From NCBI GenBank assembly GCA_039802865.1, contig JBDRXL010000002.1, positions 39,826 to 103,825 of the forward strand: a DNA stretch of 64,000 bases, given 5' to 3'. Both the position numbers and the translations under genes were made by a program. Origin of the DNA: a candidate division WOR-3 bacterium (GTDB taxonomy: Bacteria > Hydrothermota > Hydrothermia > LBFQ01 > DSFT01). The notes under the pieces were generated by a model. The model was not told where the DNA came from. It ran no database searches and was given only the letters and a program-made list of their open reading frames with translations. Positions 1-64,000 of the stretch are shown in pieces (within the stretch, counting starts at the first letter, position 1; each line of letters starts with the position of its first letter).

Positions 1-1
1 T

Positions 2-661
2 GGCTCCGCTCCAAAATATGCAGGGCTTAATAAGGCAAATCCTTCTGGATTGTTAAATGCTGCAATTATGATGTTAGTCCATATTGGTCAAGGTGATATT
101 GCTCAATTGATTGAAAATGCATGGTTAAAAACCCTTGAAGATAAAGTTGTAACATATGATATTGCAAGAATTTTAAAAGAAAATGGTATAACTGATTATA
201 AGGAAGTTGGAACAAGGGAATTTGCAGATGCAGTAATTGAAAGACTTGGGGAAGAACCTAAAATTCTAAAACCAAGTAAGTATCCACCTATAAAAATTAA
301 AATCCCAGAAATAAGAGATGTAAGAGATACAAAATTAACATTAAGAGGTGTTGATGTATTTTTGGATGAGAGAAAATTAAAACCTTCGGAAATTGGAAAA
401 CTTCTTGAAGAAGCCCAAACAGAAAAGTTGAAGCTTGTTATGATAAGCAACAGAGGCCAAAAAGTATATCCAACTGAAATCACAGAAACTTTATTAACAG
501 ACCATTGGCGTTGTAGATTTGAATCGGATAGTGAGATTACACATAAGGATATTAGGGAATTGCTTGAAAGGATTGAAGCGAAGGGATTGAATTGGATTAA
601 GTTAGAAAACTTATATTACATAGGAGATAAGAGGGCTTACAGCTTAGGACAGGGGCAGTAA
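2..661 (+). CDS. icd: Isocitrate dehydrogenase (NADP), 3' portion; gene starts upstream of window; carries an unusual ~135-aa C-terminal extension
   Basis: In-frame from nt 2 (GSAPKYAGLNKANPSG...); C-terminal ICDH signature ...VTYDIARIL...EFADAVIERL matches the E. coli/Bacillus ICDH C-terminus; the ORF continues ~135 aa past the usual end. Confidence 0.8.
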   Translation, partial: GSAPKYAGLNKANPSGLLNAAIMMLVHIGQGDIAQLIENAWLKTLEDKVVTYDIARILKENGITDYKEVGTREFADAVIERLGEEPKILKPSKYPPIKIKIPEIRDVRDTKLTLRGVDVFLDERKLKPSEIGKLLEEAQTEKLKLVMISNRGQKVYPTEITETLLTDHWRCRFESDSEITHKDIRELLERIEAKGLNWIKLENLYYIGDKRAYSLGQGQ

Positions 662-846
662 TATTAAGTTTTATTTTCGTCAGGTCTTTCTTGAACAAAC
701 CTAAGCATCTCGTAAAGTATGGATTTTAACGGAAAAATATATTCTTTATAGTTCCTACTTATAGTCAGGAATCCTATCTTTTAAAAACCCCAGCTTAAAG
801 GCTCCTTCAAATACAAAACCCAATAAACTATGAAACTCTCTTATCT

Positions 847-1993
<1,147 letters not shown>

Positions 1994-2030
1994 AGTTTTG
2001 AAATTTTAAAGGATATAGTAATTAAAGCTT

Positions 2031-2699
2031 TCATCTTGTTAACTTTTTGAAAGTTTCAAGTAATTTTTCAATTGTTTTAACCTTGTTACTCTCTTCAAGC
2101 CTTTTATTAGTAATTACAAATGTACCATCGGTATCAACCTCGGCAATAGCCCTTCCTTTTTTTGCCGGCTTTTTTAAAGTCAGATCTCCATCCTCGTCTA
2201 AGGTTACAAAGAAAACTCTTATATTAGCAGTAGTAGGGCTAGCTTTAAGCTTAACATTCCAATAGCCCGTTTGTGCAATTCTTTCTCTTAAAGTTGCTTT
2301 TGAAGATATAATAGCAATTGGTTTACACTTTTTAGGCTCATAAACAACCAAATCGGCATCTGGCAAATGCATTCCGAACTCACCAAAATCTACTACACCA
2401 AGTTTGTTATCCGCTTTTTCTAATTTTGATCCCTTTATTACCTCAAACCCTATTTTTCTTAACTCTTCCACTATATAATCCAGGATAACGTCTTCTAACA
2501 ATTTTCCTTTAAAAGGCTTCCAAGATTGTTCTGGGTCCTTTATTCCAAATTTTACTATTTCCTTTACATATCTTTGTCTTATTTCTTTAAGTATTTTTGA
2601 AAGATTTTTCATACCTTCTTTTTTTAGCCTTTCTTTTACGTATTGTTTCAGCTTTTTTATATACTTACTTCTCTTATCTTTCATAGCTTCTCCATTCAA
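2031..2699 (-). CDS. Putative type II restriction endonuclease (PD-(D/E)xK)
   Basis: ...VDFGEFGMHLPDADLVVYEPKK... contains a D-x(n)-E-x-K nuclease core; start overlaps the stop of the upstream DNA methyltransferase (translational coupling); no other recognisable family. Confidence 0.5.
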   Translation of the reverse strand: MNGEAMKDKRSKYIKKLKQYVKERLKKEGMKNLSKILKEIRQRYVKEIVKFGIKDPEQSWKPFKGKLLEDVILDYIVEELRKIGFEVIKGSKLEKADNKLGVVDFGEFGMHLPDADLVVYEPKKCKPIAIISSKATLRERIAQTGYWNVKLKASPTTANIRVFFVTLDEDGDLTLKKPAKKGRAIAEVDTDGTFVITNKRLEESNKVKTIEKLLETFKKLTR

Positions 2700-3813
2700 T
2701 TTTCAAATTACCAAAATTCTGTTTTTTATGTTCTTTTTTTACAATTATCAGATATTTAAATCCTCTAAGATAGAAGTTGTGTTGAATAGCTTTACTGTGC
2801 CAGAAAGGTGTATTTGAAGATTGATTGCGCCTTACAACGCAGATTATATCAACCGGTTGAAAATATTTCGTAAGTCTTTCATAAACTTTAAAACCCACAG
2901 GTATAAAAGTTTTTTTTGCCCACTGATCACCTATAAGCCAGGCTAAAACCTTGCCGTATTTCAAAATCCTATAACATTCTTGCATAACCTTTTCAAGTTC
3001 ATCATAAAATTTTTCATCACTTGCAGGGATATTACCTATATTAAGTGGATGCTCATTATACTTTATATTATCTCCATAAGGAGAGTCTATAAAAATCATA
3101 TCAACAGAATTATCTTTAAGAGGTAATTTCCTTGCATCTGCTTGAATAATATCTGGTCTGGTTGGGACTATATCAAATGCTATTACTCTTCTCCTTTCTT
3201 CCTTACAAACATCAATTGTAGTCCCTGAACCAGCCATAGGATCGCATACTAAATCATTAGGTTCTGTATATCTGTGAATTAAATTATATATTATGAAGGC
3301 TGGGGTCACACCTGGATATTTATTGTTACCTTTTGGTTTATCTCCGTAACTCTGTGTTGGAAAATCCCAGAGTGTAGTTGAAAAAATTGGAGGTCTAAAA
3401 TTTTTTTCAACAAGACCACTTATATTCTTACTTAATGTCAAATTCTTATTTTCCAAAATTTTAGAAAGTACTTCTACCCCCCTCTCAGATAATATATCTC
3501 TCCAAGAAATTTTTAATTTTCTAAAAACAATACTTGCATTATTTAACTTCTTTATTTCTGTTTTTGGTTGCACTTTTACAAAATAAGGATATCTTCCATT
3601 AAAAAGTGGAATTGAGTTATCATATTGTCCATCAGTCGTAGATATGAATGTTCCATAAAGTATGTCTGTATCTATATTATATAAGAAGACGAAGTCATCT
3701 TTTCTTATTGCAAGCACCTTATAACCATAAACTTTATTTGTCGCAAAAATTAAATTATCAAGCATTTCTTTTTCACTTTTTTTAGTGCAAGCGAATATAA
3801 AACCTCTCCTCAT
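2674..3813 (-). CDS. DNA (amino) methyltransferase with N-terminal DCD/YTH-like PUA-fold domain
   Basis: Motif I region YPGVTPAFIIYNLIHRYTEPNDLVCDPMAGSGTTIDVC resembles the C-terminal block of N6_N4 methylases; motif IV FIDSPYGDNIKY lies 43 aa downstream. N-terminal ~130 aa (GFIFAC...VFLYNIDTDILYGTFISTTDGQYDNSIP...YPYFVKVQ) matches the DCD/YTH PUA-like pattern. Confidence 0.65.
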   Translation of the reverse strand: MRRGFIFACTKKSEKEMLDNLIFATNKVYGYKVLAIRKDDFVFLYNIDTDILYGTFISTTDGQYDNSIPLFNGRYPYFVKVQPKTEIKKLNNASIVFRKLKISWRDILSERGVEVLSKILENKNLTLSKNISGLVEKNFRPPIFSTTLWDFPTQSYGDKPKGNNKYPGVTPAFIIYNLIHRYTEPNDLVCDPMAGSGTTIDVCKEERRRVIAFDIVPTRPDIIQADARKLPLKDNSVDMIFIDSPYGDNIKYNEHPLNIGNIPASDEKFYDELEKVMQECYRILKYGKVLAWLIGDQWAKKTFIPVGFKVYERLTKYFQPVDIICVVRRNQSSNTPFWHSKAIQHNFYLRGFKYLIIVKKEHKKQNFGNLKIEWRSYER

Positions 3814-4952
3814 ATTTTTGAAAACCTCTCAATTAACTCATAATAATAATTTTCAATCTCTTTACTAACCGCTTCCCAACTATATTTTTTAATAACAATA
3901 TCATAAGCATTTTCAACTAATCTATTTGCTAAATTTTTATTTCTTAAAAGCATTATAATTTTACTTGCTAAATCCTTATAGTTTTCATTTTCAAATAGAA
4001 TTCCATTTACCTCATTTTGAATAACTTGTTTATAACCTTCTATATTTGATGCAATAACAGGAATTTTTGAAGCCATTGCTTCAAGCAAAACAATACCAAA
4101 ACTTTCTTTTTCAGTAGCAGGTGATACAAAAATATCACAACTTACATAATACTTTGGAAGCTCATTATATCCAACTTTACCCACAAAAATAACTTTATCT
4201 TCTATATTTTTATTTAAATACTGCTCATATAAAAGCTTAAATGGACCATCTCCTACAACTATTAATTTAACATCTGAAATAAACTTTACAACCTCATTTA
4301 AAGCCAATAATAAATACTTTAATCCTTTTCTTGGCTCAATTCTTCCAACAAATAGAATTTTCTTTGAATTATCTTCCAAAAGCCAAGGAATTTTTTCATT
4401 ATCAGGTTTAAAGCGATTGACATCTACACCATTTGGAATAATTCTATATTCTCCATCAAAATACTTAATAATACTCCTTTTGGCAACTTCTGAAACCGCA
4501 ATTTTACCGTGAAGCTTTTTAAAATAATTCTCTAAATATCCCTTAAAAATTTTATAAAGTAGCATTTCATCATGTGCTGCATGAAATGTAGCAACATTAA
4601 TAGATTTAGAATACTTTAAGGACAAAATTGGAAGAACTGGTGCTATTGGTCCGTGAATATGAATAATATCATAATTATTTTTTTGAATAATATCTTTTAC
4701 AAGTTTGTTTAATTTTGCTGAAATAGTAATCGGTGCCATTGATTTATTCATAGGAATTTTAAAAGCTCTTCCTACCCTTATAACATAATCTGGATCCTTA
4801 TAATCAATACCAGAACTAAAATTTGCTGTTAAGATATAAGTTAAATGTCCCCTCTTTCTTAAATACTTTGCTAAACTATCTATATGCTCACTAATTCCAC
4901 CTGGATGTGGATAAAACACATCTGAAACAAATAAAATTTTTAAATTTTTCAT
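3810..4952 (-). CDS. Glycosyltransferase family 4
   Basis: GT4 fold signature (N-terminal HPGGISEH, C-terminal E...FGIVLLEAMA motif). Confidence 0.8.
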   Translation of the reverse strand: MKNLKILFVSDVFYPHPGGISEHIDSLAKYLRKRGHLTYILTANFSSGIDYKDPDYVIRVGRAFKIPMNKSMAPITISAKLNKLVKDIIQKNNYDIIHIHGPIAPVLPILSLKYSKSINVATFHAAHDEMLLYKIFKGYLENYFKKLHGKIAVSEVAKRSIIKYFDGEYRIIPNGVDVNRFKPDNEKIPWLLEDNSKKILFVGRIEPRKGLKYLLLALNEVVKFISDVKLIVVGDGPFKLLYEQYLNKNIEDKVIFVGKVGYNELPKYYVSCDIFVSPATEKESFGIVLLEAMASKIPVIASNIEGYKQVIQNEVNGILFENENYKDLASKIIMLLRNKNLANRLVENAYDIVIKKYSWEAVSKEIENYYYELIERFSKI

Positions 4953-5785
4953 TTTCCTCTACTTGCTAAAATAAATCCAACAATTCCAATTATAATAGCA
5001 ATGATTGAAAATATATGAGCTATTCTAATGCCCAAAAATGTATCTGTATCAAATCTTTGAAATTCAATAAAAAATCTAATAATTCCATAATTTAAAATAT
5101 ATAGTGAAAGAATTTGACCATCATTTTTATAAAATTTATCCCTAAAATAAAGCAAAAACACAAAATTAATATAATTTAATATGCTTTCATACCAAAATGT
5201 AGGATGGAAATATTCATAATTTTCAAAACCTTTAATGCGATTTTCATAAGGTATATAAATTGCCCAAGGAACATCACTTGGAGGACCATATGCTTCTTTA
5301 TTAAAGAAATTTCCCCATCTACCAATTGCTTGACCAAGTGCTAAATAAGGAATAATAATATCAGCAAGTTTTAAAAAATTCCACTTTTTAATTTTTGCAA
5401 TAATATAACCTGAAATTAATCCCCCTATTATTCCACCATAAATAGCAAGACCACCATGCCAAACTGCAATAATCTCAAATGGATTTTTTGAATAATAATC
5501 CCAATTTGGAATTACATGATAGATTCTTGCCCCAAGAATAGCAAATATAATTACCCAAAATGCAGCATCTTCAAACTCCTTATAATTTACATTTATATTA
5601 AATTTCTTAAAGTCATATCTCAAAAAGTATAGAGCTAAAACAATAGCTATTACATACATTAAACCATAATAGCGAATTTGAAGTGAGCCAATAGTAAAAA
5701 TAACGGGATTAATATTTAAATCCTTTAATGTAAAGTATAAAACAAATTCTAAAACAAGTCCAAAAATTAAAATTAAGAGGAACAT
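4949..5785 (-). CDS. lgt: Prolipoprotein diacylglyceryl transferase
   Basis: Multi-TM protein with Lgt signature ...HPTFWYESILN... and GRWGNFFN motif. Confidence 0.85.
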   Translation of the reverse strand: MFLLILIFGLVLEFVLYFTLKDLNINPVIFTIGSLQIRYYGLMYVIAIVLALYFLRYDFKKFNINVNYKEFEDAAFWVIIFAILGARIYHVIPNWDYYSKNPFEIIAVWHGGLAIYGGIIGGLISGYIIAKIKKWNFLKLADIIIPYLALGQAIGRWGNFFNKEAYGPPSDVPWAIYIPYENRIKGFENYEYFHPTFWYESILNYINFVFLLYFRDKFYKNDGQILSLYILNYGIIRFFIEFQRFDTDTFLGIRIAHIFSIIAIIIGIVGFILASRGK

Positions 5786-5827
5786 CTCTAAAATTTTAAG
5801 GCTTAATCAACTTTAAAATTTTATTAT
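5786..5827. promoter_or_regulatory. Divergent promoter region: two back-to-back copies of the TTTAAAATTT element, each 7-8 nt from an ATG (lgt operon on - ; pgeF on +)
   Basis: + strand CTTTAAAATTTTATTAT-ATG(5828); - strand CCTTAAAATTTTAGAG-ATG(5785). Confidence 0.5.
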
Positions 5828-6457
5828 ATGTGGATTTTCAAAGATGGATATTATAAAATAGAGATAGAAAATGTTGAAATAAAAGTTTCTACAAAGTTAA
5901 TTGATGAAAATTTAATAACTTATGACACTTGGTTAAATCAAACGCATTCAGATAAAATTTACATAATTGAGAATATTGAAAATATACCAAAGGGAAATTT
6001 AGATGGTGATGGAATTATACTAAAAGTGAAAAATTTAAAAGCAAGAGTAAAAACTGCTGATTGTTATCCAGTTATTATTTTAGATATAAAAAATCAAATA
6101 GGAGGTATATTTCATATTGGTTGGAGAGGTTCATATTTAAGAATTTTGGAAAAAGCTATTAAGATATTTTTAAATAAATTTAATTCAAAAAACCTAATTG
6201 TGATATTTGGACCTGGCATTTGCTCAAATTGTTATGAAGTAAAAGAAAATTTATTTAGCTATTTTCCAAGAGAATACTTTAAATATAAGAATGGAAAGTT
6301 ATTTTTAGACTTATTAACATATAATTTAGACATTTTAAAAAGCTATGGTATAAATGATATTATTTTGCCTTTTAGTTGCACTTATGAAAATCCCATTTTA
6401 TATTCTTATAGAAGAGGAGAAAGTAGTAGAATTTATACAATTTTAGAGATTAAATAA
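5828..6457 (+). CDS. pgeF: Peptidoglycan editing factor PgeF / YfiH (DUF152, laccase-like)
   Basis: ADCYPVIILD ... HIGWRGS ... GPGICSNCYEV motifs typical of the YfiH family. Confidence 0.8.
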   Translation: MWIFKDGYYKIEIENVEIKVSTKLIDENLITYDTWLNQTHSDKIYIIENIENIPKGNLDGDGIILKVKNLKARVKTADCYPVIILDIKNQIGGIFHIGWRGSYLRILEKAIKIFLNKFNSKNLIVIFGPGICSNCYEVKENLFSYFPREYFKYKNGKLFLDLLTYNLDILKSYGINDIILPFSCTYENPILYSYRRGESSRIYTILEIK

Positions 6458-6510
6458 GGTTAAACTTGACATTTTCAGGGGTATGCTTTAAAATTTTAGA
6501 CCTTTTTGAC

Positions 6511-6583
6511 GGGCCCGTAGCTCAAGTGGCAGAGCAGCGGACTCATAATCCGTGGGTTGTAGGTTCGAGTCCTACCGGGCCCA
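6511..6583 (+). tRNA. tRNA-Met (anticodon CAU; could alternatively be a lysidine-modified tRNA-Ile2)
   Basis: Cloverleaf read by eye: acceptor GGGCCCG/CGGGCCC, D-arm GCTC...GAGC, anticodon loop CUCAUAA, T-arm GTAGGTTCGAGTCCTAC, discriminator A; no encoded CCA; TTTAAAATTT element 9 nt upstream. Confidence 0.85.
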
Positions 6584-6602
6584 TATGCTTTGGTTAATAA
6601 GT

Positions 6603-6842
6603 ATGATGATCGTTGATAAGAATATCGCTAAAATTGCAGATGGTTATTATACTTTGACAATTAAGGGTAAAGCAGATGGTGTATATGTTGCTAATGTTTT
6701 AAGAGGAAAGGCAAGTGGTAATAGCTGTGAAATCCCTCTTATGAACTTGAAATTTGATGTAGAAGGAACAGTTCAAGAATGTATATACAAACCTACAAAT
6801 AATTTAAACGAGTTTAAAGTAGTTATAAAGTATAGAAAGTAA
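6603..6842 (+). CDS. Hypothetical small protein (~79 aa; alternative start 6585)
   Basis: ORF-track start (6552, GTG) lies inside the tRNA and is rejected; first plausible in-frame ATGs are 6585 and 6603; no recognisable domain. Confidence 0.35.
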   Translation: MMIVDKNIAKIADGYYTLTIKGKADGVYVANVLRGKASGNSCEIPLMNLKFDVEGTVQECIYKPTNNLNEFKVVIKYRK

Positions 6843-6843
6843 A

Positions 6844-7944
6844 TTGCTTACCGCTGTTGAGATTGAAGCAAAAGCAAAAGAGTTAAAAAAGAGAGGATAT
6901 CCTGTAATTTCCTTAGCTATTGGTGAGCCAGATTTTGAGGTACATCAGAATATAAAGGAAGCTATAAATAGAGCAATTCTTGAAAATAAAACATATTATC
7001 CAGATCCAAAAGGTTTAATAGAATTAAGAGAAGCAATTGCAGAATATGAAACAAATAGAAAAGGTATAGATATTAGTCCTGATGAAGTATTAGTAACCGC
7101 TGGTGGAAAGCCCATTATATTTTATACTATATTTTATTTTTGTAAGCAAGATGATGAAATAATTTTATTTGAGCCTTATTATTTAGTTTATCCTTATTGG
7201 TGTAAAGCGTTAAATATAAAGTATAAGGTTATAAAATTAAATGAAGATGGAACAATTCCAAGAGATGAATTATTTAAGGTATTAAGTCCAAAAACTAGGC
7301 TTTTAATAATAAACTATCCTAATAATCCACAAGGTAGTTTAATGAATAAAGAAAATTTAGATTTATTATTGGAGGTTCTTGAAAAATTTCCAAGAATTTA
7401 CATACTTTCAGATGAAGTTTATTCAGAGCTTGTATATGAAGATAAACATATCTCTATATTTACATATAATAAAAATAGAGTGATATTGCTTGAAAGCTTT
7501 TCTAAAACATTTTGTATGACTGGTTTAAGGCTTGGATATGGGATATTTCCAAGAGAATTTGTTAAGGATTTAACTACAATGAATTCAAATTTTATAACAG
7601 GACCTTCAACACCTATTCAATATGGAGGAATTACCGCTTTAAGAGATAATGAAGTAAAAAAATATGTTCAATACATGAGAGAAGAATTTAAGAAGAGAAG
7701 GGATTTCTTATATGATGAGTTAAAAGAAAAGATTTCATTTAAGCCAAAGGGTGCATTTTATTATTTTGTAAAAGTTCCTTATGATGGGTTAGAATTTTGT
7801 AATAGAGCGTTAAATGAAAAGTATTTAGCAATAACACCAGGTATATTATTTGGAGAAAGCTTTAAAAATTATGTAAGAATATCATTTGCTAATTCTATGG
7901 AAAATTTAAAAGAAGGAATTAGAAGATTTAAAAGTCTTTTATGA
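6844..7944 (+). CDS. Class I/II pyridoxal-phosphate aminotransferase (aspartate/aromatic type), TTG start
   Basis: LAIGEPDF, NYPNNPQG, SFSKTFCMTGLRLGY (PLP-Lys) motifs. Confidence 0.8.
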   Translation: MLTAVEIEAKAKELKKRGYPVISLAIGEPDFEVHQNIKEAINRAILENKTYYPDPKGLIELREAIAEYETNRKGIDISPDEVLVTAGGKPIIFYTIFYFCKQDDEIILFEPYYLVYPYWCKALNIKYKVIKLNEDGTIPRDELFKVLSPKTRLLIINYPNNPQGSLMNKENLDLLLEVLEKFPRIYILSDEVYSELVYEDKHISIFTYNKNRVILLESFSKTFCMTGLRLGYGIFPREFVKDLTTMNSNFITGPSTPIQYGGITALRDNEVKKYVQYMREEFKKRRDFLYDELKEKISFKPKGAFYYFVKVPYDGLEFCNRALNEKYLAITPGILFGESFKNYVRISFANSMENLKEGIRRFKSLL

Positions 7945-8498
7945 AGTTAATTGCAATTACGGGAAATGCTGGAAGTGGTAAAACAACAATTTCTAACATT
8001 TTAAGAGAAAAAGGATATTTTGTAATAGATGCAGATAAAGTTGTTCATAAATTACTAGAAAGTCAAGAAATAAAAAATTTTATAAAGCAAACATTTGGTG
8101 AAGAATTCCTTGACAGAAAAAAATTGTCAGATTATTTATTTAAAAATCCTGAAAAAATGGATATATATGAAAGTTTTATTAGACAAAAAGTTATAAAAGC
8201 AATAAATGAAGAAATTCTTAAATCAAATAGTGAAATTATTTTTATAGATGCTGCCCTTGTATTTGAATATGGGCTTGAATATATGTTTGATAAAATTATA
8301 TGTGTTATTGCTGATGAAAAAAAATTAATTGAAAGACTGAAAAATAAAGGATATAGTGAAGATACTGCAAGAATGATATTATTAAGACAAATGCCCCAAA
8401 ATGAAAAAGCAAAAAGAAGTCATATTATAATTGAAAATAACGGAACAATTGAAGAATTAAAGGAAAAAGTTTTAAAACTTTTGCTCAATCTCATCTAG
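7941..8498 (+). CDS. coaE: Dephospho-CoA kinase
   Basis: MKLIAITGNAGSGKTT P-loop, typical CoaE length and layout. Confidence 0.85.
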   Translation: MKLIAITGNAGSGKTTISNILREKGYFVIDADKVVHKLLESQEIKNFIKQTFGEEFLDRKKLSDYLFKNPEKMDIYESFIRQKVIKAINEEILKSNSEIIFIDAALVFEYGLEYMFDKIICVIADEKKLIERLKNKGYSEDTARMILLRQMPQNEKAKRSHIIIENNGTIEELKEKVLKLLLNLI

Positions 8499-9917
8499 AT
8501 CAATCTCATAAATAATTCTTCTATTTAAATCATCAACATTAGGATTTTTAAGTGAAAATAGCCTTAAGATAATTTCTTCATCTGTTAAATTTGAATACTT
8601 AATAGCATTTTCAACAATTGCATTAATAAAATTTTCCAGTTTTAAAAAATGCTCCCTTCTTAGAAAAATACTAATTATTTGCTCTAAATCTTCATAACTA
8701 ATATTCTCAATAATATCAGGAATACCATCTATTAAAATTTCTTTCTCTTTTAAATTTACACTAAATCCATATAATTTTAAAATTTTTATATTTTCATCAG
8801 AAATTTGGAATTTGAAAACATAGGGAAATGCAAGCATTTGAGTTTTATATTGCTTATTTAATAACTTTTGAATATAAATTTTCCTAAGAGCTCTTTCTCT
8901 ATGAATAATAAGTAATTTGTTTTTTGAGATAGTGGTTATAAATTTAGGTTGGGGTTTTTGCTCAATTTTTGAAATTTGAACAATTTTAGGCTTTATTTTA
9001 ACTTGAACATTATCCTTTAAGAAATTTTTAATTTCATCATAGATATTTAAATTTTTTGAGAATTTAACTTCTAACTTCTTAGGATGCACATTTATATCAA
9101 TATCTTTTGGATTTACTTCAATAAAAACGATATAATTTTTTATGTTAGACTTGCTTAATATCTGACTAATTTTGCTATCGAAAACTGGTCTTTTATTTAC
9201 AAAAATTCTATTTTCATCTATTTTATCAAATATGTAAAATTCTACTGAAAAATCCGATGTTCTTAAAATTTTCTTTTGAAAATCTCCAAATATATTTTTT
9301 ATTCTCTCTTCCCTTGAAGAAGCCTTTTCAAAAATTAACTTCTTATTTGAAATTTCAACCTTAAATGTTATATTTTCAAATGCCAATACATAATTTAAAA
9401 TTGTTCTTTTAATTTTTTTAACTTCACTTCTTGAACTTAAAATAAAATTTCTCCTTATAGGGACATTAAAAAATATCTCTTTTACCAAAACTATTGTTCC
9501 CTTTTGGCAATGACAATTTCTAAAATCTACTAATTTTCCTGCTTCAAATATAGCTTCATATCCTTCTATTCCATCAATACTACTTCTTATTATTAACTTT
9601 GAAACACTTGAAATAGAATATAATGCTTCTCCTCTAAATCCAAATGTTTTCAAATTATAAATATCTTCAAATGAAAACAATTTACTTGTATAATGCTTTT
9701 TTGCTACATTAACAAGGTCTTCCTTTGAAATACCTTCACCATTATCTTTAACTTTTATAAAATTTAATCCTTTACCTCTTACTTGAATAACAATTTCATT
9801 AGCATTAGCATCAATAGAATTTTCTATCAATTCCTTTATAACATCACTTGGACTATTTATAACTTCGCCAGCAGAAATTTTACTTATTACATTATCTGAT
9901 AATTTTTTAATTTTCAT
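8472..9917 (-). CDS. mutL: DNA mismatch repair protein MutL
   Basis: GHKL ATPase N-terminus (ISAGEVI...ELIENSIDANA...DNGEGI); most likely start is the ATG at 9917 (MKIKKLSDN...), not the upstream GTG. Confidence 0.85.
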   Translation of the reverse strand: MKIKKLSDNVISKISAGEVINSPSDVIKELIENSIDANANEIVIQVRGKGLNFIKVKDNGEGISKEDLVNVAKKHYTSKLFSFEDIYNLKTFGFRGEALYSISSVSKLIIRSSIDGIEGYEAIFEAGKLVDFRNCHCQKGTIVLVKEIFFNVPIRRNFILSSRSEVKKIKRTILNYVLAFENITFKVEISNKKLIFEKASSREERIKNIFGDFQKKILRTSDFSVEFYIFDKIDENRIFVNKRPVFDSKISQILSKSNIKNYIVFIEVNPKDIDINVHPKKLEVKFSKNLNIYDEIKNFLKDNVQVKIKPKIVQISKIEQKPQPKFITTISKNKLLIIHRERALRKIYIQKLLNKQYKTQMLAFPYVFKFQISDENIKILKLYGFSVNLKEKEILIDGIPDIIENISYEDLEQIISIFLRREHFLKLENFINAIVENAIKYSNLTDEEIILRLFSLKNPNVDDLNRRIIYEIDLDEIEQKF

Positions 9918-9944
9918 AAGACGCCCCACCAGAAGGTGGGGATA

Positions 9945-11168
9945 TTATTTCTTTAAGAAAAATTTTAAAACTTCTGCAATTTCATTATATACATATTGAT
10001 TATGTGTTGTAGGGAATTTAAATGGATCAGTTGAGCCATCTAATACTTTATAAGAAATATACTCGTTTGGGTTCTTACCTTTGCTTTGATAACGCCCTTT
10101 CATAACATCTACAATAATACTATCCATTTTATAAATAACTTGTTCCAATGGATCACCATTTCCTGTTGAAATATAATATTTTATACCTTTTTCAATAATA
10201 CTATCAGCATCAGGAGCTATACCGAAGAAAAGTAAAGGATCTTTTAAAAGCCAAATATTACTTAATACACTACTATTAACACTATTTAAATCCTTATAAA
10301 CGGGCAATCTAAATCCTGCACAATTTGAACCAATTTGAGCGGTTATATAGGTATATTTTATACTATCTGGATGTAAGAAGTTAGCACAATTATCAAATTT
10401 AGGACTAAATGCTGCCGAAAGAGCTACTATAAATGTTGTAAATGTTTTTCCAACACCAAGAGTGCTAGCTAAGGAATCAAAAGTTAATGGAAGGCGATTA
10501 CCAAAATCACTATTTTCACTCTTTAAAACTTGAAGGACAGCTTGTTGGGCTTGTGCATCAGTAAATATGGCAAATCCAAGAGGGCCACTTATTGAAGCAA
10601 CTTTATTGAACAAATCATATCTTGCAATAGATAACCAAACTGAACCATAACCACCCATAGAATAACCAGCTATATATCTTTGACCATTGAGCTTGCTTTT
10701 GGATATTATAGAATTTTCAACTTGTGGAATAACCTCTTCAATTATATAATCTTGATATTTCCCATAAACATTAATATTGTTAGCTATATCAACAGAATTT
10801 ACATAAAAACTTCCTCCAAATGGATTCTTACCATTTACAAATACTAAAATAGCAGGATTTATTTCTCCTTTTGCTACAAGATAACTCATTATAGTTCCGA
10901 CATCATAAACAGACCTATAATATGTATAATCTCCACCAAAAGGATGTAAAAAGTAAATTATAGGATATTTAACTGTTGTATCTTGAACATCATAATTCGC
11001 AGGATAATATATTATAACCTTTGATGCAAAATTGGGGTCAGTAATTTTGCCTGATGTACTAATAGCATATTCAGTATAATATCCCTTATCAAACGTAAAT
11101 TCATTATCCTTTGCCTTACAAGCTATTATAGAAAATAAAAGAAATCCAGTTAAAATTGACCTCTTCAT
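9945..11168 (-). CDS. Alpha/beta-hydrolase esterase lipoprotein (CE1/esterase family)
   Basis: Lipoprotein signal MKRSILTGFLLFSIIAC; nucleophile elbow GYSMGGYGS; GGAGG RBS. Confidence 0.7.
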   Translation of the reverse strand: MKRSILTGFLLFSIIACKAKDNEFTFDKGYYTEYAISTSGKITDPNFASKVIIYYPANYDVQDTTVKYPIIYFLHPFGGDYTYYRSVYDVGTIMSYLVAKGEINPAILVFVNGKNPFGGSFYVNSVDIANNINVYGKYQDYIIEEVIPQVENSIISKSKLNGQRYIAGYSMGGYGSVWLSIARYDLFNKVASISGPLGFAIFTDAQAQQAVLQVLKSENSDFGNRLPLTFDSLASTLGVGKTFTTFIVALSAAFSPKFDNCANFLHPDSIKYTYITAQIGSNCAGFRLPVYKDLNSVNSSVLSNIWLLKDPLLFFGIAPDADSIIEKGIKYYISTGNGDPLEQVIYKMDSIIVDVMKGRYQSKGKNPNEYISYKVLDGSTDPFKFPTTHNQYVYNEIAEVLKFFLKK

Positions 11169-11182
11169 TTCTTTACCTCCTT

Positions 11183-12571
11183 TTAAAATTTATAATTTAT
11201 ACCAAAACCGACTGCAAATAATGAAAATCTATATTCACCAGGAAGGTTATGTGATTTAAGTGGGTTATAATCAGTATTACTTATAGTTTTCTTTGGAAGT
11301 ATAAAGTATTCAAAATTAAAGTCATAAGAGAAATTATTATATTCTCTTGAAAATCCAGCAGTTAATTGAATTTTATTGCCAGGGTCAGGAATTAAAGGAT
11401 TAAATGTAGAATCGGGTATTGGGCTTTGATCAAATGCAAAACCAAATCTCAAAGGTAAATTACTCTTAAATCTATATTCAATTCCCATACCAAATTTAAA
11501 TGTGCTTTTCCAACCTTGAACAAATTCCTCTTCTGATGGTAAGAATTTTCCAAGTAAAGGATCACCTGTTTGATTAGCACTATCAATACTAAGTATAATT
11601 TCATCAAATGTGCTCCAATTTTGATATTGGAAAAATACAGCACTTAATAATTTTTCATTAAATTTATAGCTTATTCCAAAATCTGTAATAATAGGTAGTT
11701 TTAATTGGGCACTACCACTTGCTTTTGAATTTGAAATTCCACCTAAGAAAATAGGATTATTAGACATTTTATAATAATAATCACTCTTAGGTAAATATGC
11801 ATTTGCTTCAATATTACCCTTTAATGTTGGACTTGAATTAAATCTTAAAGCCCAAGCAAAAGATAATTTACTTAATTCATATTTTAAACCCAAATTAGCA
11901 ACAAATCCAAACCCAGTTCCTGTTAATTTAACATCAACAGGAATTAAAGAATAGGGATATCCCAAATCTGGAGATCCATCTTTATTACCATCTAATATAG
12001 CAAAATTAACTTTCCTTAATAATATAGATGTTCTTGAAAGACCAAGTGAGATACCAACAGATAAACTCGAAAACTTCCTTGCATAGCCTCCTACAATATT
12101 TAAAACTTCAATTGAGCTTTCATGGTCTATTTTTGGATAATTGTCAATTCCATCATCCCTATAACCAATTGGAAGAGAATACAAATCCCATTTAGCTCCA
12201 AGCCCAAAAGGAACATATAAACCAAATGCAAATACATTTTCCTTATATGGTAATACAAAACCAAAAGCAGGAATTAAAAAGCTTTGTTGAGTGTTAATTG
12301 GATAATTCTTTAATGAAAAAGGACCATCCATACCAATTATACCTGTTTGGGTTGTAGCATCACCAAAAGTTCCTATTACATTAGTATATATCCCAATTTG
12401 TTTGGAGGCGCCTGTAAGTCCAGCAGGATTCCAATAGATTGCTGTCCAATCACTTACAAGAGATACATAAGAGCCTCCTAAACTTAAAGCTTTTCCTCCA
12501 ATCCCTGAAAGGGCAAAACCGCCTGCCATTGATGAAACTGGTAAAATTAATATCAAGAGAAGTTTCCTCAT
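11183..12571 (-). CDS. Outer-membrane beta-barrel transporter, FadL/TodX-like
   Basis: Signal peptide, alternating amphipathic beta-strand pattern, C-terminal ...GFGINYKF; leaderless-type promoter element upstream. Confidence 0.6.
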   Translation of the reverse strand: MRKLLLILILPVSSMAGGFALSGIGGKALSLGGSYVSLVSDWTAIYWNPAGLTGASKQIGIYTNVIGTFGDATTQTGIIGMDGPFSLKNYPINTQQSFLIPAFGFVLPYKENVFAFGLYVPFGLGAKWDLYSLPIGYRDDGIDNYPKIDHESSIEVLNIVGGYARKFSSLSVGISLGLSRTSILLRKVNFAILDGNKDGSPDLGYPYSLIPVDVKLTGTGFGFVANLGLKYELSKLSFAWALRFNSSPTLKGNIEANAYLPKSDYYYKMSNNPIFLGGISNSKASGSAQLKLPIITDFGISYKFNEKLLSAVFFQYQNWSTFDEIILSIDSANQTGDPLLGKFLPSEEEFVQGWKSTFKFGMGIEYRFKSNLPLRFGFAFDQSPIPDSTFNPLIPDPGNKIQLTAGFSREYNNFSYDFNFEYFILPKKTISNTDYNPLKSHNLPGEYRFSLFAVGFGINYKF

Positions 12572-12611
12572 AGTCCAAAAGTTTAAAGTATAAAATTCAA
12601 TTTTTTTGAAA

Positions 12612-12627
12612 CTTTAAAATTTTCAGT
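12612..12627 (+). promoter_or_regulatory. CTTTAAAATTT element 7 nt upstream of pdxS ATG
   Basis: AACTTTAAAATTTTCAGT-ATG(12628); no SD. Confidence 0.45.
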
Positions 12628-13512
12628 ATGCTCTTTAATGAAAGTTGGCAGGTAAAGGTTGGATTTGCAAAAATGCTAAAAGGTGGGGTAATAATGGATG
12701 TTACAACACCTGAGCAAGCAAAAATAGCTGAAAGAGCGGGTGCAGTTGCGGTAATGGCACTTGAAAGAGTCCCAGCAGATATTAGAAAGGAAGGTGGGGT
12801 TGCAAGAATGGCGGACCCTGAAATAATTCTTAGAATAATGGATGCGGTTAGTATTCCAGTTATGGCAAAGGTAAGAATTGGACATTTCGTAGAAGCACAA
12901 ATTTTACAAGAGTTAGGTGTTGATTTTATTGATGAAAGTGAAGTGCTTACACCTGCAGATGAAGAAAATCACATAAATAAACATGAATTTATAGTTCCAT
13001 TTGTATGTGGAGCAAGAGATTTAGGAGAAGCTTTAAGAAGAATTAGTGAAGGAGCAGCACTTATTAGGACAAAGGGCGAAGCAGGAACAGGTAATGTAGT
13101 AGAAGCGGTTAGACATATGCGCTTAATCCAAAGACAAATATCTGAAATAAAAGCTTTAAGAGAAGATGAATTGTTTAAAAAAGCAAAAGAGCTAAAAGTT
13201 GATTACATGTTAGTAAGATATATCTGGGAAAATGGAAAATTGCCAGTGCCTAATTTTGCTGCTGGTGGCATTGCAACACCTGCTGATGCAGCATTAATGA
13301 TGCAACTTGGTGCAGAAGCGGTATTTGTAGGAAGCGGTATATTTAAATCTTCAAATCCAGAAAAGTATGCTCATGCTATTGTTGAAGCGGTTGCTTATTA
13401 TGATAATCCAAAAGTTTTAGCAAGAATTTCAAGAAATCTTGGAGAACCTATGAGAGGCATAGATGTTAGTAAATTAAAAGAAGAAGAGCTTTTACAAACA
13501 AGGGGAAATTAA
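12628..13512 (+). CDS. pdxS: Pyridoxal 5'-phosphate synthase lyase subunit PdxS
   Basis: Very high similarity to PdxS throughout ([10 protein letters not shown]...[23 protein letters not shown]...GIFKSSNP). Confidence 0.95.
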
Positions 13513-13525
13513 AAGGAGGTGAGAG

Positions 13526-13942
13526 TTGGAAAAAATACATACAACGAAGGGGGAACATTATATTGTAGAAGCATCAGGTTGTGATCCTGAGATTATAGGG
13601 AATGTAAAACTAATGCAAGAGATTTTAGTAAATGCAGCAAAAGAGGCAAATGCAGAAGTATGGGCGGTTTCATTTCATAGATTTCCTCCAAATGGTGTAA
13701 GTGGAGTAGTTGTAATATCAGAATCTCACCTTTCTGTTCATACATGGCCTGAATTTGGTTATGTCGCTATGGATATATATACTTGTGGGGAGCATACAGA
13801 ACCTGAAAAAGCAGTTAAATATGCAGTTGAAAAATTTAAAGCAAAACATATTCATATTACAGAAATTACAAGAGGTTTAGATGATGGGGATAGAATGTTT
13901 TATCATAGCATAGTTAGTTGGGAGGAGGGTAAAGAGATTTAA
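13526..13942 (+). CDS. speH: S-adenosylmethionine decarboxylase proenzyme (small, SpeH-type)
   Basis: HIIVEASGCDPEII ... ESHLSVHTWPE self-cleavage site motif; AGGAGG RBS. Confidence 0.85.
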   Translation: MEKIHTTKGEHYIVEASGCDPEIIGNVKLMQEILVNAAKEANAEVWAVSFHRFPPNGVSGVVVISESHLSVHTWPEFGYVAMDIYTCGEHTEPEKAVKYAVEKFKAKHIHITEITRGLDDGDRMFYHSIVSWEEGKEI

Positions 13943-13944
13943 AT

Positions 13945-14976
13945 ATGAAGTTTTTGAGAGATGACTTGCCCCAGAAATCTACGATGCCAGTATCTGAAAT
14001 TTTATATAAAGCTAAACTTGACCAAAATGAAAGTCCATTTGACATTCCAGAGGATATAAAAGAAAAAATTTTTGAAGAATTTAAAAAAGTTGAATTTAAT
14101 AGATATCCTCAACCTAAATTTTATTATGAAACAAAAGAAATTTTTTCAGAATTTCTAAATGTTGATTCAAAAAATTTTTTAATTACAGTCGGAGCAGATC
14201 AAGCAATATGGCTTGCATTTTTTTTAGCAGGAGGTAAAAATAGAAGTGCTATAATTTATGAGCCAACATATCCCATTTTTAAACATGCAGGAAAAATTAC
14301 CCAAACAAATCTACAAATAATAAATCTTGGAATAAATTATGAAATTGACCCTCTAACTTTTAAAGATCATAATATAATATGCATTGTAAATCCAAATAAT
14401 CCAACTGGAAACTTACAAAAAGAAACAGTAATAGAAAAAGCTATCGAAAGGGAAGCACTTGTTGTAATAGACGAAGCATATTTTCCATTTTCTAACATTA
14501 CTTATAAACATTTAATAAAAGAGCATAAAAATGTCTATATTATAAGAAGTTTATCAAAGAGTTTGCTTGCGGGAATTAGAATAGGTATTGTAATAGCTGA
14601 TGAAGAAATTGTAAGTATAGGAGAGGAAGTTTTAACTGCACCATATCATTTAAGCACACTTCAACTTGTAATTTTAAGAAATTTTCAATTGATAAAAAAT
14701 CATTTTGATTATTCAGTAAAAGTGGTAAATGAAGAAAAAGAGAAAATTTATAGTGCTTTTGAAAAGCTAAAAATTGATTACATTAAATCTTATACTAATT
14801 TTATTTTATTTAAGGTAGAAAATCCAAATTTTGTTTATAATGAGCTTCTTAAAAGGGGGATTAGAATTAGAAATATATCATATATGAAGGGACTTGAAAA
14901 TTGTTTGAGAGTAACAATTGGAAAGCCTTATGAGAATGAATTGTTTATAAACTCATTATTTGAAATTTTTAAGTAA
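13945..14976 (+). CDS. hisC: Histidinol-phosphate aminotransferase
   Basis: LDQNESPF, NPNNPTGN, SLSKS...GIRIG (PLP-Lys) motifs. Confidence 0.8.
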   Translation: MKFLRDDLPQKSTMPVSEILYKAKLDQNESPFDIPEDIKEKIFEEFKKVEFNRYPQPKFYYETKEIFSEFLNVDSKNFLITVGADQAIWLAFFLAGGKNRSAIIYEPTYPIFKHAGKITQTNLQIINLGINYEIDPLTFKDHNIICIVNPNNPTGNLQKETVIEKAIEREALVVIDEAYFPFSNITYKHLIKEHKNVYIIRSLSKSLLAGIRIGIVIADEEIVSIGEEVLTAPYHLSTLQLVILRNFQLIKNHFDYSVKVVNEEKEKIYSAFEKLKIDYIKSYTNFILFKVENPNFVYNELLKRGIRIRNISYMKGLENCLRVTIGKPYENELFINSLFEIFK

Positions 14977-15002
14977 TATACAAATTGCTTTAAAATTTTC
15001 AT

Positions 15003-16811
15003 ATGTTTGTTTTTATTTTAACTTGGATACATTTTAAGACAGATGCTATAATGAGTGATGGGACTCCTTTAAAGGTTTATGTATGGCTTCCAGATGATAC
15101 TGTTAATAAGAAATTTCCAGCACTTCTTGTAAGAACACCTTATGATACACTTGGACTTATAGATAGTTCAACAATTTCTCAAATAATTAGTAATAATCTT
15201 GCTTATGTAGTAAATCCTTTAAGAGGATATTGGGGAAGTGGGGGGATAAGAAGTCCATTTTTGAATGATGGATGGGGTCCAAATCAAGATGGAAAAGAGA
15301 TAGCTATTTGGATTACAAATCAAAGTTGGTCTAATGATACAATATGCACATTTGGTGGTTCTGCTCTGGGATTTGCTCAATACTTTTTAGAAGGGACGGA
15401 TTTTGATTTAACATGTGCAGTTCCTTCTGTTGCTGGATTTTCTTTATATCATGAGGTATTTTATGGTGGTGAATTTAGAAAGTTTATTGTTGAAAATTGG
15501 TTAAGTGCTGTAAATGCGACAATGTGGCTTGATACAATTGAAAAATATGCAGTTTATTCAGATAATACTCCTTGGGCATGGATAAATGGATATTCAAGAA
15601 ATTCTTATTTTAATGCACCAATGCTACATATCACAGGTTGGTTTGATGCTTTTACAGAAGGAGCAATATCAGCATTTAAATATATTAAACAATATGGAGG
15701 ACCGAGAGCAAAAAATTATCAATATCTTATAATTGGTCCTTGGATACATTATATAAATAAAGATACAGTTGGAGATTTGATATTTCCATCAAATTCAAAA
15801 ATTGATTTAAATTTATATCATTTTTATTGGTTTTTATATTGGATAAAAGGTATAGGGGATTGGAATAGTATTAAGCGAGTAAAGTTTTATTTAATGGGGG
15901 ATTTAAGCACAAATGATACTACAAGATGGAATAGATGGATTGAAACGGATGATTTTCCACCAGAAAATACTTATTATCAAACTTGGTTTTTAGTAAAAGA
16001 TTCCTTAAAATTAACATCACCTTATTATTTGAAAGATAGCTCTTATTATAATTATGATCCAAATAATCCTGTTCCTACAATTGGAGGATTTGACTTTTTT
16101 GGAATGTATAATCCAGATAGTATTTTATTTGGTCCAAGAAATTTAAATCCCATAAATAATAGAAATGATGTTTTGATATTTACATCTGATATTTTAAATC
16201 AACCCTTAGCGGTTATCGGACAGCCTATTTTAAATTTGTATGCAAGTTCCAATAGACTTGATACAGATTTTATTGTAATGTTAGCAGATGTTTATCCAGA
16301 TGGAAGAAGTATATTGATAAGTGAAGGGGTGTTAAAAGCAAGGCATAGAAATGGTTTAGATAGAGAAGACTTGTTAAATCCAAATGAAATTTATCAATTT
16401 ACAATAAAATTAAGAAATACTGCTTATGTTTTCAATCAAGGTCATAGAATAAGAATTTATATAACTTCATCTAAATATCCATCTTATGAGCCAAATCCAA
16501 ATAATGGAGGACCATTTAAGAGAAATGACCCTAATAAATTAATTGCTTTAAATAAAGTATTTACTGGTCAGGTTTATCCATCTTATATTTTACTTCCTGT
16601 AAATAATTCAATAATTGGTATAAAAGAAATTGCAAGCACTTTAAAAGTTAAATCTTGCTTAATTAAGAATAGGCAAGCGGTGTGTGATGGGTATATTCCA
16701 AATTATGTTTATGATGTTAATGGAAGAGCGCTTATGAATCAAAATTTGAAAAAGGGATTGTATTTTGTTAAAATGGATAGAAAACTGTTTAAAGTGTTTG
16801 TTCATAATTAA
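15003..16811 (+). CDS. CocE/NonD-family (X-Pro dipeptidyl-peptidase-like) hydrolase with T9SS-type C-terminal sorting domain
   Basis: Alpha/beta hydrolase N-terminal region plus C-terminal beta-sandwich; last ~70 aa ...YVYDVNGRALMNQNLKKGLYFVKMDRKLFKVFVHN fit the T9SS type-A CTD pattern. Confidence 0.65.
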   Translation: MFVFILTWIHFKTDAIMSDGTPLKVYVWLPDDTVNKKFPALLVRTPYDTLGLIDSSTISQIISNNLAYVVNPLRGYWGSGGIRSPFLNDGWGPNQDGKEIAIWITNQSWSNDTICTFGGSALGFAQYFLEGTDFDLTCAVPSVAGFSLYHEVFYGGEFRKFIVENWLSAVNATMWLDTIEKYAVYSDNTPWAWINGYSRNSYFNAPMLHITGWFDAFTEGAISAFKYIKQYGGPRAKNYQYLIIGPWIHYINKDTVGDLIFPSNSKIDLNLYHFYWFLYWIKGIGDWNSIKRVKFYLMGDLSTNDTTRWNRWIETDDFPPENTYYQTWFLVKDSLKLTSPYYLKDSSYYNYDPNNPVPTIGGFDFFGMYNPDSILFGPRNLNPINNRNDVLIFTSDILNQPLAVIGQPILNLYASSNRLDTDFIVMLADVYPDGRSILISEGVLKARHRNGLDREDLLNPNEIYQFTIKLRNTAYVFNQGHRIRIYITSSKYPSYEPNPNNGGPFKRNDPNKLIALNKVFTGQVYPSYILLPVNNSIIGIKEIASTLKVKSCLIKNRQAVCDGYIPNYVYDVNGRALMNQNLKKGLYFVKMDRKLFKVFVHN

Positions 16812-16828
16812 GCTTTAAAATTTTGCCT

Positions 16829-17488
16829 ATGAAGATAACATATCTTGGACATGCAGCGGTAAAGGTTGAAGTTGCTAATAAAATCATATATATAGACCCA
16901 TTTTTATCTGGAAATCCAAAAGCTCCTATAACTGCTGATGAGATAACTTCTGCGGATATTGTAATTGTAACTCATGACCATGGAGATCATCTTGGGGATG
17001 CATTTGCTATTGCTAAAAGAACAAATGCTTGGTTAGTTTCACAATATGAGATTACTGTCTTAGCAAGTGAAAACGGTATTGAGAAAATTGAACCTATGAA
17101 TATAGGAGGACCTATTAGTGTTGAGGGAATTAAAATTGCTTTAACACCAGCTTGGCATACATCTAATAGGGGTGATCCAACAGGTGTTATTATACAAGCT
17201 ATGGGTAAAACATTATATCATGCAGGTGATACAGGTTTATTTTCAGATATGAAGCTTATTGGTGAATTATACAAACCAGATATAGCATTACTTCCAATTG
17301 GTGGAAGATTTACTATGGATATATATCAAGCTGCGAAGGCTGTTGAATTCATAAGACCAAAATATGTAATTCCAATACATTATAATACATTTGACCTTAT
17401 TAAAGCGGATCCTGAGGAATTTAAAAAACTTGTAAAAGATATAAGTAGTGTAATAATTTTAAATCCAGGAGAGACATTTAACTATTAA
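16829..17488 (+). CDS. UPF0173 metallo-beta-lactamase-fold hydrolase
   Basis: MKITYLGHAAVKVE... HDHGDH motif; ATG 16829 preferred over track TTG 16823 (leaderless spacing from promoter element). Confidence 0.75.
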   Translation: MKITYLGHAAVKVEVANKIIYIDPFLSGNPKAPITADEITSADIVIVTHDHGDHLGDAFAIAKRTNAWLVSQYEITVLASENGIEKIEPMNIGGPISVEGIKIALTPAWHTSNRGDPTGVIIQAMGKTLYHAGDTGLFSDMKLIGELYKPDIALLPIGGRFTMDIYQAAKAVEFIRPKYVIPIHYNTFDLIKADPEEFKKLVKDISSVIILNPGETFNY

Positions 17489-17491
17489 ACC

Positions 17492-18172
17492 TTGAATTAT
17501 ATACTAAAAAATTTAAAGAAATTAAAAGAAGCAATAAATTTTGCTTGTAATAGTGTAAATAGAAGTGCGGATGAAATTCAGATTTTGCCAATTACAAAAG
17601 GAGTAGATATTGAAAAAATTAAATTCTTATATGATAATGGATTTAAGGAATTTGGAGAAAATAGGGTAAAAGAAGCTTATGAAAAAATTATTTATTTGCC
17701 AAAGAATATAAAATGGCATTTAGTAGGGCATTTACAAAGTAATAAAGTTAAAAAGGCATTAGAAATTTTTAAAGTTATTCAAAGTATTGATAGATTTGAA
17801 ATTATTGATGAAATTGATAAAAGGGGAATTGATGTTGAAGTATTTTTAGAGTTTAATTGCTCACAAGAGGAACAAAAACATGGCTTTAAAGTTGAAGAAT
17901 GGGAGAAAGCGGTTGAAAACATTTTAAATTCAAAACATTTAAAGCTTATTGGCTTTATGACACTTGGTCCTTATCCTGTTGATGAAATAAGAAGTAGAAA
18001 AGCTTTTGAAAAGTTAAGAATAATTAGGGATAAGGCAATTGAAAAGTTTAATTTGAAAAATTTAAAATTGTCAATGGGTATGAGTGAAGATTTTATTTAT
18101 GCGATAATGGAAGGAGCTGATATTATAAGAATAGGGAGAGCTATCTTTGAAGAGAATTTTAATTTTAAATAG
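17492..18172 (+). CDS. yggS: YggS-family PLP homeostasis protein (alanine-racemase N-terminal fold)
   Basis: GENRVKEAYEKI ... WHLVGHLQSNKVKKA motifs. Confidence 0.8.
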   Translation: MNYILKNLKKLKEAINFACNSVNRSADEIQILPITKGVDIEKIKFLYDNGFKEFGENRVKEAYEKIIYLPKNIKWHLVGHLQSNKVKKALEIFKVIQSIDRFEIIDEIDKRGIDVEVFLEFNCSQEEQKHGFKVEEWEKAVENILNSKHLKLIGFMTLGPYPVDEIRSRKAFEKLRIIRDKAIEKFNLKNLKLSMGMSEDFIYAIMEGADIIRIGRAIFEENFNFK

Positions 18173-19205
18173 AAGAGATATTTTAAATCCTTTTGGAGGA
18201 GGAGCAGAAAAATATACAATTGAAATTTGTAAGGCTTTAATAAGGGAGGGTATAGAGGTTGATATGTTTTCATCAAAATTTAAGAATTCAAAAAAAGAAG
18301 AAAATTATGAAGGTATAAGGATTATAAGGAGGGGTAATGAATTCAGTGTTCATTTTTGGGGTCTTTTATATACATTGAAAAATTACAAAAAGTATGATTT
18401 GATAATTGATGAGTTTAATGGGATTGGTTTTTTTACATTTTTCTTAAAAAAATCTATACTTTTGATACATCAATTATATCAAGAATATTGGGTTTATGAG
18501 ATGGGAAGGATATTTTTCTTTATGAAGTATATTGAGAAATTTTTATTATGGTTATATCGCAAGAAATTTACAATTACAGTTTCAAATTCAACACTTGAAG
18601 ATCTTAAAAAGCTTGGATTTAAGAATGTTCATATTGTAGAAAATGGTATAGATGAGATTAATTATGAGTGTGAAAAGAATGATAATTTGACATTATGTTT
18701 TCTTGGGAGGTTAAGAAGAACAAAAAATCCAGAGGATGCTATAAAAATTTTTTTAAAAGTAAAAGAAGTTATTAAAGATGCTAAAATGATAGTTATTGGA
18801 ACAGGACCACTTGAAAATTATTTAAGAGAGAAATATAAAAATGTTAAAAATTTAGAATTTTTAGGATATTTAAATGATAAAGAAAAAATTGAAAACTTAT
18901 GCAAATCGCATTTTTTAATAGTTCCGAGTGTTAGGGAGGGTTGGGGTATAGTTGTGATAGAAGCTAATTTAGTTGGAGTTCCTGTTATTGGTTATAATGT
19001 TGCTGGATTGAGGGATTCTATTAAGGATGGTATTAATGGGTTTTTAGTAGATAGTGTTGATAGTGCTGTTAAGAAGATTTTGGAGATTTGGGTTGATAAG
19101 GAATTTTATTTAAGGTTATGTGAGACTTCAAAGGAATATGCTAAAAATTTCTCTTGGAACAAAACACAAGAAAATTTTATAAAGTTAATTAAGAGTTTAT
19201 CTTAG
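18147..19205 (+). CDS. Glycosyltransferase family 4
   Basis: C-terminal GT4 motif E...GWGIVVIEANLVGVPVIG. Confidence 0.75.
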   Translation: MKRILILNRRDILNPFGGGAEKYTIEICKALIREGIEVDMFSSKFKNSKKEENYEGIRIIRRGNEFSVHFWGLLYTLKNYKKYDLIIDEFNGIGFFTFFLKKSILLIHQLYQEYWVYEMGRIFFFMKYIEKFLLWLYRKKFTITVSNSTLEDLKKLGFKNVHIVENGIDEINYECEKNDNLTLCFLGRLRRTKNPEDAIKIFLKVKEVIKDAKMIVIGTGPLENYLREKYKNVKNLEFLGYLNDKEKIENLCKSHFLIVPSVREGWGIVVIEANLVGVPVIGYNVAGLRDSIKDGINGFLVDSVDSAVKKILEIWVDKEFYLRLCETSKEYAKNFSWNKTQENFIKLIKSLS

Positions 19206-19250
19206 TTGTTTTTTATCCTTTATAATTTTCGGAAAACAGGAGCTTGCTAT

Positions 19251-20141
19251 ATGAAAGGAGAAAAAGTAAGATACATTATAAATATTTATAATTTAAAGAA
19301 TTCTAAATCTGTTGTCTTAAAGCTAACAAAAGCGAGTTTTGGTATAGCTCTTGGATTGTTGTTTGCTTTTATATCTTCTATTCTTGCTGGAATTATTCTT
19401 ACATTGAAATTTACGTTTGTATATGTTGAAAATTTAGCTTTAAAAAGACAAAATCAAAAATTAAGAAGTTATATTTCAAAAATGGAAGAAGAAGTAAATT
19501 TTATAAAATCAAGTTTAGATAGTATTTTTAAAATAACAAATAGTGTTAGGATTATTGCTGGTTTAACTCCACTTTCAAATGATATTAGATATCTTGGTAT
19601 AGGAGGTTATATTCAAAAAAGAGAGGATAATTTAAGTTTTGAAGTTGATAATATAAAAAGAATGTTAAATTTTGAAATGAGAGATGTTGAAAATATATCA
19701 AGAATAATAAAGGAAAAAAGAGAAGATCTTGAAAGAATGCCTTCTATTATTCCAGCACCAGGTATAATTATTTCAAATTTTGGATATAGAAATGACCCAT
19801 TTACTGGTGAATATAAAATGCATGAAGGTATTGATATAGCGGCGCCAATAGGAACACCTGTTTATGCTAGTGCAAATGGAGTTGTAATATTTTCTGGGTA
19901 TAAAGAGGGTTATGGATTGTGTGTTGAAATATCTCATAAAAATGGTATTATTACAAGATATGCTCATCTTTCAAGAAGTTTAGTAAGAGTTGGACAAGAA
20001 GTAAAGAGAGGTGAGATTATTGGAAAGGTTGGTTCAACAGGGCGTTCAACAGGTTCTCATTTACATTATGAGGTTATTGTAAATGGAATTGCAAGAAATC
20101 CTATGAATTATATAATTCTTTCAGATGTGATATATGATTAG
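19251..20141 (+). CDS. M23-family metallopeptidase with N-terminal TM and coiled coil
   Basis: HEGIDIAAPIGTPV ... GSTGRSTGSHLHYEV; ATG 19251 with AGGAG RBS preferred over track start 19206. Confidence 0.8.
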   Translation: MKGEKVRYIINIYNLKNSKSVVLKLTKASFGIALGLLFAFISSILAGIILTLKFTFVYVENLALKRQNQKLRSYISKMEEEVNFIKSSLDSIFKITNSVRIIAGLTPLSNDIRYLGIGGYIQKREDNLSFEVDNIKRMLNFEMRDVENISRIIKEKREDLERMPSIIPAPGIIISNFGYRNDPFTGEYKMHEGIDIAAPIGTPVYASANGVVIFSGYKEGYGLCVEISHKNGIITRYAHLSRSLVRVGQEVKRGEIIGKVGSTGRSTGSHLHYEVIVNGIARNPMNYIILSDVIYD

Positions 20142-21555
20142 TTTGTTGTTTTTATTTTCAGAGGAAAATATAAAAAGTCATATTTACTTTTTGGCAAATG
20201 ATTATTTGGAAGGTAGGCTTTGTGGTTATAATCAAATTGCAAGAGATTATATTAAGTTTTATTTAAAAAAATTAGGTTATGAAATTATAACACAAGAATT
20301 TGATGTAGATGGAAAAATAAAGATAGACAGTTTTTATCTAAGTTTAAACATTCCTGCAAAACCTTTGTATTTTTCAAGTAGTGGATATGCAAAATTTAAT
20401 GAGATTTCTATTGTTGATGGAGATAGTTTTGATGAAATAGGTTTGATACATAAAGCAATTGATGAAAGAAATAAGAAAAAGAAAGCGATTATATTTTTAT
20501 TATCAAAACCTATTCAAAAGAGTTATTTTAAAAATGATTTAAATATAATAGCTCTTCAAGTTCCAAAAGAGTATAAAGATAGCTTAAAAAATAAAAAAAT
20601 TGAAATATTTTTGAAAATTTCAAAAGAAAAAGTAAAGGGTGAAAATATCTTTGCTATTAAAAAAGGAAAAAGCTTAAAATATGTTATTATTGGAGCACAT
20701 TATGACCATTTGGGTTATGGTGATATATCTTCCTTAGATAGTATTTATGATGTTCATAATGGTGCAGATGATAATGCAAGTGGTGTTGCAGGTGTTTTAG
20801 AGCTTGCAAATTATTATAAGGATAAACAAGTAAGTGATAATATTGTATTTGCATTTTGGGATTGTGAAGAAATTGGAACAGTTGGCTCAGATTACTATAT
20901 TAAAAATCCTTTATTTCCACTTGAAAATACAAAAATTTATATAAACTTTGATATGATTGGAAGACTTAAAGATAGCACTTTAACTATTATTGGTTCTAAA
21001 ACCGCTATTGAGTTAGAAGATATATTAAAGAGAAATAATCAATTTTTTAATTTAAAACTTGTAAATAGTGGTTTTGGTTCAAGCGATCAAAATGCATTTT
21101 ATAACTCAAAAATACCCGTTTTACATTTCTTTACAGGTGTTCATAAAGATTATCATAAAACTACAGATGATGCTAATTTTATAAATTATGAAGGTATAAA
21201 GGAAATTTTAGAATATGTTATAAGAGTTGTTGATGATATTTTAAGAACAGAAACATTAACATATAATGAGATTAAACAAGAAAGAAGTTTTACTTCTTCA
21301 AATAGAGTAAGACTTGGTGTTATTCCAGATTATAGTTATGAGGGGGTTGGAATTAGAATTATTGGAGTATCTAAAAATACACCTGCTGAAAAAGTCGGTT
21401 TAAAAGAGGGGGATATCATTTTAAAAATTGGAGAGTATGATATAAAGAATATATATGATTTAACATATGCCCTTACTAAATTTAAGAAAGGTCAAAAAGT
21501 AAAAATTGAATTTAAGCGAGATGATAAAATTATTACAGAAAACATAAAATTTTAA
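20134..21555 (+). CDS. M28-family aminopeptidase fused to a C-terminal PDZ domain
   Basis: HYDHLGYG, DDNASGVAGVLELA, EEIGTVGS (M28 zinc ligands); C-terminal GIRIIGVSKNTPAEKVGLKEGDIILKIGEYDI = PDZ. Confidence 0.75.
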   Translation: MISLLFLFSEENIKSHIYFLANDYLEGRLCGYNQIARDYIKFYLKKLGYEIITQEFDVDGKIKIDSFYLSLNIPAKPLYFSSSGYAKFNEISIVDGDSFDEIGLIHKAIDERNKKKKAIIFLLSKPIQKSYFKNDLNIIALQVPKEYKDSLKNKKIEIFLKISKEKVKGENIFAIKKGKSLKYVIIGAHYDHLGYGDISSLDSIYDVHNGADDNASGVAGVLELANYYKDKQVSDNIVFAFWDCEEIGTVGSDYYIKNPLFPLENTKIYINFDMIGRLKDSTLTIIGSKTAIELEDILKRNNQFFNLKLVNSGFGSSDQNAFYNSKIPVLHFFTGVHKDYHKTTDDANFINYEGIKEILEYVIRVVDDILRTETLTYNEIKQERSFTSSNRVRLGVIPDYSYEGVGIRIIGVSKNTPAEKVGLKEGDIILKIGEYDIKNIYDLTYALTKFKKGQKVKIEFKRDDKIITENIKF

Positions 21556-21556
21556 A

Positions 21557-22675
21557 ATGAGAGTTAATTCTCGGTTTTTTGAAAGTATTTTATCAAAATG
21601 GGGTAGTATAAGGGAACAATTTTCTGGTATTGAAGAATTTGAAGGAATTGATCCCCAGATTGTTTTAAGTGAATGGAATGAATATCATTATAAGAACAAT
21701 AAGAGTTATAAAATTGTTTCTGGGGATGGTTCTTATAACACACTTGAATATATAGATAAATATGTAATTCTGTCAGCAGGCTTAGGTATATCATTTGATG
21801 AAAATTATAATAAAGATGAAAAATACCTTTCTTTTGTTATAGTTATTCCTTTTGATGTTATTGTAAAGAAATTTTTAGATGATTTGGCATCATTAATTAT
21901 GGCAACCTTAGAGTTAAAATCAATATATTTAATATCAAAAGAGAAAAGTCCTGATATTGTAATTTTAGATGGTAGTATTAGGAATTTTATAATTAGGTTT
22001 GGTCCAAGTCATAGCAAAGAAATTGGTCAAAATTGGTTTTATAAGGGAAATTTAGATGAGAGAAAAATTGATGAGCTTTATTATGAAAACAAAGAGAGTA
22101 TATTTGAATTTGATTTATGGTCATATAATATCGTAAAGATGAATATTAAAGGAGATGATAAATTTATATATTTTGCACATCTTTTGTATTATGAATATTT
22201 AAAAGTTCTTGATGAGTTACTAAAAAACTTTAAAGTTATAAGCATTTCAAAATCCTTTTCTCCAACATTTGAAAATAAAATTTTCCCCCTTATAAATGCT
22301 CCTGATATTATTATATTTAATAACTATACAAAAAGCGTTGGTTATAGTAGTATTAGTTATTATTTGAAAGATGAATATAATATAAAGTGGAAATTACCAG
22401 AACCTTTTAGACATTTAGAAAAAAAGGATATAAATTTTTTTTATGCAAGATTTGAAGAAAATTACAGAGTTTATAAGGTTGAATTTATTGGTAATTTAAA
22501 TCAAGAAGAAATTCTTGATGTTTTACATCCATTTATAATTTCCGGTTATCCTTATATATTAAAAATTGCTCATAGTGAAGTATTAATAAGCGATAAAGAT
22601 GCAGAGTTATTTGAAAATTATGTAAAAAATGAAATGAAAAGGGAGATAGGACTTAAACTTAGGAGTGAGCTTTAA
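21557..22675 (+). CDS. Hypothetical protein; possible NurA-like nuclease fold
   Basis: KIVSGDGSYNTLEY and DIVILDGSIRNF resemble the DGS catalytic motifs of NurA 5'-3' nucleases; weak. Confidence 0.3.
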   Translation: MRVNSRFFESILSKWGSIREQFSGIEEFEGIDPQIVLSEWNEYHYKNNKSYKIVSGDGSYNTLEYIDKYVILSAGLGISFDENYNKDEKYLSFVIVIPFDVIVKKFLDDLASLIMATLELKSIYLISKEKSPDIVILDGSIRNFIIRFGPSHSKEIGQNWFYKGNLDERKIDELYYENKESIFEFDLWSYNIVKMNIKGDDKFIYFAHLLYYEYLKVLDELLKNFKVISISKSFSPTFENKIFPLINAPDIIIFNNYTKSVGYSSISYYLKDEYNIKWKLPEPFRHLEKKDINFFYARFEENYRVYKVEFIGNLNQEEILDVLHPFIISGYPYILKIAHSEVLISDKDAELFENYVKNEMKREIGLKLRSEL

Positions 22676-22686
22676 AATTTTCGCTT
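22669..22686 (+). promoter_or_regulatory. CTTTAAAATTT element 6 nt upstream of coxB ATG
   Basis: GCTTTAAAATTTTCGCTT-ATG(22687); no SD. Confidence 0.45.
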
Positions 22687-23640
22687 ATGCTTTGGATCCT
22701 TTCGCTTTTTCCTAAAATAACATCAAGCTATGGGAAAGATGTAGATAACTTATTTTGGTTTATCTTCTTTATTGCCCTATTTTTCTTCCTCTTAGTTCAA
22801 ATACTTATGATATACTTTGTAATTAAATACAGAAATAGAGGGGAAGAGGAAGTTTCTAAGGTAGAGGGAAATACATTTCTTGAAATTGTTTGGACAATAA
22901 TTCCTACAATTATTTTAATTGTTATTTTCTTTTATGGTGTTTATGTATTTGATAATTTTCAAAGAAGACCACCTGCAAATTCAATGGAAATAAAAGTTAT
23001 AGGTCATCAATGGTGGTGGGAATTTCAATATCCTAATGGTTACACTACAAGAGATACATTAATTATTCCAGTAAATAAACCTATAAAATTAATAATGACT
23101 TCACAAGATGTTATACATTCATTTTTTGTAAGACATTTTAGAATAAAAGAGGATTTAGTTCCTGGAAGATATACTTGGACTTGGTTTAAGGCAGTAGAAC
23201 CAGGTATGTATGATATTCAATGTGCAGAGTATTGTGGTTCTAGGCATTCCAAAATGATAGGTTATATTAAAGCTATTGATACTAAGGAATTTGAAAGTTG
23301 GCTTGCAAGTGTTTCAAAAGAAGCAGATTTATCAAGTTTATCACCTGTTGAAAGGGGTAAGAGAATTAGTCAGCTTAAAGGTTGTAATAGTTGTCATTCT
23401 GTGGATGGAAGTCCCGGTGTTGGTCCAACATGGAAAGGATTATATAATCATGAGATGGTTGTAATTGAAGGTGGTAAAGAAAAGAAAGTAATTGCGGATG
23501 AGAATTATTTAAGAGAAAGTATTGTAAATCCAAATGCTAAAATTGTGAAGGGATATCAAGGAATAATGCCTTCTTATCAAGGTCAGTTAAGTGAAGATGA
23601 TATTTTGGCAATTATAGAGTATATAAAATCTTTAAAATAG
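22687..23640 (+). CDS. coxB: Cytochrome c oxidase subunit II, caa3-type (CuA domain fused to C-terminal cytochrome c)
   Basis: CuA ligands H...CAEYCG..H..M; C-terminal CNSCH haem-c site. Confidence 0.9.
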   Translation: MLWILSLFPKITSSYGKDVDNLFWFIFFIALFFFLLVQILMIYFVIKYRNRGEEEVSKVEGNTFLEIVWTIIPTIILIVIFFYGVYVFDNFQRRPPANSMEIKVIGHQWWWEFQYPNGYTTRDTLIIPVNKPIKLIMTSQDVIHSFFVRHFRIKEDLVPGRYTWTWFKAVEPGMYDIQCAEYCGSRHSKMIGYIKAIDTKEFESWLASVSKEADLSSLSPVERGKRISQLKGCNSCHSVDGSPGVGPTWKGLYNHEMVVIEGGKEKKVIADENYLRESIVNPNAKIVKGYQGIMPSYQGQLSEDDILAIIEYIKSLK

Positions 23641-23650
23641 GAGGAAAGTT

Positions 23651-25246
23651 ATGCTTAGCAAACTTTTGAGCCATGAACCAAGACCTGGGCTCTTAGGTTG
23701 GTTATTTTCAACAGATCATAAGCGAATTGCCCTTCTTTACTTTTGGACAATAATTTTCTTTTTCCTTATTGCTGGAATTTTTGCACTTTTAATAAGAACT
23801 GAATTATTTTTGCCAGGAAAAACACTTTTTGATTCTGATACCTATAATAGAATATTTACTCTTCATGGAGTAATGATGGTATTTTTAGTAATAGTTCCAT
23901 TAATTCCTGCAGTTCTTGGTAATTACTTTATACCACTTATGATAGGGGCAAGAGATGTTGCATTTCCAAAACTTAATTTATTATCTTATTGGGTTTATTT
24001 AATAGGTGCTCTTATTGTTTTATCTTCTTTAATTTTTGGTGCTATTGATACAGGTTGGACATTTTATACGCCGTATAGCTTAAAAACGGGTGGGGGAGTT
24101 TTATTAGCATTACTTGGCGTTTTTATAATAGGATTTTCATCTATTTTAACAGGTCTTAATTTTGTAGTAACAATTCATAGACTAAGAGCTCCGGGACTAA
24201 GTTGGGGTAAATTACCTTTATTTGTATGGGCACTTTATGCAACATCGCTTATGAACGTTATTGCAACACCTGTTATAGGTATAACATTATTATTGTTAAT
24301 ACTTGAAAGATTATTTGGTGTTGGATTTTTTGATCCCACAAAAGGTGGAGATCCTATTCTATTTCAACATTTCTTCTGGTTTTATTCGCATCCCGTAGTA
24401 TATATAATGATACTTCCTGGTATGGGTATTATATCTGAGTTAATATCAGTTCATTCAAGGAAGAGGATATTTGGATATTGGGCTATGGCAGCAGCTATAT
24501 TTGGTATAGCATTTATTGGATTTATTGTATGGGCTCATCATATGTTCGTTAGTGGTATGTCAGATGTTGCAAGATGGATATTTTCATTCTTAACATTCTT
24601 TGTGGCGGTTCCAACAGGAGTAAAAGTATTTAATTGGGTTGCAACATTATATGGAGGTTCAATTAGATTAACTACACCAATGTTATATGCATTATCATTT
24701 TTATTCTTATTTACAATTGGAGGACTTACAGGACTTTGGCTTGCTACTGTTGCGACAGATGTTTATTTACATGATACCTATTTTGTAGTAGCACACTTCC
24801 ATTATGTTATGGTTGGAGGAGCTATAACTGCTTTCTTTGGAGGTTTATATCACTGGTTTCCAAAAATTACAGGTAGAATGTATAATGAATTTTGGGGAAA
24901 GATTAGTGCTTTACTTGTATTCTTAGGTTTTAATATGACATTTTTCCCACAATTTTTATTAGGAATGCAAGGTATGCCAAGAAGATATTGGGATTATCTT
25001 CCTGAATTTACATTATTAAATCAAATATCAACTATTGGAGCATTTACATTAGCAACTGGTGTATTTATATCTTTATTAACACTCTTTATTGCTTGGAGAA
25101 GGGGACCAAAAGCTGTTGAAAATCCTTGGGGTGCTGCTACCTTAGAATGGCAAACTACATCTCCACCACCTTATTATAATTTTAAAGAAATACCTCATGT
25201 AGAGCATGGTCCTTATGAATATGAAGTTTTGAAAAAGGAGGGATAA
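23651..25246 (+). CDS. coxA: Cytochrome c oxidase subunit I
   Basis: 12-TM haem-copper oxidase subunit I with conserved His ligands (WAHHMF, HFHYV). Confidence 0.95.
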   Translation: MLSKLLSHEPRPGLLGWLFSTDHKRIALLYFWTIIFFFLIAGIFALLIRTELFLPGKTLFDSDTYNRIFTLHGVMMVFLVIVPLIPAVLGNYFIPLMIGARDVAFPKLNLLSYWVYLIGALIVLSSLIFGAIDTGWTFYTPYSLKTGGGVLLALLGVFIIGFSSILTGLNFVVTIHRLRAPGLSWGKLPLFVWALYATSLMNVIATPVIGITLLLLILERLFGVGFFDPTKGGDPILFQHFFWFYSHPVVYIMILPGMGIISELISVHSRKRIFGYWAMAAAIFGIAFIGFIVWAHHMFVSGMSDVARWIFSFLTFFVAVPTGVKVFNWVATLYGGSIRLTTPMLYALSFLFLFTIGGLTGLWLATVATDVYLHDTYFVVAHFHYVMVGGAITAFFGGLYHWFPKITGRMYNEFWGKISALLVFLGFNMTFFPQFLLGMQGMPRRYWDYLPEFTLLNQISTIGAFTLATGVFISLLTLFIAWRRGPKAVENPWGAATLEWQTTSPPPYYNFKEIPHVEHGPYEYEVLKKEG

Positions 25247-25249
25247 AAT

Positions 25250-25876
25250 ATGCAAGAAGCTATAAAGCACGAACATATAGAGCTTGTTCATAAGGATGAT
25301 TTTGGTGCAAAACTTGGAATGTGGTTATTTTTGGCTACGGAATTACTTTTATTTGCTGGACTTTTTACGCTATATGCGGTTTTTAGAGGAGTTTATTTAC
25401 CTTATTTTCATGAGGGCCAAAAGGAATTACAACCTATTATTGGGTTAATAAATAGTATAGTTTTATTTTTAGGGGGGCTTACTGCTGTTTTGGCAATTGC
25501 TGCTGCAAGAAAAGATAACAAAAATCATTTAGTTTTGTTTTTAACAATTACTATTTTAACAGGTATAACATTCTTAATTATCAAAGCATATGAATATGGT
25601 TTGAAAATTCAACATGGATTGTTCTTTAATATGGAACATTTTAATTCACTCGCTAATGGTTTAAAAGTTTTCTTTTCTCTTTACTTTGTAATGACTGGAA
25701 TTCATGCTCTACACGTTTTAATAGGGGTTATTCTATTTTCATTTATTCTCTTCTTTGCCCTTAGGAATGAATATAGTTCTAAGAATTATATACAGGTCGA
25801 AATAGCTGGATTATATTGGTGTCTTGTAGATTTAATTTGGATGTATCTTTTCCCGCTTTTATACCTTGTTAAGTAG
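25250..25876 (+). CDS. coxC: Cytochrome c oxidase subunit III
   Basis: Subunit III-like TM protein directly after coxA with GGAGG RBS. Confidence 0.8.
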   Translation: MQEAIKHEHIELVHKDDFGAKLGMWLFLATELLLFAGLFTLYAVFRGVYLPYFHEGQKELQPIIGLINSIVLFLGGLTAVLAIAAARKDNKNHLVLFLTITILTGITFLIIKAYEYGLKIQHGLFFNMEHFNSLANGLKVFFSLYFVMTGIHALHVLIGVILFSFILFFALRNEYSSKNYIQVEIAGLYWCLVDLIWMYLFPLLYLVK

Positions 25877-26571
25877 TGTTTTCTAATCCTTTTTATGTAT
25901 TATTAGTTTTTATTTTTTCTATTACAACAGTTAATATCCTGAAAGTCGTTATAAATTACGATAATTATAAACAAGTAATGGTAAATCAAATGGAACAAAA
26001 TTTAGAAGAAATCAAAGAAAATTTAAAAAAGCAAGATTTAACATATGAAGAAAAGGAGAGAAGATTAGAGAATTATAGAAAAATTTATTTAATGTCAATC
26101 TCTTTACCTATTATTGTTCTTTCAAATATCGCTTTTGGTATATTTTTACTTCCAATTATTATGTTGGTTCAAGCATTTGCTTTTAGTATGTTATTTTTTA
26201 TATTTCCAAATTCTTATAAGGGTTATAATTTTAAGAAGTTATTTCTAATTTTGATTTATTCTAAAACAGCAATTCTCTTAGGTGCATTTCTTTCACTTAT
26301 CTTTTCAATAATTTATCAAAATCCGACATTTTCGTTTAACTTTTCAAATTTTATTCCCTATGAATTTGTTTCACATAATAGTTATTTAAAAGCTATAAGA
26401 AATACACTTTATCATATTGAACCATTTTCTATATTAAGCTTGATATTACTTATATTTGGACTAAATAAAGCTTTTGATTTTGAAATAAAAAAAGCAGTTA
26501 TAGGAGTTTTTGGAATTTTTATTATATTTTTGATATTAAATGCATTATTCTTTTTATTGTTCTTTAAATGA
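25876..26571 (+). CDS. Polytopic membrane protein of unknown function, translationally coupled to the caa3 operon
   Basis: Start overlaps coxC stop; ~5 TM segments; no recognisable motif. Confidence 0.4.
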   Translation: MFSNPFYVLLVFIFSITTVNILKVVINYDNYKQVMVNQMEQNLEEIKENLKKQDLTYEEKERRLENYRKIYLMSISLPIIVLSNIAFGIFLLPIIMLVQAFAFSMLFFIFPNSYKGYNFKKLFLILIYSKTAILLGAFLSLIFSIIYQNPTFSFNFSNFIPYEFVSHNSYLKAIRNTLYHIEPFSILSLILLIFGLNKAFDFEIKKAVIGVFGIFIIFLILNALFFLLFFK

Positions 26572-27509
26572 AGCGTTTTGTTTTTATATTACTTTTTTCT
26601 TGTTCTAAAATTGATATAGTTCCTAAAATTCAATTAAGTCCAAATCCTTCACAATCAAATAGTTATGTAAATATCCTTCTTGATATTCCAGATACTCTTA
26701 AAAGATATGATAAGTATATTTCAATACACTTTATATATTCCAATTCTGAGGAGAGAAAAGTTATAAAGTTAGCTAATACTAACTTATATCAACTTTATTT
26801 GCCTGAAAGTTTAATAAACTATTCTGTTTATCTTATTATAGATACATTTACTATAAGGCTTGAAGGTATTAGAGTTTATGAAGGTTCAAAGCCTAAACAA
26901 AACACATTTTTTATTTCATCAAAATATGAAAAAATTGATAGTCAAAAAATAAAATTATTAAAAGCGGAACTTGAAAATTACCCAAATAATATAAAAGCAA
27001 AAGCTTATTATGATTGTCTTAAAAATGAAAAAACAGATACTTCTCAAATATATGAGCTTTATTATAATATCTGCAAAAATCCAAATAATTACAAAAATAT
27101 ATTAAAGGCTATTGAATATGGTGATAGTTCATATGAATTTTTATTTAAGGCTTCATTTATTTCAGATACAATTCTTGATATTGCATCTAAGAAGTTTAGT
27201 GATGATATGGAGCTTCAACTATTAAAACTTAAAAAATTGAATGAAAAAAAGAGATTTAATGAAAGTATTATTCTTTCTGATTTTTTAGTAAAAAATTTAA
27301 ATATGGAATGGTTATATAAGTTTTATCCACATTTAAATTATAAGGAAAGAAGAAATAAGTTTTTTGAAGTATTTTCAGAGATATATAAGCAAAAGGCATT
27401 AGCACATTTAAATTTAAATGATAGTGTAAATTATAAGAAAAACTTTTATATATATTGCTTAAATTACCCATTTGTGGAAAAAAATGAAGAATGTAAAGAT
27501 GTCAAATAG
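26568..27509 (+). CDS. Hypothetical lipoprotein
   Basis: Lipobox LLFSC; last codons ...CKDVK* are part of the 32-bp repeat duplicated upstream of gyrA. Confidence 0.4.
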   Translation: MKRFVFILLFSCSKIDIVPKIQLSPNPSQSNSYVNILLDIPDTLKRYDKYISIHFIYSNSEERKVIKLANTNLYQLYLPESLINYSVYLIIDTFTIRLEGIRVYEGSKPKQNTFFISSKYEKIDSQKIKLLKAELENYPNNIKAKAYYDCLKNEKTDTSQIYELYYNICKNPNNYKNILKAIEYGDSSYEFLFKASFISDTILDIASKKFSDDMELQLLKLKKLNEKKRFNESIILSDFLVKNLNMEWLYKFYPHLNYKERRNKFFEVFSEIYKQKALAHLNLNDSVNYKKNFYIYCLNYPFVEKNEECKDVK

Positions 27510-27523
27510 AACTTTAAAATTTT
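27492..27523 (+). repeat. 32-bp direct repeat, copy 1 (TGTAAAGATGTCAAATAGAACTTTAAAATTTT)
   Basis: 30/32 identical to 30009..30040; includes the promoter element. Confidence 0.85.
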
Positions 27524-27526
27524 CTA

Positions 27527-29365
27527 ATGTATTATTGGTATTTTAAATTGTTTAATAATATAAAAAGTGAGCATGAGGCAAATGAGTTAGCAAAGATTGA
27601 ATTGGAGAGTTTATTTGGTAAGGTAGAGCCGATTTTTAATTTTGCAGATAGATTGTGCGAAGAGCCATTGCGTATATTCATGAGTATGCCCGAAAGATTA
27701 CAAGATTATATAATTCATGAATTGCCATATGGTAAAATACAAGGTTATTTTGCAAAATCACATGAATTGAAAAATTTGAATAAATTAGTAAAGAGATTGG
27801 CATATACTCGGGAAATTTATGTTGTTTTAAAGCTTGATTCACATAAACCAATTGAAGACTTAAAAGATATTATTTTCTCGGAAGGTGTTTTAGGTAAGAA
27901 TTTTCAATATTTCAAGGCAAAGGACTATGTGTGCATAAGAGCTATAACTCATCAATATTTTTTAGAAAAATCTGAGTATATATCAAAATTAAGTAGGAAT
28001 GAACAAGAGATAGAAAGAAATGTAAAGATATTATTTTCCTATTTGACAGAAAAGCTTTATCGTATTCCTGCTTCTGTTACTTTGAGTATCGGAAAACGTT
28101 TAGAGGATTATTTCACTATTAGAGAAGAACCTTCTCTTTATCTTACACATTACTTTCATCCATATAAAGGTAAATTTCATCCAAAAATGGTAAGAGCATT
28201 AATAAATTATATATATCCTTCTGACAAAGGAATTTTGCTTGATAATTTTGCAGGAAGTGGAACTTCATTGGTTGAGGCAGTTTTGATGGAGCTTGATAGT
28301 AAAGGAGTGGAAATAAATCCGCTTTCTGCTTTAATGTGTAATGTAAAAACGAGATCATTAATTTTAAATTTTAATCAATTAAAGGAAGAAATATATAATT
28401 ATTTTGAGGAGGTAAAATTTGCTCTTTCAATATATGAGTCTATGAAGAAGGGTCAATTGTTACTACAAAAAAGTAATATAAACTTTGATATAATTAGACA
28501 AAAAGTTTTTACTCTTTCAAGTAATCTGAAAGGTTATTTAAAGAGGGATAGTGAAATAATTTCACAAGTTTTAATATTTAGAGAAATTTTAAGTGCTATA
28601 AAAGATGATGAGGTTAAAAATTTTCTATTGTTAGTATTGAGTGGAACTATTAGTGATGTTATAAGAAGGAAAAATGGGAATTTTTTATCCTTGTTTGAAG
28701 AAAGATTAAAGGAGCTTTATTTGAGATTGTTCCTTTTTCAGGAATTAAATAAAGTTTTAAAAATTAATGTTGGAAAATCTGAGACTTATGTTTGTGATGC
28801 AAGAAATATGGAAGAATTTGTTGAAACGGAAGAAATAGACGGTATAGTTACATCTCCACCTTACTCTGTTGCGTTGGATTATATAAAAAATGACTTTCCC
28901 CAACTGGTACTTTTGGAATTGGTTGAATCTATTGATAAGTTAGAAAAAGCTATGATTGGAAATCCCAGGGCAACATATAATAAGGAATTACTCTTCACTT
29001 ATGATAAAACTATTTTACCCAAAATTGCAGAAGATGTTTTAAATATTCTTTTTAGAAATGGAAAGGAAAAAGAAGGATTGCGTAGTTTAAAATTTTTTAT
29101 TGATATGTTTAAATCCTTGAAGGAGATGTATAGAGTTCTTAAAAGAGGAAGCTATTGTGTTATTGTGATAGGTAATAATCATTTTTCTGTGGATGGAAAG
29201 GTTATTGAAATTCCAAATGATAAAATTATCTTGGAGTTGGCAAGTAGTATTGGTTTTGTTCAATGTAAGTTTATAAAGCGAGAATTAGAAAAGAGTAGTG
29301 AAGGTAACATCAAGGAAGAAAGTATCATAATTATGAAAAAAGGAGGTAGTATAAGTGGGGGTTAA
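27527..29365 (+). CDS. Putative DNA amino-methyltransferase (N6A/N4C), 612 aa
   Basis: Motif I LLDNFAGSGTSLVEA and motif IV DGIVTSPPYSVALDY ~200 aa apart; large N-terminal extra domain. Confidence 0.55.
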   Translation: MYYWYFKLFNNIKSEHEANELAKIELESLFGKVEPIFNFADRLCEEPLRIFMSMPERLQDYIIHELPYGKIQGYFAKSHELKNLNKLVKRLAYTREIYVVLKLDSHKPIEDLKDIIFSEGVLGKNFQYFKAKDYVCIRAITHQYFLEKSEYISKLSRNEQEIERNVKILFSYLTEKLYRIPASVTLSIGKRLEDYFTIREEPSLYLTHYFHPYKGKFHPKMVRALINYIYPSDKGILLDNFAGSGTSLVEAVLMELDSKGVEINPLSALMCNVKTRSLILNFNQLKEEIYNYFEEVKFALSIYESMKKGQLLLQKSNINFDIIRQKVFTLSSNLKGYLKRDSEIISQVLIFREILSAIKDDEVKNFLLLVLSGTISDVIRRKNGNFLSLFEERLKELYLRLFLFQELNKVLKINVGKSETYVCDARNMEEFVETEEIDGIVTSPPYSVALDYIKNDFPQLVLLELVESIDKLEKAMIGNPRATYNKELLFTYDKTILPKIAEDVLNILFRNGKEKEGLRSLKFFIDMFKSLKEMYRVLKRGSYCVIVIGNNHFSVDGKVIEIPNDKIILELASSIGFVQCKFIKRELEKSSEGNIKEESIIIMKKGGSISGG

Positions 29366-29996
29366 AAAGAGAATAATTGAAGGACCGGAGATAAAAATTT
29401 CTGAGCCTATAGGGCGCTTTGAGATTGTAAGAAAAGTGGTCTCAACTTTTATTGATTTTGAAAAAGATAAAAAAGGAAAGGGTATTGAATTTCGTTATCC
29501 TGTTGAAAATCTATCTATTGGTGATAAACTTTATATTCATAGACCAGGAATTAAATGGAATTTTGATTTTAAGGTAGAAGTTTTTCCAAGGTTTGGCCTT
29601 CAAGATGGAAAGCATGAACAAATTGCTTTAATTTTAAGGAAAATTAAAAGGACAAATAAAGAAGAATTTAGCAAACTTTGGAATATGATTTGTCAGTTGT
29701 ATCACTGTTCAAATAATGATGTAGATCTGCTTTTAAGAATGAACCGCATTTCAATAAGTAATCCCAAACCTGATATTTTATTGAAGGTTATAAAATGGTT
29801 ATTTATTATGGAGGATATAGTTTATTGGCACTATGAGGGTAGAGCGTTTTTATATAACTTTTTCTTATATGTTATAAGTGAGAGAAACACTAAACAACTT
29901 AGTGATATTTTATCTCAATTTAAAAAAAGAAAGGCAAAACCTGAAAAAATAAAAAAGCTACTTGAAGAATTAGGGATAAATTGGGAATTACCATAA
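29355..29996 (+). CDS. Hypothetical protein translationally coupled to the methyltransferase; candidate restriction endonuclease or specificity partner
   Basis: Start overlaps MTase stop by 11 nt; no recognisable domain. Confidence 0.3.
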   Translation: MGVKKRIIEGPEIKISEPIGRFEIVRKVVSTFIDFEKDKKGKGIEFRYPVENLSIGDKLYIHRPGIKWNFDFKVEVFPRFGLQDGKHEQIALILRKIKRTNKEEFSKLWNMICQLYHCSNNDVDLLLRMNRISISNPKPDILLKVIKWLFIMEDIVYWHYEGRAFLYNFFLYVISERNTKQLSDILSQFKKRKAKPEKIKKLLEELGINWELP

Positions 29997-30008
29997 TTCA
30001 CGAGATAG

Positions 30009-30040
30009 TGTAAAATTGTCAAATAGAACTTTAAAATTTT
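30009..30040 (+). repeat. 32-bp direct repeat, copy 2 (TGTAAAATTGTCAAATAGAACTTTAAAATTTT), gyrA promoter
   Basis: Duplicate of 27492..27523; ATG of gyrA 6 nt downstream. Confidence 0.85.
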
Positions 30041-30046
30041 AAACTT

Positions 30047-33000
30047 ATGGAAAAGCACATAATTTCAGATTTTGAAGAGGAATTAAAAGAAAGTTATTTA
30101 AAATTTGCTTTAAGTGTTATAATAAGCAGAGCCATACCAGATGCAAGAGATGGTTTAAAACCTGTTCAAAGAAGAATTCTCTATGCTATGTATGATATGG
30201 GTTTATTGCCAAATAAACCATTTAGGAAATCTGCTACGGTTGTTGGTGAAGTAATTGGAAAGTATCATCCCCATGGAGACCAAGCAGTATATGATGCATT
30301 AGTAAGATTGGCTCAGGACTTTCATATGCGATATCCACTTATAGAAGGTCAAGGAAATTTTGGTTCTATTGATGGAGACCCACCTGCCGCATATAGGTAT
30401 TGTCTTACAGGTGATGCCCTTGTTATTACAAATAAAGGATTAAAAAGAATAGATAGAATTGCCAATAGTGAAGATATTAAAAACTTAGGATTTGAAATTT
30501 TATCATTTAATAAAAAGATAAATAAAATTAGTAAATGGTTTGATTCTGGCATACACCCAGTTTTTGAAATTAGGACAGTGAGAGGATTTTCATTAAAAGG
30601 CACTTCAAATCATCCAATTTTAATTTTTGATAAAAGTTCTAAAAAATTTATTTGGAAAACAATAAGTGATATTCAATTTGGTGATTATGCAGTTATTGAT
30701 ATATCAACAGATTATCTTTTTAATAAAGAAGAAGCAAAAACTCTTTCAAAATACCTAAGGAAAGTTTTTAAAGAAAATAGTAATATTGTTAATAGTCTTG
30801 AAAATCCTAAAATTATATTATATTCAGCAAACTTTGACTTTTTAAGTCAAATTCAAGTGCTTCTTTTAAGGTTTGGAATTATAAGTAATATTACAAAAAA
30901 TCAATTAGTAATAAACTCTTTTGAAAATCTACAAAAGTTTTATAAGTTTATAGGTTTTGAAGATAAAGAAAAAAGTTATCAGTTAAGAAAAATTTTAAAT
31001 TCTTTTAAGGGGGAAATTTTTGAATTTAAAAATGGTTATTTAATTGAGCCAATTGTGAGGAAAAAATTTTTAGGTTTTGATAGGGTATATTCTATAAAGG
31101 TTGAGAGTGATTGTCATTCATTTGTTGCTAATGGTTTTATAAATCATAATACAGAAGCACGCTTAGAAAAAATTTCCTTAGAATTGTTAAATAATATAGA
31201 AGAAGATGTAGTAGATTTTGTAGATAATTTTGATGGTAGATTTAAGGAGCCAGTATTATTGCCAGCAAGCTTTCCAAACCTTTTAGTAAATGGTGCAGTT
31301 GGTATAGCGGTTGGTATGGGAACAAGTATTCCACCACATAATTTATCCGAAGTAATTGATGGAACAATTGCATTAATAGATAATCCAAATATTACTATTG
31401 AAGAATTAATGAGATATATAAAAGGTCCTGATTTTCCTACGGGTGGAGTTATTGTAGGTAAGAAAGGAATTTATGAAGCATATAAAACAGGTAAAGGAAA
31501 AATTACTGTAAGAGCAAAATATGAAGTTGATGATAAAAGTATAATAATTAAAGAAATCCCTTATCTTGTAAATAAGGCTGAACTTATTAGTAAAATTGCA
31601 CAACTTGTAAGAGATGGCGTTATTGAAGGAATTTCTGATATTAGAGATGAGTCTGATAAGGATGGTCTTAGAGTTGTAATTGAAATAAAAAGAGGTTATG
31701 AAAGTCAGATTGTTTTAAATCAATTATTAAAGCATACGAAACTTCAAGATACATTTGGCATAAATATGATTGCTATTTTAAATAATCAACCAAAAACATT
31801 TAACTTAAAAGAATTACTTGAAGTATTTATTAGTTTTAGACAAGAAGTTGTTATAAGGAGAACACAATTTAGATTAAATAAAGCAAAGGCAAGAATGCAT
31901 ATTCTTGAAGGATTTTTAAAAGCCCTTGATAATTTAGATGATATTATTCAAATTATTAGAGGTAGTGAAGATGTTCAAATAGCAAGAAAAACACTTATTG
32001 AAAAATATAATTTTACAATTGAACAAGTAAATGCAATATTAGAGCTTAAATTACAAAACTTAACAAAACTTGAAAGAGAAAAAATTTTAAGTGAGTATAG
32101 AGAGCTTGAAAAAGATGTTAATTATTATCAAACACTTCTTACTAAAAGAGATGAGTTATTAAAACTTATAAAGAAGGAATTATTGGAAATTAAGGAAAAA
32201 TATGGGGATAAGAGGCGAACTTTAATTACTGAAAAAGATGAGGTTAGTTTTGAGATTGAGGATTTAATTCAAAAGGAAGAAACAGTAATTTTAATTACAA
32301 AGAATGGTTATATAAAGAGAATGTCATTAAAAAGTTTTAGAACACAAAATAGAAATACAAAGGGTAAAACAGGCATTAAAACTTATGAAGATGATATACC
32401 ATATAAAATTGTTATAGCAAATACTCATTCACAACTTCTCTTTATAACAAATAAAGGTAGAATGTTTTGGACAAAAGCATATAAAATTCCTGAAATGGGT
32501 TTAACAAGTAAGGGTAAATCTATAAATAATTTCTTTACATTAAATCAAGATGAAAGAATTGCTGATATACTACCTAATGAGGATGCAAGATATATAGTTA
32601 TTATTACAAAAGCTGGAAGGTTAAAAAGGGTTAGTTTAGATGAAATCTCAAAGGGAAGAATGGGTTCTCAAATTATTAAGTTGAAAGATAATGATGAAGT
32701 AGTAAAGGCTTTATTAACACTTGGTGAGGAAGATATTTTAATAGCAAAAGAAGATGGAAAGGTTGTAAGAATAAAACAAAGTGAAATTCCAATTCAAAGT
32801 AGGAAAGGAAGTGGTGTTAAGGGGGTAAAGGGAAAGGATGTTATTTCAGGGTGCATTATATTGCCAAATTCAAAAGTTATAACTATTACGGAAAGAGGTT
32901 ATGGTAAAAAGGTTAAAGAAGAGGAAATTCCAGCATTAAGAAGAGGAGCAAAGGGTATTTATATAATAAAGGCAAGGGAAAAAATAGGTAAGTTAATTGC

Positions 33001-33172
33001 GGTTGTTGATAGTATTCAAGAGAATGAAAATTTACTTATCATTACAAAAAATGGTTTAGCATTAAGAATAGATATTTCTAATTTAAATGAACTTTCAAGA
33101 AACGCTGGCGGAGTTAAATTAATTAATTTAGAAGAAAATGATTTAGTTAGTGCAGTGGGGGTGGTAAGATGA
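30047..33172 (+). CDS. gyrA: DNA gyrase subunit A, interrupted in-frame by a 250-aa intein (exteins 30047..30400 and 31151..33172)
   Basis: GyrA blocks: QRRILYAM, active-site AAYRY then, after the intein, TEARLEKIS; C-terminal beta-pinwheel repeats. Confidence 0.9.
30401..31150 (+). other. GyrA mini-intein (250 aa) inserted after the catalytic Tyr
   Basis: Begins CLTGDALV (block A), GTSNHPIL (block B), ends [22 protein letters not shown] (blocks F/G) followed by +1 Thr; same site and high similarity to Mxe GyrA intein; central ~110 aa retains only a degenerate DOD block ([13 protein letters not shown]). Confidence 0.85.
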
Positions 33173-34518
33173 GATTTGAACCTTTTAAGATAAAAGTAAT
33201 AGAACCAATAGCTATTACAACAAAAGAAGAAAGATTAAAATATATTGAGAATGCTTATTTTAATGTATTTTTCTTACCTTCAAATGTTATTACAATTGAC
33301 CTTTTAACAGATAGTGGAACATCCGCTTTAAGTAAATATCAAATGTCCGCTATGATGCTTGGAGATGAGGCTTACGCTGGTTCTGAAAGTTATTATAAGT
33401 TTGAGGAATCTGCCAAAAAATTAACAGGAAAAAATTTTATAATTCCTGTTCATCAAGGAAGAGCAGGTGAAAAAATAATTACAACTTCTCTTATAAATAG
33501 GGGTGATATTGTAATATCAAATACATTATTTGATACAACAAGGGGAAACTTTGAGTTTGGAGGAGCTATAATATATGATATTCCGGAAGAGCATAGTTTA
33601 GAAAGTGAATATCCATTTAAAGGAAATATAGATTTAAATAAGCTTGAAGATTTATTAAAAAAATTTGAAAGGAAAGTTAAATTAGTAGTTTTAACAATTA
33701 CAAATAATTCAGGTGGTGGTCAAGCAGTAAGTATAGAAAATGTGAAAAGGACTAAGGAGCTTTGTGAAAAATATAATGTTAAATTGATGATAGATGCTTG
33801 TAGAATTTGCGAGAATAGTTATCTTGTAAAATTAAGAGATGAAAATTATAAGAATAAAACAATTCTTGAAATTGTAAATGAAACATTAAAATATGCTGAT
33901 ATTATTACATTTAGTGCAAAAAAAGATGGACTTAATCATATAGGTGGATTTATTGCTTTGGATGATGAGAAATTAGCAGATGAATTTAAAAATTATTTAG
34001 TTCTTTTTGAAGGATTTCCAACATATGGTGGTATGGCTGGAAGAGATTTGGAAATTATAGCGGTTGGAATTATGGAAGCATTAGATGAAAATTATTTAAG
34101 TCATAGAATAAGTCAAGTGAAGTTTTTAAATGAAAAATTATATAATCTTGGTATTCCTGTAATGAGACCATTTGGTGGACATGCAGTTTATGTAGAAGCA
34201 AAACAATTTTTAGAGCATATTGATGAAAATGAATTTCCAGGGCAAAGCTTAGTAATAGCACTTTATATTGAAGGGGGAATAAGAGCAGTTGAGGTTGGTA
34301 AATTTATGTTTAAAGATGCAAAATATAATTTTGTAAGGCTTGCTATTCCAAGAAGAGTTTATACTTATTCTCATTTAGAATATGTGGCAGAAGTTTTTGA
34401 GAATATAAAGAAAAAGAAAGATAACATTAAAGGGATGAGAATAGTAAAAGAAAGTAAATTTTTAAGACATTTTACCTCTCATTTAGAAGCAATTGATAAT
34501 TGGCATCTTAAAGTTTAA
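33169..34518 (+). CDS. Beta-eliminating lyase (tryptophanase / tyrosine phenol-lyase family)
   Basis: Length and N-terminal [14 protein letters not shown]... plus PLP-Lys region [12 protein letters not shown] typical of TnaA/TPL. Confidence 0.75.
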
Positions 34519-35522
34519 ATAAACCCTTTTTCTACTTCATTAATAATTTTTATATTAAATTCTTGCGCAAGCTCTAAAACTCCACCTGGATAAACAAAAG
34601 GACTTATAAAAATTTTATCATCAATTTTCCTTTTAAATTTCATTTCATACAATTGAACTTTTTTTTCAAATGCGAATATGTCTGACTTATCAACAGAAGA
34701 TTTTATTTCTATTGCTATTGTTTTACCATTTGTTATAATAAGGTCTATTTCAATAGTTGAAGGTTTTGAGAATACATAACCTTCATCATCAAAGAAAATT
34801 AATTTTTCTACTTTAAATCCCATGTCCTTTAATAAATAAGCAATTGAATTTCTAAAAGTATTTTCTGATTCAATTCCCCATCGCGCTCCAAGAGAACTTA
34901 TTTTGTTATCTATGTATTTTTTCATATCTTGAAAGCCTTGTTCTACTTTTTGTTCTAATTTATATATTCTTTCTCCATGCTCTTTTGTTATTTCTCTTAA
35001 TTCACTAACTGCTTGTGTTAATTCCATTACTGCTTTTTCTAATTTTTCTATTCTTTCACCATGTTGTTTTGTTATTTCTCTTAATTCATTAACAGATTGT
35101 CTTAATTCACTAACTGCTTGTGTTAGCTCCATTACTGCTTTTTCTAATTTTTCTATTCTTTCACCATGTTGTTTTGTTATTTCTCTTAATTCATTAACAG
35201 ATTGTCTTAATTCGCTAACTGCTTGTGTTAGCTCCATTACTGCTTTTTCTAATTTTTCTATTCTTTCACCATGTTGTTTTGTTATTTCTCTTAATTCACT
35301 TACTGCTTTTGTTAAATCATCCACTCTTTCAGTAAGCTTATTAATCGCTTGCCAAACTTTTTTACTTTCTTTATTCCCTTCTTTAACTACTTTCCATAGT
35401 TCCTTTATCATCTTCCTATTTTGCTCTATTTCTTCTTTTATTATGATTTCCACAATCTCTCTTATGGAATCTCTATACTCCTCTGGAAGTTTTTCTAATA
35501 TCTTGTTTATTTTTTCTATCAT
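34515..35522 (-). CDS. Coiled-coil protein with 3.4 tandem 35-aa repeats and a C-terminal PD-(D/E)xK-like domain (DUF3782-like?)
   Basis: Repeat LREITKQHGERIEKLEKAVMELTQAVSELRQSVNE x3; C-terminus ...IEIDLIITNGKTIAIEIKS has a D-x-E-x-K pattern; own TTTAAAATTT element directly upstream. Confidence 0.5.
   Translation of the reverse strand: MIEKINKILEKLPEEYRDSIREIVEIIIKEEIEQNRKMIKELWKVVKEGNKESKKVWQAINKLTERVDDLTKAVSELREITKQHGERIEKLEKAVMELTQAVSELRQSVNELREITKQHGERIEKLEKAVMELTQAVSELRQSVNELREITKQHGERIEKLEKAVMELTQAVSELREITKEHGERIYKLEQKVEQGFQDMKKYIDNKISSLGARWGIESENTFRNSIAYLLKDMGFKVEKLIFFDDEGYVFSKPSTIEIDLIITNGKTIAIEIKSSVDKSDIFAFEKKVQLYEMKFKRKIDDKIFISPFVYPGGVLELAQEFNIKIINEVEKGFI
34955..35310. repeat. 105-bp tandem repeat, ~3.4 copies, in-frame inside the coiled-coil gene
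   Basis: Unit boundaries at 35039, 35144, 35249 (period 105); near-perfect copies. Confidence 0.9.
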
Positions 35523-35538
35523 AAAGAAAATTTTAAAG
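35523..35538 (-). promoter_or_regulatory. CTTTAAAATTT element 7 nt upstream of the coiled-coil gene ATG (minus strand)
   Basis: Minus strand reads GCTTTAAAATTTTCTTT-ATG(35522). Confidence 0.4.
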
Positions 35539-36378
35539 CTAAAATATTTTCACATTTATATATCTGCTTGGATTTTTCTTTATGTCGTCAATAAGTGCTT
35601 GGAGTTTAATAATTGAATTTTTTATTTCTAAATATAATGAATCATCTTTTGTAAGCTTTCCAATAGTTCCCCTATATTTTAGGCTGTCAATTTCTAAGCT
35701 TAGCTTATATATTAAGCTATCTAAGGATTTTATAGTGGATTGTCCAGAGTTTAAAAGAGTGTTTATATTTGTTGATATGCTATCTAAGTTCTGATTTTGA
35801 TGATTCAAAGCAATTTTTAGTTCTGATATTAAGCTATTTATGTTATTTAGTGAGCTATTTAATTTATCTGATATATTTTCAACTTGATAATTTGCATTCT
35901 TTACTAAATTATTAGTATTACTTAAAATGCTATCAATTTTTTGTGATAAGTTAATTACAAGAATAAGAATTTGGTCAAATGTGGGTGAATCATAACCTAT
36001 AATTGTATCATTTAGTTTTAAAAAATCACCATTTCCAGGTTCAATATCTATAACTCTTGTTCCAAGAGCAGATGGACTTATAATTTGGGCATATGCATTA
36101 TTTTTTAACTTAAAATCCTTTAGTCCAATTTTTGCTATCACTCCATTTTCAGTTAATTCCACTTTTATAACATCACCATTAGGAACTCCCCTTACTAATA
36201 CTTTTGTTCCAGGAGAAATTAGTGTTGCTCTTGGAAGCTTAATATAATAGGTGTATAAATGTTTTTTTCTTTTTTCAGAACTTATCCAGTTATATCCAAT
36301 AAAAAATAAAATAAAACATATAATTACAAATAATCCAACTTTTATATAATCAATTTTATTAACTTCCATAAACTTCAA
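35539..36378 (-). CDS. MlaD/MCE-domain protein
   Basis: N-terminal TM, MCE fold region VLVRGVPNGDVIKVELTENGVIAKIG, C-terminal coiled coil. Confidence 0.7.
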   Translation of the reverse strand: MKFMEVNKIDYIKVGLFVIICFILFFIGYNWISSEKRKKHLYTYYIKLPRATLISPGTKVLVRGVPNGDVIKVELTENGVIAKIGLKDFKLKNNAYAQIISPSALGTRVIDIEPGNGDFLKLNDTIIGYDSPTFDQILILVINLSQKIDSILSNTNNLVKNANYQVENISDKLNSSLNNINSLISELKIALNHQNQNLDSISTNINTLLNSGQSTIKSLDSLIYKLSLEIDSLKYRGTIGKLTKDDSLYLEIKNSIIKLQALIDDIKKNPSRYINVKIF

Positions 36379-37540
36379 GTATCATACTTGCTCCCATCCC
36401 ACCCCCTACGCATGCACTTACAATTCCGTAACCCCCACCTCTTCTTCTAAGCTCATAAATGAGTTTTGTTGTTAAAATTGCTCCTGTTGCTCCAAGTGGA
36501 TGTCCAAGCGCTATTGCTCCTCCATTTACATTTAACTTTTCAAGTGGAATAGGAAATTCTCTTAATACTGCCAAAACTTGTGTAGCAAATGCTTCATTTA
36601 ATTCTATTAGTTTAATATCTTCTAAGGTTAAATTTGCTTTTTTAAGAGATTTTGGTATTGCTTTGGCGGGTGCTATTCCCATTATTTCTGCTGGCACTCC
36701 TACAACTTGAAATGTTACAAATCTTGCTAATGGTTTTAATCCTAATTCCTTTGCTTTTTCTTCACTCATTATTAAAACCGCACCTGCTCCATCGCTTCTT
36801 TGTGAGGCATTTCCTGCAGTTACAGTTCCATCAACTTTAAAATATGGTTTTAATTTTAATAATCCCTCAAGTGTTGTATCAGGTCTTATGCATTCATCTC
36901 TATCAAAAATTTTTTCAACTACTTTTATATTTCCATCTTCATCTTCCACACTAACTTTTACTTTTATAGGAACAATTTCATCTTTGAATTTTCCACTTAA
37001 AACCGCTTCTGAACCTCTCTTATGTGATAAATATGCAAATTCATCGACCTCTTCACGCTTTATATTGTAAATTTCAGCTAAATTTTCTGCGGTTAAACCC
37101 ATATTTAAATAATAATCAGGAAAGTTTTGAGCAATATAAGGTTCTGGTCTAAATACATAGCCTGGCATTGGAACTAAACTCATACTTTCTGCACCACCAG
37201 CAATTGCAACATCTATTTCACCTACCATAATTCTATGAGCTGTTTGAGCAATTGTTTGAATAGAAGATGCGCAATATCTATTAACTGTAACTGCTGGAAT
37301 AGAAGTAGGAAGTCCAGCTCTATAAACAATTGTTCTTGCCATATTCATACCTTGATATGCTTCTGGGAAGGCACAACCAACTGTTAAGTCTTCAATTAAA
37401 TTTGGATCAATTTTTGTCTCTTCTAAAATTGCTCTAATAACTTCTGATAGTAGATATTCGGGTCTTGTATCTTTTAAAGTTCCTCTTGGAGCCTTTCCAA
37501 CAGCTGTTCTTTTCGCTGATACAATAACTGCGCTTCTCAT
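36359..37540 (-). CDS. Acetyl-CoA C-acetyltransferase (thiolase II)
   Basis: MRSAVIVSAKRTAVGKA, catalytic Cys region NRYCASS, C-terminal GGGMG motif; GGAGG RBS. Confidence 0.9.
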   Translation of the reverse strand: MRSAVIVSAKRTAVGKAPRGTLKDTRPEYLLSEVIRAILEETKIDPNLIEDLTVGCAFPEAYQGMNMARTIVYRAGLPTSIPAVTVNRYCASSIQTIAQTAHRIMVGEIDVAIAGGAESMSLVPMPGYVFRPEPYIAQNFPDYYLNMGLTAENLAEIYNIKREEVDEFAYLSHKRGSEAVLSGKFKDEIVPIKVKVSVEDEDGNIKVVEKIFDRDECIRPDTTLEGLLKLKPYFKVDGTVTAGNASQRSDGAGAVLIMSEEKAKELGLKPLARFVTFQVVGVPAEIMGIAPAKAIPKSLKKANLTLEDIKLIELNEAFATQVLAVLREFPIPLEKLNVNGGAIALGHPLGATGAILTTKLIYELRRRGGGYGIVSACVGGGMGASMILEVYGS

Positions 37541-38287
37541 TTAAAAACCTCCTCTTAAAACTATTTCAAATAAAAAGTCATTTTCTATTCCACTTCCCCT
37601 ATAATATACACTTTTATGCACATTTAAGTTAGTGTTTATATTAAAAACATTTAATCCAAGGCTTATACCCAATGTTATTTCATTAGAGTTTAGAGCTTTT
37701 TGATAAACCCAGTTAAGAACTGGGCCAATTTCATATTTATTGAAAGCATAATAAAATCCACTTATAGTTCTTGCTCTATCTGATTGAATATCATTGTCTT
37801 TTAGTGCTTTTGAATATATAATTTCTCCATAGTTTATGAATTTATTATAAACAAAAGCATAACCAGATCCAAATGATAAATAATCTACAATTTCCTCATA
37901 CTGGTTATTTCTTATGTAAAATCCTATGGGAAGTTTGTATGATGTAAGAATTGAAATGACAGTTCTATATTTTGAAAATTTTGCATAAACGGGGAAAAAT
38001 CTTATACCAATATCTATTCCATGAAGCGATGAAATTTGGTCTTCTAATGACCCAGTTGTTTTTATATAATAGTAGGGAAATACTGAAATTAAAGAAAATC
38101 TTTTGAAGTTTCTTATTAAGGATAAACTTAAATTATTTGAATTTATTTGACCTTTTAAATTAGAGCCATATGCATAATTGTAATTTGTTGATATTTCATA
38201 TGTTTTAAATAAGGTTGAAGTTAAAGTTATTGGTATATTTAAGGTCCCATAACATGCGGGACAATGTAAAATAAGGATATTTATCAT
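37541..38287 (-). CDS. Hypothetical outer-membrane beta-barrel protein
   Basis: Beta-strand-rich, ends ...LRGGF; has SD AAGGAGG and an upstream ATATGCTTTATAATTTTCAAA element identical to the one upstream of tRNA-Asn. Confidence 0.4.
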   Translation of the reverse strand: MINILILHCPACYGTLNIPITLTSTLFKTYEISTNYNYAYGSNLKGQINSNNLSLSLIRNFKRFSLISVFPYYYIKTTGSLEDQISSLHGIDIGIRFFPVYAKFSKYRTVISILTSYKLPIGFYIRNNQYEEIVDYLSFGSGYAFVYNKFINYGEIIYSKALKDNDIQSDRARTISGFYYAFNKYEIGPVLNWVYQKALNSNEITLGISLGLNVFNINTNLNVHKSVYYRGSGIENDFLFEIVLRGGF

Positions 38288-38698
38288 GTTATTTCCTCCT
38301 TTTAAAGAACATCAAGGCTACTTAAAAACTTTGAAAATTATAAAGCATATCAAAATTAAAAAATTTCTATTAAGGAACCTATTTTATTGTTTGAAAAGAA
38401 AGGTCGTTTTCTCTTAAAGCAGGAAGAAAGTCATACTTTTGAAGTGGATGAAGTTAAAGGAAAACTGGTTATCATAATTGTAAACCCGCAAAGCTATGAT
38501 GCTTTACTAAATGCTATTTGTGTTAGATGTTGCACTTGATAAGTCGTTGCCATTAAATTTGGAGGTAATTAAAAAAGGAAAGAAAATTGGTGGAATCTAA
38601 TTCCATTTACAAAAACTGTATATGGACATTATGTAATAGATTTGAAGGAATATCCTTATAAAAGTTTTCCAAGTAAAAGAATAATAAAAGGCAATAGA

Positions 38699-39133
38699 TT
38701 ATCTTTTTCTTTCTAAAATTATACTCATACCTTCAAGTCTTGAGTTATATTCTATGTTTTCAAAAGCCTCTAAAAAGCCTTCCGTAGCACCTTGTAAAGG
38801 TTTTAGGCATAGTTCGGGTTTATTATGGGCTTTTAAAAGGAATGTATCTAAAATTGTGATTTTATAGCCATTTTCTAACTTTTCAACTTTTACTTTACCC
38901 ATACCTGTTTCTTCATAAAAAACTTCTATAATTTGAGATATGTCATAATTTTGAAATTGAGATTTTATGGAGTTTGCTATAGCTTTCCCTGCCATTGTAG
39001 AAGTTGCTTGAATTAAACTAGAAAATCCACCAGCAAATTTTAATATTTCAGAATATAATTTTACAATAAGTTCCTTAGGAAGAATTACTCCTTCCTCTTT
39101 TAATATATTTTTCATATATTCTCTTAGTTCCAT
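38699..39133 (-). CDS. Small protein, possible V4R/Bet3-like fold, partner of the roadblock protein
   Basis: ...GMGKVKVEKLENGYKITILDTF...ELCLKPLQGATEGFLEAF resembles the V4R conserved-Cys segment; low confidence; GGAGG RBS, coupled to the roadblock gene. Confidence 0.3.
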   Translation of the reverse strand: MELREYMKNILKEEGVILPKELIVKLYSEILKFAGGFSSLIQATSTMAGKAIANSIKSQFQNYDISQIIEVFYEETGMGKVKVEKLENGYKITILDTFLLKAHNKPELCLKPLQGATEGFLEAFENIEYNSRLEGMSIILERKR

Positions 39134-39135
39134 CT

Positions 39136-39510
39136 TTAACCTCCTGTTATTTCACTTAAATAATTTTCAAGTTTTGGTCTTAAAATTTTGTATTCCATAA
39201 AAATTGTTCCCACTTTTGTTGTAGGGGATGTTATAAACCCTAAGTATAAACTTTTTATTTTTCCAATGAATATGCATATTTTATCACCTTGGGTATAAAG
39301 AAGTTCAAAATTTGCATTAGATAGTTCTTTTAATAAGTTTTCTATCATATTTACAGCGCTTGATAAAAGTCCTGAAACTACAATGGGGTCTTCAAGAATT
39401 GTAGAAAGGGAATAAGATATGGGAAGTCCATATTCATCTACGATGATAATTCCTAATAAATCTGGTATAAACTTTTCCGCTTCTTTCCTTAAAGTTTCAA
39501 TTTCAATCAT
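39136..39510 (-). CDS. Roadblock/LC7 (MglB-like) domain protein
   Basis: GIIIVDEYGLPISYS...VVSGLLSSAVNMIENL pattern typical of Robl/LC7; SD AAGGGGGA 17 nt after tRNA-Asn. Confidence 0.6.
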   Translation of the reverse strand: MIEIETLRKEAEKFIPDLLGIIIVDEYGLPISYSLSTILEDPIVVSGLLSSAVNMIENLLKELSNANFELLYTQGDKICIFIGKIKSLYLGFITSPTTKVGTIFMEYKILRPKLENYLSEITGG

Positions 39511-39527
39511 ATCCCCCTTGGGGGGAA

Positions 39528-39600
39528 CGCCCCGCGCAGGACTCGAACCTGCAACCTACGGGTTAACAGCCCGCCGCTCTACCCGTTGAGCTAGCGGGGC
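39528..39600 (-). tRNA. tRNA-Asn (anticodon GUU)
   Basis: Minus-strand cloverleaf: acceptor GCCCCGC/GCGGGGC, D-arm GCTCAACGGGTAGAGC, anticodon loop CUGUUAA, T-arm GCAGGTTCGAGTCCTGC, discriminator G. Confidence 0.85.
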
Positions 39601-39602
39601 GC

Positions 39603-39633
39603 TTAGTAAGTTTGAAAATTATAAAGCATATTT
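39603..39633 (-). promoter_or_regulatory. Promoter element (ATATGCTTTATAATTTTCAAACTT) driving tRNA-Asn plus the roadblock and V4R-like genes
   Basis: Same 21-mer as at 38328..38350; TATAAT-containing; tRNA 5' end lies a few nt downstream. Confidence 0.45.
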
Positions 39634-40068
39634 TTATTCTACAATTATCCAACTCATCATATTCTGATGCCCAAGACCACAGTACTCATGACAGACAATT
39701 CTATATTTCCCAGGTTCCTTAAATTTTACTCTATAATAAGTTACTGCACCAGGAATTGCCATAAGATTTACGTTTGTTCCTTCAATATGAAAGCCATGTG
39801 TAACATCTGGACTTGTAAGATAAATATCAACCGTTGAATTTCTTGGAATTTTAACTTCCATAGGGAAAAAACTAAATTGCCTTGCTATGTAATAAATTTC
39901 ATATTTATTTTCTGAAACTTGAACGACTCTTTCTTTATCAAAAGGTTTTACATTTACGATGCATGTTGGAAGGTCTATATTTTTTACATAAGCACCATAT
40001 AAAATTAAAGCAAAAAATATCAAAAGCACTATAGAAGCTAAATTTAATGCAAGTTTTTCAGCATTCAT
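39634..40068 (-). CDS. cbaB: ba3-type cytochrome c oxidase subunit II (short CuA subunit)
   Basis: ...TSPDVTHGFHIEGTNVN...YRIVCHEYCGLGHQNMM closely parallels Thermus CbaB; GGAGG RBS. Confidence 0.85.
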   Translation of the reverse strand: MNAEKLALNLASIVLLIFFALILYGAYVKNIDLPTCIVNVKPFDKERVVQVSENKYEIYYIARQFSFFPMEVKIPRNSTVDIYLTSPDVTHGFHIEGTNVNLMAIPGAVTYYRVKFKEPGKYRIVCHEYCGLGHQNMMSWIIVE

Positions 40069-40080
40069 ATTTCACCTCCT

Positions 40081-40890
40081 TTAATATGCTATAACAGGCA
40101 TTGTTGCACTTCTTAAAACTCTTGATGTTGTGGAGCTATAAAATAGCCTTTCAATTAAATTTAAGCTTTTTCTTCTTGACATAATAATTAAATCAATATC
40201 GTATTTATTAGCATATTCTAAAATGCCAGAGCCAGCATCTTTTGAAACAACGATATTTACAGAATAATCAATATCTTTAAGAACACTTTCATATAATTTT
40301 AGATTTTGATGAACTTTTTCTTCTTGAAGTCGTAATGTTTCAACAGGAACTGATATAGAACTTTCAAAAACATTTATAATATGAAGTTTTGCATCTGTGT
40401 TTTTAGCAAAATCAATAGCAAACATCAAAGGTTCAAGAGAATGAGTTTTTTCATTTATAGGAAGAAGAATATTTTTAAATGAGGTTTTAGGAGTATTTGT
40501 TCCAAATAAAATTGGAATTTCTGATATTTTCTTTAAGGAAAGAGCATTTGAACCGATAAAACTTATATCTTGTATATCATAGCTTGAACGACCAATTGCA
40601 ATTAATTTAGATTGTAAGCTTTGAGCAAGTTCTAAAATTTCAAGTGGAATTGGTTTTGATTGAACTTTAATATGGACTTTCGCATTTATATTCTTTTCTT
40701 TTAAGAAGTTTTCAATTTTATTTAGTTTTTCTTGTTTTTCAACTTCTGGTGTTGATAATCCATAAGCTTCTGAGGATATGAAATATACAACATTTAGTTC
40801 TAAATTAAAGATATTAGAAACAGTGTAAGCAGTTATAAGAGCATTTTCACTTTGCTTTGAAAAGTCAAAGGCACATAAAATTGTTTTCAT
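40081..40890 (-). CDS. Tandem universal stress protein (2x UspA domains)
   Basis: Two Usp-like halves each ending with ...G(S/R)..G...GS...V-type ATP-binding segments (IAIGRSSYD..., IIMSRRK...); sits between cbaD and cbaB. Confidence 0.7.
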   Translation of the reverse strand: MKTILCAFDFSKQSENALITAYTVSNIFNLELNVVYFISSEAYGLSTPEVEKQEKLNKIENFLKEKNINAKVHIKVQSKPIPLEILELAQSLQSKLIAIGRSSYDIQDISFIGSNALSLKKISEIPILFGTNTPKTSFKNILLPINEKTHSLEPLMFAIDFAKNTDAKLHIINVFESSISVPVETLRLQEEKVHQNLKLYESVLKDIDYSVNIVVSKDAGSGILEYANKYDIDLIIMSRRKSLNLIERLFYSSTTSRVLRSATMPVIAY

Positions 40891-40893
40891 AAC

Positions 40894-41004
40894 TTACCCC
40901 CTTGATATCATAACCATATATACTAAAAGCCAGATAATAGCATATAAAATCAACATCAAAACAAAGAAAGCAATTGAACCTTTTGGAAAGAATTTCTCTT
41001 GCAT
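40894..41004 (-). CDS. cbaD: ba3-type cytochrome c oxidase subunit IIa (36 aa); not in ORF track
   Basis: MQEKFFPKGSIAFFVLMLILYAIIWLLVYMVMISRG: single TM ending RG, colinear with Thermus IIa (MEEKPKGALAVILVLTLTILVFWLGVYAVFFARG); AGGAGG RBS 7 nt upstream. Confidence 0.75.
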   Translation of the reverse strand: MQEKFFPKGSIAFFVLMLILYAIIWLLVYMVMISRG

Positions 41005-41007
41005 ATT

Positions 41008-42630
41008 TTAACCTCCTGTTGTTCTTATTACATCATAATAAACAAAGGTATAAGCTATAACAATTAAAATTAAGGCTAAGACAATCCAAACTTTAAATTC
41101 ATTTAAAAGTTTAGAATCTGCTTTGTCAAGTGATTCTGCATCTTCAATTTCAATTTTTTCCTCATTTACTTTCTTTGAGAATAAAAGACTAAAGAATACA
41201 ATAAAGTAAAATACCATTGCTAAGAACATAATAATTCCACCTATTAAAGCAATGTAGTTCCATATCATCCAATCAGGATGATAAAGAGGACTTTCTGGAT
41301 TTGCATAAGTTAAACCCATATTTGTTCTTCTTGGAATACCTAAAACACCACCTACCATCATTGAAATTCCAAAAATTACAGAACCTATAAGCCATAGATA
41401 GGGAACTAATAAATTTAAAGTTTTTAAAGGAATTTCTTTACCTGTAACCTTTGATATTAAATATAAGCTAATTCCAAGAATTCCAAGAAATACAAGACCA
41501 CCTACTGTTAAATGGAAATGACCTGGAACATATGATGTGTTATGAACAACAAGATTTACATTATATGAAGCATTAACGATTCCAGTAATTCCACCTAATA
41601 TAAATACAAAAAGTCCAGAAATAAAGTAAGCAAAGAGCCACTTTTCTTTATCAAAATAAGGGAGTTTAAATAACCAGCTTAAAAGACCATTGCTTCCATT
41701 TCTCCTTGCACCATATTCTAAGGTTGCAGCAACAGTAAATGCGGTTATGAATGAAGGAATTGCAACCATAAATGTTAAAAATCCTTGTATAAGTTTCCAA
41801 CTTGTGCCAATGCCAGGGTCTGCATACTGATGATGAACACCAACGGGAATTGAAAATAAAATAAATAATACGAATGAAACTCTTGCAAATGTATCAGAAA
41901 ATAGTTTTGAAGATATAACCTTTGGTAAAAGAGTATAAAGTCCTATATAAACTGGTAATAACCAGAAATAAACAAGGGCATGTCCAAACATCCAAAATAG
42001 TGTTCTTGCTAAAAGATTATTTATTTCTTGAACTAAACCAAGGGATTTTGGTAAAAGCATAAAAAGAATTTCAATAGCAACAGGAATTGTGCATAAGAAC
42101 CATATTAAGAATGTTGTAAGTATTCCAAATACTGCAAGAGGTGTATATTTATTTTCTTTTTTATATGATAAATAAGTAGGAATCCAATTAAAGAAAGCAA
42201 CCCAAGAACCAACTACTAATAAAACCGCCCCTATATAGAATGCAGGTGGAGCTATAAGTGGTGGGTAAAATGTATATAATACATCAGTTTTTTGAATAAG
42301 AATAGCATAAGCGGCTAAAAGTGTTCCAATTAACATAAGCCAGAATGAAAGCCAAGCAATTTTGGTATTTATAGGTTTTTTAAGATAATGATAAATTATT
42401 GCATTTCCAAAAGCAACTGCAAAGAATGTAGTAAGAACAATAGCATTAACAACACCATGTAATGTTAAACCTTGATAATAAGTTAATCCCAAAAAACTAA
42501 CGGATTTGATAATTCCAGCCCTATAGAGAACCTGCATGAGCCCATGGTAAATTCCAAGAATTAAGAGGATGATTGAGATTGTTATCTCCCAAAAGATCAA
42601 GGTTCTCAAACTTTTTTGGATTCTTTCCAT
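41008..42630 (-). CDS. cbaA: ba3-type cytochrome c oxidase subunit I
   Basis: ~13-TM haem-copper oxidase with His ligands (HHQYADP, HNTSYVPGHFHLTV); TTTAAAATTT element directly upstream. Confidence 0.85.
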   Translation of the reverse strand: MERIQKSLRTLIFWEITISIILLILGIYHGLMQVLYRAGIIKSVSFLGLTYYQGLTLHGVVNAIVLTTFFAVAFGNAIIYHYLKKPINTKIAWLSFWLMLIGTLLAAYAILIQKTDVLYTFYPPLIAPPAFYIGAVLLVVGSWVAFFNWIPTYLSYKKENKYTPLAVFGILTTFLIWFLCTIPVAIEILFMLLPKSLGLVQEINNLLARTLFWMFGHALVYFWLLPVYIGLYTLLPKVISSKLFSDTFARVSFVLFILFSIPVGVHHQYADPGIGTSWKLIQGFLTFMVAIPSFITAFTVAATLEYGARRNGSNGLLSWLFKLPYFDKEKWLFAYFISGLFVFILGGITGIVNASYNVNLVVHNTSYVPGHFHLTVGGLVFLGILGISLYLISKVTGKEIPLKTLNLLVPYLWLIGSVIFGISMMVGGVLGIPRRTNMGLTYANPESPLYHPDWMIWNYIALIGGIIMFLAMVFYFIVFFSLLFSKKVNEEKIEIEDAESLDKADSKLLNEFKVWIVLALILIVIAYTFVYYDVIRTTGG

Positions 42631-42656
42631 AGTTTCAAATTTTAAAGTGTAAGAAT
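42631..42656 (-). promoter_or_regulatory. CTTTAAAATTT element 7 nt upstream of cbaA ATG (minus strand)
   Basis: Minus strand reads CACTTTAAAATTTGAAACT-ATG(42630). Confidence 0.4.
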
Positions 42657-45600
42657 TTACTTACTAATTTGGTAGGGAATTTTTTTAATTTTTGAAAAAA
42701 TTTTTAAGAAATAATCTAAAAATTCTTTATAGATAGCATTCAAGTTTTTATTTCCGAATTTTTCATATACAAGAGGAATTATAATTAGCGTAAGCATAGT
42801 TGAAGTGAATATGCCACCTATTACTACTATTGCTAAAGGTTTTTGGACTTCTGAACCTATTCCCTTGACAAAGAGCATAGGTAAAAGACCTAAGGATGCA
42901 GCAGTGGCGGTTATAAGGATGGGTCTTAATCTTCTTGATGCACCTAAAAGAACCGCTTCTTTTATTTCATATCCTTTCTCTATTAAAGATTTGACGTAAG
43001 AAATTAAAACTACCCCATTGAGTGTAGCTATTCCAAAGAGAGCTATAAATCCTACTGCTGATGGGACAGAAAGGTTATACCCAGATATATACATTGAAAT
43101 CACACCACCTATGGTAGCAAATGGAACATTTAAAATTACGATGAGAGCATCTCTAAGAGAATTATAGTTTATGTAAAGTAATAGTAGTATTATGAGTATG
43201 GATATAGGAACAATTATAGCAAGTTTTTTCATAGCTCTTTCTTGGTTTTCAAATTGGCCACCAATGCTTATGAAATATCCTGGTGGAAGTTTAATTTCTT
43301 TGTTTATCCTTTCTTTTATTTCCTTTACAAAACTTCCTAAATCTCTACCTTGGAGGTTGGACTGGACAAGTGCAAATCTTATACCATTTTCTCTTCTTAT
43401 TTTTGAAAAACCTTCTCCTATTTCAATATCTGCTACTTGTGAAAGAGTTAAAATATTCCCATCCTTTGTAATAAGGGGTAAATCTTTTATAGTTTCCAAA
43501 TTTTTTCTTTCAAGGTCTAAAACTATGGGAAATAGTATGTTATCTTGCTGTAAATAACTTATTTCTTTACCCCCCAAAGCGTAAGATATCAAATTCATGA
43601 GTTCAGCAGTAGTTATGTTATACCTTTTTAAAGCTTCTGTTTTAGGTATGATTCTTAATTGAAGTTTTCCCGATTGAGCTTCTGTTTCTACATCCACTGC
43701 ACCTTTTACACTTTTTACTATTTCCTCAATTTTGTAAGCTAATTCATTTATTTTATTTAAATCATCACCAAAAACCTTTATCGCTACTGTAGATTTTACA
43801 CCTGATAAAAGTTCATCTATTCTCATTTGTATAGGTTGTGTGAAACTGAAATCTACTCCTGGTATCCCTTCCAGTTTTTTTCTAAGTATATTTTCAAACT
43901 CTTGTCTGCTCTTGAAGTTTTTCCATTCTTCTGCAGGTTTAAGAATAATGAATGTTTCAGTATAACTAACATCTTCTGGTTCTCCTACCTCAGCTCTTCC
44001 TATATTAGAAAAAGCTCTTACGACTTCTTGATATTCAAGTGCAGTCTCTTCTACTATTTTTGCAACTCTTTTTGCTTCATCTAGTGAAACATTCGGATTT
44101 AGGAAGGATTTAACTAATATAGCTCCTTCTTCTAGTTGTGGGGCAAATTCCGTACCTGTTCTAGAGAGAAGAAAAAGAGAAAAAAAGAAAAGACTAAATG
44201 TGATAGTTAAAAGCAAGCTTCTTACTTTAAAAGATTTTTCCAAAATTCTTATATATATCTCTCGTAGTTTTTTGAAGATAATTGTTTCTTCCTTTCCAGG
44301 TTTTATTAAATAATAGGAAAGTACAGGCATAAATATAAAGGCAACTATTAATGATGATAAGAGGGCAAGAATAATAGTAAGGGCTAAGGGTTTATAGTAT
44401 TTTCCTTCTACTGATTCAAGGCTAAATATAGGAAGGAAAACCAGCATAATTATGCCTATTGCAAAAGTTATTGGTTTTATGACTTCTTTTATTGAAGTAG
44501 TTATTATAGAAATTTTGTCCTCGTTGTATTTTTCTGATAAGTGTCTATATATATTTTCTACTACTACTACTGTAGCATCTGCAAAGAGACCGATACCTAT
44601 TGCAAGACCTCCTAAGGTCATAAGATTTCCAGATATATCAAGACTTCTTAGAAAAATAAAAGTAATAAGTATTGTAAAAGGTATAGAAAGAGCTACTAAA
44701 ATAGCTACTCTTAGGTTCCACATATAAAGTGCTATCGCGATGGATACTAATATTATACCTTCCAATAAGGCTTTTTCTACAGTAGCAAGAGCTTTCTGAG
44801 TAAGATAAGATTGGTCATAAATCACTTCTATTTTCAATCCAGATGGTAATATATTTTGTAATTCTTTAATTTTTTTGTTTAATTTTTCTACTAAATTCAT
44901 TGTGTTTGTTTTAACTCTTTTTAAAATTATATTTCCTTGAACTTCTTGGGTGTTGAGAGTAAAAGCTCCTCTTCTGTTAGGAAGTTCAGAAGAAATAACT
45001 TCTGCTATGTCTTTTATTGTAAGGCTTATCCCATCCTCTTTTTTTATAGGTACATTTTCTATTTCTTCTATGCTTTTTAATCTTCCAAGACCTCTAACTA
45101 CTAAGTCCCCTTCAGGAGATTTTATAAAACCACCACCTGCTATTTGGTTGTATTCTTCCAAAGCTTTTATAATATCTTCTAGGGTTATATCATATAAAAC
45201 CATTTTTTGAGGATTCAACTTCACTAAATATGCTTTTTCTGGTCCCCATTGTGATATGTCTTCTACACCATCTACCGATTTTATTATGGGTCTTATTTTC
45301 CACATTTGTATAGTCTTTATATCTTCAAGAGAATAGTTTCCGCTTTCATCTATTATAGTATAAAAAAGAACATTTCCAAGGCCGGATGTATTTGGTCCTA
45401 TTCTTGGTACATATCCTTGTGGTATTTGAGCTTGAGCTTCTGGAAGTTTTTGGGCAATTAGGTTTCTAGCAAAGTATATATCTGTACCTTCTTTGAAAAA
45501 TACACTAACATAAGATAAACCAGGAAGACTCACAGATCTTACGAGCTCTACATCTTTTAGTCCAGAAAGAACAAATTCTATAGGTTTGGTAACCAGAAGT

Positions 45601-45770
45601 TCTGTTTCTTCTGCAGAAAGTCCCGGTGTTTCTGTATAGATAATAACCTGTATCGGTGTTGGGTCTGGGAAGGTATCTATGGAAATAGTCCTGAAAGACC
45701 AAATACCAAATAATGTTGTTCCAAATATTCCTATTAATACTAAAAATCTATAATGGAGTAAATTTTTCAT
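42657..45770 (-). CDS. RND heavy-metal efflux pump (CzcA/CusA family)
   Basis: 1037 aa, 12 TM, N-terminal ...DTFPDPTPIQVIIYTETPGLSAEE... typical of HME-RND. Confidence 0.85.
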   Translation of the reverse strand: MKNLLHYRFLVLIGIFGTTLFGIWSFRTISIDTFPDPTPIQVIIYTETPGLSAEETELLVTKPIEFVLSGLKDVELVRSVSLPGLSYVSVFFKEGTDIYFARNLIAQKLPEAQAQIPQGYVPRIGPNTSGLGNVLFYTIIDESGNYSLEDIKTIQMWKIRPIIKSVDGVEDISQWGPEKAYLVKLNPQKMVLYDITLEDIIKALEEYNQIAGGGFIKSPEGDLVVRGLGRLKSIEEIENVPIKKEDGISLTIKDIAEVISSELPNRRGAFTLNTQEVQGNIILKRVKTNTMNLVEKLNKKIKELQNILPSGLKIEVIYDQSYLTQKALATVEKALLEGIILVSIAIALYMWNLRVAILVALSIPFTILITFIFLRSLDISGNLMTLGGLAIGIGLFADATVVVVENIYRHLSEKYNEDKISIITTSIKEVIKPITFAIGIIMLVFLPIFSLESVEGKYYKPLALTIILALLSSLIVAFIFMPVLSYYLIKPGKEETIIFKKLREIYIRILEKSFKVRSLLLTITFSLFFFSLFLLSRTGTEFAPQLEEGAILVKSFLNPNVSLDEAKRVAKIVEETALEYQEVVRAFSNIGRAEVGEPEDVSYTETFIILKPAEEWKNFKSRQEFENILRKKLEGIPGVDFSFTQPIQMRIDELLSGVKSTVAIKVFGDDLNKINELAYKIEEIVKSVKGAVDVETEAQSGKLQLRIIPKTEALKRYNITTAELMNLISYALGGKEISYLQQDNILFPIVLDLERKNLETIKDLPLITKDGNILTLSQVADIEIGEGFSKIRRENGIRFALVQSNLQGRDLGSFVKEIKERINKEIKLPPGYFISIGGQFENQERAMKKLAIIVPISILIILLLLYINYNSLRDALIVILNVPFATIGGVISMYISGYNLSVPSAVGFIALFGIATLNGVVLISYVKSLIEKGYEIKEAVLLGASRRLRPILITATAASLGLLPMLFVKGIGSEVQKPLAIVVIGGIFTSTMLTLIIIPLVYEKFGNKNLNAIYKEFLDYFLKIFSKIKKIPYQISK

Positions 45771-46750
45771 TGTTTTTCAATTTGACTTTTAAGAAATATT
45801 GTTCCACTGACTGCTATTTTATCTCCTTCTTTTATGTTTCCCCTTATTAAAACCATATTATCTTTTTCTTTAATTTTTTCTACTTTTATGATTTCAAATC
45901 CATCTTTTACTCTTAGAAATACTACGTAATTTCCCGATATTCTTTGAAGAGCTTGAGAAGGAATCCAGATGCCTTTGATATTTTCAATTTGAATTACAGC
46001 TTCTACTGGAAGACCTATTTTTAATATATCATCTTTATTATCTATCAGAAGCCTAATTATTACTCTTTTAGTATTGTGATCAAGTTCGTAAGAGATGTAA
46101 TCTACATATCCCCATACTTTTATATTGTTCCAAATTACATACCCTTTCATCCCTATTTTTATTCTTTGGCTTTCCTCTGGTCTTGCATAAGAATATACCC
46201 AAATTTTTTCATGGGAGTGAATCATAAACATCCTCTTAGATATATCAACACTTGAACCTAAAAATATTTCTTGTTTTGAAATATAACCGCTTATTGGAGC
46301 TTTTATGAATATTTCATTTCCCCTAATTTCTCCTGAGTACTTAAAAGAATTTACAAGTGCTTCATATTCAGCTTTTATCTTTTCGTATTCCACTTTTGCA
46401 TTGTAATATCTTGAATAGGGTATGACTTCTTCTTTGTATAGCATTTCTTCTCTTTTTAGATTTTCTTCTGCTACTTTTAATTTTGCCTGTATGTCTGTTA
46501 ATTGTGGAGAATATATAGAAACTAAAACTTGTCCTTTTCTAACATAGTCTCCTTGTTTTACAAAAACATTTCTTATGATGCCGGGAATGGGTGAGTAGAT
46601 TTCCGCAACAAGAGGTGTATATTCTTCTGTTTTTGCAGGAAGTCTAATTTCTTCTATAATTTCTTGCACTTTAACTTCATATAGTTTAATATCTAACTTT
46701 TTTTGAAGTTTTTCATCTAACTTTATAAATGTCATTATAAAGAAGATCAT
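45767..46750 (-). CDS. RND efflux membrane-fusion (periplasmic adaptor) protein
   Basis: Position between OMF and RND genes, lipoyl/beta-barrel adaptor pattern, overlapping starts/stops. Confidence 0.7.
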   Translation of the reverse strand: MIFFIMTFIKLDEKLQKKLDIKLYEVKVQEIIEEIRLPAKTEEYTPLVAEIYSPIPGIIRNVFVKQGDYVRKGQVLVSIYSPQLTDIQAKLKVAEENLKREEMLYKEEVIPYSRYYNAKVEYEKIKAEYEALVNSFKYSGEIRGNEIFIKAPISGYISKQEIFLGSSVDISKRMFMIHSHEKIWVYSYARPEESQRIKIGMKGYVIWNNIKVWGYVDYISYELDHNTKRVIIRLLIDNKDDILKIGLPVEAVIQIENIKGIWIPSQALQRISGNYVVFLRVKDGFEIIKVEKIKEKDNMVLIRGNIKEGDKIAVSGTIFLKSQIEKQ

Positions 46751-47631
46751 AGCTCACCTCCTATTTTTAGATAGTTTGAGTATTCTTGATGAGCTTGCAT
46801 TATAAGTAAAAGCCTATATTTTTGAATTTCGATATATCTCCTTTTTGCATCTAAGAGTTCTAAAAGGGTTATAACTCTTAATTTATAACTTTTTTCCGCT
46901 AAGGATAATTCTTCTTTTGTTCTTTTTAGTGTGTTTTCTTCTATCTTTTTTATTTCTTCTACAAGTTTTGTATATCTTTGCCTTATTATTTGAAAATCTC
47001 TTTCTAATTTTAGCTCTTCAAGTTCCTTCAATTTTTCTATGCTTCTTTTTTGAGATGTAAGCTCTGAAATTTCTGACTGCCTTCTATAAAAAATAGGAAT
47101 AGATAAGTTAAAGTTATATCTTAGGATATAGTTAGAGCTATAATTTCTTTCTGCAATAACTCCTATGTTTATTTGAGGTAGTGCTAAAATTCTTTGTGTA
47201 ATTATCCCATAAGAAATACTCTTTATAGTATTATTGTAATATCTGATTGTAGCTAATTCTTCTATTTTTAAATTACGCATATCTCTGAGATTGTCAAATT
47301 TTTCCTCAATATCAGCTACATTTTCACCTATTAAGGATGAAAGATATTTTAAAGAATTCTCGTAATCGTTTTTTGATAATTCTAATTCAGATTTTGAAAG
47401 TTCTAGATCACTTTCCGCTTTAATAAGCTCTAACTTTGTTGCTTCACCAAGTTCAAATGACTTTTTTACGAAATTGTATATTTCTTCACTTATATTGTAA
47501 TTTTCTTGTGCAACTTTCAAAAGTTCTTTTTTATAAAGTGCGTTGTAGTAAGCTAAAAATACTTCACCTATGATATAAAATTTTTCTATCTTTATTTTTT
47601 CTAAAAATGCTTTTTTTTCATAATCCACCAT
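46747..47631 (-). CDS. TolC-like outer-membrane efflux protein; 5' end disrupted (TolC-frame ORF is open up to 47859 but no start codon; signal-peptide mini-ORF 47847..47891 in +1 frame)
   Basis: Upstream in-frame peptide LYAIDLKTAINKAIENYPSIKALYEE... is TolC N-terminal-like but lacks a start; MFHILLLSNANSMQ* in adjacent frame. Confidence 0.5.
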   Translation of the reverse strand: MVDYEKKAFLEKIKIEKFYIIGEVFLAYYNALYKKELLKVAQENYNISEEIYNFVKKSFELGEATKLELIKAESDLELSKSELELSKNDYENSLKYLSSLIGENVADIEEKFDNLRDMRNLKIEELATIRYYNNTIKSISYGIITQRILALPQINIGVIAERNYSSNYILRYNFNLSIPIFYRRQSEISELTSQKRSIEKLKELEELKLERDFQIIRQRYTKLVEEIKKIEENTLKRTKEELSLAEKSYKLRVITLLELLDAKRRYIEIQKYRLLLIMQAHQEYSNYLKIGGEL

Positions 47632-47932
47632 TTTAATGTGTGGTATGTATGTAAAAATAGGGGTTATAGGTTGAGAATAAGAGAAGTCATAAGGAGAGTT
47701 AATATTTTTTTCAATAGTTAGCCCTATTGTAGGGTTTAGATAGGATTTATATGCTTGATATTTGCCTTCAAATTTGTGGGATTCTTCATAAAGAGCTTTT
47801 ATAGATGGATAATTTTCAATAGCTTTGTTTATAGCGGTTTTTAAATCTATTGCATAGAGTTAGCATTTGATAAAAGTAAGATATGAAACATTTCCAAAGT
47901 TTGAAATTTTAAAGCCATAAACTTTTAAAACT

Positions 47933-50017
47933 ATGATAAATAACTTCATAAATCCAAGAACCATAGCTATTATAGGGGCTTCAAGGGATGAAAATAGTGT
48001 AGGTTTTGGAATTTTAAAAAATATCATATTTAATGGTTATAAGGGGGTTGTTTATCCTGTAAATCCAAAAGCGCATTCTATAATGGGTATAAGATGTTAT
48101 AAGAGTGTTCTTGAAATAGAAGATGAAATAGATTTAGGAATTATTGTAGTTCCTTCAAAAATTGTAAAGGATGTTCTTTTTGATTGTTCAAAAAAGGGAA
48201 TAAAAGGAGTTGTTATTATTAGTTCTGGATTTAAGGAAATTGGAGAAGAAGGCGAAAAATTAGAAAGAGAAATTGTAAAAATTGCAAAAGAGTTTAATAT
48301 AAGAATACTTGGTCCAAATTGTTTTGGTTTAATTAATACTGATGAAAATGTTTCTTTAAATGCTACATTTTCTAAACAAATTGTAAAAAGAGGGAAAATT
48401 GCATTTTTAAGCCAAAGTGGAGCTTTAACTGCTGCTGTTCTTGATTATGCAAAAGATAGAAATATAGGTTTTAGTAAAATAATTACATTTGGAAATAAAG
48501 CGGATTTGGATGAAGTGGATTTTTTAGCATATTTAAAAGATGATCCTTTAACAAATGTAATTTTGCTTTATTTAGAGGATATTTCAAGAGGTAGAGAATT
48601 TCTTAAAATAGCAAGAGAAATTACAGATCATAAAAAACCGATATTAGCTATAAAATCTGGAAGAACTGAAAAAGGGAAACAAGCGGTTAGCTCACATACG
48701 GGTTCACTTACAAGTTCAGATGAAGTTTATGAAGCAATTTTTAGACAAAGTGGTGTAATAAGGGTAGATAGTGTAGAGGAATTGTTTAATTATGCTCTTG
48801 CTTTCTCTGAATTAGAATTACCAAAAGGTAATAGAGTTGTTATTTTGACAAATGCGGGAGGACCTGGTATAATTGCTGTTGATAGTGCTATAAGGTTAAA
48901 TTTAAATGTTATTGAAACACCTGATGAAACAAAACAAAAATTGAAAAGTATTTTGCCAAGTTATGCTTCATTAAGAAATCCAATTGATACAACAGCAGGT
49001 ATTAGTATAAAGGAATATATAAAAGCTCTTGAATTGTTAAGAGATGATGAAAATTTTGATGGAATTATATCAATTTTTGTAAGAGCTTTTACGATGGATA
49101 TAAATGAATTTTGTGAAGAAATAATAAAAGTTTATAAAACATTTAAAAAACCTTTAATTGTTTGCCTTATGGGAATAACGGAAATAGAAGAAGGATTAAG
49201 AAAACTTCAAGAAAATTCCATTGTTGTTTATACATTTCCAGAAGAAGCAATAAAGAGTTTTTATATTCTTTATGAATATAAGAAGTGGCTTGAAAGACCA
49301 ATAACAGATATAAAAGTTTTTGATGTTGATAAAGAAAAAGCAAATAATTTACTTATTAGTTCTGATATTTCAAAAGATGGATTTATATTAGAAAATGTTG
49401 CATTTGAAATTTTGAAAGTTTATGGTTTTAATGTAGTAGATTATGGAATAGCTTATAATATAAATGATGCTATAGAAATAGCAAAAAATATAGGTTATCC
49501 TATTGTTTTAAAAGTTCTTTCAAAAGATATTGTTCATAAGTTTGATGTTGGTGGCGTTAAACTTAATATAAAGAATGAATTTGAATTAAAGGAAGCTTTT
49601 GAAGAAATGATGAGGAAATTTGATAGCGTAGATGGGATAATTGTTCAAAAAATGGTTCAAAGGGGCATTGAATTAATACTGGGAGGAAAAAGGGATAAGA
49701 AATTTGGACCTATTATTTTGTTTGGACTTGGTGGAATATATGTTGAAGTTTTTAAAGATATTACATTTAGATTGGCACCTATTAGAGAATATGGAGCTTA
49801 TAGAATGATTCAAGAAATAAAAGCTTATGAGTTATTGAAGGGTGTAAGAGGTCAAAAGGGGGTAAATATAGAAAAAGTTGTAGAGCATATTGAGAGACTT
49901 TCACAACTTATGATTGATTTAGAAGATATTGAAGAGATTGATATTAACCCTCTTATTGCTCATAAGGACGAAGTTTATGTTGTAGATGTAAGGATAAAGA
50001 GAGAGGTAAAGCTTTAA
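47933..50017 (+). CDS. acd: Acetyl-CoA synthetase (ADP-forming), fused alpha/beta
   Basis: N-terminal CoA-binding/succinyl-CoA synthetase-like domains and C-terminal ATP-grasp; 694 aa. Confidence 0.85.
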   Translation: MINNFINPRTIAIIGASRDENSVGFGILKNIIFNGYKGVVYPVNPKAHSIMGIRCYKSVLEIEDEIDLGIIVVPSKIVKDVLFDCSKKGIKGVVIISSGFKEIGEEGEKLEREIVKIAKEFNIRILGPNCFGLINTDENVSLNATFSKQIVKRGKIAFLSQSGALTAAVLDYAKDRNIGFSKIITFGNKADLDEVDFLAYLKDDPLTNVILLYLEDISRGREFLKIAREITDHKKPILAIKSGRTEKGKQAVSSHTGSLTSSDEVYEAIFRQSGVIRVDSVEELFNYALAFSELELPKGNRVVILTNAGGPGIIAVDSAIRLNLNVIETPDETKQKLKSILPSYASLRNPIDTTAGISIKEYIKALELLRDDENFDGIISIFVRAFTMDINEFCEEIIKVYKTFKKPLIVCLMGITEIEEGLRKLQENSIVVYTFPEEAIKSFYILYEYKKWLERPITDIKVFDVDKEKANNLLISSDISKDGFILENVAFEILKVYGFNVVDYGIAYNINDAIEIAKNIGYPIVLKVLSKDIVHKFDVGGVKLNIKNEFELKEAFEEMMRKFDSVDGIIVQKMVQRGIELILGGKRDKKFGPIILFGLGGIYVEVFKDITFRLAPIREYGAYRMIQEIKAYELLKGVRGQKGVNIEKVVEHIERLSQLMIDLEDIEEIDINPLIAHKDEVYVVDVRIKREVKL

Positions 50018-50028
50018 ACTTTTAAACT

Positions 50029-50490
50029 ATGGAATTAGCTAAATTACATCCATTTATTGTTCATTTTGCTATCGCTTTTGTAATAACAGGGGTTGTTTTG
50101 GATATTTTGGGTTTTTTGCTTAAAAAGGATAGTTTAAAAAATGCTGGTTTTTGGCTTGTTATTCTTAGTGTTCCTGTTATTTGGCTTGCTAATTTTAGTG
50201 GACATCAGGCAGAAGAATTAGCTGAAAAGACTCTTGAAATTACGGGTGGAGAAAGCATCTTAGAGCAACATGAAAAAATTGGAACTTTACTATCTTACCT
50301 GGTAACGATACTTGGATTAGTAAGGTTGGGAATTTACCTTAAACCTACTAACATTATTTTTATTTTATTATATGTTATTTTAGGATTAAGCTCCTTAGGA
50401 GTTACATTATATACAGGTAGATTGGGTGGTATTTTAGTTTATGACTATGGGGCGGGAGTAAAGATTAAAATAGAAAATAAAGCTAAATAA
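50029..50490 (+). CDS. DUF2231 membrane protein
   Basis: LHPFIVHFAIAFVITG motif, 4 TM. Confidence 0.55.
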   Translation: MELAKLHPFIVHFAIAFVITGVVLDILGFLLKKDSLKNAGFWLVILSVPVIWLANFSGHQAEELAEKTLEITGGESILEQHEKIGTLLSYLVTILGLVRLGIYLKPTNIIFILLYVILGLSSLGVTLYTGRLGGILVYDYGAGVKIKIENKAK

Positions 50491-50509
50491 TCCTTTAAAC
50501 TTTCAAACT

Positions 50510-50746
50510 ATGAAAGCATATATTTTTATAAGATTGAATTCATTTTTTAGAGAAGATATGAAAAAGGCAACTGAGCAAATAAGAGCTGTAAATGGTGTAA
50601 TATCCGCGGATGCGGTTTTTGGTAATATTGATATTATAGCGATTGCCCAATTTCAAACATTTGAAGAAATTAAAAAAATTATTGAAGATATATATGCAAC
50701 AGGTATGGTAAGAGATACTGATACAAGAATTGTTTATCCTATATGA
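50510..50746 (+). CDS. Stand-alone Lrp/AsnC C-terminal (RAM) domain protein
   Basis: 78 aa beta-alpha-beta-beta-alpha-beta pattern ...IFIRLNS...VNGVISADAVFGNIDIIAIAQF... Confidence 0.5.
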   Translation: MKAYIFIRLNSFFREDMKKATEQIRAVNGVISADAVFGNIDIIAIAQFQTFEEIKKIIEDIYATGMVRDTDTRIVYPI

Positions 50747-51735
50747 TAAATTTTTTATTTTCAACATTTAGTATAATAGCAATTGATACAATCACAAATG
50801 AAATTGGAATAGGGACATCATCAAAAGTCTTGGCAGTAGGATATTTAGTTCCTTATATTGATGCAGAATATGGAGTAATTGCTACTCAAAGCTTTGTAAA
50901 TGTAAAACTTGGAAAACTTGGCATTGAATTATTAAAATTAAATTACAAGCCAGAAGAAGTTTTTAATATATTAAAAGCAAGTGATAGTTTAATAGAGCTT
51001 AGACAAATTGGAATTTTAAATATAAAAGGTGAAGGATATGCTTATACAGGTTCAAAGAATTTACCATATGCTGGACACATTGTAGGAAAAGGTTATGTAA
51101 TACTTGGTAATTTATTAAAATCAGAAAATGTTTTAAAAGAAATGGAAAAAGCTTTTTTAAATAATTCAAATAAACCACTTGCAGAAAGATTAATTTTAGC
51201 ATTAGAAGCGGGAGAGAAAGCAGGGGGTGATAAAAGGGGTAAGCAATCAGCAGCTATTATAGTTAAACTGAAAAATGGAGGTTATGATGGAATAGATGAT
51301 AGACTTGTAGATATTAGAGTTGATGATAATAAAGAACCAATAAGTGAAATTAAAAGGATTTATGAATTGTGGCAATATGAATATATGCTAATTTCATATA
51401 TTAGGCTTTATGAAAAGGGATTTGAAAAAAATATAAAATATCTTTTGCAAAATATGAAAATTTCAAAGAATATTCCAGCAGATAGTTATAATAATGTTGC
51501 TTGGGAGCTTTGTGTTAGGAATATATATCAAGAAGTTGGATTAGAATTTTCACTTAAAGCCCATAAATTATCTCCAAAAGATACAAATATAATGGATACG
51601 GTTGCAAAATGTTATGAATCACTTGGAAATTATAAAGAAGCTTTAAATTGGTTAAAAAGGGCACTAAGTATAGAAAAAGATAACTTATATTTAAAGTCAA
51701 GATTAGAGGAAGTGGAGAGAATGCTAAATGAGTAG
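50743..51735 (+). CDS. DUF1028 (Ntn-hydrolase-like) protein with C-terminal TPR
   Basis: N-terminal TFSIIAIDTITNEIGIGTSS typical of DUF1028; C-terminal TPR-like helices. Confidence 0.55.
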   Translation: MINFLFSTFSIIAIDTITNEIGIGTSSKVLAVGYLVPYIDAEYGVIATQSFVNVKLGKLGIELLKLNYKPEEVFNILKASDSLIELRQIGILNIKGEGYAYTGSKNLPYAGHIVGKGYVILGNLLKSENVLKEMEKAFLNNSNKPLAERLILALEAGEKAGGDKRGKQSAAIIVKLKNGGYDGIDDRLVDIRVDDNKEPISEIKRIYELWQYEYMLISYIRLYEKGFEKNIKYLLQNMKISKNIPADSYNNVAWELCVRNIYQEVGLEFSLKAHKLSPKDTNIMDTVAKCYESLGNYKEALNWLKRALSIEKDNLYLKSRLEEVERMLNE

Positions 51736-52294
51736 TGAAGAAGTTTTAAAGTTATATCAGGAATTGGGAGCAATTAAAAAGGGACATTTTATATTATCTT
51801 CAAAATTACATTCAGATACATATTTTCAAAGTGCTTTGGTTTTACAATATCCAAAATATGCTCAATTACTGTGTAAAGAAATTGCAAATTATTTTAAAAG
51901 TTATAAGGTTAGTGTTGTAGTTGGACCTGCTCTTGGAGCAATTATTGTAGCATATGAGGTTGCAAGATTTTTGGATTGTAGAGCAATTTTTACAGAAAGG
52001 GAAAATGGAATTATGAAATTAAGGAGAGGATTTTATATAAGTGAGGATGAAAATGTTCTTATTGTTGAGGATGTGATAACCACGGGACTTTCTACAAATG
52101 AAGTTATAGAAGTTGTAAAAAGTTATAAGGGAAATATTGTTGGTATTGGTTGTCTTGTAGATAGAAGTGAAAATATAAGTTTTAATGTGCCATTTTTTAG
52201 TTTATTAAAAGTCCAAGTAAAAACATATGAGCCAGATAATTGTGAGCTTTGTAAAAGAAATATACCTATTGAAAAACCAGGAAGTAGAATATGA
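51728..52294 (+). CDS. pyrE: Orotate phosphoribosyltransferase
   Basis: PRPP-binding motif VLIVEDVITTGLST, length 188 aa. Confidence 0.85.
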   Translation: MSSEEVLKLYQELGAIKKGHFILSSKLHSDTYFQSALVLQYPKYAQLLCKEIANYFKSYKVSVVVGPALGAIIVAYEVARFLDCRAIFTERENGIMKLRRGFYISEDENVLIVEDVITTGLSTNEVIEVVKSYKGNIVGIGCLVDRSENISFNVPFFSLLKVQVKTYEPDNCELCKRNIPIEKPGSRI

Positions 52295-53244
52295 ATAAAA
52301 TTTTAGAATTTTTAAATGATCCACCAAAATCAAAAGTTTTAGTAATTGGAGATATTATGCTTGATAAGTATTATTTTGGAGATGTTGAGAGAATTTCACC
52401 AGAGGCACCTGTTCCTGTTGTTCATATAAGAAAAATAGAAAGTAGAATTGGAGGAGCTGGAAATACTGCATTAAATTTAAAAAATCTTGGAATTGAGGTT
52501 GATATTTTAGGAATTGTTGGAAATGATGAAAATGGAAATGAGCTATTAAATTTATTAAAAGAAAAAAATTTTCATTTAAATTACATTATAAAAATTGATA
52601 ACATTACAACGACGAAAATAAGGGTAATATCAAGGAATCAACATCTTTTAAGGATTGATTTTGAGGAAGTAAAAGCTTTAAATAGGGAAATTGAAAATAA
52701 GGTTATAAACATAATTGAAGAAATTGTAAAAAATTATGATTTAGTAATAGTTTCAGATTATAATAAGGGCTTAATAACTGAAAAAATTTCTCAAATTGTT
52801 ATAAATATGTCAAAATTTACAATTATAGACCCAAAAGGTAGAAATTGGAATAAGTATAAAGGAGCAAATATTATAACACCGAATGTAAAGGAATTGTCAG
52901 AAGGGTTAAACATAAGTTTGGAAAATGAAGATAAGATATTAGAAGAAGCTGGAAAAATAGCAGTAAAAAAATTTAATTTTGGCTCTATTTTAATTACTCG
53001 CTCTGAAAAAGGTTTAAGTTATATAGATAATAAGACAATTTTACATGTTCCTACAAAACAAAGTGAAGTTTATGATGTTTCAGGAGCTGGTGATACTGTT
53101 GTTGCTGCATTAGCATTTGGAATAATTTGTAATTTAAACGTAAGGGAAATTTTAGAATTTGCTAATTTGTGTGCGTCTATTGTTATAAAACATTTAGGAA
53201 CATATGCTATAAGGAAAGAAGACTTATATTTTTATAACTCTTGA
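52291..53244 (+). CDS. D-glycero-beta-D-manno-heptose-7-phosphate kinase (RfaE domain I, ribokinase family)
   Basis: VLVIGDIMLDKYYFG...RISPEAPVPVV...GGAGN; C-terminal GAGDT motif. Confidence 0.8.
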   Translation: MNKILEFLNDPPKSKVLVIGDIMLDKYYFGDVERISPEAPVPVVHIRKIESRIGGAGNTALNLKNLGIEVDILGIVGNDENGNELLNLLKEKNFHLNYIIKIDNITTTKIRVISRNQHLLRIDFEEVKALNREIENKVINIIEEIVKNYDLVIVSDYNKGLITEKISQIVINMSKFTIIDPKGRNWNKYKGANIITPNVKELSEGLNISLENEDKILEEAGKIAVKKFNFGSILITRSEKGLSYIDNKTILHVPTKQSEVYDVSGAGDTVVAALAFGIICNLNVREILEFANLCASIVIKHLGTYAIRKEDLYFYNS

Positions 53245-53934
53245 AAAGTTATAAGATTTAATTTTCAATATCCCTCTCTTTTTAATTTTAAAAACTTTTT
53301 TACCTTCAAGATATCCATTATAAATAAATTCCTTTGTTCCATTTTTGTCATAAAACTCTATATTAATAGGCATTTTTATACTTGTTTCAATAATAACATT
53401 ATTTTTAACTTTATAAACTTTTACATTTGCTACTTCCTTATAGGAAAGAGAATGATAAATTGTATCAACCCTTGCATATATAGAATCACCAGAACTTAGT
53501 CCATTCCCATTTGCCACATTTCCTACAAGATAAATAATAGCTCTTCCTTGATAATTATTTGGTGTAGTCCATTTAACTTGAAATACAAAGCTATCAGTTG
53601 AATATGGAGCATTTAAGTGTTTAACATATCCATTTGGACTTACAGTTGTATTAGAATTTAAAGCTTCAAATGTCCCCATTACATTATTTAGAGTATCTTT
53701 TATGATCATCTCAAAACCAAACCTTTTATTTCCAACTCCCTTTACTACAATATTTAAATAATAAGAAGTTGAAGTCTGATAAAAAGGTGGTAAATTTGAA
53801 ATATAAACTGAACCATTTGATGGATTTAAAGGAGCACCACTATGACAAGTTGTGCAATACTGGTAATTTGGCGGGTCTCCCGCATATCCATCAGGTGGTT
53901 GTGAAGAATAAATGAAAATATAAAAAATAGTCAT
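53224..53934 (-). CDS. Secreted protein with a single CxxCH motif; possible sorting domain at C-terminus
   Basis: Signal peptide, CTTCH, beta-rich; RBS after S8 gene stop. Confidence 0.35.
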   Translation of the reverse strand: MTIFYIFIYSSQPPDGYAGDPPNYQYCTTCHSGAPLNPSNGSVYISNLPPFYQTSTSYYLNIVVKGVGNKRFGFEMIIKDTLNNVMGTFEALNSNTTVSPNGYVKHLNAPYSTDSFVFQVKWTTPNNYQGRAIIYLVGNVANGNGLSSGDSIYARVDTIYHSLSYKEVANVKVYKVKNNVIIETSIKMPINIEFYDKNGTKEFIYNGYLEGKKVFKIKKRGILKIKSYNFSRVIKI

Positions 53935-53937
53935 ATT

Positions 53938-56556
53938 CTAACTCCTAAATAACACCTTAAAAACTTTCTTTTTATTATCTATTCTCATTTTTACAATATA
54001 AATTCCAGTCTTTAAATTCCTAATTTCAAGCTCATAATAACCTTTTGATAAGTAATTTTCATAACTTTCTATAACCCTTCCACTTATATCGTAAATTTTA
54101 TATTCAACTTTAGAGGGTTTTTCAAGATTTAAAATTAATGCCAACTTTTTATTTTTTACTAAATAGTTAATTTCTCTGATTTTTGTAGCATTACATTTTA
54201 TGCTATCAGTTGAAGCAAAAATAATATAAGTTAAGGATAAGCTATCATTTGGATTTAAGTTATAGGGTCCTGCTGAAACAACAACAGAATAATCATTTGG
54301 ATTTAAATTTATGCTATCTCCGAGTGTTCCATTTAATAAATTGAACTTATTTGACTTAGTAAATTGAATATTATTTTGGAAAATTCTTGCACTTCTAAAT
54401 ATACCGTTTATCAAAAATAAACCTACAAAATAGTTATAATCATTTGATTTAAATACAATCCCCCCATATGAATTACTACATTTCAAAGCCCATCCAAAAT
54501 CATTATTTGAATTTTTAATATCAAAATCTGCAAAAATCCCAAATAACAAATTATTTATAGAGTTGTTGCTTATATTTTTAATTTTATAAACTAAATAAAT
54601 TAAACTATCTAAGCTTTTGCCATAAAAATTGCCTGTAACTTCAATATTGCTATCCCTTGCTATAAACTTATAATTTTCATCAGGATATTCAAAAATTCTA
54701 TATATTCCATAAACATTAAAAATATCTTTTGAACCATAGAAATTATCACTTAAATAATTTTCTGAGTTTCCAAAAGCAATTGAACCAAAATATAATAAAT
54801 TTGAACTATCTTTTGGAAAATGAAATTCTTTTAATTCTCCATTATTTGAGAAATAAAGTGAGCTAATCGTAGTGTCAATTATTGCTGTTCCAATGGGAAT
54901 TTCTCCAAAAATCACTTTAAATTTATATATTTTTCCAGAAATGTTTAATTGGAAAATTGCGCTATCTCCATCATTTATATTATTTGTTGAAAATTTAAAT
55001 GTATCACCAATACTAAAAGCGTTTATTTCAAATTGTGGGTCAAGATTTCCAAAATAAATAGAATCTTTTAAGATATTAACAAAATTTGAATTGGTTGAGA
55101 TTTTTGCATAAACATTTTTTAATGTATCATAACCAGCATTTCTAATTTTAATATCTACAAAAACTGTTTCATTACTTTCAATTTTTCCATTTCCATTCTT
55201 ATCATAAATATACTTATCAATAAAAACTAAATAAGCACTATTTCCATAATTTATATTTTCAATAGCTTTTAAGGCATTTATTCTACCCCATCCGCAATTA
55301 TTATTAGGCCAATTTACTTCATTACAATTTCTATCATTTGCAATATCTGTTAAAATTTGATATATTTGATAATAACTTAGGTTTGGATTTTTTTCAAGCA
55401 TAAGGGCAATTGTTCCAGCTACATGAGGTGAAGCCATAGATGTTCCATATCCATCTGCATATAATCCGTTTCTAATGGTGGAATAGATTTTATATCCAGG
55501 AGCCATAATATCTGGCTTTATATAATTCCAATCAGATCTTGACCAATAAGATGTATCATTGTATGGAGGATTATTAGGGGCGGGTCCTCTACTTGAAAAA
55601 TTTACTACTGTATCATTAAAATCAACCGCTCCTACGGTTATTACCATTGGATAATCACCAGGACTATAAATTGTGCTTGAATTTGGACCACTATTGCCTG
55701 CTGCAAAAACAGGAATTATATTATTTGCTCTCCAACCGTTCCATATTGCATTCCAAAGCCAAGGGTCATTTCCTGGTTTTTTTCCCCATGAATTATTTAT
55801 TATTCTAATGTCAATTCCATAAATTGCTTTTAATTCTGAAAAAAATTCAATACAAGATAAAATAGAATAACTATCACCTGCCCCATATTTATTAAATGCT
55901 TTACAAGCAATAACTTTTGCTCCTGGGGCAACTCCTACATTTGAATCCGCTACCATTGTTCCAATAGTATGTGTTCCATGATTATGGTCATCATAAGGAT
56001 AATTTTGATAATTTATAGCATCAAGCCAATAGCTTAAAATTTTACCTTTTAAAGCGGGATGACTTGTATCTACACCCGTATCAATACTTCCAATAATAAC
56101 TCCCCTTCCTTTTATATTATACTTAATCCATACACTATCTGCTTTAATTAGCTTAATACCATATGTTGGGGTATCAAGTAAAATTTTGCTTTCATTTTCA
56201 AAATTTGAAATTATATAAAAATTATCCTTTGCATAATAAATTTTATCAATTTCAGCTCTATCTTTTAATTTTTCTAAGTCTTTTACTTTTATTTTAACAT
56301 AAATTGCATTTATAACCCAAAATTGCTTTATTTTCTCAACATTTAATGTTTTTAAAAAATTTAGTAAATTCCTTTGACTATTAAAATGATAGTTTTTAAG
56401 AAGTTGAACATTATAAAATGCATTATTAGAAGGTTCTTTTATAACCTTTTTGTCTTTGAGAACTATTAGCACATCAACAAAGTCATCATCCCTAAGGGTT
56501 CTTATTTTTTCTAAAAGTCTCTCATCAAAATTAAAACTAAAAATTAAGCCAATCAT
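53938..56556 (-). CDS. S8 (subtilisin-like) serine peptidase with T9SS-type C-terminal sorting domain
   Basis: Catalytic triad segments GSIDTGVDTSHP, HGTHTIGT, GTSMASPHVAG; C-terminus ...LKTGIYIVKMRIDNKKKVFKVLFRS. Confidence 0.85.
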   Translation of the reverse strand: MIGLIFSFNFDERLLEKIRTLRDDDFVDVLIVLKDKKVIKEPSNNAFYNVQLLKNYHFNSQRNLLNFLKTLNVEKIKQFWVINAIYVKIKVKDLEKLKDRAEIDKIYYAKDNFYIISNFENESKILLDTPTYGIKLIKADSVWIKYNIKGRGVIIGSIDTGVDTSHPALKGKILSYWLDAINYQNYPYDDHNHGTHTIGTMVADSNVGVAPGAKVIACKAFNKYGAGDSYSILSCIEFFSELKAIYGIDIRIINNSWGKKPGNDPWLWNAIWNGWRANNIIPVFAAGNSGPNSSTIYSPGDYPMVITVGAVDFNDTVVNFSSRGPAPNNPPYNDTSYWSRSDWNYIKPDIMAPGYKIYSTIRNGLYADGYGTSMASPHVAGTIALMLEKNPNLSYYQIYQILTDIANDRNCNEVNWPNNNCGWGRINALKAIENINYGNSAYLVFIDKYIYDKNGNGKIESNETVFVDIKIRNAGYDTLKNVYAKISTNSNFVNILKDSIYFGNLDPQFEINAFSIGDTFKFSTNNINDGDSAIFQLNISGKIYKFKVIFGEIPIGTAIIDTTISSLYFSNNGELKEFHFPKDSSNLLYFGSIAFGNSENYLSDNFYGSKDIFNVYGIYRIFEYPDENYKFIARDSNIEVTGNFYGKSLDSLIYLVYKIKNISNNSINNLLFGIFADFDIKNSNNDFGWALKCSNSYGGIVFKSNDYNYFVGLFLINGIFRSARIFQNNIQFTKSNKFNLLNGTLGDSINLNPNDYSVVVSAGPYNLNPNDSLSLTYIIFASTDSIKCNATKIREINYLVKNKKLALILNLEKPSKVEYKIYDISGRVIESYENYLSKGYYELEIRNLKTGIYIVKMRIDNKKKVFKVLFRS

Positions 56557-57617
56557 CTTCTTTTTATATTTTTTAAACTTCCTTCTACGAATGGCAATTT
56601 TGTAATTAAAAATCTACCTGAATTTATAACAATTTCTTTTCCAACTTCTGCAAATTCCCTTTTAATATAACCCATACCAATTCCCTTTTTTAATGAAGGA
56701 GAAAATGTTCCACTTGTTACATATCCAACTTTTAAATTATCAAAAAATATCTCATTTTTTTCTCTTGGAATTGATTTATCTAAGGAAATAAATCCAACTC
56801 TTTTATATTCAACTCCTTTATTTAAAATTTCTAGTAATTTCTCTTTTCCAATAAAATTTTTTTCTAAATAAACCGCCCATTTTAAATTTGCACTTATTGG
56901 GTCTATATCTTCATTTATATCATTTCCATATAAGCAATAACCTGCTTCAAGTCTTAATGTGTCTCTTGCTCCAAGTCCTGCCATTTTAACATTCTCATTC
57001 TTTAATAATTCTTTTGTAAATTTTAAAATTTCACTTGAACTTATATAAATTTCAAATCCATCTTCTGGGGTATAACCTGTTCTTGAAATAATTAAATTAT
57101 TATGCTTTATAAAGCTATAATAAGGAATGTCTAAATTAATACTTAAAAAATGTTCTAATATCTCTCTTGATTTTGGACCTTGGATTGCAATTTGAGAAAT
57201 TTGAGATGAAACATCTTCAATTTTTACATCATATTTATCTGAAAAATTATATATGTGTTTTAAATCTTTTTCTTTTGTTCCAGCATTTACAACTAATAAA
57301 AATTCCTCATCAGAAATTTTATAAACTACAAGGTCATCTATAATGCCAGCATTTTCATTTAACATAAGTCCATATTTTGCTTGATTGTCATTCATTGCAA
57401 GTATATTTATAGTTGTAATATAATTTAGAAAATCTTTTGCAAATTTACCTTTTATTATTATTCTTCCCATGTGTGATACATCAAATATAGAACAGTTTTC
57501 CCTTGTCCAATTATGCTCTTTTATAATACTTTCATAAAACAATGGCATTTCCCAATTATGGAAATTAACTATTTTTGCATTAAGCTCTACGTGTAGCTCA
57601 TATAAAGGTGTTTTCAT
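56553..57617 (-). CDS. gcvT: Glycine cleavage system T protein (aminomethyltransferase)
   Basis: TPLYELH...FHNWEMPLFY...IFDVSHMGRI N-terminal signature. Confidence 0.85.
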   Translation of the reverse strand: MKTPLYELHVELNAKIVNFHNWEMPLFYESIIKEHNWTRENCSIFDVSHMGRIIIKGKFAKDFLNYITTINILAMNDNQAKYGLMLNENAGIIDDLVVYKISDEEFLLVVNAGTKEKDLKHIYNFSDKYDVKIEDVSSQISQIAIQGPKSREILEHFLSINLDIPYYSFIKHNNLIISRTGYTPEDGFEIYISSSEILKFTKELLKNENVKMAGLGARDTLRLEAGYCLYGNDINEDIDPISANLKWAVYLEKNFIGKEKLLEILNKGVEYKRVGFISLDKSIPREKNEIFFDNLKVGYVTSGTFSPSLKKGIGMGYIKREFAEVGKEIVINSGRFLITKLPFVEGSLKNIKRR

Positions 57618-58817
57618 CTACTTTTCCTCCGTTTCTATATCTTGGATATATTGTCCAAATCCAGGAACATTGGAAAATAATAATTTATATTCACCTGTTC
57701 CAAGTTGGTCATAAAACTTAAATTTCTTATTTCCTTCATAATAAATCCAAACTACATATGACCTTGCTCCAAGTGCTATTTCTTCTCTTCTAATATCATC
57801 AGGTTGCCCAAATAATATATAAATTTTGCCCATATCTGTATATCTACCCTTTTTAAATGGTGTTGAAAATTTTAAATCCGCTTCTATTACTCTTTGTCTA
57901 AATAAAGGATAAAATGAACCATCTGGATCTATTCTTTTCCAAAACTTTTCAATCCATAAACTTTTACTTTGTCTATCTTTTATACTTTGAAATTCATTTA
58001 ATTCATTTGGACTTGCTATATAATCTATAAAATATCTAATTTCATCATCTGCATTAAATTCTGTTTTTTGAATAAGAAATGGTTTTTTAAGAATTTTCCT
58101 TACATTTAATCCTAAATCTGTAATTTCAAAGTTCAAAATATATTCTCCATCATTTAGTGAATTAATAGGAACTTTCCCAGTAATTATAAGTTGTTCTTTA
58201 TCTTTTAAAAATAGTTGGGGATTTGAAATTAAAATAATGCTATCATTTTTTGCATCTTCAATAAAGTATTTAATAACAAGCTTTTGGCTATCTATTTTAA
58301 TATCATATATTTCAAAGAAATAAAGAAGAGTATCTTTAAATAAGTTTGAAGGATTTGGCAAAAATCCAATACCATTTCTATAAAATGGACTATTTAAACT
58401 ATCTTCAAAAAACTTACTTACTAAAACAACAGAAGAAAAATTCAAAACTGAATCCTCTATTATTTCTAATGGAAATTCAACTTTTGAAAACCTTTTTGAA
58501 CTTCTAATTTCAAATCTAATGTTATATTTTCCTGGTTTTGCTAATATCTCATAACTATCTACAACATAAATGGCGGTTTTTGATAAATTTTTATCTCTTT
58601 TTTCCTCCATCAATTTTTCTCTATCCCTAAAAACCCTTACAAAAACTTGATATTTTTCAGAAATATCTGATGGATTTATTGAAAATACAAAGGCAACAAC
58701 GTAAATATCACCAGATAATTTAAAATATAAGGGTTCTACATAACCTCTAATAGAACCATCAAGAACATAGCTTTTATTATCTAAAATCGTTAAACCAGTT
58801 AATAGGAGCAAGCTCAT
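57618..58817 (-). CDS. GWxTD-domain protein (FCB-group family); start probably internal Met
   Basis: C-terminal ~100 aa FWKRIDPDGS...KKGRYTDMGKIYILFGQPD...YVVWIYY...FYDQLGTGEYKL. Confidence 0.5.
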   Translation of the reverse strand: MSLLLLTGLTILDNKSYVLDGSIRGYVEPLYFKLSGDIYVVAFVFSINPSDISEKYQVFVRVFRDREKLMEEKRDKNLSKTAIYVVDSYEILAKPGKYNIRFEIRSSKRFSKVEFPLEIIEDSVLNFSSVVLVSKFFEDSLNSPFYRNGIGFLPNPSNLFKDTLLYFFEIYDIKIDSQKLVIKYFIEDAKNDSIILISNPQLFLKDKEQLIITGKVPINSLNDGEYILNFEITDLGLNVRKILKKPFLIQKTEFNADDEIRYFIDYIASPNELNEFQSIKDRQSKSLWIEKFWKRIDPDGSFYPLFRQRVIEADLKFSTPFKKGRYTDMGKIYILFGQPDDIRREEIALGARSYVVWIYYEGNKKFKFYDQLGTGEYKLLFSNVPGFGQYIQDIETEEK

Positions 58818-59832
58818 AGTCTCCTGTTCCAAATTTATCAACAAAAACAAATCTCAATCCTAAGCTTTCATAATACCATATTTGATATGGTCTGTTATAT
58901 GTGTTAATTTCGTTTTTTTCTATATAATCTGGTGGTCCATATTTTAGATAAATTAATCCCATTGCATTTATCTTGTTATTTCTTGTATAATTTTTAATAA
59001 CATAGCTATATCTTTCTAAAAATTTTTCTTTTTCTTCATTTAGTGGTGTATTTGGTGTTGGATCTTTTTCCTGCCAAAATTCATCCCATGCTTTTTTTAA
59101 ATCATTATCATTTTTCTTTAAGTATTTCATAAATTCATTAGGATATAAATAATTTAGTGCAAAAATAACATTTTCAATTTCAAGTTTAGTCATCCCAAGC
59201 ATTCCCGTCTTACTAAATTTAAATTTTTCTAATAATTTCGTTTTTTTATAGCTTATTTCTAATTGTGCTTCATAGTTATCAAGTCTTAATTTTCTAATAT
59301 CATAAGAGAAGTTTATAACATTTTCACCTTTTGTTAAATAAAATTTATATAATTTATTCTCTATAAAGCTATTGCTTTCAACCCTTAAATTTAGTTTAAT
59401 TGTATCTTCAATGTTTGAATAGATAGGTATGCTAACTTTTAAAATTGTATCATTCTCATCATAGTTTTTTTTATCTATTTTAACTGAACCAGTTAATATA
59501 TAGGGGTTAGATTTTTGTTCAATATCTAAGGAAGTATCATAAATATAGCTATTTGAATTTAAGTCAAGTATTTTAAATGAAATTTTATATTTTTTGTTGT
59601 AATCCAAATTTAATGAAATGGTATTTTTGATATATTCTTCAAAAAGCTTATAATTTAAGACTTCTGATTTTACAATTTTTCCTTTTGAGAATACATCATA
59701 GCGAATGCTATAAAGCCCAGTATCCCTTATAGTTAATAATGCTTGCTTTCTTATTTCATAATTTATGTTTAAAATATAATTGTGTTCTTTTGGAATTCTT
59801 TCAAAATCAATAAAATTAATAAGCAATACCAA
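58777..59832 (-). CDS. GWxTD-domain protein, paralog of the downstream gene
   Basis: C-terminus FWQEKDP...AMGLIYLKYGPPD...YQIWYY...FVDKFGTGDYEL parallels the neighbour. Confidence 0.5.
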   Translation of the reverse strand: MVLLINFIDFERIPKEHNYILNINYEIRKQALLTIRDTGLYSIRYDVFSKGKIVKSEVLNYKLFEEYIKNTISLNLDYNKKYKISFKILDLNSNSYIYDTSLDIEQKSNPYILTGSVKIDKKNYDENDTILKVSIPIYSNIEDTIKLNLRVESNSFIENKLYKFYLTKGENVINFSYDIRKLRLDNYEAQLEISYKKTKLLEKFKFSKTGMLGMTKLEIENVIFALNYLYPNEFMKYLKKNDNDLKKAWDEFWQEKDPTPNTPLNEEKEKFLERYSYVIKNYTRNNKINAMGLIYLKYGPPDYIEKNEINTYNRPYQIWYYESLGLRFVFVDKFGTGDYELAPINWFNDFR

Positions 59833-60670
59833 GGCTTCTTGCCATTTGTTTTAGTCTTTTAATTCTTTCTTGGGTGGGTGGATGTGTAGAAAATAATTTT
59901 GCAATGCCTTCAAATATAGGTGGAATTATAAACATATGGCTTGTTGCGGGATTAGATTGTAAAGGAATTTTATAAGCATAATATTCAATTTTTTCAAGAG
60001 CATTTGCAAGAGCAATGGGGTCTCTAATAAATTTGGCTCCTGTTTCATCCGCTAAGAATTCTCTTGAACGGGAAATAGCCATTTGGATAATCATTGCTGC
60101 AATTGGTGCAAGTAATATAATTAATAAATCTGCTATTGGATTGTGATTTTGTCTTTCATCTGAGCTTCTAAAAATCATCATAAATCTTCCTATTTCTACT
60201 AAGTAAACGATTGCACTTGCTATTACCGCAGCAATTGTAGATACTAAAATATCTCTATTTTTAATATGTGCTAATTCATGAGCGATAACACCTTTAAGTT
60301 CTCTTTCATCAAGTATTCTTAAAATTCCTGTTGTGAAAGCAACTGCTGAATGCTTAGGGTCCCTTCCTGTTGCAAAAGCATTTGGGCTATCTTCCTCAAT
60401 TATATATACTCTTGGCATAGGTAATTTAGCACTTATAGCTACTTCCTTTACTAAGTTATATAATCTTGGATTATCACTTTCTGTAATTTCCCTTGCTCCA
60501 TACATTTTAAGAACAATTTTATCAGAGAACCAATATGTAAAAATATTAAAAGCAATAGCAATTGCTAAGGCAATTGTAAGTCCCGCTGTTCCACCAAAAT
60601 ATCCACCTATCACAATCAAAAGCGCAGATAATAAAGTTAAAAGGATAAGTGTTTTTAATTGGTTAGTCAT
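59816..60670 (-). CDS. htpX: Zinc metalloprotease HtpX (M48)
   Basis: HELAHIKNRD HExxH motif, 4 TM, typical length. Confidence 0.85.
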   Translation of the reverse strand: MTNQLKTLILLTLLSALLIVIGGYFGGTAGLTIALAIAIAFNIFTYWFSDKIVLKMYGAREITESDNPRLYNLVKEVAISAKLPMPRVYIIEEDSPNAFATGRDPKHSAVAFTTGILRILDERELKGVIAHELAHIKNRDILVSTIAAVIASAIVYLVEIGRFMMIFRSSDERQNHNPIADLLIILLAPIAAMIIQMAISRSREFLADETGAKFIRDPIALANALEKIEYYAYKIPLQSNPATSHMFIIPPIFEGIAKLFSTHPPTQERIKRLKQMARSLGIAY

Positions 60671-60718
60671 ATTGAAATTTTAAAGGATAACTTAAATTTA
60701 TAGTTTAAAATTTTAGAC
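60671..60718. promoter_or_regulatory. Divergent promoter region with two TTTAAAATTT elements (htpX on - ; WG-repeat gene on +)
   Basis: - strand CCTTTAAAATTTCAAT-ATG(60670); + strand GTTTAAAATTTTAGAC-TTG(60719). Confidence 0.45.
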
Positions 60719-62212
60719 TTGGTTATCCTTCCATATTTTATAGATAGTGTTTGGATATTTAAGGATAATGCAGGGAATATATTATTCAAAAGTAAAGAAA
60801 AGTTTAGTTATGTCTCTGCTTTTGTTAATAATGTTGCAAGGTTTAATATAAATGGTAAATGTAATATTATGGATGAATGTGAAGGTGGTAAATGGGGAAT
60901 TATTGATCATAAAGGGAGAATTTTAATAAATAATTTGGATTGGATTGGAGATTTTGTTGGAGATTATGCAATTTTTCAAAAAGATTATAAATTTGGATTA
61001 ATTAGAAAAGATGGTAGAATAATAATTCCTGCCAAACTTGAAGAAATAATAATAATTGATGAGAATTTTATATTTTATAGGGTTGGAGATAAATGGGGAA
61101 TAGCAAATGGTAAAGGTGAAATACTATTTCCAAGTGAGTTTAATGGATTTATAAAAATTAATGATTCTTTATTTTTATTAACAAAAGGTGGAGAATGTGA
61201 TATTTTTAATAGATGTGAGGGTAGTAAATATGGGATAATATCAAAGAGTGGTAAATTTTTAATTCCTTTGAGATTTGATGGAATTGGAGAAATAAAGGAT
61301 AGTTTTGTAGAAGTAAGTTATGATGGGCTTTGGGGACTTATGAAATTGAATGGTAGGCTTATAATTGACACAAAATTTGAAGATATTTTATATTTTAAGG
61401 GCTTTGTATGGTTTAAAGAAAATAATAAATGGGGTTTAATGGATTTAAATAAAAAAACAATTTTAAAACCAAGCTTTTTTGATGTTTTACCACTTGGAAA
61501 TATAGAATTTTTAAAATTTAAGTTGGATGATAAGTGGGGTATTATTAGGAAAGATGGAAAAATAATTTCTGATGCAAAATTTGATAATATTATTTATCTT
61601 GGTGATGAGTATTTTTTGGTTGAAAGAAATAATTTAAAGGGGGTTATGGATACAGGTGGAAGTTTTGTAATTCCTATTAATTTTAAAGATATTTCATATA
61701 ATAGTGGTAGATTTGCTTTCTTTGATGGAAGGTTTTGGATGTATAAAAATATGAAATTTGAATATGTTGAAATTTTAGGAAATATATTGCTTGCTCAAAA
61801 TGGAAGTTTATTTGGAATTGTTGATAGTTTTGGGAATGTTATTTTGGATTTTCATTATGATAGTATAAAAATTGTAAAAAATTTCATTTTGGCAAAGAAA
61901 AATGATAGGTGGATAATTTTTGATAAGAAATTTAATAAAATTGTTGAAAATGTTGATAGTTTTGAAATAAATGATAAATTTTTGAAATTTAGGAAGTTAA
62001 ATAAATGGGGGATTATTTATGATGAAAATAATATATGGGAAGCAGTTTTTGATTATATTGATAATGAAGATGAGAATGGAATAATAAGAGTTGTAAAGGA
62101 TGGTAAGTTTGGACTTTTAAAAGATGGAAAAATGATAATTGAGCCAAAATATAAATTCATTTATAGATTTTACAAAGATATTTATAAGCTCATTCTTGAA
62201 AATTCATTTTAA
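60719..62212 (+). CDS. WG-repeat protein
   Basis: Many ...KWG(I/L)I...G.ILI...F... repeats. Confidence 0.7.
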   Translation: MVILPYFIDSVWIFKDNAGNILFKSKEKFSYVSAFVNNVARFNINGKCNIMDECEGGKWGIIDHKGRILINNLDWIGDFVGDYAIFQKDYKFGLIRKDGRIIIPAKLEEIIIIDENFIFYRVGDKWGIANGKGEILFPSEFNGFIKINDSLFLLTKGGECDIFNRCEGSKYGIISKSGKFLIPLRFDGIGEIKDSFVEVSYDGLWGLMKLNGRLIIDTKFEDILYFKGFVWFKENNKWGLMDLNKKTILKPSFFDVLPLGNIEFLKFKLDDKWGIIRKDGKIISDAKFDNIIYLGDEYFLVERNNLKGVMDTGGSFVIPINFKDISYNSGRFAFFDGRFWMYKNMKFEYVEILGNILLAQNGSLFGIVDSFGNVILDFHYDSIKIVKNFILAKKNDRWIIFDKKFNKIVENVDSFEINDKFLKFRKLNKWGIIYDENNIWEAVFDYIDNEDENGIIRVVKDGKFGLLKDGKMIIEPKYKFIYRFYKDIYKLILENSF

Positions 62213-62239
62213 TATTACAAGCTTTAAAATTATCAAGCT

Positions 62240-62833
62240 ATGTTGAGTTTCATGATAACTTTAACCGCAAATGAGATTTTAGAAAATACCATGAAAAGTT
62301 GGCAGAATGTAAAAGATTATAGCTCTGTTTTATATTCTTGGACAGCAAAGGATAAAGAGGTGGAATTAAAGGAATATCAACATAGATATTTAAGTCCAGG
62401 ATATATATATCTTAAAGTTATAAAAGGTGGTTCTGGTGAGGCCTGTTATGACCCAAATACAAAGAAGGCAAAAGGAAGAAAATTTGGAATAACTTTAACC
62501 CTTGACCCTGAAACAGATAAGCGCATACAATCAATAAGGGGTGATAGGATTTATCATGCTGGAATGTTGAAAACTATTGAAAGGATTAAAACATATAAAG
62601 ATATTCAACTTATTGGTGAGAAAACAATTGATAATATAAAAGTTTATGAAATATCTGCAAAAATTGAACCATCTCAAAACTTTTTAGCAGATAAAGAAAT
62701 TATTTTTATAAGGCAGGATAATTTCTTGCCATATGGATATATTCAATATAAAGGGAATATAAAGGTTAAAGAAGTTTATTGGAGGAATTTGAAAATAAAT
62801 AATGGATATACACCAAAAGATGTATGTTTTTAA
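62240..62833 (+). CDS. Hypothetical protein, possibly LolA-like lipoprotein-sorting fold
   Basis: Weak pattern only. Confidence 0.3.
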   Translation: MLSFMITLTANEILENTMKSWQNVKDYSSVLYSWTAKDKEVELKEYQHRYLSPGYIYLKVIKGGSGEACYDPNTKKAKGRKFGITLTLDPETDKRIQSIRGDRIYHAGMLKTIERIKTYKDIQLIGEKTIDNIKVYEISAKIEPSQNFLADKEIIFIRQDNFLPYGYIQYKGNIKVKEVYWRNLKINNGYTPKDVCF

Positions 62834-63204
62834 TAGCTCTATTACCATTTCAAGTTCAAAAAATTGAAATAAATGGTAAATTATTATTTGTTGAAATAGC
62901 TGATGATGATAATAAAAGAGCATTAGGTTTAATGTATAGGAAATATTTGCCTGATAGTATGGGGATGTTGTTTATATTTGATAGTGCTGGTATATATCCA
63001 TTTTGGATGAAAAATACTTATATTCCACTTTCTATTGCTTTTATTGATGAAAATTTTACAATTATTGATATTTTGGATTTAGAACCACTTGATGAAAGAC
63101 CTATTTTCCCCCTAAAAAAATTTAAATATGCTTTGGAAGTTAATAGAAATTGGTTTAAAAAGAATAATATAAAAGTTGGTGATAAAGTGAAAATAGGACA
63201 TTAA
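62824..63204 (+). CDS. DUF192 protein
   Basis: ALGLMYRKYLPDSMGMLFIF...PFWMKNTYIPLSIAFID typical of DUF192/COG1430. Confidence 0.65.
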   Translation: MFLIALLPFQVQKIEINGKLLFVEIADDDNKRALGLMYRKYLPDSMGMLFIFDSAGIYPFWMKNTYIPLSIAFIDENFTIIDILDLEPLDERPIFPLKKFKYALEVNRNWFKKNNIKVGDKVKIGH

Positions 63205-63228
63205 TATTATCCTTTAAAATTTCAAACT

Positions 63229-63612
63229 ATGAAAAACTTTATAATTTTATTTTTAATTTCAGGATGTGCCCTTTTTACAACTTCTGAAAGTGTAAATGAT
63301 AATGAGAAGGAGCTAACACCAGGTATAATAAAGAAAGAATTGAAAGCTGGTTTATCAAGTGCAGAAGTAATTCAAATTCTTGGTTCTCCTAATATTATAA
63401 CAGTAAATAGTGAAGGTAAAGAAGTTTGGGTTTATGATAGAATATCTGCTGAGGTTGAGACAAAAAGTGATGAAGTATATGGCACAATTCTAATTTTAGG
63501 TTTTGTATCTAAGAAAACGAAGACTGTAAAAACTCAAAAAACACTTACAGTTATTATTACTTTTGATAATGATAAGGTTGAAAGTTTTTCTTATCATTAT
63601 TCAAAGTTTTAG
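63229..63612 (+). CDS. Small lipoprotein, unknown function
   Basis: Lipobox LISGC. Confidence 0.5.
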   Translation: MKNFIILFLISGCALFTTSESVNDNEKELTPGIIKKELKAGLSSAEVIQILGSPNIITVNSEGKEVWVYDRISAEVETKSDEVYGTILILGFVSKKTKTVKTQKTLTVIITFDNDKVESFSYHYSKF

Positions 63613-63615
63613 AAT

Positions 63616-64000
63616 ATGAAGAGGATTTTAAACTTAATAATTACGCTTATTTTCTTTAATGCTTGTGCTACTAAAACTCAAACTCCAAAAAGCCAGCTTG
63701 AAATAAGGGAATTTCAAACACGATATTTTGAAGTAAATGATAAAAACATCCTTACAAAAGCAATTGTAAATACACTATTAGATGAAGGATATATTATAAA
63801 AAATGCAAATACGGAGCTTGGTATAATTACAGGAGAGAAGGGTGGAGATGTTAAAGAGAAGGTTAAAGAAGATTCACAAACAAATCCCTGGGGACTTCTT
63901 ATAGTTGGCGCATTAATTATTATTACGCTTGGCATTATTCTTCTTGTAAGTAAAGATAAGGATAATAGTGGGGGTAATAATAATAGTGGGAGTGGTAGTT
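63616..64000 (+). CDS. Lipoprotein, unknown function (3' end beyond window); not in ORF track
   Basis: ATG 63616, MKRILNLIITLIFFNACA lipobox; open to window end; the listed minus ORF 63714..63935 is antisense to it. Confidence 0.5.
   Translation, partial: MKRILNLIITLIFFNACATKTQTPKSQLEIREFQTRYFEVNDKNILTKAIVNTLLDEGYIIKNANTELGIITGEKGGDVKEKVKEDSQTNPWGLLIVGALIIITLGIILLVSKDKDNSGGNNNSGSGS

What the first reader, a model, noticed from the sequence alone, without database searches (positions are those of the whole stretch)
2031..3813. R-M pair inside the lgt-glycosyltransferase operon; methyltransferase carries an N-terminal DCD/YTH-like PUA-fold domain
Four minus-strand genes (lgt, GT4, methyltransferase, endonuclease) have overlapping stops and starts and a single promoter upstream of lgt. 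A restriction-modification pair is therefore co-transcribed with lipoprotein biogenesis. The MTase N-terminal ~130 aa (GFIFAC...FVFLYNIDTDILYGTFISTTDGQYDNSIP...YPYFVKVQ) matches the DCD / YTH-EVE class of PUA-like modified-base readers. DCD is usually regarded as plant-specific. A reader-domain fusion suggests modification-state sensing. The downstream 222-aa protein has a PD-x(n)-ExK core (LPDADLVVYEPKK) but no family I can name.
Basis: partly seen in the sequence, partly recalled or inferred. Interest (0 to 1): 0.65.

Follow-up and report, generated by a model that had tools for sequence, protein, structure and literature searches.

The report
Restriction-modification cassette with reader-domain methylase
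A small mobile two-gene bacterial defence unit (a DNA methylase with an extra "modified-base reader" domain, plus a CCGG-type restriction enzyme) has landed inside a housekeeping operon of a hot-spring bacterium; this gene layout was already published in 2020, and here the restriction enzyme is decaying.

Summary
Four minus-strand genes (lgt, GT4, methyltransferase, nuclease) have overlapping stops and starts. The methyltransferase N-terminus passes Pfam's DCD threshold and folds confidently as an EVE/YTH-type PUA-like barrel.

The interpretation needs correcting:
- The 222-aa protein belongs to a named family, the BsaWI/CCGG-family Type IIP restriction endonucleases. Its catalytic lysine is K129 in SSK, followed by an R-E-R CCGG-recognition motif.
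- Prokaryotic DCD-methyltransferase fusions followed by a PD-(D/E)XK nuclease were described by Bell, Wolf and Koonin (2020), so DCD is not plant-specific and the architecture is known.
- The link to lgt is accidental. The pair is a ~1.8-kb cassette inserted between GT4 and ytxH-gap. A related WOR-3 genome has the empty site, and other copies sit in unrelated contexts.
- The window's nuclease allele lacks a whole conserved helix through a 30-bp in-frame deletion. Sibling strains add a 43-bp frameshift.

Related systems use the same methylase without DCD, so DCD is an accessory module whose ligand is untested. Verdict: a new member of a known kind, of modest interest.

The parts
4949..5785 (-). 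lgt (prolipoprotein diacylglyceryl transferase), first gene of the host operon
   Evidence: Pfam LGT E 5.8e-74, TIGR00544 223 bits. Its stop overlaps the GT4 start (ATGA, 4949-4952).
3810..4952 (-). GT4-family glycosyltransferase, a native partner of lgt
   Evidence: Glycos_transf_1 E 3.9e-45. lgt-GT4 adjacency is kept in three related WOR-3/Hydrothermia genomes that lack the R-M pair next to it.
2012..3830 (-). Inserted ~1.8-kb R-M cassette (boundaries accurate to about 20 bp)
   Evidence: blastn against the empty site in L016: window 5831-3831 matches L016 5121-7122, and window 2011-858 matches L016 7138-8287. The insert replaces 15 bp. Homology to independent cassette copies runs only from window 3811 to 2041.
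2674..3813 (-). DCD-methyltransferase fusion gene (379 aa)
   Evidence: Pfam Dev_Cell_Death + N6_N4_Mtase. More than 120 homologue clusters share this architecture.
3451..3813 (-). DCD / EVE-YTH-like PUA-fold domain (residues 1-121)
   Evidence: PF10539 40.3 bits (GA 27.8). [quoted passage not shown] Foldseek prob 1.00, TM 0.6-0.69 to PH1033, MJECL36, YTH domains and VcaM4I. Invariant residues T10, Y29, L44, N46, D48, G54, F56, Y75, P76.
3394..3450 (-). Linker (residues 122-140)
   Evidence: No regular secondary structure after residue 121, and pLDDT falls to 74 in the block of residues 121-130. The region is poorly conserved and variable in length in alignment A4.
2677..3393 (-). Amino-methyltransferase catalytic domain (residues 141-379), circularly permuted relative to classical beta-class enzymes
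   Evidence: Against PDB 2zie, query 154-224 aligns to chain 203-274 (motif I region) and query 232-298 aligns to chain 36-101 (motif IV region). PF01555 matches in two stretches. Stand-alone DCD-less homologues of 228-276 aa exist.
3217..3243 (-). Motif I, DPMAGSGTT (SAM binding)
   Evidence: Direct reading. Nearly invariant in 34 sequences.
3073..3087 (-). Motif IV variant, DSPYG (catalytic), aligned to SPPY of 2zie
2031..2684 (-). BsaWI-family (CCGG-family) Type IIP restriction endonuclease gene, 217-aa allele lacking 10 conserved residues
   Evidence: PF18643 E 1.3e-27. NCBI names it 'BsaWI family type II restriction enzyme'. Profile versus 4zsf E 0.01. The model of the full-length allele matches BsaWI, PspGI, PfoI, NgoMIV, Kpn2I and SgrAI.
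2490..2531 (-). EQSWKPFKG...E64: minor-groove contact segment and first catalytic acid
   Evidence: Aligns to BsaWI E80-N81-S-W-K84-K85...E92. Q53, S54, W55 and E64 are invariant. BsaWI K85, the outer A/T reader, is P57 here.
2352..2366 (-). LPDAD: catalytic D109, equivalent to BsaWI D145
2280..2306 (-). SSKATLRER: catalytic K129 (BsaWI K165) and R133-E134-R135 CCGG-recognition motif (BsaWI R169-D170-R171)
2397..2398 (-). Junction of a 30-bp in-frame deletion. It removes ECLSKVKRSI, one whole helix carrying invariant K103 and R104.
   Evidence: Alignment with the full-length allele P0123/L007. Invariance of K103/R104. Helix H96-105 in the AF2 model.
2465..2507 (-). 43-bp segment, intact here, deleted out of frame in sibling assemblies L001-L004
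2022..2030 (-). AAGCTTTAA directly after the REase stop. It is identical to the last codons and stop of GT4 at the empty site, so it is probably a relic of the insertion. CTTTAA recurs 11 bp further on.
   Evidence: Direct comparison of window and L016 sequences.
847..1993 (-). ytxH (1820-1993) and gap (847-1839), downstream host genes now separated from GT4 by the cassette
   Evidence: Pfam YtxH E 1.9e-10 for the 57-aa ORF; the 330-aa ORF carries Gp_dh_N and Gp_dh_C in the sibling contigs. In L016, ytxH starts 11 nt after GT4.

Best explanation
A minimal, horizontally mobile Type IIP restriction-modification cassette has inserted between GT4 and ytxH-gap in one lineage of thermophilic WOR-3 bacteria. 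The cassette is the two coding sequences and nothing else.

**Nuclease.** It is a BsaWI/CCGG-family PD...K enzyme that should cut unmethylated sites with a CCGG-type core. The flanking specificity is unknown.

**Methylase.** It is a permuted N4/N6 amino-methyltransferase that protects those sites, probably by making m4C (inferred). It has acquired an N-terminal DCD (EVE/YTH-like) domain. DCD-less versions of the same enzyme serve the same nuclease family, so the domain is an accessory.

**Likely role of DCD (inference).** The most likely role is binding a flipped, already-methylated base. This would hold or activate the enzyme on hemimethylated host sites, giving a maintenance bias.

**Expression.** The cassette brings no conserved promoter. 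Its ATG overlaps the GT4 stop, so it is probably expressed by read-through of the host operon (inferred).

**State in this window.** The nuclease has lost a conserved helix, and sibling strains are frameshifted. The system is therefore decaying towards an orphan methylase.
For: **Shown: nuclease family.**
- Pfam RE_BsaWI 96 bits and the NCBI name.
- Profile hit to 4zsf with E64/D109/K129/R-E-R aligned to BsaWI E92/D145/K165/R-D-R.
- Foldseek top hits are all CCGG-family enzymes.

**Shown: methylase.**
- PF01555 83.5 bits.
- Permutation seen against 2zie.
- The two best PDB sequence matches are a putative modification methylase carrying an SPPY motif IV (2zie) and annotated cytosine-N4 enzymes (8s9m and 8s9n).

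**Shown: DCD fold.**

**Shown: mobility.**
- Empty site in L016.
- The same pair at 77-82% identity in unrelated contexts, and in Thermodesulfovibrio yellowstonii.
- Homology between copies is limited to the two ORFs.

**Shown: DCD is an accessory.** Of 80 REase loci, 13 (+1 truncated) have DCD-MTase upstream, 51 have a DCD-less homologue downstream, and none of those 51 has DCD anywhere.

**Shown: integral co-evolution.** Mean identities are DCD 61.5%, MTase domain 83.8% and REase 63.0%, with r 0.87-0.96 across 16 copies.

**Shown: REase decay.**
- The 10-aa deletion removes a helix with invariant K103/R104.
- The segment aligns to the BsaWI region holding the tetramerisation residues E128/R130.
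- A 43-bp frameshift lies on the same background in L001-L004.
- These are the only indels in about 12 kb of 99.7-99.9% identical DNA in seven of the ten sibling contigs. L008 and L009 have a few 1-2-bp differences inside strongly diverged tracts.

**Published precedent.** Bell et al. 2020, PMC7641849.
Against: - No activity, methylation motif or ligand has been measured for any member.
- Motif IV is an unusual DSPY, so the base type (m4C or m6A) is not settled.
- BsaWI's second catalytic acid (D175) aligns to T139, and its outer-base reader K85 aligns to P57. The exact site and part of the active site are therefore unassigned.
- WCCGGW is not avoided in the window beyond the general CCGG depletion: 4 observed against about 3.8 by Markov expectation.
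- The 10-aa-deleted nuclease may retain activity, for example as a dimer. BsaWI tetramerisation mutants still cut slowly.
- Co-transcription rests only on gene overlaps, and the promoter scan is uninformative.
- The maintenance-reader role of DCD is inferred from fold analogy alone.
Confidence: 0.72

Rival explanations
1. The Bell-Wolf-Koonin reading. The nuclease attacks DNA that already carries some other modification. The DCD domain finds that modified DNA, and the fused methylase adds a supplementary methyl group that protects it.
For: This is the only published proposal for the architecture. EVE, YTH and DCD relatives are typically sensors in modification-dependent (Type IV) systems. The genome holds at least one other DNA methylase (27527-29365).
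Against: The nuclease is an ordinary CCGG-family Type IIP homologue with the conserved R-E-R motif that reads unmodified CCGG. The same nuclease family works with DCD-less methylases in 51 of 80 loci. The pair moves as a self-sufficient two-gene unit between phyla.
Confidence: 0.1
2. The DCD domain is not a modified-base reader here. It acts as a DNA-binding or target-recognition module (a TRD surrogate or clamp) for a very small catalytic domain.
For: The catalytic module has only about 40 residues between motifs I and IV and a short C-terminal tail, so there is little room for a TRD. DCD divergence tracks REase divergence most closely (r 0.96), as might be expected of a specificity element.
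Against: DCD-less homologues of 228 aa serve the same nuclease family, so sequence recognition does not need DCD. All characterised structural neighbours bind flipped modified bases.
Confidence: 0.15
3. DCD is an autoregulatory sensor. It reads the methylation state of a site near the cassette's own promoter or start and tunes methylase and nuclease expression, like the N-terminal regulatory domains of some Type II methylases.
For: One homologue (P0119) adds an HTH_17 domain in front of DCD. In DCD-carrying cassettes the gene order is switched to M then R, with overlapping genes and no C-protein.
Against: No conserved upstream DNA is shared between cassette copies. In the window the cassette has no upstream region of its own. 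No CCGG site lies near the start: the nearest are at 2853 and 2165.
Confidence: 0.07
4. The gene is an RNA methyltransferase with a PUA-like RNA-binding domain, as in several PUA-containing RNA-modifying enzymes, and the neighbouring nuclease is unrelated.
For: There are weak hits to UPF0020, Trm14 and TIGR01177 RNA methylase models (E 1e-5 to 3e-3, far below their cut-offs). PUA-type domains are common in RNA enzymes (own knowledge).
Against: The PF01555 DNA-methylase score is well above threshold, and PADLOC Type II MTase models reach E 1.8e-24. The DCD-MTase gene lies directly upstream of a BsaWI-family nuclease gene in all 13 complete class-A loci. The pair is mobile as a unit.
Confidence: 0.03
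5. The placement inside the lgt-GT4 operon is functional: defence is coupled to envelope or lipoprotein biogenesis.
For: Stop/start overlaps link all four genes. GT4 gives a hit to the 'GT4-conflict' Pfam family (32 bits).
Against: A related genome has lgt-GT4-ytxH-gap with no R-M genes. Other cassette copies sit next to UvrD-type helicase-nuclease genes, a beta-CASP gene or radical-SAM genes. GT4 scores far higher on generic GT4/GT1 families.
Confidence: 0.03

Closest known systems
DCD-methyltransferase + PD-(D/E)XK nuclease neighbourhoods of Bell, Wolf and Koonin 2020 (BMC Biol 18:159, PMC7641849)
   Same: An N-terminal DCD domain fused to a Rossmann-fold methyltransferase, followed by a PD-(D/E)XK nuclease gene, found mostly in thermophilic prokaryotes.
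   Different: The paper does not name the nuclease family or the methylase class, and it proposes supplementary methylation of already-modified DNA. Here the nuclease is shown to be a BsaWI/CCGG-family Type IIP enzyme, and the methylase to be one branch of a family that otherwise lacks DCD. I could not confirm from the text or supplements that this exact family is the one they drew.
BsaWI (W^CCGGW) and the CCGG family of Type IIP/IIF restriction enzymes (NgoMIV, Cfr10I, Bse634I, SgrAI, PspGI, Ecl18kI, PfoI, Kpn2I, AgeI)
   Same: N-terminal helical domain plus a PD...K catalytic domain. E, D and K catalytic residues and a contiguous R-(D/E)-R recognition motif sit at aligned positions. BsaWI is the best fold match.
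   Different: Only about 14% identical to BsaWI and 45 residues shorter. BsaWI K85 (outer A/T reader) and D175 (second acid) are not conserved. PspGI and PfoI (CCWGG / TCCNGGA) match about as well structurally, so an interrupted core cannot be excluded. The window allele lacks one helix.
Modification-dependent (Type IV) enzymes with PUA-superfamily sensors: EVE-HNH VcaM4I, YTH-McrB, SRA-type enzymes
   Same: The same reader fold, used in a DNA defence context.
   Different: Here it is fused to the protecting methylase of a classical Type II pair.
UHRF1 (SRA domain) recruiting DNMT1 in eukaryotic maintenance methylation (own knowledge, analogy only)
   Same: A PUA-superfamily base-flipping reader coupled to a DNA methyltransferase, which would favour hemimethylated sites.
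   Different: Separate proteins, 5mC chemistry, eukaryotic chromatin. There is no homology beyond the superfamily fold, and no evidence yet that the DCD domain binds hemimethylated DNA.
Beta-class N4/N6 amino-methyltransferases of PF01555 (for example TTHA0409 in 2zie, M.PvuII, M.RsrI, DpnA)
   Same: Shared motif I and motif IV regions. Best PDB sequence match is 2zie at E 1e-9.
   Different: The motif order is reversed (I before IV, about 40 residues apart), motif IV reads DSPY instead of (S/D)PPY, and there is a DCD domain at the N-terminus.

Membership tests
BsaWI family / CCGG-family Type IIP restriction endonucleases (PF18643) | Scores above the curated Pfam threshold | tested here: met
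   96.3 bits against a cut-off of 26.2, E 1.3e-27. NCBI names identical proteins 'BsaWI family type II restriction enzyme'.
BsaWI family / CCGG-family Type IIP restriction endonucleases (PF18643) | PD...K active site: equivalents of BsaWI E92, D145, K165 | tested here: met
   E64, D109 and K129 align to them and are invariant in 22-32 homologues.
BsaWI family / CCGG-family Type IIP restriction endonucleases (PF18643) | Second acidic residue after the catalytic lysine (BsaWI D175 / NgoMIV E201) | tested here: inconclusive
   The aligned position is T139, and W142 sits at the NgoMIV-E201 position. Other invariant acids exist (D163-E164-D165, E182, D184, D186) but could not be placed without coordinates.
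BsaWI family / CCGG-family Type IIP restriction endonucleases (PF18643) | R-(D/E)-R motif four residues after the catalytic lysine, reading CCGG | tested here: met
   K129-x3-R133-E134-R135, invariant, aligned to R169-D170-R171.
BsaWI family / CCGG-family Type IIP restriction endonucleases (PF18643) | Fold of the CCGG family | tested here: met
   Model pLDDT 90.5. Foldseek hits: 4zsf E 9.5e-5, then PspGI, PfoI, NgoMIV, Kpn2I, SgrAI.
BsaWI family / CCGG-family Type IIP restriction endonucleases (PF18643) | W^CCGGW specificity (BsaWI K85 reading the outer A/T pair) | tested here: not met
   K85 aligns to P57, which varies as P/A/S/T in the family. The flanking specificity is therefore unknown.
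BsaWI family / CCGG-family Type IIP restriction endonucleases (PF18643) | Complete conserved core in this window's allele | tested here: not met
   The 10-aa helix with invariant K103/R104 is missing.
BsaWI family / CCGG-family Type IIP restriction endonucleases (PF18643) | Cleaves unmethylated DNA at its site | not testable with these tools
   Needs enzyme assays.
N6/N4 DNA amino-methyltransferases (PF01555) | Scores above the curated Pfam threshold | tested here: met
   83.5 bits against 26.7. PADLOC MTase_II E 1.8e-24.
N6/N4 DNA amino-methyltransferases (PF01555) | SAM-binding motif I and catalytic motif IV (D/N/S)PP(Y/F) | tested here: inconclusive
   Motif I DPMAGSGTT is present and nearly invariant. 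Motif IV is the variant DSPY(G), aligned to SPPY of 2zie, and is nearly invariant in the family.
N6/N4 DNA amino-methyltransferases (PF01555) | Beta-class order (motif IV, then TRD, then motif I) | tested here: not met
   The order is I then IV (residues 191-199 and 243-247), a circular permutation relative to 2zie.
N6/N4 DNA amino-methyltransferases (PF01555) | Methylated base and motif | not testable with these tools
   m4C is favoured only by inference: the two best PDB sequence matches are a putative methylase with an SPPY motif IV (2zie) and annotated cytosine-N4 enzymes, the site core is CCGG, and the host is a thermophile.
DCD domain (PF10539), PUA-like superfamily | Scores above the curated Pfam threshold | tested here: met
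   40.3 bits against 27.8, residues 4-92. The same annotation is precomputed for nearly all 120 listed homologues.
DCD domain (PF10539), PUA-like superfamily | [quoted passage not shown] | tested here: met
   AF2 secondary structure. Foldseek prob 1.00 to PH1033, MJECL36, YTH domains and VcaM4I.
DCD domain (PF10539), PUA-like superfamily | Signature motifs GxIFxC(T/N), (L/V)FL(F/Y)N...LxGxF, YPxxV | tested here: met
   GFIFACT, FVFLYN...LYGTF and YPYFV are present, and their key residues are invariant in 34 sequences. The plant motifs are recalled from my own knowledge of the family.
DCD domain (PF10539), PUA-like superfamily | Binds a modified base | not testable with these tools
   I found no experimental ligand for any DCD domain.
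DCD-MTase + PD-(D/E)XK nuclease cassettes (Bell et al. 2020) | DCD N-terminal to a Rossmann methyltransferase, with a nuclease gene immediately downstream | tested here: met
   The same layout is seen in 13 of 13 complete class-A metagenome loci and in L011, L013 and L102.
DCD-MTase + PD-(D/E)XK nuclease cassettes (Bell et al. 2020) | Occurrence mainly in archaea and (hyper)thermophilic bacteria | tested here: met
   The host contig encodes a reverse gyrase. Named hosts include WOR-3, Kryptonia, Aquificaceae, Thermodesulfovibrio and Ignavibacteria.

The most novel reading that the evidence does not exclude
The DCD domain reads the methyl mark written by its own catalytic domain, most likely N4-methylcytosine, for which no dedicated reader domain is known to me. 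This would make the enzyme prefer hemimethylated sites. It would be a prokaryotic, single-polypeptide counterpart of the eukaryotic SRA-reader/DNMT1 maintenance pair. Such a bias would lower the chance that incoming phage DNA is methylated before it is cut. It might also explain why DCD-bearing cassettes do without the second methylase seen in most DCD-less relatives.
Probability: 0.2. Interest if true: 0.7.

Novelty: new member of a known kind. Interest (0 to 1): 0.3.

Why it matters
As filed, it matters little. Both gene families are curated, and the fusion architecture was published in 2020.

What the analysis adds is context that makes the open question testable:
- The nuclease partner is a classical CCGG-family Type IIP enzyme.
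- The same methylase exists naturally with and without the DCD domain.
- A cultured carrier exists (Thermodesulfovibrio yellowstonii).

No DCD domain, plant or prokaryotic, has a known ligand. This small two-gene system is probably the simplest place to find one.

The allelic series is also a clean natural example of a restriction gene eroding while its methylase persists: full-length, then a helix deletion, then a frameshift, all in >99.5% identical genomes.

Tried and rejected
- **Promoter and terminator scan.** It found 32 promoter-like sites against 33 expected, so it is uninformative in this 28% GC DNA.
- **Restriction-site avoidance.** CCGG is depleted (11 observed against about 26 expected). 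However, CTAG, GTAC, GATC and TCGA are depleted more, and WCCGGW equals its Markov expectation. This is not diagnostic.
- **Single-sequence search of the nuclease against PDB sequences.** It found nothing. A 22-sequence profile was needed to reach 4zsf.
- **Bell et al. supplements.** They do not list the DCD-methylase accessions.
- **Viral carriage.** There was one partial 37% hit in IMG/VR and only weak BFVD fold matches, so there is no evidence of phage transfer.
- **Short MTase call in L010.** The 363-aa methylase is a gene-calling difference; the DNA is identical.
- **NPPY ORF at 53941-56613.** It is a subtilase, not a methylase.
- **GT4 'conflict-system' Pfam hit.** I rejected this as a defence link because lgt-GT4 is native and exists without the cassette.
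- **RNA-methylase reading.** I rejected this on score and context.
- **Small 89-94-aa ORF upstream of two cassette copies.** It is conserved only between those two, has no family, and is absent from the window.


Full report
**1. What is in the sequence**

The minus strand of window 847-5785 carries six consecutive genes:

| Gene | Coordinates | Note |
|---|---|---|
| lgt | 4949-5785 | |
| GT4 glycosyltransferase | 3810-4952 | |
| methyltransferase | 2674-3813 | 379 aa |
| ytxH-like ORF | 1820-1993 | 57 aa |
| gap | 847-1839 | |

- lgt/GT4 and GT4/MTase share ATGA overlaps.
- MTase and nuclease overlap by 11 nt when the nuclease starts at ATG 2684. That start has a GGAG 5 nt upstream and matches the MKDK N-terminus of homologues.
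- Pfam assigns LGT, Glycos_transf_1, N6_N4_Mtase plus Dev_Cell_Death, and RE_BsaWI, all above the curated thresholds.
The 'single promoter' is not checkable: the consensus scan returns 32 sites against 33.1 expected by chance, although its best minus-strand hit does lie just upstream of lgt.
- The source is a candidate division WOR-3 MAG whose contig also encodes a reverse gyrase, so it is a thermophile.

**2. The nuclease**

A profile of 22 homologues reaches the BsaWI crystal structure sequence 4zsf (E 0.01). It aligns residues with the roles given in the BsaWI paper (PMC4652773):

| Residue here | BsaWI equivalent |
|---|---|
| E64 | E92 |
| D109 | D145 |
| K129 | K165 |
| R133-E134-R135 | R169-D170-R171 (CCGG-reading motif) |

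- All these residues are invariant in the family.
The true pattern is the CCGG-family variant PD...(S)xK.
- An AlphaFold model of the full-length allele (pLDDT 90.5) finds BsaWI first, then PspGI, PfoI, NgoMIV, Kpn2I and SgrAI.
- Two BsaWI residues are not conserved: K85, which reads the outer A/T pair, is P57 here, and the second acid D175 is T139. The core of the site is probably CCGG (an interrupted CCNGG core is not excluded), and the flanks are unknown.

**3. The methyltransferase**

- Residues 141-379 are a PF01555 amino-methyltransferase (83.5 bits).
- Motif I (DPMAGSGTT, residues 191-199) lies before motif IV (DSPYG, residues 243-247). Against PDB 2zie the two halves align in swapped order, so this is a circular permutation of the classical beta-class layout.
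- The best PDB sequence matches are a putative modification methylase with an SPPY motif IV (2zie, E 1e-9) and annotated cytosine-N4 enzymes (8s9m and 8s9n, about 4e-6), ahead of adenine enzymes (about 3e-4).
- With a CCGG core and a thermophilic host, m4C is the most likely product. This is an inference, and the DSPY variant leaves it open.

**4. The N-terminal domain**

- Residues 4-92 pass Pfam's DCD threshold (40.3 against 27.8 bits).
- Its best PDB matches, all at probability 1.00 and TM 0.6-0.69, are the EVE-type proteins PH1033 and MJECL36, YTH m6A readers and the EVE-HNH enzyme VcaM4I.
- Invariant residues are T10, Y29, L44, N46, D48, G54, F56, Y75 and P76. They coincide with the DCD signature motifs.

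**5. It is already described**

Bell, Wolf and Koonin (BMC Biol 2020, PMC7641849) state the following:
- Prokaryotic DCD domains occur mostly in archaea and hyperthermophilic bacteria.
- They belong to the PUA-like superfamily.
[quoted passage not shown] I found no later experimental work on a DCD ligand. In the protein databases, almost all of the 120 best-matching homologue clusters (58-100% identical) carry the same two Pfam domains. They come from WOR-3, Kryptonia, Ignavibacteria, Aquificaceae, Thermodesulfovibrio, Elusimicrobiota and others. A single-sequence exhaustive search with the domain alone finds 173 cluster representatives among 1.84 billion. The supplements do not let me confirm that this exact BsaWI-linked family is the one the authors drew.

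**6. The link to lgt is an insertion accident**

- A related WOR-3 genome (L016, GT4 86% identical) has lgt-GT4-ytxH-gap-IDH with only 11 nt between GT4 and ytxH.
- blastn places the insert at about window 2012-3830, replacing 15 bp.
- AAGCTTTAA, the 3' end of GT4 at the empty site, survives directly after the nuclease stop at 2022-2030.
- Copies of the pair at 82% and 77% identity lie in other WOR-3 genomes next to UvrD-type helicase-nuclease genes or a beta-CASP gene. A 63% copy in Thermodesulfovibrio yellowstonii lies next to radical-SAM genes.
- Homology between copies begins at the methylase ATG and ends just before the nuclease stop. There are no shared flanks, repeats or integrase.
- The cassette is embedded in the host operon, lgt-GT4-[M-R]-ytxH-gap, rather than appended to it. 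It is probably expressed by read-through (inferred).

**7. DCD is an accessory on one branch of a larger R-M family**

I fetched 80 metagenome loci encoding BsaWI-family nucleases and scored them with home-made HMMs:

| Class | Loci | Layout |
|---|---|---|
| A | 13 (+1 truncated) | DCD-methylase directly upstream of the nuclease; nucleases 52-60% identical to the window's |
| B | 51 | nuclease followed by a strongly homologous methylase (E about 1e-110) with no DCD domain |
| undetermined | 15 | mostly limited by short contigs |

- Of the 51 class-B loci, 37 also have a second, larger SPPY-type methylase upstream.
- The catalytic module therefore works without DCD.
- Across 16 DCD-bearing copies the three modules co-diverge (r 0.87-0.96). 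DCD (61.5% mean identity) evolves at the nuclease's rate (63.0%), while the catalytic domain is much more conserved (83.8%).
- That pattern fits an integral, co-inherited part of the enzyme rather than a shuffled or fast-evolving sensor.

**8. The nuclease is eroding in this population**

- Every other family member, including a 227-aa allele that is otherwise identical (P0123), has ten residues, ECLSKVKRSI, that the window lacks through a 30-bp in-frame deletion at about 2397/2398.
- In the model these residues are one complete helix (96-105). K103 and R104 are invariant in 32 sequences.
- The segment aligns to the BsaWI region carrying the tetramerisation residues E128 and R130.
- Four sibling assemblies carry the same deletion plus a 43-bp frameshifting deletion (window 2465-2507) that splits the gene into 60-aa and 149-aa ORFs.
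- In seven of the ten sibling contigs, over up to 12 kb of 99.7-99.9% identical DNA, these are the only indels. L008 and L009 also have a few 1-2-bp differences inside strongly diverged tracts.
- The methylase differs by at most one residue (T153R). Six of the ten siblings were retrieved by exact methylase match, so for those six its identity is by construction.
- The order of events (helix loss first, frameshift on that background) suggests the window allele is already impaired. This is an inference.

**9. Mechanism**

- *Shown:* gene families, folds, catalytic and recognition motifs, mobility, accessory status of DCD and nuclease erosion.
- *Inferred:* m4C at a CCGG-core site, read-through expression, and the role of DCD.
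- I favour DCD binding the flipped methylated base of a hemimethylated site, which would bias the enzyme towards maintenance. All characterised structural neighbours bind flipped modified bases, the domain is dispensable for catalysis and recognition in relatives, and it co-evolves steadily with the system.
- The published alternative (supplementary methylation of otherwise-modified DNA that a modification-dependent nuclease would cut) fits poorly with a classical CCGG-family Type IIP nuclease that also pairs with DCD-less methylases.
- A TRD-surrogate role and an autoregulatory role remain possible.

**10. Verdict**

The finding is a new member of an already published architecture, sitting in the lgt operon by chance and carrying a decaying nuclease. 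Interest is modest (0.3). The residual value lies in the unanswered question of what any DCD domain binds. This compact system, with its natural DCD-less controls and a cultured carrier, would be a good place to answer it.

Noticed in passing
window 26568-29996 (+): There is a second Type II DNA methylase at 27527-29365 (612 aa, PF01555, motif I DNFAGSGTS then TSPPY, with a long insert between). It is 25% identical (E 2e-26) to the extra 'M2' methylase of DCD-less BsaWI-type systems. It is flanked by unassigned ORFs of 313 aa (26568-27509) and 213 aa (29355-29996, 11-nt overlap). This may be a second R-M pair with an unclassified nuclease.
   Followed up: partly
window 30047-33172 (+): The gyrA gene is interrupted by an intein with a LAGLIDADG homing-endonuclease domain (Intein_splicing at residues 127-368).
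   Followed up: no
window 6511-6583 (+) and L008: A tRNA-Met gene lies here, and a spurious 96-aa ORF (6552-6842) overlaps its 3' part. In sibling contig L008 dense sequence divergence begins at about 6588, directly after the tRNA. This may be a variable or integration-prone spot.
   Followed up: no
L050 2686-5316, L049 3980-5475 and about 50 other metagenome loci: DCD-less relatives of the system have the order (M2)-R-M1. An SPPY-type 422-aa methylase lies upstream, then the BsaWI-family nuclease, then a minimal 228-276-aa methylase with the same DSPY motif. Presence of DCD coincides with absence of M2 and with the methylase moving upstream of the nuclease.
   Followed up: partly
L011 7712-7996 and L013 7729-7998: A helical 89-94-aa ORF lies directly upstream of the cassette in two WOR-3 copies. 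The two are 74% identical to each other and have no Pfam or NCBIfam family. The ORF is absent from the window and from other cassette copies.
   Followed up: partly
L017 3928-4028: In a Candidatus Hydrothermia MAG, the sequence directly after GT4 contains two copies of a CRISPR-like repeat (GTTTCAATCCCTTATAGGAACGATAAAAAC) separated by a spacer-sized stretch. A different element therefore occupies the same position downstream of GT4.
   Followed up: no
L009, equivalent to window 5531-5740: The 5' part of lgt in one otherwise >99% identical sibling is strongly diverged, with dozens of substitutions in 200 bp. This suggests a recombination tract.
   Followed up: no
window, whole 64 kb: Several short palindromes are strongly under-represented relative to Markov expectation: CTAG 0.16, GTAC 0.18, GATC 0.36, TCGA 0.40, CCGG 0.42. 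GTATAC is absent (7.5 expected) and CTTAAG occurs once (15.8 expected). This hints at past or present R-M pressure on other sites.
   Followed up: no
L003 3099-8510: In one sibling contig, gap is followed by two large ORFs (1021 and 780 aa) with no Pfam hit, instead of the isocitrate dehydrogenase gene seen in the window and the other siblings. This is a local rearrangement or insertion.
   Followed up: no

Follow-up and report, generated by a model that had tools for sequence, protein, structure and literature searches.

In genomes assigned to group C by GeneMarkS-2 a Pribnow box is found 6–8 nt before first genes and Shine-Dalgarno (SD) sites are found on the others (Lomsadze et al. 2018, PMC6028130). 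Group C consists mainly of Actinobacteria and Deinococcus-Thermus and is rare elsewhere; 25–50% of the operons are leaderless in this group, and 90% of the FCB-group genomes fall into group B (PMC6028130). TA-led leaderless genes show the same layout (Zheng et al. 2011, PMC3160421). In Deinococcus a -10-motif adjoining ORFs has been described (de Groot 2014; Zhong et al. 2025, PMC12340547). Experiments located this motif 6–7 bp before the ORF, with positions 1, 2 and 6 being essential, and found it to be sufficient without a -35 element; an RBS was no substitute for the -10-motif and a -35 element only had a boosting effect (PMC12340547). Flavobacteria are without SD sites and only about 5.5% of their mRNAs are leaderless (PMC9723704). 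Literature searches on WOR-3 together with leaderless genes, and on Caldifarciminota, the phylum name of WOR-3 at NCBI, revealed no paper linking WOR-3 with leaderless genes.

Here we describe a box preceding the first genes of transcription units in a stretch of 64,000 nucleotides from a candidate division WOR-3 bacterium; this whole stretch is called the window in the following. Judged from its sequence, position and conservation the box is very probably the -10 region of a housekeeping sigma-70-type promoter, which would yield leaderless or near-leaderless mRNAs of first genes. The layout has precedents in Deinococcus-Thermus and Actinobacteria; new are its presence in the WOR-3 phylum and the unusually long consensus lacking a -35 element.

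Genomic setting of the window

The GC content varies between 25 and 32% within the window (28% in the genome) and genes are very tightly packed. Pfam searches confirmed lgt, pgeF, pdxS, a FadL-like gene, an S15 peptidase, coxB/A/C, a DNA methylase, gyrA, cbaA, acd, gap, thiolase, gcvT and usp as well as a Roadblock-domain gene, YtxH, DUF2231, an Lrp/AsnC ligand-binding domain, htpX, WG repeats and AcrB. The gene names given in the original prediction were thereby confirmed, and the coordinates of all 19 genes listed there as being preceded by a motif were correct. The gyrA gene contains an intein. Among genomes, a 'candidate division WOR-3' MAG matched GyrA best (78% identity), and the presence of the envelope genes lgt, FadL and TolC/AcrB shows the organism to be a bacterium.

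A conserved box precedes first genes

The box is a conserved block of 11–13 bp, of which 11 bp are identical in 14 of about 22–23 aligned sites. It can be written as [G/A]CTTTAAAATTT[T/C]. Alignment of 22 sites on the box yields the block consensus [G/A]C TTTAAAATTT [T/C][A/C], and the promoter consensus can also be given as TAAAATTT(T/C). This is a sharply defined promoter consensus without a -35 element. Counting both strands, exact CTTTAAAATTT occurs 14 times in the window as compared to 1.47 ± 1.31 matches expected from 100 dinucleotide-preserving shuffles (largest count 6), and none of the 14 copies is located within a gene body. The degenerate pattern CTTTA[AT]A[AC]TTT has 22 matches, 15 of which are followed at a distance of 4–7 nt by the start of an ORF of at least 50 aa. 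Among random positions the fraction with an ORF start 4–7 nt downstream is 7.3% (binomial P = 9e-13). The recurrence of the motif before operon-first starts, as originally claimed, is borne out by both counts, and equal frequency at random positions can be dismissed. The remaining 7 matches of the degenerate pattern comprise two at tRNAs, two at SD-led genes, one at a TolC-like gene and two unexplained ones at 51637 (-) and 63237 (+) without evident target.

We also searched for enriched 6-mers without any prior hypothesis in 31 nt around 58 ORF starts. AGGAGG was found 12 times compared to 0.29 expected occurrences, and the sole other enriched 6-mers were CTTTAA, TTTAAA, TTAAAA and TAAAAT with 17–25 occurrences compared to 2–5 expected. 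The orientation of the box relative to the gene is strict. About 20 of 62 genes carry it directly, and all genes in the window are located downstream of a box on their own strand. Rfam detected only the two tRNAs in the window and assigned the box to no known RNA family. All sites are listed in Table 1.

Table 1. Positions of the box and its variants in the window. Distances are given from the end of the box to the start codon unless stated otherwise.
Feature	Position	Strand	Distance, gene and comments
Box CTTTAAAATTT	2001..2011	-	7 nt to ATG 1993, YtxH-like gene, then gap
Box CCTTAAAATTT	5791..5801	-	5 nt to lgt ATG 5785; shares the 42-bp divergent spacer 5786-5827 with an oppositely oriented copy
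Box CTTTAAAATTT	5811..5821	+	6 nt to pgeF (Cu-oxidase_4) ATG 5828
tRNA-Met promoter	6466..6496	+	TTGACA 6466-6471, 17-bp spacer, TAAAAT 6489-6494, box 6486-6496; mature tRNA from 6511
Box CTTTAAACTTT	12578..12588	-	6 nt to FadL-like ATG 12571
Box	12612..12622	+	5 nt to pdxS ATG 12628
Box	14988..14998	+	4 nt to S15 peptidase (CocE-like) ATG 15003
Box	16813..16823	+	5 nt to ATG 16829 (Lactamase_B_3 / UPF0173); begins 1 nt past upstream stop codon
TATAAT variant CTTTATAATTT	19218..19228	+	22 nt to SD-led ATG 19251 (M23 peptidase); candidate internal promoter with leader
Box	22670..22680	+	6 nt to coxB ATG 22687; TAA of the hexamer (22673-22675) doubles as stop codon of NurA upstream
Box	27512..27522	+	4 nt to DNA methylase ATG 27527
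Box	30029..30039	+	7 nt to gyrA ATG 30047
Box	35528..35538	-	5 nt to ATG 35522 (coiled-coil / DUF3782 / PD-(D/E)XK gene)
TATAAT variant ATATGCTTTATAATTTTCAAA	38335..38345	-	47 nt to ATG 38287 with its own AGGAGG; putative leadered promoter
TATAAT variant	39616..39626	-	14 nt to mature 5' end of tRNA-Asn (39601)
Box	42637..42647	-	6 nt to cbaA (COX1) ATG 42630
Box	47904..47914	-	12 nt to ATG 47890, TolC-like gene, first of RND efflux operon
Weak variant CCATAAACTTT	47915..47925	+	hexamer TAAACT 47918-47923, 9 nt to acd ATG 47933
Box CTTTAAACTTT	50012..50022	+	6 nt to DUF2231 ATG 50029; TAA of the hexamer (50015-50017) is the acd stop codon
Box CTTTAAACTTT	50493..50503	+	6 nt to ATG 50510 (Lrp/AsnC ligand-binding-domain protein)
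Box	60675..60685	-	4 nt to htpX (M48) ATG 60670
Box GTTTAAAATTT	60703..60713	+	5 nt to TTG 60719 (WG-repeat protein); start codon uncertain
Box CTTTAAAATTA	62222..62232	+	7 nt to ATG 62240
Box	63212..63222	+	6 nt to ATG 63229

Some of the sites required adjustment. The copy named for acd has the right coordinate but is only a weak variant of the box, and the WG-repeat gene is indeed preceded by the box but starts with TTG instead of ATG, which is unusual for a leaderless start. The TATAAT variant announced upstream of tRNA-Asn was found. The TolC-like gene appears frameshifted.

The compaction is extreme. All four divergent junctions (5786–5827, 12572–12627, 47891–47932 and 60671–60718) are 42–56 bp long and contain exactly two opposed copies, so that all eight flanking genes carry the box. 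Spacers of this length leave no space for other promoters or long leaders. On co-directional stretches the box is located at functional boundaries, namely between NurA and coxB, the cox operon and the methylase, the 29355–29996 gene and gyrA, acd and DUF2231, and DUF2231 and the Lrp-C gene, and SD sites are located within coherent operons. Promoter blocks reach up to, or into, the stop codon of the preceding gene, convergent genes overlap, and twice the TAA of the hexamer doubles as stop codon of the upstream gene.

The box shows the conservation pattern of a -10 element

If TAAAAT is read as a hexamer, T-12, A-11 and T-7 recur without exception at all 22 aligned sites. Variation within the hexamer is restricted to -10, where T generates TATAAT, and to -8, where C generates TAAACT; the TATAAT variants are found at tRNA-Asn and at leadered genes. 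Just this distribution characterises the sigma-70 -10 element, TAnnnT with T-12, A-11 and T-7 as the most conserved positions. The register of the box is fixed by the tRNA-Met promoter, where a perfect TTGACA (6/6) is located 17 bp upstream of TAAAAT. It represents the top match of a generic sigma-70 scan, which as a whole was uninformative in this AT-rich DNA and rose barely above shuffled sequences with 142 compared to 117.5 promoter-like sites.

At the 22 sites other than tRNA-Met the best agreement with TTGACA at a distance of 16–18 bp averaged 2.35 of 6 positions, compared to 2.59 at random positions. No other informative upstream column or element was detected among the 22–23 aligned sites, again with the exception of tRNA-Met. 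The two-element arrangement with TTGACA 16–18 bp upstream is thus confined to tRNA-Met, and since the -35 element is missing at the other sites, these promoters appear to belong to a -35-independent class. The most informative position of the alignment is the C at -15 with 2.6 bits. The flanking CTT (-15 to -13) and TTT (-6 to -4) plausibly offset the missing -35 element.

Near-invariance over 11 bp exceeds what is usual for a -10 element and leaves room for a second bound factor. The block as a whole, or its flanks, might be the operator of an abundant DNA-binding protein such as a global regulator or a nucleoid protein, overlapping a shorter -10 element. An operator would account for the near-invariance as well as for the quasi-palindrome CTTTAAAA/TTTYAAAC: information at C-15 and identity over 11 bp at 14 of 22 sites lie above those of TAnnnT promoters, the block becomes a near-palindrome if TAAAC follows, and the promoters of the methylase and gyrA have about 33 nt in common. 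However, the downstream half YAAAC of the putative palindrome is weakly conserved (0.3–0.8 bits), and the block is oriented strictly with respect to the gene. Its occurrence at practically all transcription units, those of the tRNAs among them, is moreover more in keeping with the basal machinery than with a regulator, and extra sigma contacts would be expected without a -35 element by analogy to extended -10 promoters. We therefore regard an operator as unlikely.

The box and SD sites are mutually exclusive

None of 18 box-bearing starts has an SD site, in agreement with the original prediction, compared to 26 of 42 other starts (P = 2.5e-6). An SD-like core is present at about 26 genes. About 14 internal genes, most of which run over or directly adjoin the stop codon of the preceding gene, have neither signal; the claim that every internal gene has a GGAGG is thus too strong. 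In the window the signal is accordingly found on operon-first genes and SD sites are found elsewhere, as in leaderless layouts. The box also occurs 14 nt upstream of tRNA-Met and tRNA-Asn (a distance of about 9 nt had been given for tRNA-Met, where the box itself is present as claimed) and 22 and 47 nt upstream of the AGGAG(G)-led genes at 19251 and 38287, respectively. Its presence ahead of tRNAs and SD-led genes indicates that the box is not a ribosome signal.

This bears on the possibility that the box acts at the RNA level, as an A/U-rich non-SD ribosome-binding site or translation enhancer (e.g. bound by S1) comparable to the group B motif, with transcripts beginning further upstream. Such a function would agree with the location of the box where an SD site would be and with the mutual exclusion of both. 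In addition many box genes begin 11–26 nt past a co-directional gene without terminator and would therefore also be present on read-through transcripts. A signal in the RNA can hardly explain the fixed distance to two tRNAs and the positions far ahead of two AGGAGG genes, the conservation pattern of a -10 hexamer, or the conserved -35 element at 17 bp in the tRNA-Met promoter, and the short divergent spacers leave no space for the promoters it would need. Group B motifs precede all genes (PMC6028130) and are never promoters, whereas the box is missing from the about 14 internal genes devoid of SD sites and present at tRNAs. The equivalent motif of Deinococcus, finally, cannot be replaced by an RBS (PMC12340547). 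An RNA-level function is thus very improbable.

Read-through nevertheless has to be considered for the promoter. Co-directional box sites are located only 11–50 nt past the upstream gene (n = 12) without terminator-like hairpin, and a scan of the window, uninformative in AT-rich DNA, found 7 terminator-like sites compared to 7.8 expected. The lack of terminator enrichment and the overlap of convergent genes imply that read-through transcripts exist as well; those covering co-directional box sites count against a purely leaderless picture.

Distance to the start codon and predicted leader length

The spacing between hexamer and start codon is 6–9 nt with a mode of 8 nt, the first T of the hexamer being located 12–15 nt upstream. 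Distances of 7, 8, 9 and 10 nt from the hexamer to the first base of the start codon were counted 3, 5, 7 and 3 times, respectively. The spacing of 6–8 nt given in the original prediction was therefore near but slightly too narrow. Leaderless layouts have a -10-like signal at 6–8 nt with the first T at about 12 nt, and the box agrees with this. With the start codon beginning 7–10 nt after the hexamer, a leader of any kind would measure 0–3 nt. The modal spacing of 8 nt places the A at position 9 and exceeds the usual 6–7 nt by 1–2 nt, and many transcripts may therefore have a leader of 1–3 nt, which is as likely as no leader.

RNA polymerase usually starts 6–10 nt past the -10 element, preferably at a purine that follows a pyrimidine, as known from TSS-selection studies in E. 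coli. A T at position -1 of the start codon is found in 16 of 19 box genes compared to 20 of 40 other genes (P = 0.02), in line with the pyrimidine (-1) and purine (+1) typical of a TSS. Judged by this geometry transcripts should begin at the A of AUG or 1–3 nt before and would be operationally leaderless. The tRNA-Met gene is followed after 1 nt by an ATG, and tRNA 3' processing might be a source of other leaderless mRNAs.

The leader length depends on the correct assignment of start codons. We used the first start codon after a stop codon, so that by construction no start is located further upstream. If starts were mis-called, the box would be an ordinary -10 element, with true starts further downstream and leaders of normal length. 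Automatic callers have indeed chosen a downstream TTG in the FadL orthologue of the related locus L089. Pfam domains, on the other hand, begin 2–8 residues from the box-adjacent ATG in pdxS, COX2_TM, YtxH and DUF2231, with residue 7 corresponding to profile position 2 in pdxS, residue 8 to position 8 in COX2_TM and residue 5 to position 2 in YtxH. No in-frame downstream start with a real SD site was found within 20 codons of the box-adjacent starts, except for a candidate at 12556 in FadL, which was rejected as it falls, like the TTG chosen in L089, within the conserved signal peptide MRKLLL. The position of the ATG relative to the box is also conserved among orthologues. Mis-called starts are therefore even less probable than a signal in the RNA.

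Conservation of the box in related genomes

An identical PdxS is encoded by three NCBI MAGs of one series, whose contigs agree with the window to 99.7–99.95% over about 21 kb. Among the strain-level copies from MAGs (L081-L086, 99.6–99.95% identical to the window) SNPs are too few for a selection test on the box. More diverged relatives are L089 (83% nucleotide identity), L087 (GC 25%, FadL 68% identical) and L088 (GC 39.5%, FadL 54% identical). All three have preserved the box at the promoters orthologous to those of FadL, pdxS and tRNA-Met, with diverged flanks (GC 25–40%). It is also found at other first genes in L089, L087, L001 and L088. The distance between box and start is 5–9 nt in relatives, the exception being one of two L001 sites with 11 nt. 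In the tRNA-Met promoter of L087 both hexamers and the 17-bp distance are retained, with spacer and tRNA leader being diverged.

In more distant WOR-3 members (L090, GC 38%, and L056, GC 50%) we found the canonical TTGACA-N16/17-TAnnnT-N5-7-ATG/GTG without the CTT extension. On the basis of these two distant loci the start-adjacent promoter layout looks phylum-wide, and the long block without -35 element looks like a specialisation of a sub-clade. Chance in an AT-rich genome (28% GC, with a generic sigma-70 scan hardly exceeding shuffles) is practically negligible as an explanation, since none of 100 shuffles reached the observed number of exact copies, the positional P is about 1e-12, unrelated loci of 25–32% GC contain no copies, and the box is kept in the relative of 39.5% GC.

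Comparison with described promoter systems

The closest counterpart is the -10-motif of Deinococcus-Thermus. In both cases two alternative signals are found in the 20 nt before ORFs (TAnnnT at 6–7 bp or GGAG), the hexamer does not vary at positions 1, 2 and 6, and the element is -35-independent, probably also in WOR-3. The motif is associated with about one third of genes, comparable to the fraction in the window, and both groups comprise thermophiles or extremophiles. In contrast to the bare TAnnnT of Deinococcus-Thermus, the putative WOR-3 promoter block extends over 11–13 bp (CTTTAAAATTT). WOR-3 belongs to a different phylum, has 28% GC as opposed to a high GC content, and its spacing of 6–9 nt (mode 8) is slightly longer. 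With group C and TA-led genes the box shares a Pribnow box about 10–12 nt before the start of first genes, internal SD sites and a common spacing window. The proportion differs: 25–50% of group C operons are leaderless, compared to about 19–20 start-adjacent promoters among 22 mRNA promoters in the window, roughly 85–90% in a small sample of motif-defined promoters only.

Extended -10 promoters (TGn) of E. coli and the -16 region of Bacillus likewise combine extra upstream bases with a missing or weak -35 element. In WOR-3 these bases are C-15, T-14 and T-13 instead of T-15 and G-14, and a T-run at -6 to -4 is added; here recognition by sigma region 3.0 would be expected by analogy.

WOR-3 was formerly placed near the FCB group, and a comparison with the TAnnTTTG element had been suggested. 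The Bacteroidetes sigmaA promoter (-7 TAnnTTTG, -33 TTTG; PMC9723704) resembles the box in having a T-run behind a TA near -7. Unlike this promoter, the box reads TAnnnTTT, which is one base off in register and without G, no TTTG is conserved upstream, and the one clear upstream element is the TTGACA at -35, with N17 at tRNA-Met. Moreover, the WOR-3 genome differs from Bacteroidetes in combining strong SD sites with leaderless-type starts. Kinship with this promoter was therefore rejected.

In archaeal leaderless genes (group D), too, first genes without SD site follow an A/T-rich box (TTTAAA), and the leaderless fraction is high. We considered an archaeal TATA box, given the TTTAAA core and an archaeal-looking gene set, and rejected it. 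Archaeal TATA boxes are located 22–26 nt from the start, whereas the WOR-3 hexamer begins 12–15 nt upstream, and the box ends 4–7 nt from the ATG and 14 nt from tRNA 5' ends, at odds with TATA/BRE. A TSS 25 nt past the box would fall within the tRNAs, which makes archaeal geometry unfit. The bacterial envelope genes and the WOR-3 match of GyrA point in the same direction.

Proposed mechanism and implications

The -10-type promoter originally predicted was favoured over an RNA-level signal or chance in all sequence-level tests performed. It is supported by the conservation pattern, the TTGACA of tRNA-Met, the location at tRNAs, the divergent pairs, the exclusion of SD sites and the conservation in relatives. 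We propose that the core TAAAAT would act as -10 hexamer and that CTT (-15 to -13) and TTT (-6 to -4) would be lineage-specific extensions, probably enabling promoter function without a -35 element. RNA polymerase would begin at the AUG or 1–3 nt ahead of it, giving leaderless or near-leaderless mRNAs of operon-first genes that would be translated without SD site. Downstream genes of the operon would rely on AGGAGG or on translational coupling. Where a leader is required, as for tRNAs and the two SD-led genes, the same box would be placed further upstream. What we infer in this scheme is that sigma binds, that no -35 element is needed, where exactly transcription starts and that translation is leaderless.

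A more far-reaching version is possible but doubtful: the default signal of the sub-lineage may have been reduced to a single -35-independent block of ~13 bp with new sigma contacts (C-15/T-14/T-13 and T-6 to T-4) that is fused to the start codon and renders >80% of transcription units leaderless. If true, the WOR-3 sub-lineage would reach a proportion of >80% leaderless transcription units otherwise seen in archaea, and a single-block promoter would permit spacers of 11–56 bp, with the hexamer supplying the stop codon of the upstream gene.

The mechanistic understanding of leaderless expression is unchanged by these findings, whose value lies chiefly in the annotation of WOR-3 genomes and in the study of promoter recognition. 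Prodigal-type gene callers, which expect SD sites, can misplace starts in WOR-3 (Caldifarciminota) MAGs, the L089 FadL gene being one example. The consensus of the box can be used for operon prediction and for the design of expression signals, and the box is useful for asking how sigma reads the positions -15 to -13 and -6 to -4. The taxonomic range of the -10-adjacent leaderless layout is extended to an uncultured thermophilic phylum, and the majority of mRNAs in this WOR-3 bacterium would be nearly without leader.

Sequence shared by two promoters, and boxes at gene borders

The promoters of the methylase gene (27490-27522, +) and of gyrA (30007-30039, +) have about 33 nt in common, GTAAAnnTGTCAAATAGAACTTTAAAATTTT, a stretch far longer than the box alone, the 11-13 bp motif read as a predicted -10 promoter element near the start codons of operon-first genes. 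This common stretch could have arisen by duplication of a promoter module, or it could be an operator that both genes share. Within GyrA lies an intein (window 30425-31150, gyrA residues 127-368) that contains a LAGLIDADG homing-endonuclease domain. Boxes also adjoin the preceding gene: the stop codons of NurA (22673-22675) and acd (50015-50017) are the TAA of the -10 hexamer, and several further boxes begin 0-2 nt past a stop codon. The TATAAT variant, the form of the box at tRNA-Asn and leadered genes, is also matched in full at two sites inside genes. These two sites have no obvious target and may be chance occurrences or internal/antisense promoters.

Coordinates of the regions and gene-internal matches described
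Feature	Position	Strand	Remark
Esterase-mutL junction	window 9917-9970	-	
tRNA-Met and ORF85 region	window 6511-6842	+	
Counterpart of tRNA-Met and ORF85 region	L087 15895-16250	-	
TolC-like gene region	window 46747-47914	-	
Full match to TATAAT variant	51627-51637	-	antisense within gene 50743-51735
Full match to TATAAT variant	63237-63247	+	inside gene, just past ATG at 63229

Hairpins and transcription ends

At the esterase-mutL junction a hairpin (CCCCACC-TTCT-GGTGGGG, 9924-9941, -) follows directly 3' of the esterase stop codon and ends 6 nt upstream of the mutL ATG at 9917. Its stem is conserved in two relative loci and its loop varies (GCCT in L087, TTCC in L089, the latter with TTTTT 3' of the hairpin). 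The hairpin may serve as a terminator, or it may sequester the Shine-Dalgarno-like arm GGTGGGG; upstream of it lies a box with one mismatch, TTTTAAAATTT (9960-9970, -). Intrinsic-terminator-like hairpins were not enriched in window 1-20000 (7 found, 7.8 expected), and the overlap within convergent pairs of genes is 4-27 nt (8472-8498, 34515-34518 and 53224-53244). The 350 nt that separate the leadered promoter from the gene upstream of it (38346-38698) showed neither a convincing ORF nor an Rfam match.

Gene starts

A single base separates tRNA-Met (6511-6583) from a conserved 85-aa ORF whose ATG is at 6585 and which has neither a Shine-Dalgarno site nor a box. The same junction, gggcccatATG, is present in the 68%-identity relative L087, and processing of tRNA-Met at its 3' end would release the ORF85, aminotransferase and coaE genes on a near-leaderless mRNA.

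In the RND efflux operon the TolC-like gene comes first, followed by a 327-aa gene (45767-46750) and AcrB. The box-adjacent ATG at 47890 starts a 14-codon signal-peptide-like ORF in a frame different from that of the TolC body, with an apparent frameshift near 47845-47850; either the gene is a pseudogene or the assembly is in error here.

In L089, a relative with 83% nucleotide identity, the automatic call for the FadL orthologue (2390-2420) places the start at a TTG that lies five codons past the ATG next to the box. The call was apparently misled by GAGG within codons 2-3 and represents a case of start mis-annotation in the lineage.

What the first reader, a model, noticed from the sequence alone, without database searches (positions are those of the whole stretch)
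27492..30040. 2.5-kb methyltransferase cassette inserted upstream of gyrA, bounded by 32-bp direct repeats that duplicate the gyrA promoter
TGTAAAGATGTCAAATAGAACTTTAAAATTTT at 27492..27523 and TGTAAAATTGTCAAATAGAACTTTAAAATTTT at 30009..30040 are 30/32 identical. Copy 1 includes the last codons and stop of the upstream 313-aa gene plus the promoter element. Copy 2 recreates the same junction directly in front of gyrA. The sequence between them encodes a 612-aa amino-methyltransferase (FAGSGT ... SPPY) translationally coupled to a 213-aa protein with no recognisable fold. This reads as a horizontally acquired R-M-like or defence module dropped into the intergenic spacer, with target or promoter duplication. 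The partner protein could be a new restriction endonuclease family or another effector.
Basis: seen in the sequence. Interest (0 to 1): 0.7.

Follow-up and report, generated by a model that had tools for sequence, protein, structure and literature searches.

The report
Restriction-modification-like cassette inserted before gyrA
A 2.5-kb two-gene DNA-methyltransferase cassette was horizontally inserted just upstream of gyrA in a WOR-3 bacterium, duplicating the 32-bp gyrA promoter; this is a known way restriction-modification genes move, but the second gene belongs to a widespread, undescribed protein family with no known fold.

Summary
The two 32-bp copies (27492-27523, 30009-30040) match at 30/32. 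The right 14 nt are this lineage's generic promoter box, found 3-6 nt before many start codons. The left 18 nt (16/18) are unique to this pair. A related contig (L024) has the empty site: the upstream-gene homologue is followed directly by gyrA, with one promoter and no cassette.

The insert is only two ORFs. The first is a 612-aa amino-methyltransferase with invariant FAGSGT and SPPY motifs. It matches PF01555 and PADLOC type II MTase models. The second is an SD-coupled 213-aa protein.

Both families are scattered across Bacteria and Archaea, travel together, and are fused in one homologue. The partner's confident AlphaFold model matches nothing in the PDB and no profile library. Its superfamily pairs with three MTase types that have different architectures and Pfam families, including a Dam fusion. 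Its remote relatives lie in DpnII/MutH GATC islands.

Best reading: a Type II restriction-modification module inserted with a long target duplication (a known mode, Furuta 2010). The restriction-enzyme role of the partner is inferred, not shown. The THUMP/RNA-methyltransferase alternative is not supported by sequence, is only weakly hinted by structure, and is argued against by context. A second cassette in one strain marks the site as a hot spot.

The parts
26568..27509 (+). Upstream 313-aa gene, the last gene of the cytochrome oxidase cluster; its last 18 nt lie inside repeat copy 1
   Evidence: ORF. Homologues P0242-P0251 show conserved cox-Yip1-313 synteny. Its tail DVK* diverges from the homologues after the conserved ECK.
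27492..27523 (+). Direct repeat copy 1: five codons plus the stop of the 313-aa gene, then the promoter-like box
27512..27523 (+). Lineage-typical promoter-like box CTTTAAAATTTT, 3 nt before the MTase ATG
   Evidence: The same box lies 3-6 nt before many start codons and 13 nt before tRNA-Met and tRNA-Asn. It also precedes unrelated genes in sister genomes L021-L023.
27527..29365 (+). 612-aa amino-methyltransferase (putative DNA N4-cytosine or N6-adenine MTase)
   Evidence: PF01555 at 43.2 bits (cut-off 26.7) and PF01170 at 27.2 bits. PADLOC MTase_II PDLC03322 covers aa 198-578 at E=6.6e-37. 632 homologues in Bacteria and Archaea at 50-69% identity over the full length. Invariant motifs.
27527..28141 (+). 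Conserved N-terminal alpha/beta domain of the MTase (aa 1-205), of unknown role
28247..28264 (+). SAM-binding motif I, FAGSGT (aa 241-246)
   Evidence: Read; F241, A242, G243, G245 and T246 are invariant.
28853..28864 (+). Catalytic motif IV, SPPY (aa 443-446). It lies downstream of motif I, the reverse of the usual PF01555 order
   Evidence: Read; S443, P444, P445 and Y446 are invariant in 35 sequences.
29341..29346 (+). Shine-Dalgarno AGGAGG, 8 nt before the partner's GTG start, inside the 3' end of the MTase gene
   Evidence: Read directly.
29355..29996 (+). 213-aa partner protein, putative restriction endonuclease of an undescribed superfamily
   Evidence: 341 homologues, none named and none with a Pfam domain. 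AF2 pLDDT 91.6. No PDB fold match. Superfamily of 300 clusters. Linked to three MTase types of different architecture and Pfam family.
30009..30040 (+). Direct repeat copy 2: a relic of the 313-aa gene tail plus the promoter-like box that now serves gyrA
   Evidence: It is identical in all 10 conspecific contigs long enough to include it.
30047..33172 (+). gyrA (carries an intein), the gene downstream of the insertion
   Evidence: Pfam DNA_topoisoIV, DNA_gyraseA_C, Intein_splicing and LAGLIDADG_3.

Best explanation
The segment from about 27524 to 30008 is a horizontally acquired two-gene Type II restriction-modification-like module.

How it got there. It landed in the 30-nt spacer between the last gene of the cytochrome-oxidase cluster and gyrA. 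The foreign DNA is trimmed almost exactly to the two ORFs, with 3 nt before the MTase ATG and 12 nt after the partner's stop codon. The insertion duplicated 32 bp of target: the tail of the upstream gene plus the promoter-like box. This is 'insertion with long target duplication', a known mobility mode of R-M gene complexes that needs no integrase or transposase.

How it is expressed (inferred). Copy 1 of the promoter box now drives the MTase as a near-leaderless transcript. The partner is translated from its own AGGAGG/GTG start, which overlaps the MTase stop. Copy 2 keeps the essential gyrA gene expressed. This would explain why only an event that duplicated the promoter could survive.

How it works (inferred). 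The MTase methylates an exocyclic amino group in a specific DNA sequence; SPPY suggests N4-cytosine. The 213-aa partner attacks the same sequence when it is unmethylated.

Shown: the repeat, the empty site, the DNA-MTase-type motifs, co-inheritance and fusion of the two genes, and linkage of the partner superfamily to three MTase types with different architectures and Pfam families.

Inferred: nuclease activity, target base and sequence, promoter function, and the molecular mechanism of the duplication.
For: Insertion:
- The repeat is real and statistically exceptional.
- L024 has the empty site, with the gene homologue followed directly by gyrA and one promoter box.
- No mobility gene lies in or beside the insert.
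- The case fits the criteria of Furuta et al. 2010 for insert size and repeat length: insert under 20 kb and duplication over 30 bp, with examples that overlap the 3' end of the upstream gene (PMC2853133).
- The cassette is about 10 times less polymorphic than its flanks across conspecific contigs. It has one variable site in 2485 bp, against about 0.3% divergence in the flanks. This fits a recent spread.
- One strain (L003) carries a second cassette at the same place: an Eco57I/TaqI_C-type MTase plus a 259-aa ORF. It is flanked by 250-bp repeats of the gyrA 5' end.

MTase:
- It matches PF01555 and PADLOC MTase_II models.
- FAGSGT and SPPY are invariant.
- Its distribution is patchy, spanning WOR-3, Nitrospirota, Deltaproteobacteria, Odinarchaeia, Bathyarchaeota, Thermoplasmata and Aenigmarchaeota at 50-69% identity.

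Partner:
- It is adjacent to the MTase in every context read for the close family, and at least 20 contig lengths are shared between the two hit lists.
- P0016 is an in-frame fusion of the two proteins.
- A 47%-identical partner pairs with a 283-aa beta-class DNA MTase related to M.MboIIA and M.RsrI, which shows no BLASTP similarity to the 612-aa enzyme.
- A remote relative is fused to a Dam-family MTase.
- In 21 of 22 viral loci, a relative lies in the same gene cluster as a DNA MTase motif: immediately adjacent in about six loci and one to three ORFs away in the rest.
- Charged and aromatic residues are invariant across the superfamily: E51, R63, D71, K147, D154, R163, Y48, W148 and W158.
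Against: - The D71-x-K73 that looks like a PD-(D/E)xK motif loses its lysine in remote relatives.
- In the GATC islands, remote relatives sit beside a complete DpnII system and a MutH-like nuclease, so a restriction enzyme is already present there.
- The best PDB sequence hits of the MTase motif X-I region are tRNA m2G methyltransferases (Trm11). Its N-terminal domain has weak structural similarity to the THUMP proteins ThiI and TrmN.
- The empty site comes from a different species (79% nt identity), so the exact pre-insertion sequence is not known.
- GC content does not mark the insert as foreign.
- Some MTase homologues are orphans with no partner.
Confidence: 0.6

Rival explanations
1. The cassette is a mobile DNA methyltransferase plus a non-nuclease accessory protein. 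The accessory could be a methylation-linked DNA-binding protein, a reader or a regulator. On this view the cassette is an orphan-MTase module, not a restriction system.
For: The partner has no nuclease fold or motif. Remote relatives lie next to complete DpnII R-M systems and MutH-like nucleases, where the restriction function is already covered. Many invariant residues are aromatic (Y48, F72, W148, F150, Y157, W158), as in base-binding pockets. Orphan copies of the MTase exist.
Against: Two-gene MTase modules that come and go between relatives and are tightly coupled or fused are typical of R-M systems. A family that pairs with three MTase types of different architecture and Pfam family fits a restriction-enzyme family better than an MTase-specific cofactor. 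Invariant acidic and basic residues (E51, D71, K147, D154, R163) suggest catalysis. From my own recollection, not checked here, GATC systems with two restriction enzymes are known (SsuDAT1I).
Confidence: 0.22
2. The 612-aa protein is an RNA methyltransferase of the THUMP/Trm11/Trm14 type, and the module acts on tRNA or rRNA rather than DNA.
Confidence: 0.06
3. The repeat is an attachment-site or transposon-type duplication made by a site-specific recombinase or transposase encoded elsewhere. Alternatively, it reflects homology-facilitated illegitimate recombination with donor DNA that already carried the junction, rather than a target duplication made at insertion.
For: In L003, the second cassette's right-hand repeat copy is only 87% identical to the left copy. 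It is followed upstream by a relic of a different upstream gene, like the one in sister genome L022. That cassette therefore came in with donor flanks by recombination. The two focal copies differ by an adjacent GA/AT dinucleotide.
Against: No integrase or transposase lies in the cassette or its neighbours. The cassette has no terminal inverted repeats of note. 32 bp is outside the usual transposon duplication range (PMC2853133). The core repeat is not found elsewhere in the window.
Confidence: 0.1
4. There was no insertion. The two copies are just two instances of the generic promoter, similar by chance, and the cassette is ancestral.
For: 14 of the 32 nt are the common promoter-like box.
Against: The 18 nt outside the box match at 16/18 (P about 3e-7), and this pair is the sole outlier among 903 pairs. 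L024 has the empty site. Copy 2 retains an out-of-context relic of the stop codon and last codons of the upstream gene.
Confidence: 0.02

Closest known systems
R-M gene complexes inserted with long target duplication (Furuta, Abe & Kobayashi 2010, NAR 38:2428, PMC2853133, and its ref. 37 on H. pylori)
   Same: The insert is a small unit with an M gene and a putative R gene and no mobility genes. It is flanked by direct repeats longer than 30 bp that align with a single copy in a related genome. The repeat overlaps the 3' end of the upstream gene, as in the two H. influenzae 46-bp cases, which overlap by 15 bp and 2 bp.
   Different: The R gene is only inferred here. The duplicated segment coincides with the promoter-like box of an essential gene. 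The host is an uncultured WOR-3 bacterium. The empty site comes from another species rather than a conspecific strain.
PF01555 N6_N4_Mtase DNA methyltransferases (e.g. M.PvuII, M.RsrI, M.MboIIA)
   Same: The protein passes the Pfam gathering score. It has an (S/D)PPY catalytic motif followed by a ...RVLKxGG... segment, and an FxGSGT SAM-binding motif.
   Different: The motif order is reversed: motif I lies about 200 residues before motif IV, with a roughly 175-residue insertion between them. There is an extra, highly conserved 200-aa N-terminal domain. BLASTP finds no similarity to the classical beta-class MTase that partners the same family in L031.
THUMP-linked RNA methyltransferases (Trm11, Trm14, TrmN; PF01170/TIGR01177)
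   Same: The motif X-I region (aa 204-267) is most similar to these enzymes. The N-terminal alpha/beta domain has a weak structural resemblance to the NFLD-THUMP modules of ThiI and TrmN.
   Different: No THUMP signal appears at the sequence level. The catalytic motif is SPPY rather than (D/N)PPY. There is a long insertion between the motifs. The gene is mobile, patchily distributed and coupled to a partner family that otherwise pairs with DNA MTases.
DpnII-type GATC restriction-modification cassettes (DpnM / DpnA / R.DpnII)
   Same: Remote relatives of the 213-aa protein (25-30% identity) lie directly upstream of clusters of D12 MTase, PF01555 MTase and R.DpnII, often with a MutH-like gene between. 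One relative is fused to a Dam-family MTase.
   Different: The window's cassette has none of these genes. Its MTase belongs to another class, and nothing shows that it targets GATC.

Membership tests
Type II restriction-modification system | A DNA methyltransferase with a SAM-binding motif I and a catalytic (D/N/S)PP(Y/F) motif IV | tested here: met
   FAGSGT and SPPY are invariant. PF01555 passes its cut-off. PADLOC MTase_II matches at E=6.6e-37 over aa 198-578.
Type II restriction-modification system | An adjacent gene for a restriction endonuclease of matching specificity | tested here: inconclusive
   An adjacent, SD-coupled 213-aa gene is present and co-inherited. It has no nuclease family or fold match. 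The nuclease role is inferred from its linkage to three MTase types of different architecture and Pfam family.
Type II restriction-modification system | Demonstrated sequence-specific DNA methylation and cleavage | not testable with these tools
   This needs methylome data or biochemistry.
Insertion with long target duplication (criteria of PMC2853133) | The insert contains both R and M homologues, is under 20 kb, and has no mobility genes | tested here: inconclusive
   The insert is about 2.49 kb, has two ORFs and has no integrase or transposase. M is established; R is only inferred.
Insertion with long target duplication (criteria of PMC2853133) | Flanking direct repeats longer than 30 bp | tested here: met
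   32 bp, 30/32 identical.
Insertion with long target duplication (criteria of PMC2853133) | The repeat aligns with a single copy at an empty site in a related genome | tested here: met
   In L024 the gene homologue is followed directly by gyrA with one promoter box. blastn skips window 27483-30030. The relative is a different species (79% nt identity).
THUMP-type RNA methyltransferase (Trm11/Trm14/RlmL) | A THUMP domain N-terminal to the methyltransferase domain | tested here: inconclusive
THUMP-type RNA methyltransferase (Trm11/Trm14/RlmL) | The whole protein reaches the family model's trusted score | tested here: not met
   TIGR01177 scores 37 bits against a cut-off of 316. NF040721 (Trm14) scores 19 bits against 280.
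PD-(D/E)xK nuclease (for the 213-aa protein) | A conserved D...(D/E)xK catalytic motif on an alpha-beta-beta-beta-alpha-beta core | tested here: not met

The most novel reading that the evidence does not exclude
The 213-aa protein founds an undescribed superfamily with a fold absent from the PDB. The superfamily has about 300 clusters at 50% identity and occurs in Bacteria, Archaea and viral contigs. It would be a new class of methylation-coupled DNA enzyme: either a new restriction endonuclease fold or a base-excising (glycosylase-type) restriction enzyme. It has repeatedly teamed up with at least three DNA methyltransferase types of different architecture and Pfam family, including Dam fusions, and it sits in DpnII/MutH GATC islands.
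Probability: 0.4. Interest if true: 0.65.

Novelty: new member of a known kind. Interest (0 to 1): 0.45.

Why it matters
For genome biology, this is a clean, fully resolved example from an uncultured phylum of how an R-M-type module inserts next to an essential gene without disrupting it. The cassette is trimmed to its ORFs, takes over the resident promoter and leaves a duplicate for gyrA. A second cassette in another strain shows that the site is reused.

For enzymology, the partner is a compact (175-215 aa), highly conserved and confidently modelled protein family with no known fold or annotation. It is tied to DNA methyltransferases in many lineages. That makes it a concrete, testable candidate for a new restriction-enzyme family, probably thermostable in this clade given its apparent occurrence in thermophile-type lineages, which I did not verify.

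The MTase itself is unusual in two ways: it has a conserved 200-aa N-terminal domain, and its motif order is reversed.

Tried and rejected
- Empty-site search through more distant homologues of the 313-aa gene (L011, L012-14, L015-17, L019, L020). All have other genes downstream, so they say nothing about the site.
- Exact-pattern scan of JGI metagenomes for the repeat core. It found only one more filled contig.
- Scan of GTDB genomes for the promoter box plus start codon. It found the box in front of unrelated genes, which showed that it is a generic motif rather than a gyrA-specific sequence.
- GC content and skew do not mark the insert.
- The sigma-70 consensus scan is uninformative: 13 sites against 16.7 expected.
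- The partner gave nothing against Pfam, NCBIfam, PADLOC and PHROGs, whether scanned alone or member by member. The PDB sequence profile also gave nothing.
- The AFDB50 library was unavailable.
- hhalign of the partner superfamily against the neighbouring MutH-like family was negative.
- tblastn of the partner and a remote relative against plasmid and phage collections found no match. The close family is absent from IMG/VR.
- Palindrome avoidance (CTAG, GATC, GTAC and CATG are strongly under-represented) cannot be assigned to this system.
- An apparently truncated partner gene in L005 turned out to be a gene-calling difference; the DNA is identical.
Full report
OBSERVATION

They match at 30/32, and their starts are 2517 bp apart. 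The 24-nt exact core is unique to these two sites in the window, and no shuffle reproduced it.

One important qualification emerged. The right-hand 14 nt (AACTTTAAAATTTT) are not specific to this locus. The motif is enriched in the window, with 53 matches against 20.8 expected at up to 2 mismatches. CTTTAAAATTTT lies 3-6 nt upstream of the start codon of many genes on both strands. It also lies 13 nt upstream of both tRNA genes. The same box plus start codon precedes unrelated genes in sister genomes: a NuoE-like gene, a TPR protein gene and gyrA. I read it as the lineage's -10-type promoter box for near-leaderless transcripts. That is an inference, since there are no transcript data.

The left 18 nt are the last five codons and the stop of the 313-aa gene, and they still match at 16/18. 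The probability of this is about 3e-7 from base composition. Among all 903 pairs of box instances in the window, this pair is the only outlier. So the duplication is real and extends beyond the generic promoter.

WHAT LIES BETWEEN THE COPIES

There are two ORFs and almost nothing else.

The first ORF is the 612-aa protein (27527-29365). Its ATG lies 3 nt after the promoter box, and homologues start at the same MYYWYFK, so the foreign DNA begins essentially at the start codon.

The second ORF is the 213-aa protein (29355-29996). It starts at a GTG preceded by AGGAGG and overlaps the MTase stop by 11 nt. Twelve nucleotides after its stop codon, repeat copy 2 begins.

THE METHYLTRANSFERASE

- It passes the Pfam gathering scores of PF01555 (N6_N4_Mtase) and, marginally, PF01170.
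- The PADLOC model PDLC03322 for Type II MTases covers aa 198-578 in one stretch at E=6.6e-37.
- FAGSGT (motif I) and SPPY (motif IV) are invariant in 35 diverse homologues. Motif I precedes motif IV by about 200 residues, the reverse of the usual PF01555 order.
- From general knowledge of amino-MTase motifs, SPPY is typical of N4-cytosine enzymes. The target base is not shown here.

The family has 632 detected members of about 610 aa. They share 50-69% identity over the full length and are scattered over WOR-3, Nitrospirota, Deltaproteobacteria, Odinarchaeia, Bathyarchaeota, Thermoplasmata and Aenigmarchaeota. That distribution points to horizontal transfer, not to a housekeeping RNA-modification enzyme.

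IS IT A THUMP-TYPE RNA METHYLTRANSFERASE?

- The similarity to Trm11 is confined to aa 204-267, the generic motif X-I region. The TIGR01177 model scores 37 bits against a cut-off of 316.
- The N-terminal 205 residues give no Pfam hit in any of 17 family members at E up to 1.
- The N-terminal profile finds no THUMP protein in the PDB by sequence.

So a distant THUMP-like ancestry of the N-terminal domain cannot be excluded. Membership in the RNA-MTase families was tested and not met. The genomic behaviour also argues for a DNA enzyme.

THE PARTNER PROTEIN

It has 341 homologues. None is named and none has a Pfam domain. It gives no hit in Pfam, NCBIfam, PADLOC or PHROGs, whether scanned alone or member by member.

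A profile search over 1.84 billion representatives shows a larger superfamily: 300 clusters at E up to 1e-3, mostly proteins of about 180 aa. Residues invariant or nearly invariant across the superfamily are Y48, V50, E51, R63, P64, D71, F72, K147, W148, F150, D154, Y157, W158, G162 and R163. The tempting D71-x-K73 is not conserved, so a canonical PD-(D/E)xK motif is not met.

WHY I STILL FAVOUR A RESTRICTION ENZYME

The argument rests on linkage.

1. In every context read for the close family, the partner is adjacent to an MTase. In the window, L025/26, L027 and L032 it lies downstream of a 610-643-aa MTase, and these two-gene modules sit among unrelated housekeeping genes. At least 20 contig lengths are shared between the two hit lists.
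2. One homologue, P0016 (828 aa), is an in-frame fusion of the two proteins.
3. In L031, a partner with 47% identity is paired with a classical 283-aa beta-class DNA MTase instead. That MTase is related to M.MboIIA, M.RsrI and CcrM and shows no BLASTP similarity to the 612-aa enzyme. The gene order there is reversed.
4. A remote relative is fused to the C-terminus of a Dam-family MTase in Leptotrichia buccalis, WP_015770430.
5. In 21 of 22 IMG/VR loci, a remote relative lies in the same gene cluster as a DNA MTase motif. The MTase is immediately adjacent in about six loci and one to three ORFs away in the rest.

A family that keeps company with three MTase types of different architecture and Pfam family behaves like a restriction-enzyme family.

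THE COUNTER-EVIDENCE

In most of the viral loci the arrangement is: DUF7004, partner-like, MutH-like, D12 MTase, PF01555 MTase, R.DpnII. A restriction enzyme is already present there. The partner family could therefore be a methylation-linked accessory protein, or a second or third nuclease that shares the same protective methylation. hhalign finds no relation to the MutH-like neighbours. I put the nuclease reading at about 0.6 and the accessory reading at about 0.2.

IS IT AN INSERTION?

Yes. The more distant homologues of the 313-aa gene have other genes downstream and are uninformative. The closest relative is L024, with 72% protein identity and the same cox-Yip1 synteny. In L024 the gene's stop codon is followed by 28 nt containing one promoter box (CCTTAAAATTTC), and then by gyrA. 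By blastn, L024 is collinear with window 24973-27482 and then with 30031-30115. It skips the cassette and one repeat copy.

All 11 conspecific contigs examined carry the cassette, and every repeat copy present on them is identical to the window's. The cassette has a single variable site in 2485 bp, whereas the flanks differ by about 0.3% and by up to 0.7%. This suggests the cassette spread recently relative to strain divergence.

There is no integrase, transposase or notable inverted repeat. The insert size (under 20 kb) and repeat length (over 30 bp) meet the published criteria for 'insertion with long target duplication' of R-M complexes; the remaining criterion, both R and M in the insert, holds only if the partner is the R gene. 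The published examples include repeats that overlap the 3' end of the upstream gene (PMC2853133). The molecular mechanism of such duplications is not known and is not revealed here.

A HOT SPOT

One strain (L003, 99.5% identical to the window on the left side) carries a second cassette between the first cassette and gyrA. It encodes a 603-aa Eco57I/TaqI_C-type N6-adenine MTase and a 259-aa ORF with no family. It is flanked by 250-bp direct repeats of the gyrA 5' end that are only 87% identical.

The left copy is the resident sequence. The right copy, together with a relic of a different upstream gene like the one in sister genome L022, is donor-derived. That cassette therefore arrived with foreign flanks, consistent with homology-facilitated recombination. 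The site upstream of gyrA is evidently a reusable landing place.

FUNCTIONAL LOGIC (INFERRED)

Any insertion between the gyrA promoter box and the gyrA start codon would silence an essential gene unless the promoter were duplicated. The surviving event has one copy driving the cassette and one copy driving gyrA. The two differences between the copies (GA versus AT) fall outside the box.

VERDICT

The phenomenon is a new instance of a known kind of event: an R-M-type cassette inserted with a long target duplication.

The part worth following up is the partner superfamily. It is widespread, compact, confidently folded, absent from the four profile libraries searched (Pfam, NCBIfam, PADLOC, PHROGs) and from the PDB, and consistently tied to DNA methyltransferases.

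Noticed in passing
window-wide, e.g. 5811-5822, 12612-12623, 14988-14999, 16813-16824, 22670-22681, 35527-35538(-), 42636-42647(-); also L021:158-181, L022:6209-6232(-), L023:2428-2451: CTTTAAAATTTT lies 3-6 nt upstream of the start codons of many genes and 13 nt upstream of tRNA-Met (6511) and tRNA-Asn (39601, minus strand). It looks like a -10-type promoter box giving leaderless or near-leaderless mRNAs, and it is shared with sister WOR-3/Hydrothermia genomes.
   Followed up: partly
L003:8504-11787 (JGI 3300038392 Ga0394092_04708): A conspecific strain has a second cassette between the first one and gyrA. It encodes a 603-aa Eco57I/TaqI_C-type MTase and a 259-aa ORF with no family. It is flanked by 250-bp repeats of the gyrA 5' end at 87% identity. 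The right copy and an adjacent gene relic come from a different lineage resembling L022.
   Followed up: partly
window 30047-33172: gyrA carries an intein with a LAGLIDADG domain (about aa 119-368 of 1041). The gyrA of sister genome L022 is 793 aa and lacks the intein.
   Followed up: no
L034-L055 (IMG/VR contigs), e.g. L039:3474-7774: There is a recurrent gene island: DUF7004, a relative of the 213-aa protein, a MutH-like gene, a D12 (Dam-like) MTase, a PF01555 MTase and R.DpnII. In other loci the relative sits next to a PDDEXK_11 protein and a Dam-like MTase.
   Followed up: partly
P0308 / WP_015770430.1 (Leptotrichia buccalis): A 478-481-aa protein annotated 'DNA adenine methylase' is a fusion of a Dam-family MTase (aa 15-281) with the partner-superfamily domain (aa 317-475). 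Its 90%-identity cluster has 143 members.
   Followed up: partly
window 27492-27509 versus homologues P0243-P0251: The 313-aa protein ends three residues after a conserved ECK, whereas most homologues continue for 10-25 more residues (xFDRYLNKIKKKE...). The closest relative, P0242, also stops at ECK. This suggests an older rearrangement that placed gyrA next to this gene.
   Followed up: no
window 1-64000: Four 4-nt palindromes are strongly under-represented relative to a Markov expectation: CTAG 16 observed against 103 expected, GATC 47 against 130, GTAC 14 against 78, and CATG 69 against 150. This is compatible with restriction pressure but cannot be assigned to any one system.
   Followed up: no
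window 27524-30008 versus L001-L009: The cassette shows one polymorphic site (29281 A/G) across conspecific contigs, while the flanks differ at 0.3-0.7% of positions.
   Followed up: yes
L015:6948-9368 (GCA_025060695.1): About 2.4 kb with no called gene lies directly downstream of the 315-aa homologue in a more distant WOR-3 genome. I did not examine it.
   Followed up: no
L028-L030: A homologue of the MTase with 51% identity occurs as an orphan, with no partner gene, on contigs up to 0.9-1.1 Mb.
   Followed up: no

Follow-up and report, generated by a model that had tools for sequence, protein, structure and literature searches.

The GyrA protein of a candidate-division WOR-3 bacterium is interrupted within its active-site loop by an insert of 250 aa which, judged from its sequence, is very probably a class-1 intein (Cys1 / His-Asn / Thr+1) of the gyrA-a allelic family. 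The insert combines a complete set of splicing residues with a single degenerate LAGLIDADG half-domain, the remainder of a homing endonuclease that is probably dead. The host is represented by an AT-rich metagenome-assembled genome (MAG) and is probably a heat-loving, thermophile-like organism. The window, i.e. the whole stretch of 64,000 nucleotides that was analysed, was searched for further HINT domains, and none were found elsewhere in these 64 kb. The features of the gene and of its insert are listed in Table 1.

Table 1. Positions of the gyrA gene, its exteins and the parts of the intein in the window.
Feature	Position (nt)	Strand	Description
gyrA precursor ORF	30047..33172	+	1041 aa (791 aa if spliced); frame of 3126 nt intact
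N-extein	30047..30400	+	aa 1-118; last codon Tyr118 (30398-30400, presumed catalytic Tyr), motif AAYRY
Intein	30401..31150	+	250 aa, in frame; Cys1 ... His249-Asn250; precursor aa 119-368
HINT N-terminal part	30401..30715	+	intein aa 1-105; block A (C1) and block B; aligns to Mxe GyrA 3-109
Block B, G67-T68-S69-N70-H71-P72	30599-30616	+	within HINT N-terminal part
Degenerate single LAGLIDADG half-domain	30716..31015	+	intein aa ~106-205
Decayed motif-2 helix	30752-30784	+	intein aa 118-128
HINT C-terminal part	31016..31150	+	intein aa 206-250; aligns to Mxe GyrA 173-199
Blocks F and G	31085-31150	+	intein aa 229-250
C-extein	31151..33172	+	first residue is the putative +1 nucleophile Thr (31151-31153) of TEARL

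The interrupted gene encodes a genuine GyrA. The window protein passes the cut-offs of the NCBIfam GyrA equivalog models NF004043 (1013 bits, cut-off 902) and TIGR01063 (999, cut-off 877), scores below those of the NCBIfam ParC models, and has six DNA_gyraseA_C blades (Pfam). Its Pfam DNA_topoisoIV match is interrupted by the insert and picks up again at aa 369, which corresponds to profile position 92. The residue preceding the insert, Tyr118, is presumably the catalytic tyrosine of GyrA (the counterpart of E. coli Tyr122). Removal of the insert leaves a GyrA of 791 aa that is colinear with intein-free relatives of 793 aa, and the resulting junction, AAYRY-TEARL, is the same as that in two intein-free relatives (P0169 and P0170). 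A search of the gyrA region against Rfam found no RNA, and an antisense ORF of 84 aa (30349-30603) was rejected as being without support.

An initial annotation had placed an intein in this gene, and its exact coordinates, its length and both junctions were confirmed, as were blocks A, B, F and G and the +1 Thr. With the junctions marked by a slash, the N side reads AAYRY/CLTGDALV and the C side VANGFINHN/TEARLEKIS. The curated cut-offs of the intein profile models in both Pfam and NCBIfam, against which the initial annotation had proposed an alignment, were passed (Pfam Intein_splicing, E=8.4e-15, 55.3 bits vs cut-off 35.8; NCBIfam intein_Nterm, 32.7 vs 24.5; NCBIfam intein_Cterm, 19.4 vs 15.6). 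None of the splicing residues is missing (C1, T68/H71, H239, H249-N250 and T+1), with the T-x-x-H of block B represented by T68-S69-N70-H71. The Cys1 codon occupies positions 30401-30403, and C1 is invariant in all 57 members of the gyrA-site family described below. In an alignment of 41 relatives, C1, N70, H71, P72 and W85 are invariant in the N-terminal part, as are V229, Y230, S231, H239, F241, G245, H249 and N250 in the C-terminal part. The AF2 model of the intein (pLDDT 94.4, pTM 0.91) has a predicted HINT fold, for which Foldseek gives a probability of 1.00 against 1am2 and numerous other intein structures. A bacterial intein-like (BIL) domain, which would lack the C-terminal His-Asn and the +1 nucleophile and would lie at a variable site of a non-essential protein, was rejected as an identification, given that His-Asn-Thr is present and that the host protein is an essential enzyme, interrupted here in its best-conserved loop. 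That the intein was acquired recently from a foreign source was likewise rejected, considering its GC3, which is similar to that of the exteins (0.116 and 0.142, respectively), and its presence in a second lineage at a dS of ~1; the overall G + C content is 23.5% in the intein vs 29.2% in the exteins.

The central part of the insert had been described as only a degenerate endonuclease remnant. It is indeed decayed, but it amounts to more than a short motif, namely a half-domain of ~95 aa. Pfam LAGLIDADG_3 covers intein aa 136-185 (1.3e-7, 32.2 bits vs a gathering cut-off of 22.5), and LLLRFGI is located at aa 154-160. The AF2 model predicts, with confidence, an alpha-beta-beta-alpha-beta-beta-alpha arrangement made up of H109-126, E127-130, E137-141, H145-156, E162-165, E168-172, H174-184 and H189-201, mostly at pLDDT >90. 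Alignment to full-size relatives shows that half-domain 1 (block C/D) and the C-terminal helical accessory region are deleted; the occupancy of half-domain 1 is 0.02 and that of half-domain 2 is 0.93. At the catalytic position of block E, the window intein has FKENSN and its counterpart in a sister lineage (L085) has FSKKGI, where active-looking relatives have FEGDG and other short inteins have FNENN, FGDSK, FNTKD or FQNIE; since the decayed motif can be aligned only to within one residue, Glu125 of the window intein could occupy the catalytic position, where L085 has Lys. By its sequence, the window intein thus qualifies neither as one with an active LAGLIDADG homing endonuclease nor as a strict mini-intein, in which the endonuclease domain is absent. 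'Mini-intein' is a loose label for it because a complete half-domain is kept.

The sister lineage L085 carries the same 250-aa intein, with 63% identity and zero indels across 250 codons. The four MAG copies of the window gene that were compared are identical across gyrA, and the diverged L085 was therefore used in place of an analysis of selection at the population level. At a dS of ~1 between the two, dN/dS was ~0.23 for the intein (0.21 for HINT-N, 0.26 for the half-domain and 0.125 for HINT-C) and 0.02-0.11 for the exteins, values that point to purifying selection and are rough because dS is near saturation in this AT-rich genome. The half-domain has the lowest amino acid identity to L085 among all parts of the protein (48%). 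Intein-free gyrA alleles, which the initial annotation had suggested looking for, were found among close relatives: the intein is absent in three to four relatives with ~80% extein identity (P0166, P0167, P0169 and P0170), unlike in P0168, which carries it. The intein-less gyrA site of L086 reads GCTTACCGATAC/ACTGAAGCAAGA; L087 likewise has a gyrA site free of the intein. No intein at the RY/T site was found among the 80 GTDB gyrA loci listed; L001, the closest among the GTDB matches listed, ends before the intein site, and these matches served for the taxonomy alone.

The family at this site was delineated with an exhaustive search of representative (metagenomic) sequences; a word-indexed search with the intein alone returned five fragments and missed the window protein. 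Among the best 150 representative matches, 57 have gyrA inteins at the same site, with lengths of 172-453 aa and including members from Patescibacteria. They were counted by a strict gyrA-site pattern, and 57/57 show AAxRY/C...HN/TE. Strict minis at this site measure 172-177 aa. Roughly a dozen inteins with lengths of 245-310 aa retain the same half-domain as the window intein; this set of short inteins is biased towards query-like sequences. In a rough NJ tree, shortened inteins are interspersed with full-size ones, and nuclease decay appears to have occurred repeatedly in the family. The view that a GyrA intein is notable outside Mycobacterium and archaea proved overstated: besides the 57 same-site inteins, NCBI maintains a dedicated model, 'GyrA_w_intein', and GyrA inteins have already been reported from Aquificae, Chloroflexi and Proteobacteria (PMC4760082).

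We infer that the precursor of 1041 aa would be inactive as a gyrase until the intein is excised, because a domain of 250 aa stands between Tyr118 and the active-site loop residue that should follow it. Once the precursor has been translated, its HINT domain would catalyse an N-S acyl shift at Cys1, followed by trans-esterification onto Thr+1 and by cyclisation of Asn250, with His249 and His239 as helpers; a final O-N shift would yield the mature GyrA with its active-site loop restored. The nuclease has lost half-domain 1 and the accessory DNA-recognition region by deletion, and half-domain 2 has probably lost its catalytic acid. A dead nuclease would place the intein at the degeneration or deletion stage of the homing cycle, with its spread by homing ended, and the element has probably been passed on vertically within the thermophile-like WOR-3 lineage. 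The half-domain is probably retained as a folded scaffold (HINT-HEN structural mutualism), since an insert nested in an essential host protein must fold cleanly. An inactive but retained nuclease is regarded as an intermediate between full-size intein and mini-intein in the homing cycle and in HEN-HINT mutualism (PMC8966425).

A further reading, to which we give little credence, is that the half-domain is not merely decaying but, together with Cys238, makes the element a regulated intein by which the maturation of gyrase is gated, or else is a minimal scaffold on which HINT folding has come to depend. The exact length of the half-domain and the purifying selection on it across two lineages would fit such a reading, as would the occurrence of the same half in seemingly independent gyrA-a inteins; in the regulated variant, redox state or temperature would control the gate, in a host that would be a thermophilic microaerophile. 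Conditional splicing, in which a C1-C238 disulfide or a temperature-dependent folding of the half-domain would switch gyrase maturation, is accordingly worded here as an addition to the best explanation and not as its replacement, and is itself unlikely. The window intein has exactly two cysteines, at positions 1 and 238, and a Cys precedes the F-block His in 48 of the 57 family members. The host carries cytochrome oxidase genes and therefore meets oxygen, and redox-sensing inteins have reportedly been documented elsewhere, in a study of a mycobacterial DnaB intein. However, Cys238 is missing in the other nine members, and its conservation may reflect mere active-site packing.

It is very unlikely that the half-domain still functions, be it as an I-CreI-like homodimeric nuclease contributed by two inteins or as an exapted DNA-binding module. 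Its confidently predicted fold, its dN/dS and lack of indels, and its recurrence in other shortened inteins would all be expected of a functional domain, but no conserved acid is found at the catalytic position, either between the window (KENS) and L085 (SKKG) or in other short inteins; moreover, less than half of its residues are identical in L085, the accessory DNA-recognition region is gone, and the short inteins that support this reading are skewed to query-like sequences. That the intein no longer splices and gyrA is a pseudogene or repurposed, with another topoisomerase taking over, is highly improbable: splicing is deduced here from sequence and the view is limited to 64 kb of the genome, but the reading frame is unbroken, the dN/dS of the exteins indicates strong constraint, the splicing residues are all conserved in two lineages at a dS of ~1, and the GyrA equivalog cut-offs are passed. 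The chance that chimeric assembly or a sequencing artefact produced the insert, as might be feared of a metagenome-assembled source, is practically negligible, as an identical protein on 13 contigs and in all four MAG assemblies examined (GCA_030550205.1, GCA_039802845.1, GCA_039802985.1 and GCA_039802945.1) excludes an assembly artefact, and a diverged ortholog with the same gene order is present in GCA_965649185.1.

A spliced GyrA intein with a decayed nuclease, the preferred reading, is an unexceptional instance of a widespread type of element that is well understood. The window adds the candidate phylum WOR-3 to the lineages bearing a gyrA-a intein, a matter of small general biological weight. 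It also offers a clean natural intermediate of the homing cycle, in which one nuclease half-domain is lost and the other kept under constraint, and in which close relatives comprise both intein-bearing and intein-free alleles. The pair of 250-aa inteins from the window and L085 is usable material for studies of HEN-HINT structural mutualism. The window intein is one among several candidate thermostable relatives of the Mxe GyrA intein, a tool for thioester generation; the inteins of 172-177 aa from the same site are better practical starting points.

Among known systems, the closest is the Mxe GyrA intein (PDB 1AM2, 4OZ6), which accounts for both top PDB sequence matches (best 1.8e-16; the next, a DnaX intein, 4.5e-8) and for the best fold match (Foldseek 8.8e-14). 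The two inteins share the host protein, the site (RY/C ... HN/TEA), the residues of class-1 chemistry (Cys1, T-x-x-H in block B, His-Asn and Thr+1), and a Ser (in VYS) where the F block usually has Asp. The match of insertion sites was established via PDB chain 4oz6, whose C-side junction reads SHN/TEA, and PMC7711215, and bears out the claim that the window intein occupies the gyrA-a site of mycobacterial GyrA inteins. A likeness to Mxe GyrA along the whole length had also been claimed; it holds for the HINT parts (intein aa 2-102 and 224-250) but not for the central ~120 aa. Unlike the window intein with its folded half-domain, Mxe GyrA has 198 aa, with a short linker where the nuclease would be; it has Asp at the position equivalent to Cys238, and its host is an actinobacterium instead of an AT-rich WOR-3 bacterium. 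Full-size inteins at the same gyrA-a site include that of M. leprae GyrA (420 aa, residues 131-550) and the metagenomic P0007-P0014 (401-453 aa, some from Patescibacteria), which have the closest HINT sequences (P0007, 52% identity over aa 1-112). The full-size gyrA-a inteins have the LLLRFGI helix of half-domain 2 in common with the window intein and retain both motifs (LAFxLGAxxxEG and FLxxxFEGDG) as well as the helical accessory region of ~80 aa, whereas the window intein is without ~190 aa of the full-size nuclease region. Foldseek matches to the AF2 model of the window intein include 7qsu, 7qst and 1dq3. Like the PhoVMA intein (7QST) and the TFIIB inteins, the window intein has a probably inactive nuclease scaffold without catalytic acids nested in its HINT domain; PhoVMA and the TFIIB inteins keep both half-domains, whereas in the window one has been cleanly removed and the other kept.

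The gyrA gene of the window is interrupted by an insert with the junctions ...GDPPAAYRY/CLTGDALV...VANGFINHN/TEARLEKIS (slashes at the junctions; delimited by the strings quoted in the initial annotation). In Pfam, the DNA_topoisoIV domain is split into two pieces, the second of which restarts at aa 369 (profile position 92), and six DNA_gyraseA_C blades were recognized; the insert matches Intein_splicing (E = 8.4e-15; 55.3 bits vs. a cut-off of 35.8) and, at intein aa 136–185, partially LAGLIDADG_3 (E = 1.3e-7; 32.2 bits vs. a cut-off of 22.5). In NCBIfam, the GyrA equivalog models and the models intein_Nterm and intein_Cterm were above cut-off and ParC models below, and the protein scored under the cut-off of the model 'intein-containing DNA gyrase subunit A'. 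The initial annotation had thus correctly identified an intein in gyrA, with coordinates exact to the base (ORF, junctions, Pfam), and the comparison with intein HMMs that it suggested agrees, with models of both databases exceeding their cut-offs.

Features of the gyrA locus and its surroundings (window coordinates)
Feature	Position	Strand	Remarks
COX1 gene (cytochrome oxidase subunit I)	23651–25246	+	
DNA methylase gene	27527–29365	+	612 aa; N6/N4 DNA-methylase domain; upstream of gyrA
213-aa ORF	29355–29996	+	overlaps methylase gene by 11 nt; no Pfam/NCBIfam match
gyrA precursor ORF	30047–33172	+	1041 aa; spliced form 791 aa
Intein insert	30401–31150	+	aa 119–368, exactly 250 codons
C238 codon	31112–31114		directly before F-block His
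Coiled-coil gene	34515–35522	−	335 aa; ends in DUF3782 and PD-(D/E)XK nuclease domains
Tandem repeat in coiled-coil gene	34995–35298		2.9 near-perfect copies of 105 nt (35 aa)
COX1 gene	41008–42630	−	

The insert is very probably a class-1 self-splicing gyrA-a intein with a dead nuclease. All splicing residues are present, namely C1, T68-x-x-H71 (block B), H239 (block F), H249-N250 (block G) and T+1, and C1, N70, H71, P72, W85, V229, Y230, S231, H239, F241, G245, H249 and N250 are invariant in an alignment of 41 sequences. The closest solved inteins by sequence are two Mxe GyrA entries (1am2, 1.8e-16; 4oz6, 5.2e-15). With extein flanks included, chain 4oz6 (...NGFVSHNTEA) aligns with ...[10 protein letters not shown] of the window, and because this alignment runs through HNTEA, the C-terminal junction is at the same site as in Mxe. 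We take the GyrA intein of Mycobacterium leprae to lie directly after the catalytic Tyr; it reportedly comprises residues 131–550 (420 aa; PMC7711215). The catalytic Tyr118 immediately precedes the intein (position −1), so the unspliced precursor would be inactive as gyrase. The splicing (HINT) domain would excise itself along the standard class-1 route: after an N-S shift at C1 and trans-esterification to T+1, N250 would cyclise with the help of H249 and H239, and an O-N shift would restore ...AAYRY-TEARL.... Conditional splicing via the sole two cysteines, C1 and C238, would supplement this class-1 route, not replace it, and is rather unlikely; a Cys precedes the F-block His in 48 of 57 gyrA-a members, and Mxe GyrA has Asp there. 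C238 itself could be a redox switch or a mere active-site packing residue.

The state of the nuclease was judged by alignment with full-size relatives (401–453 aa). Nothing is left of the first LAGLIDADG half-domain, meaning block C (LAFxLGAxxxEG) with the part after it (occupancy 0.02), and most of the helical accessory region (~80 aa, before the C-terminal HINT strand) is missing (0.19), whereas the second half-domain is nearly complete (0.93). In an AlphaFold2 model with the family alignment as input (mean pLDDT 94.4, pTM 0.91), aa 109–201 form a canonical alpha-beta-beta-alpha-beta-beta-alpha(-alpha) LAGLIDADG half-domain nested in the HINT fold. A Foldseek search with this model ranked 1am2 first (8.8e-14); the nuclease-bearing inteins TliVMA and PI-PfuI spanned more of the query (TMq 0.62–0.65). 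The motif of the retained half reads [11 protein letters not shown], vs. FLKxxFEGDG in the relatives. At its catalytic position, the window has FKENSN and the intein of the sister-lineage locus L085 (GCA_965649185.1) FSKKGI, and the lack of an acidic residue common to both argues against nuclease activity. The element is therefore an intein with half of a presumably dead nuclease. Decay of the endonuclease had been noticed before, but 'mini-intein' is a loose label for an element in which one near-whole half-domain, predicted to fold, persists. It is improbable that this half-domain still works as a homodimeric nuclease or has been exapted for DNA binding, as it has no conserved catalytic acid and evolves faster than any other part of the protein. 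With its nuclease dead, the gyrA-a intein would be immobile; it probably persists because an essential active-site loop seldom loses an insert by exact deletion, and the half-domain because it must fold cleanly.

Relatives were found by searching with the spliced 791-aa GyrA. Intein-free alleles, whose existence among relatives had been an early question, occur in four of them: P0166, P0167 and P0169 (793 aa, ~80–81% identity to the spliced window GyrA) and P0170 (WOR-3; 75%). The GyrA of L085 (P0168; 1043 aa, ~81%) bears an intein, and both loci share the gene order methylase, 213-aa gene, gyrA, beta-eliminating lyase. Both inteins have exactly 250 aa and align without gaps, which places the truncation of the nuclease before the split of the two lineages. 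Nei-Gojobori dN/dS ratios between window and L085, approximate since dS is ~1 and near-saturated in an AT-rich genome, were 0.02 for the N-extein (97.5% amino-acid identity), 0.11 for the C-extein (81%) and 0.23 for the whole intein (63%), and within the intein 0.21 for HINT-N (70.5%), 0.26 for the LAGLIDADG half-domain (48%) and 0.125 for HINT-C (80%). Nevertheless, with no indel or stop codon and with pN well apart from pS, the entire intein, half-domain included, is evidently under purifying selection; in view of these data, a non-splicing gyrA pseudogene is very unlikely. A chimeric insert is practically dismissed by independent assemblies: the identical protein occurs on 13 contigs and in all four separate MAG assemblies examined, so the insert is not an assembly artefact, and the window equals contig JBDRXN010000010.1 of GCA_039802945.1 base for base across the 7.1 kb compared.

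The G + C content of the intein (23.5% vs. 29.2% in the exteins) is among the lowest 5% of 750-nt windows, and its GC3 is similar to that of the exteins (0.116 vs. 0.142). These values are consistent with a long stay in the gene under relaxed amino-acid constraint rather than with a recent arrival. The dS of the N-extein (118 codons) was 0.53, about half that of the C-extein (1.02) and the intein (0.99), which may reflect small-sample noise, constraint on codons close to the start of the gene or a co-conversion tract of old date. The methylase gene and the 213-aa ORF, which could be a restriction-modification pair, precede the intein-bearing gyrA in the window and L085 and are missing before the intein-free gyrA of the related loci L086 and L087.

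The closest species-level genome among the matches listed is a candidate division WOR-3 MAG (78% identity; contig incomplete), and GyrA relatives with 75% and ~50% identity carry the labels WOR-3, Hydrothermota or Hydrothermia. The window (28% G + C) also encodes an AcrB pump and a T9SS-tailed subtilase. The sole cluster of WOR-3 for which cytochrome c oxidase has been reported is the thermophilic, microaerophilic sy37/Caldipriscus cluster (PMC12285271). The IVYWREL fraction of the window proteins (0.442) corresponds to ~79 °C by the Zeldovich regression, a rough value probably inflated by AT bias, and their charged-minus-polar (CvP) score is just 0.057. The probable thermophily proposed initially is reasonable, though short of proof. 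Base differences among the four MAG copies of the locus are confined to the coiled-coil gene (35126, 35127, 35165), whose product is called as 309, 339 and 370 aa in other assemblies, which suggests that the repeat number varies or is difficult to assemble.

Searched exhaustively with phmmer, 1.84 billion representatives gave 2165 matches to the intein at E ≤ 1e-3 (322 at E ≤ 1e-10). The strict gyrA-a pattern AAxRY/C...HN/TE was found in 57 of the best 150 of the 2165, Patescibacteria (Jorgensenbacteria) being among the named carriers, and an earlier survey covered 50 GyrA inteins in Actinobacteria, Aquificae, Chloroflexi and Proteobacteria (PMC4760082); the initial description of the find as notable is overstated. 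The 57 inteins range from 172 to 453 aa (3 true minis, 15 at 245–345 aa, 39 full-size). In a rough neighbour-joining tree of the HINT parts (no support values), short inteins are interspersed with full-size ones, which suggests that nuclease decay was repeated and independent; the window intein clusters with the full-size P0007 and P0009. About 12 gyrA-a inteins of 245–310 aa scattered in this tree (P0074, P0019, P0027, P0112, P0075, P0107, P0131, P0079, P0057, P0106, P0108) have kept the second half-domain and lost most of the first, which could reflect a preferred decay route or selection bias, as matches are ranked by likeness to a half-bearing query. Inteins at other gyrA sites were seen in loci L005, L020 and L041 and in proteins P0009 (at least two inteins) and P0019 (three); one site precedes the catalytic Tyr by ~ten residues (...GIFVHN/SIDGD) in DPANN/Woesearchaeota-like archaea, another before [10 protein letters not shown] in L041 (Methanomassiliicoccus).

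The window intein belongs to a known, abundant allelic family, for which the host candidate phylum is new. The succession of invasion, fixation, nuclease degeneration and deletion is an established idea, as is the view that an inactive nuclease scaffold may be retained because HINT now depends on it (PMC8966425). The window intein is a textbook intermediate in the loss of a nuclease and forms with that of L085 a natural pair for testing the mutualism of homing endonuclease and HINT. It is also a candidate thermostable relative of Mxe GyrA, as are several others, although 172–177-aa inteins found at the same site by the same search would be more practical. The likeness of the window intein to Mxe GyrA, originally described as extending along its length, is limited to aa 2–102 and 224–250.
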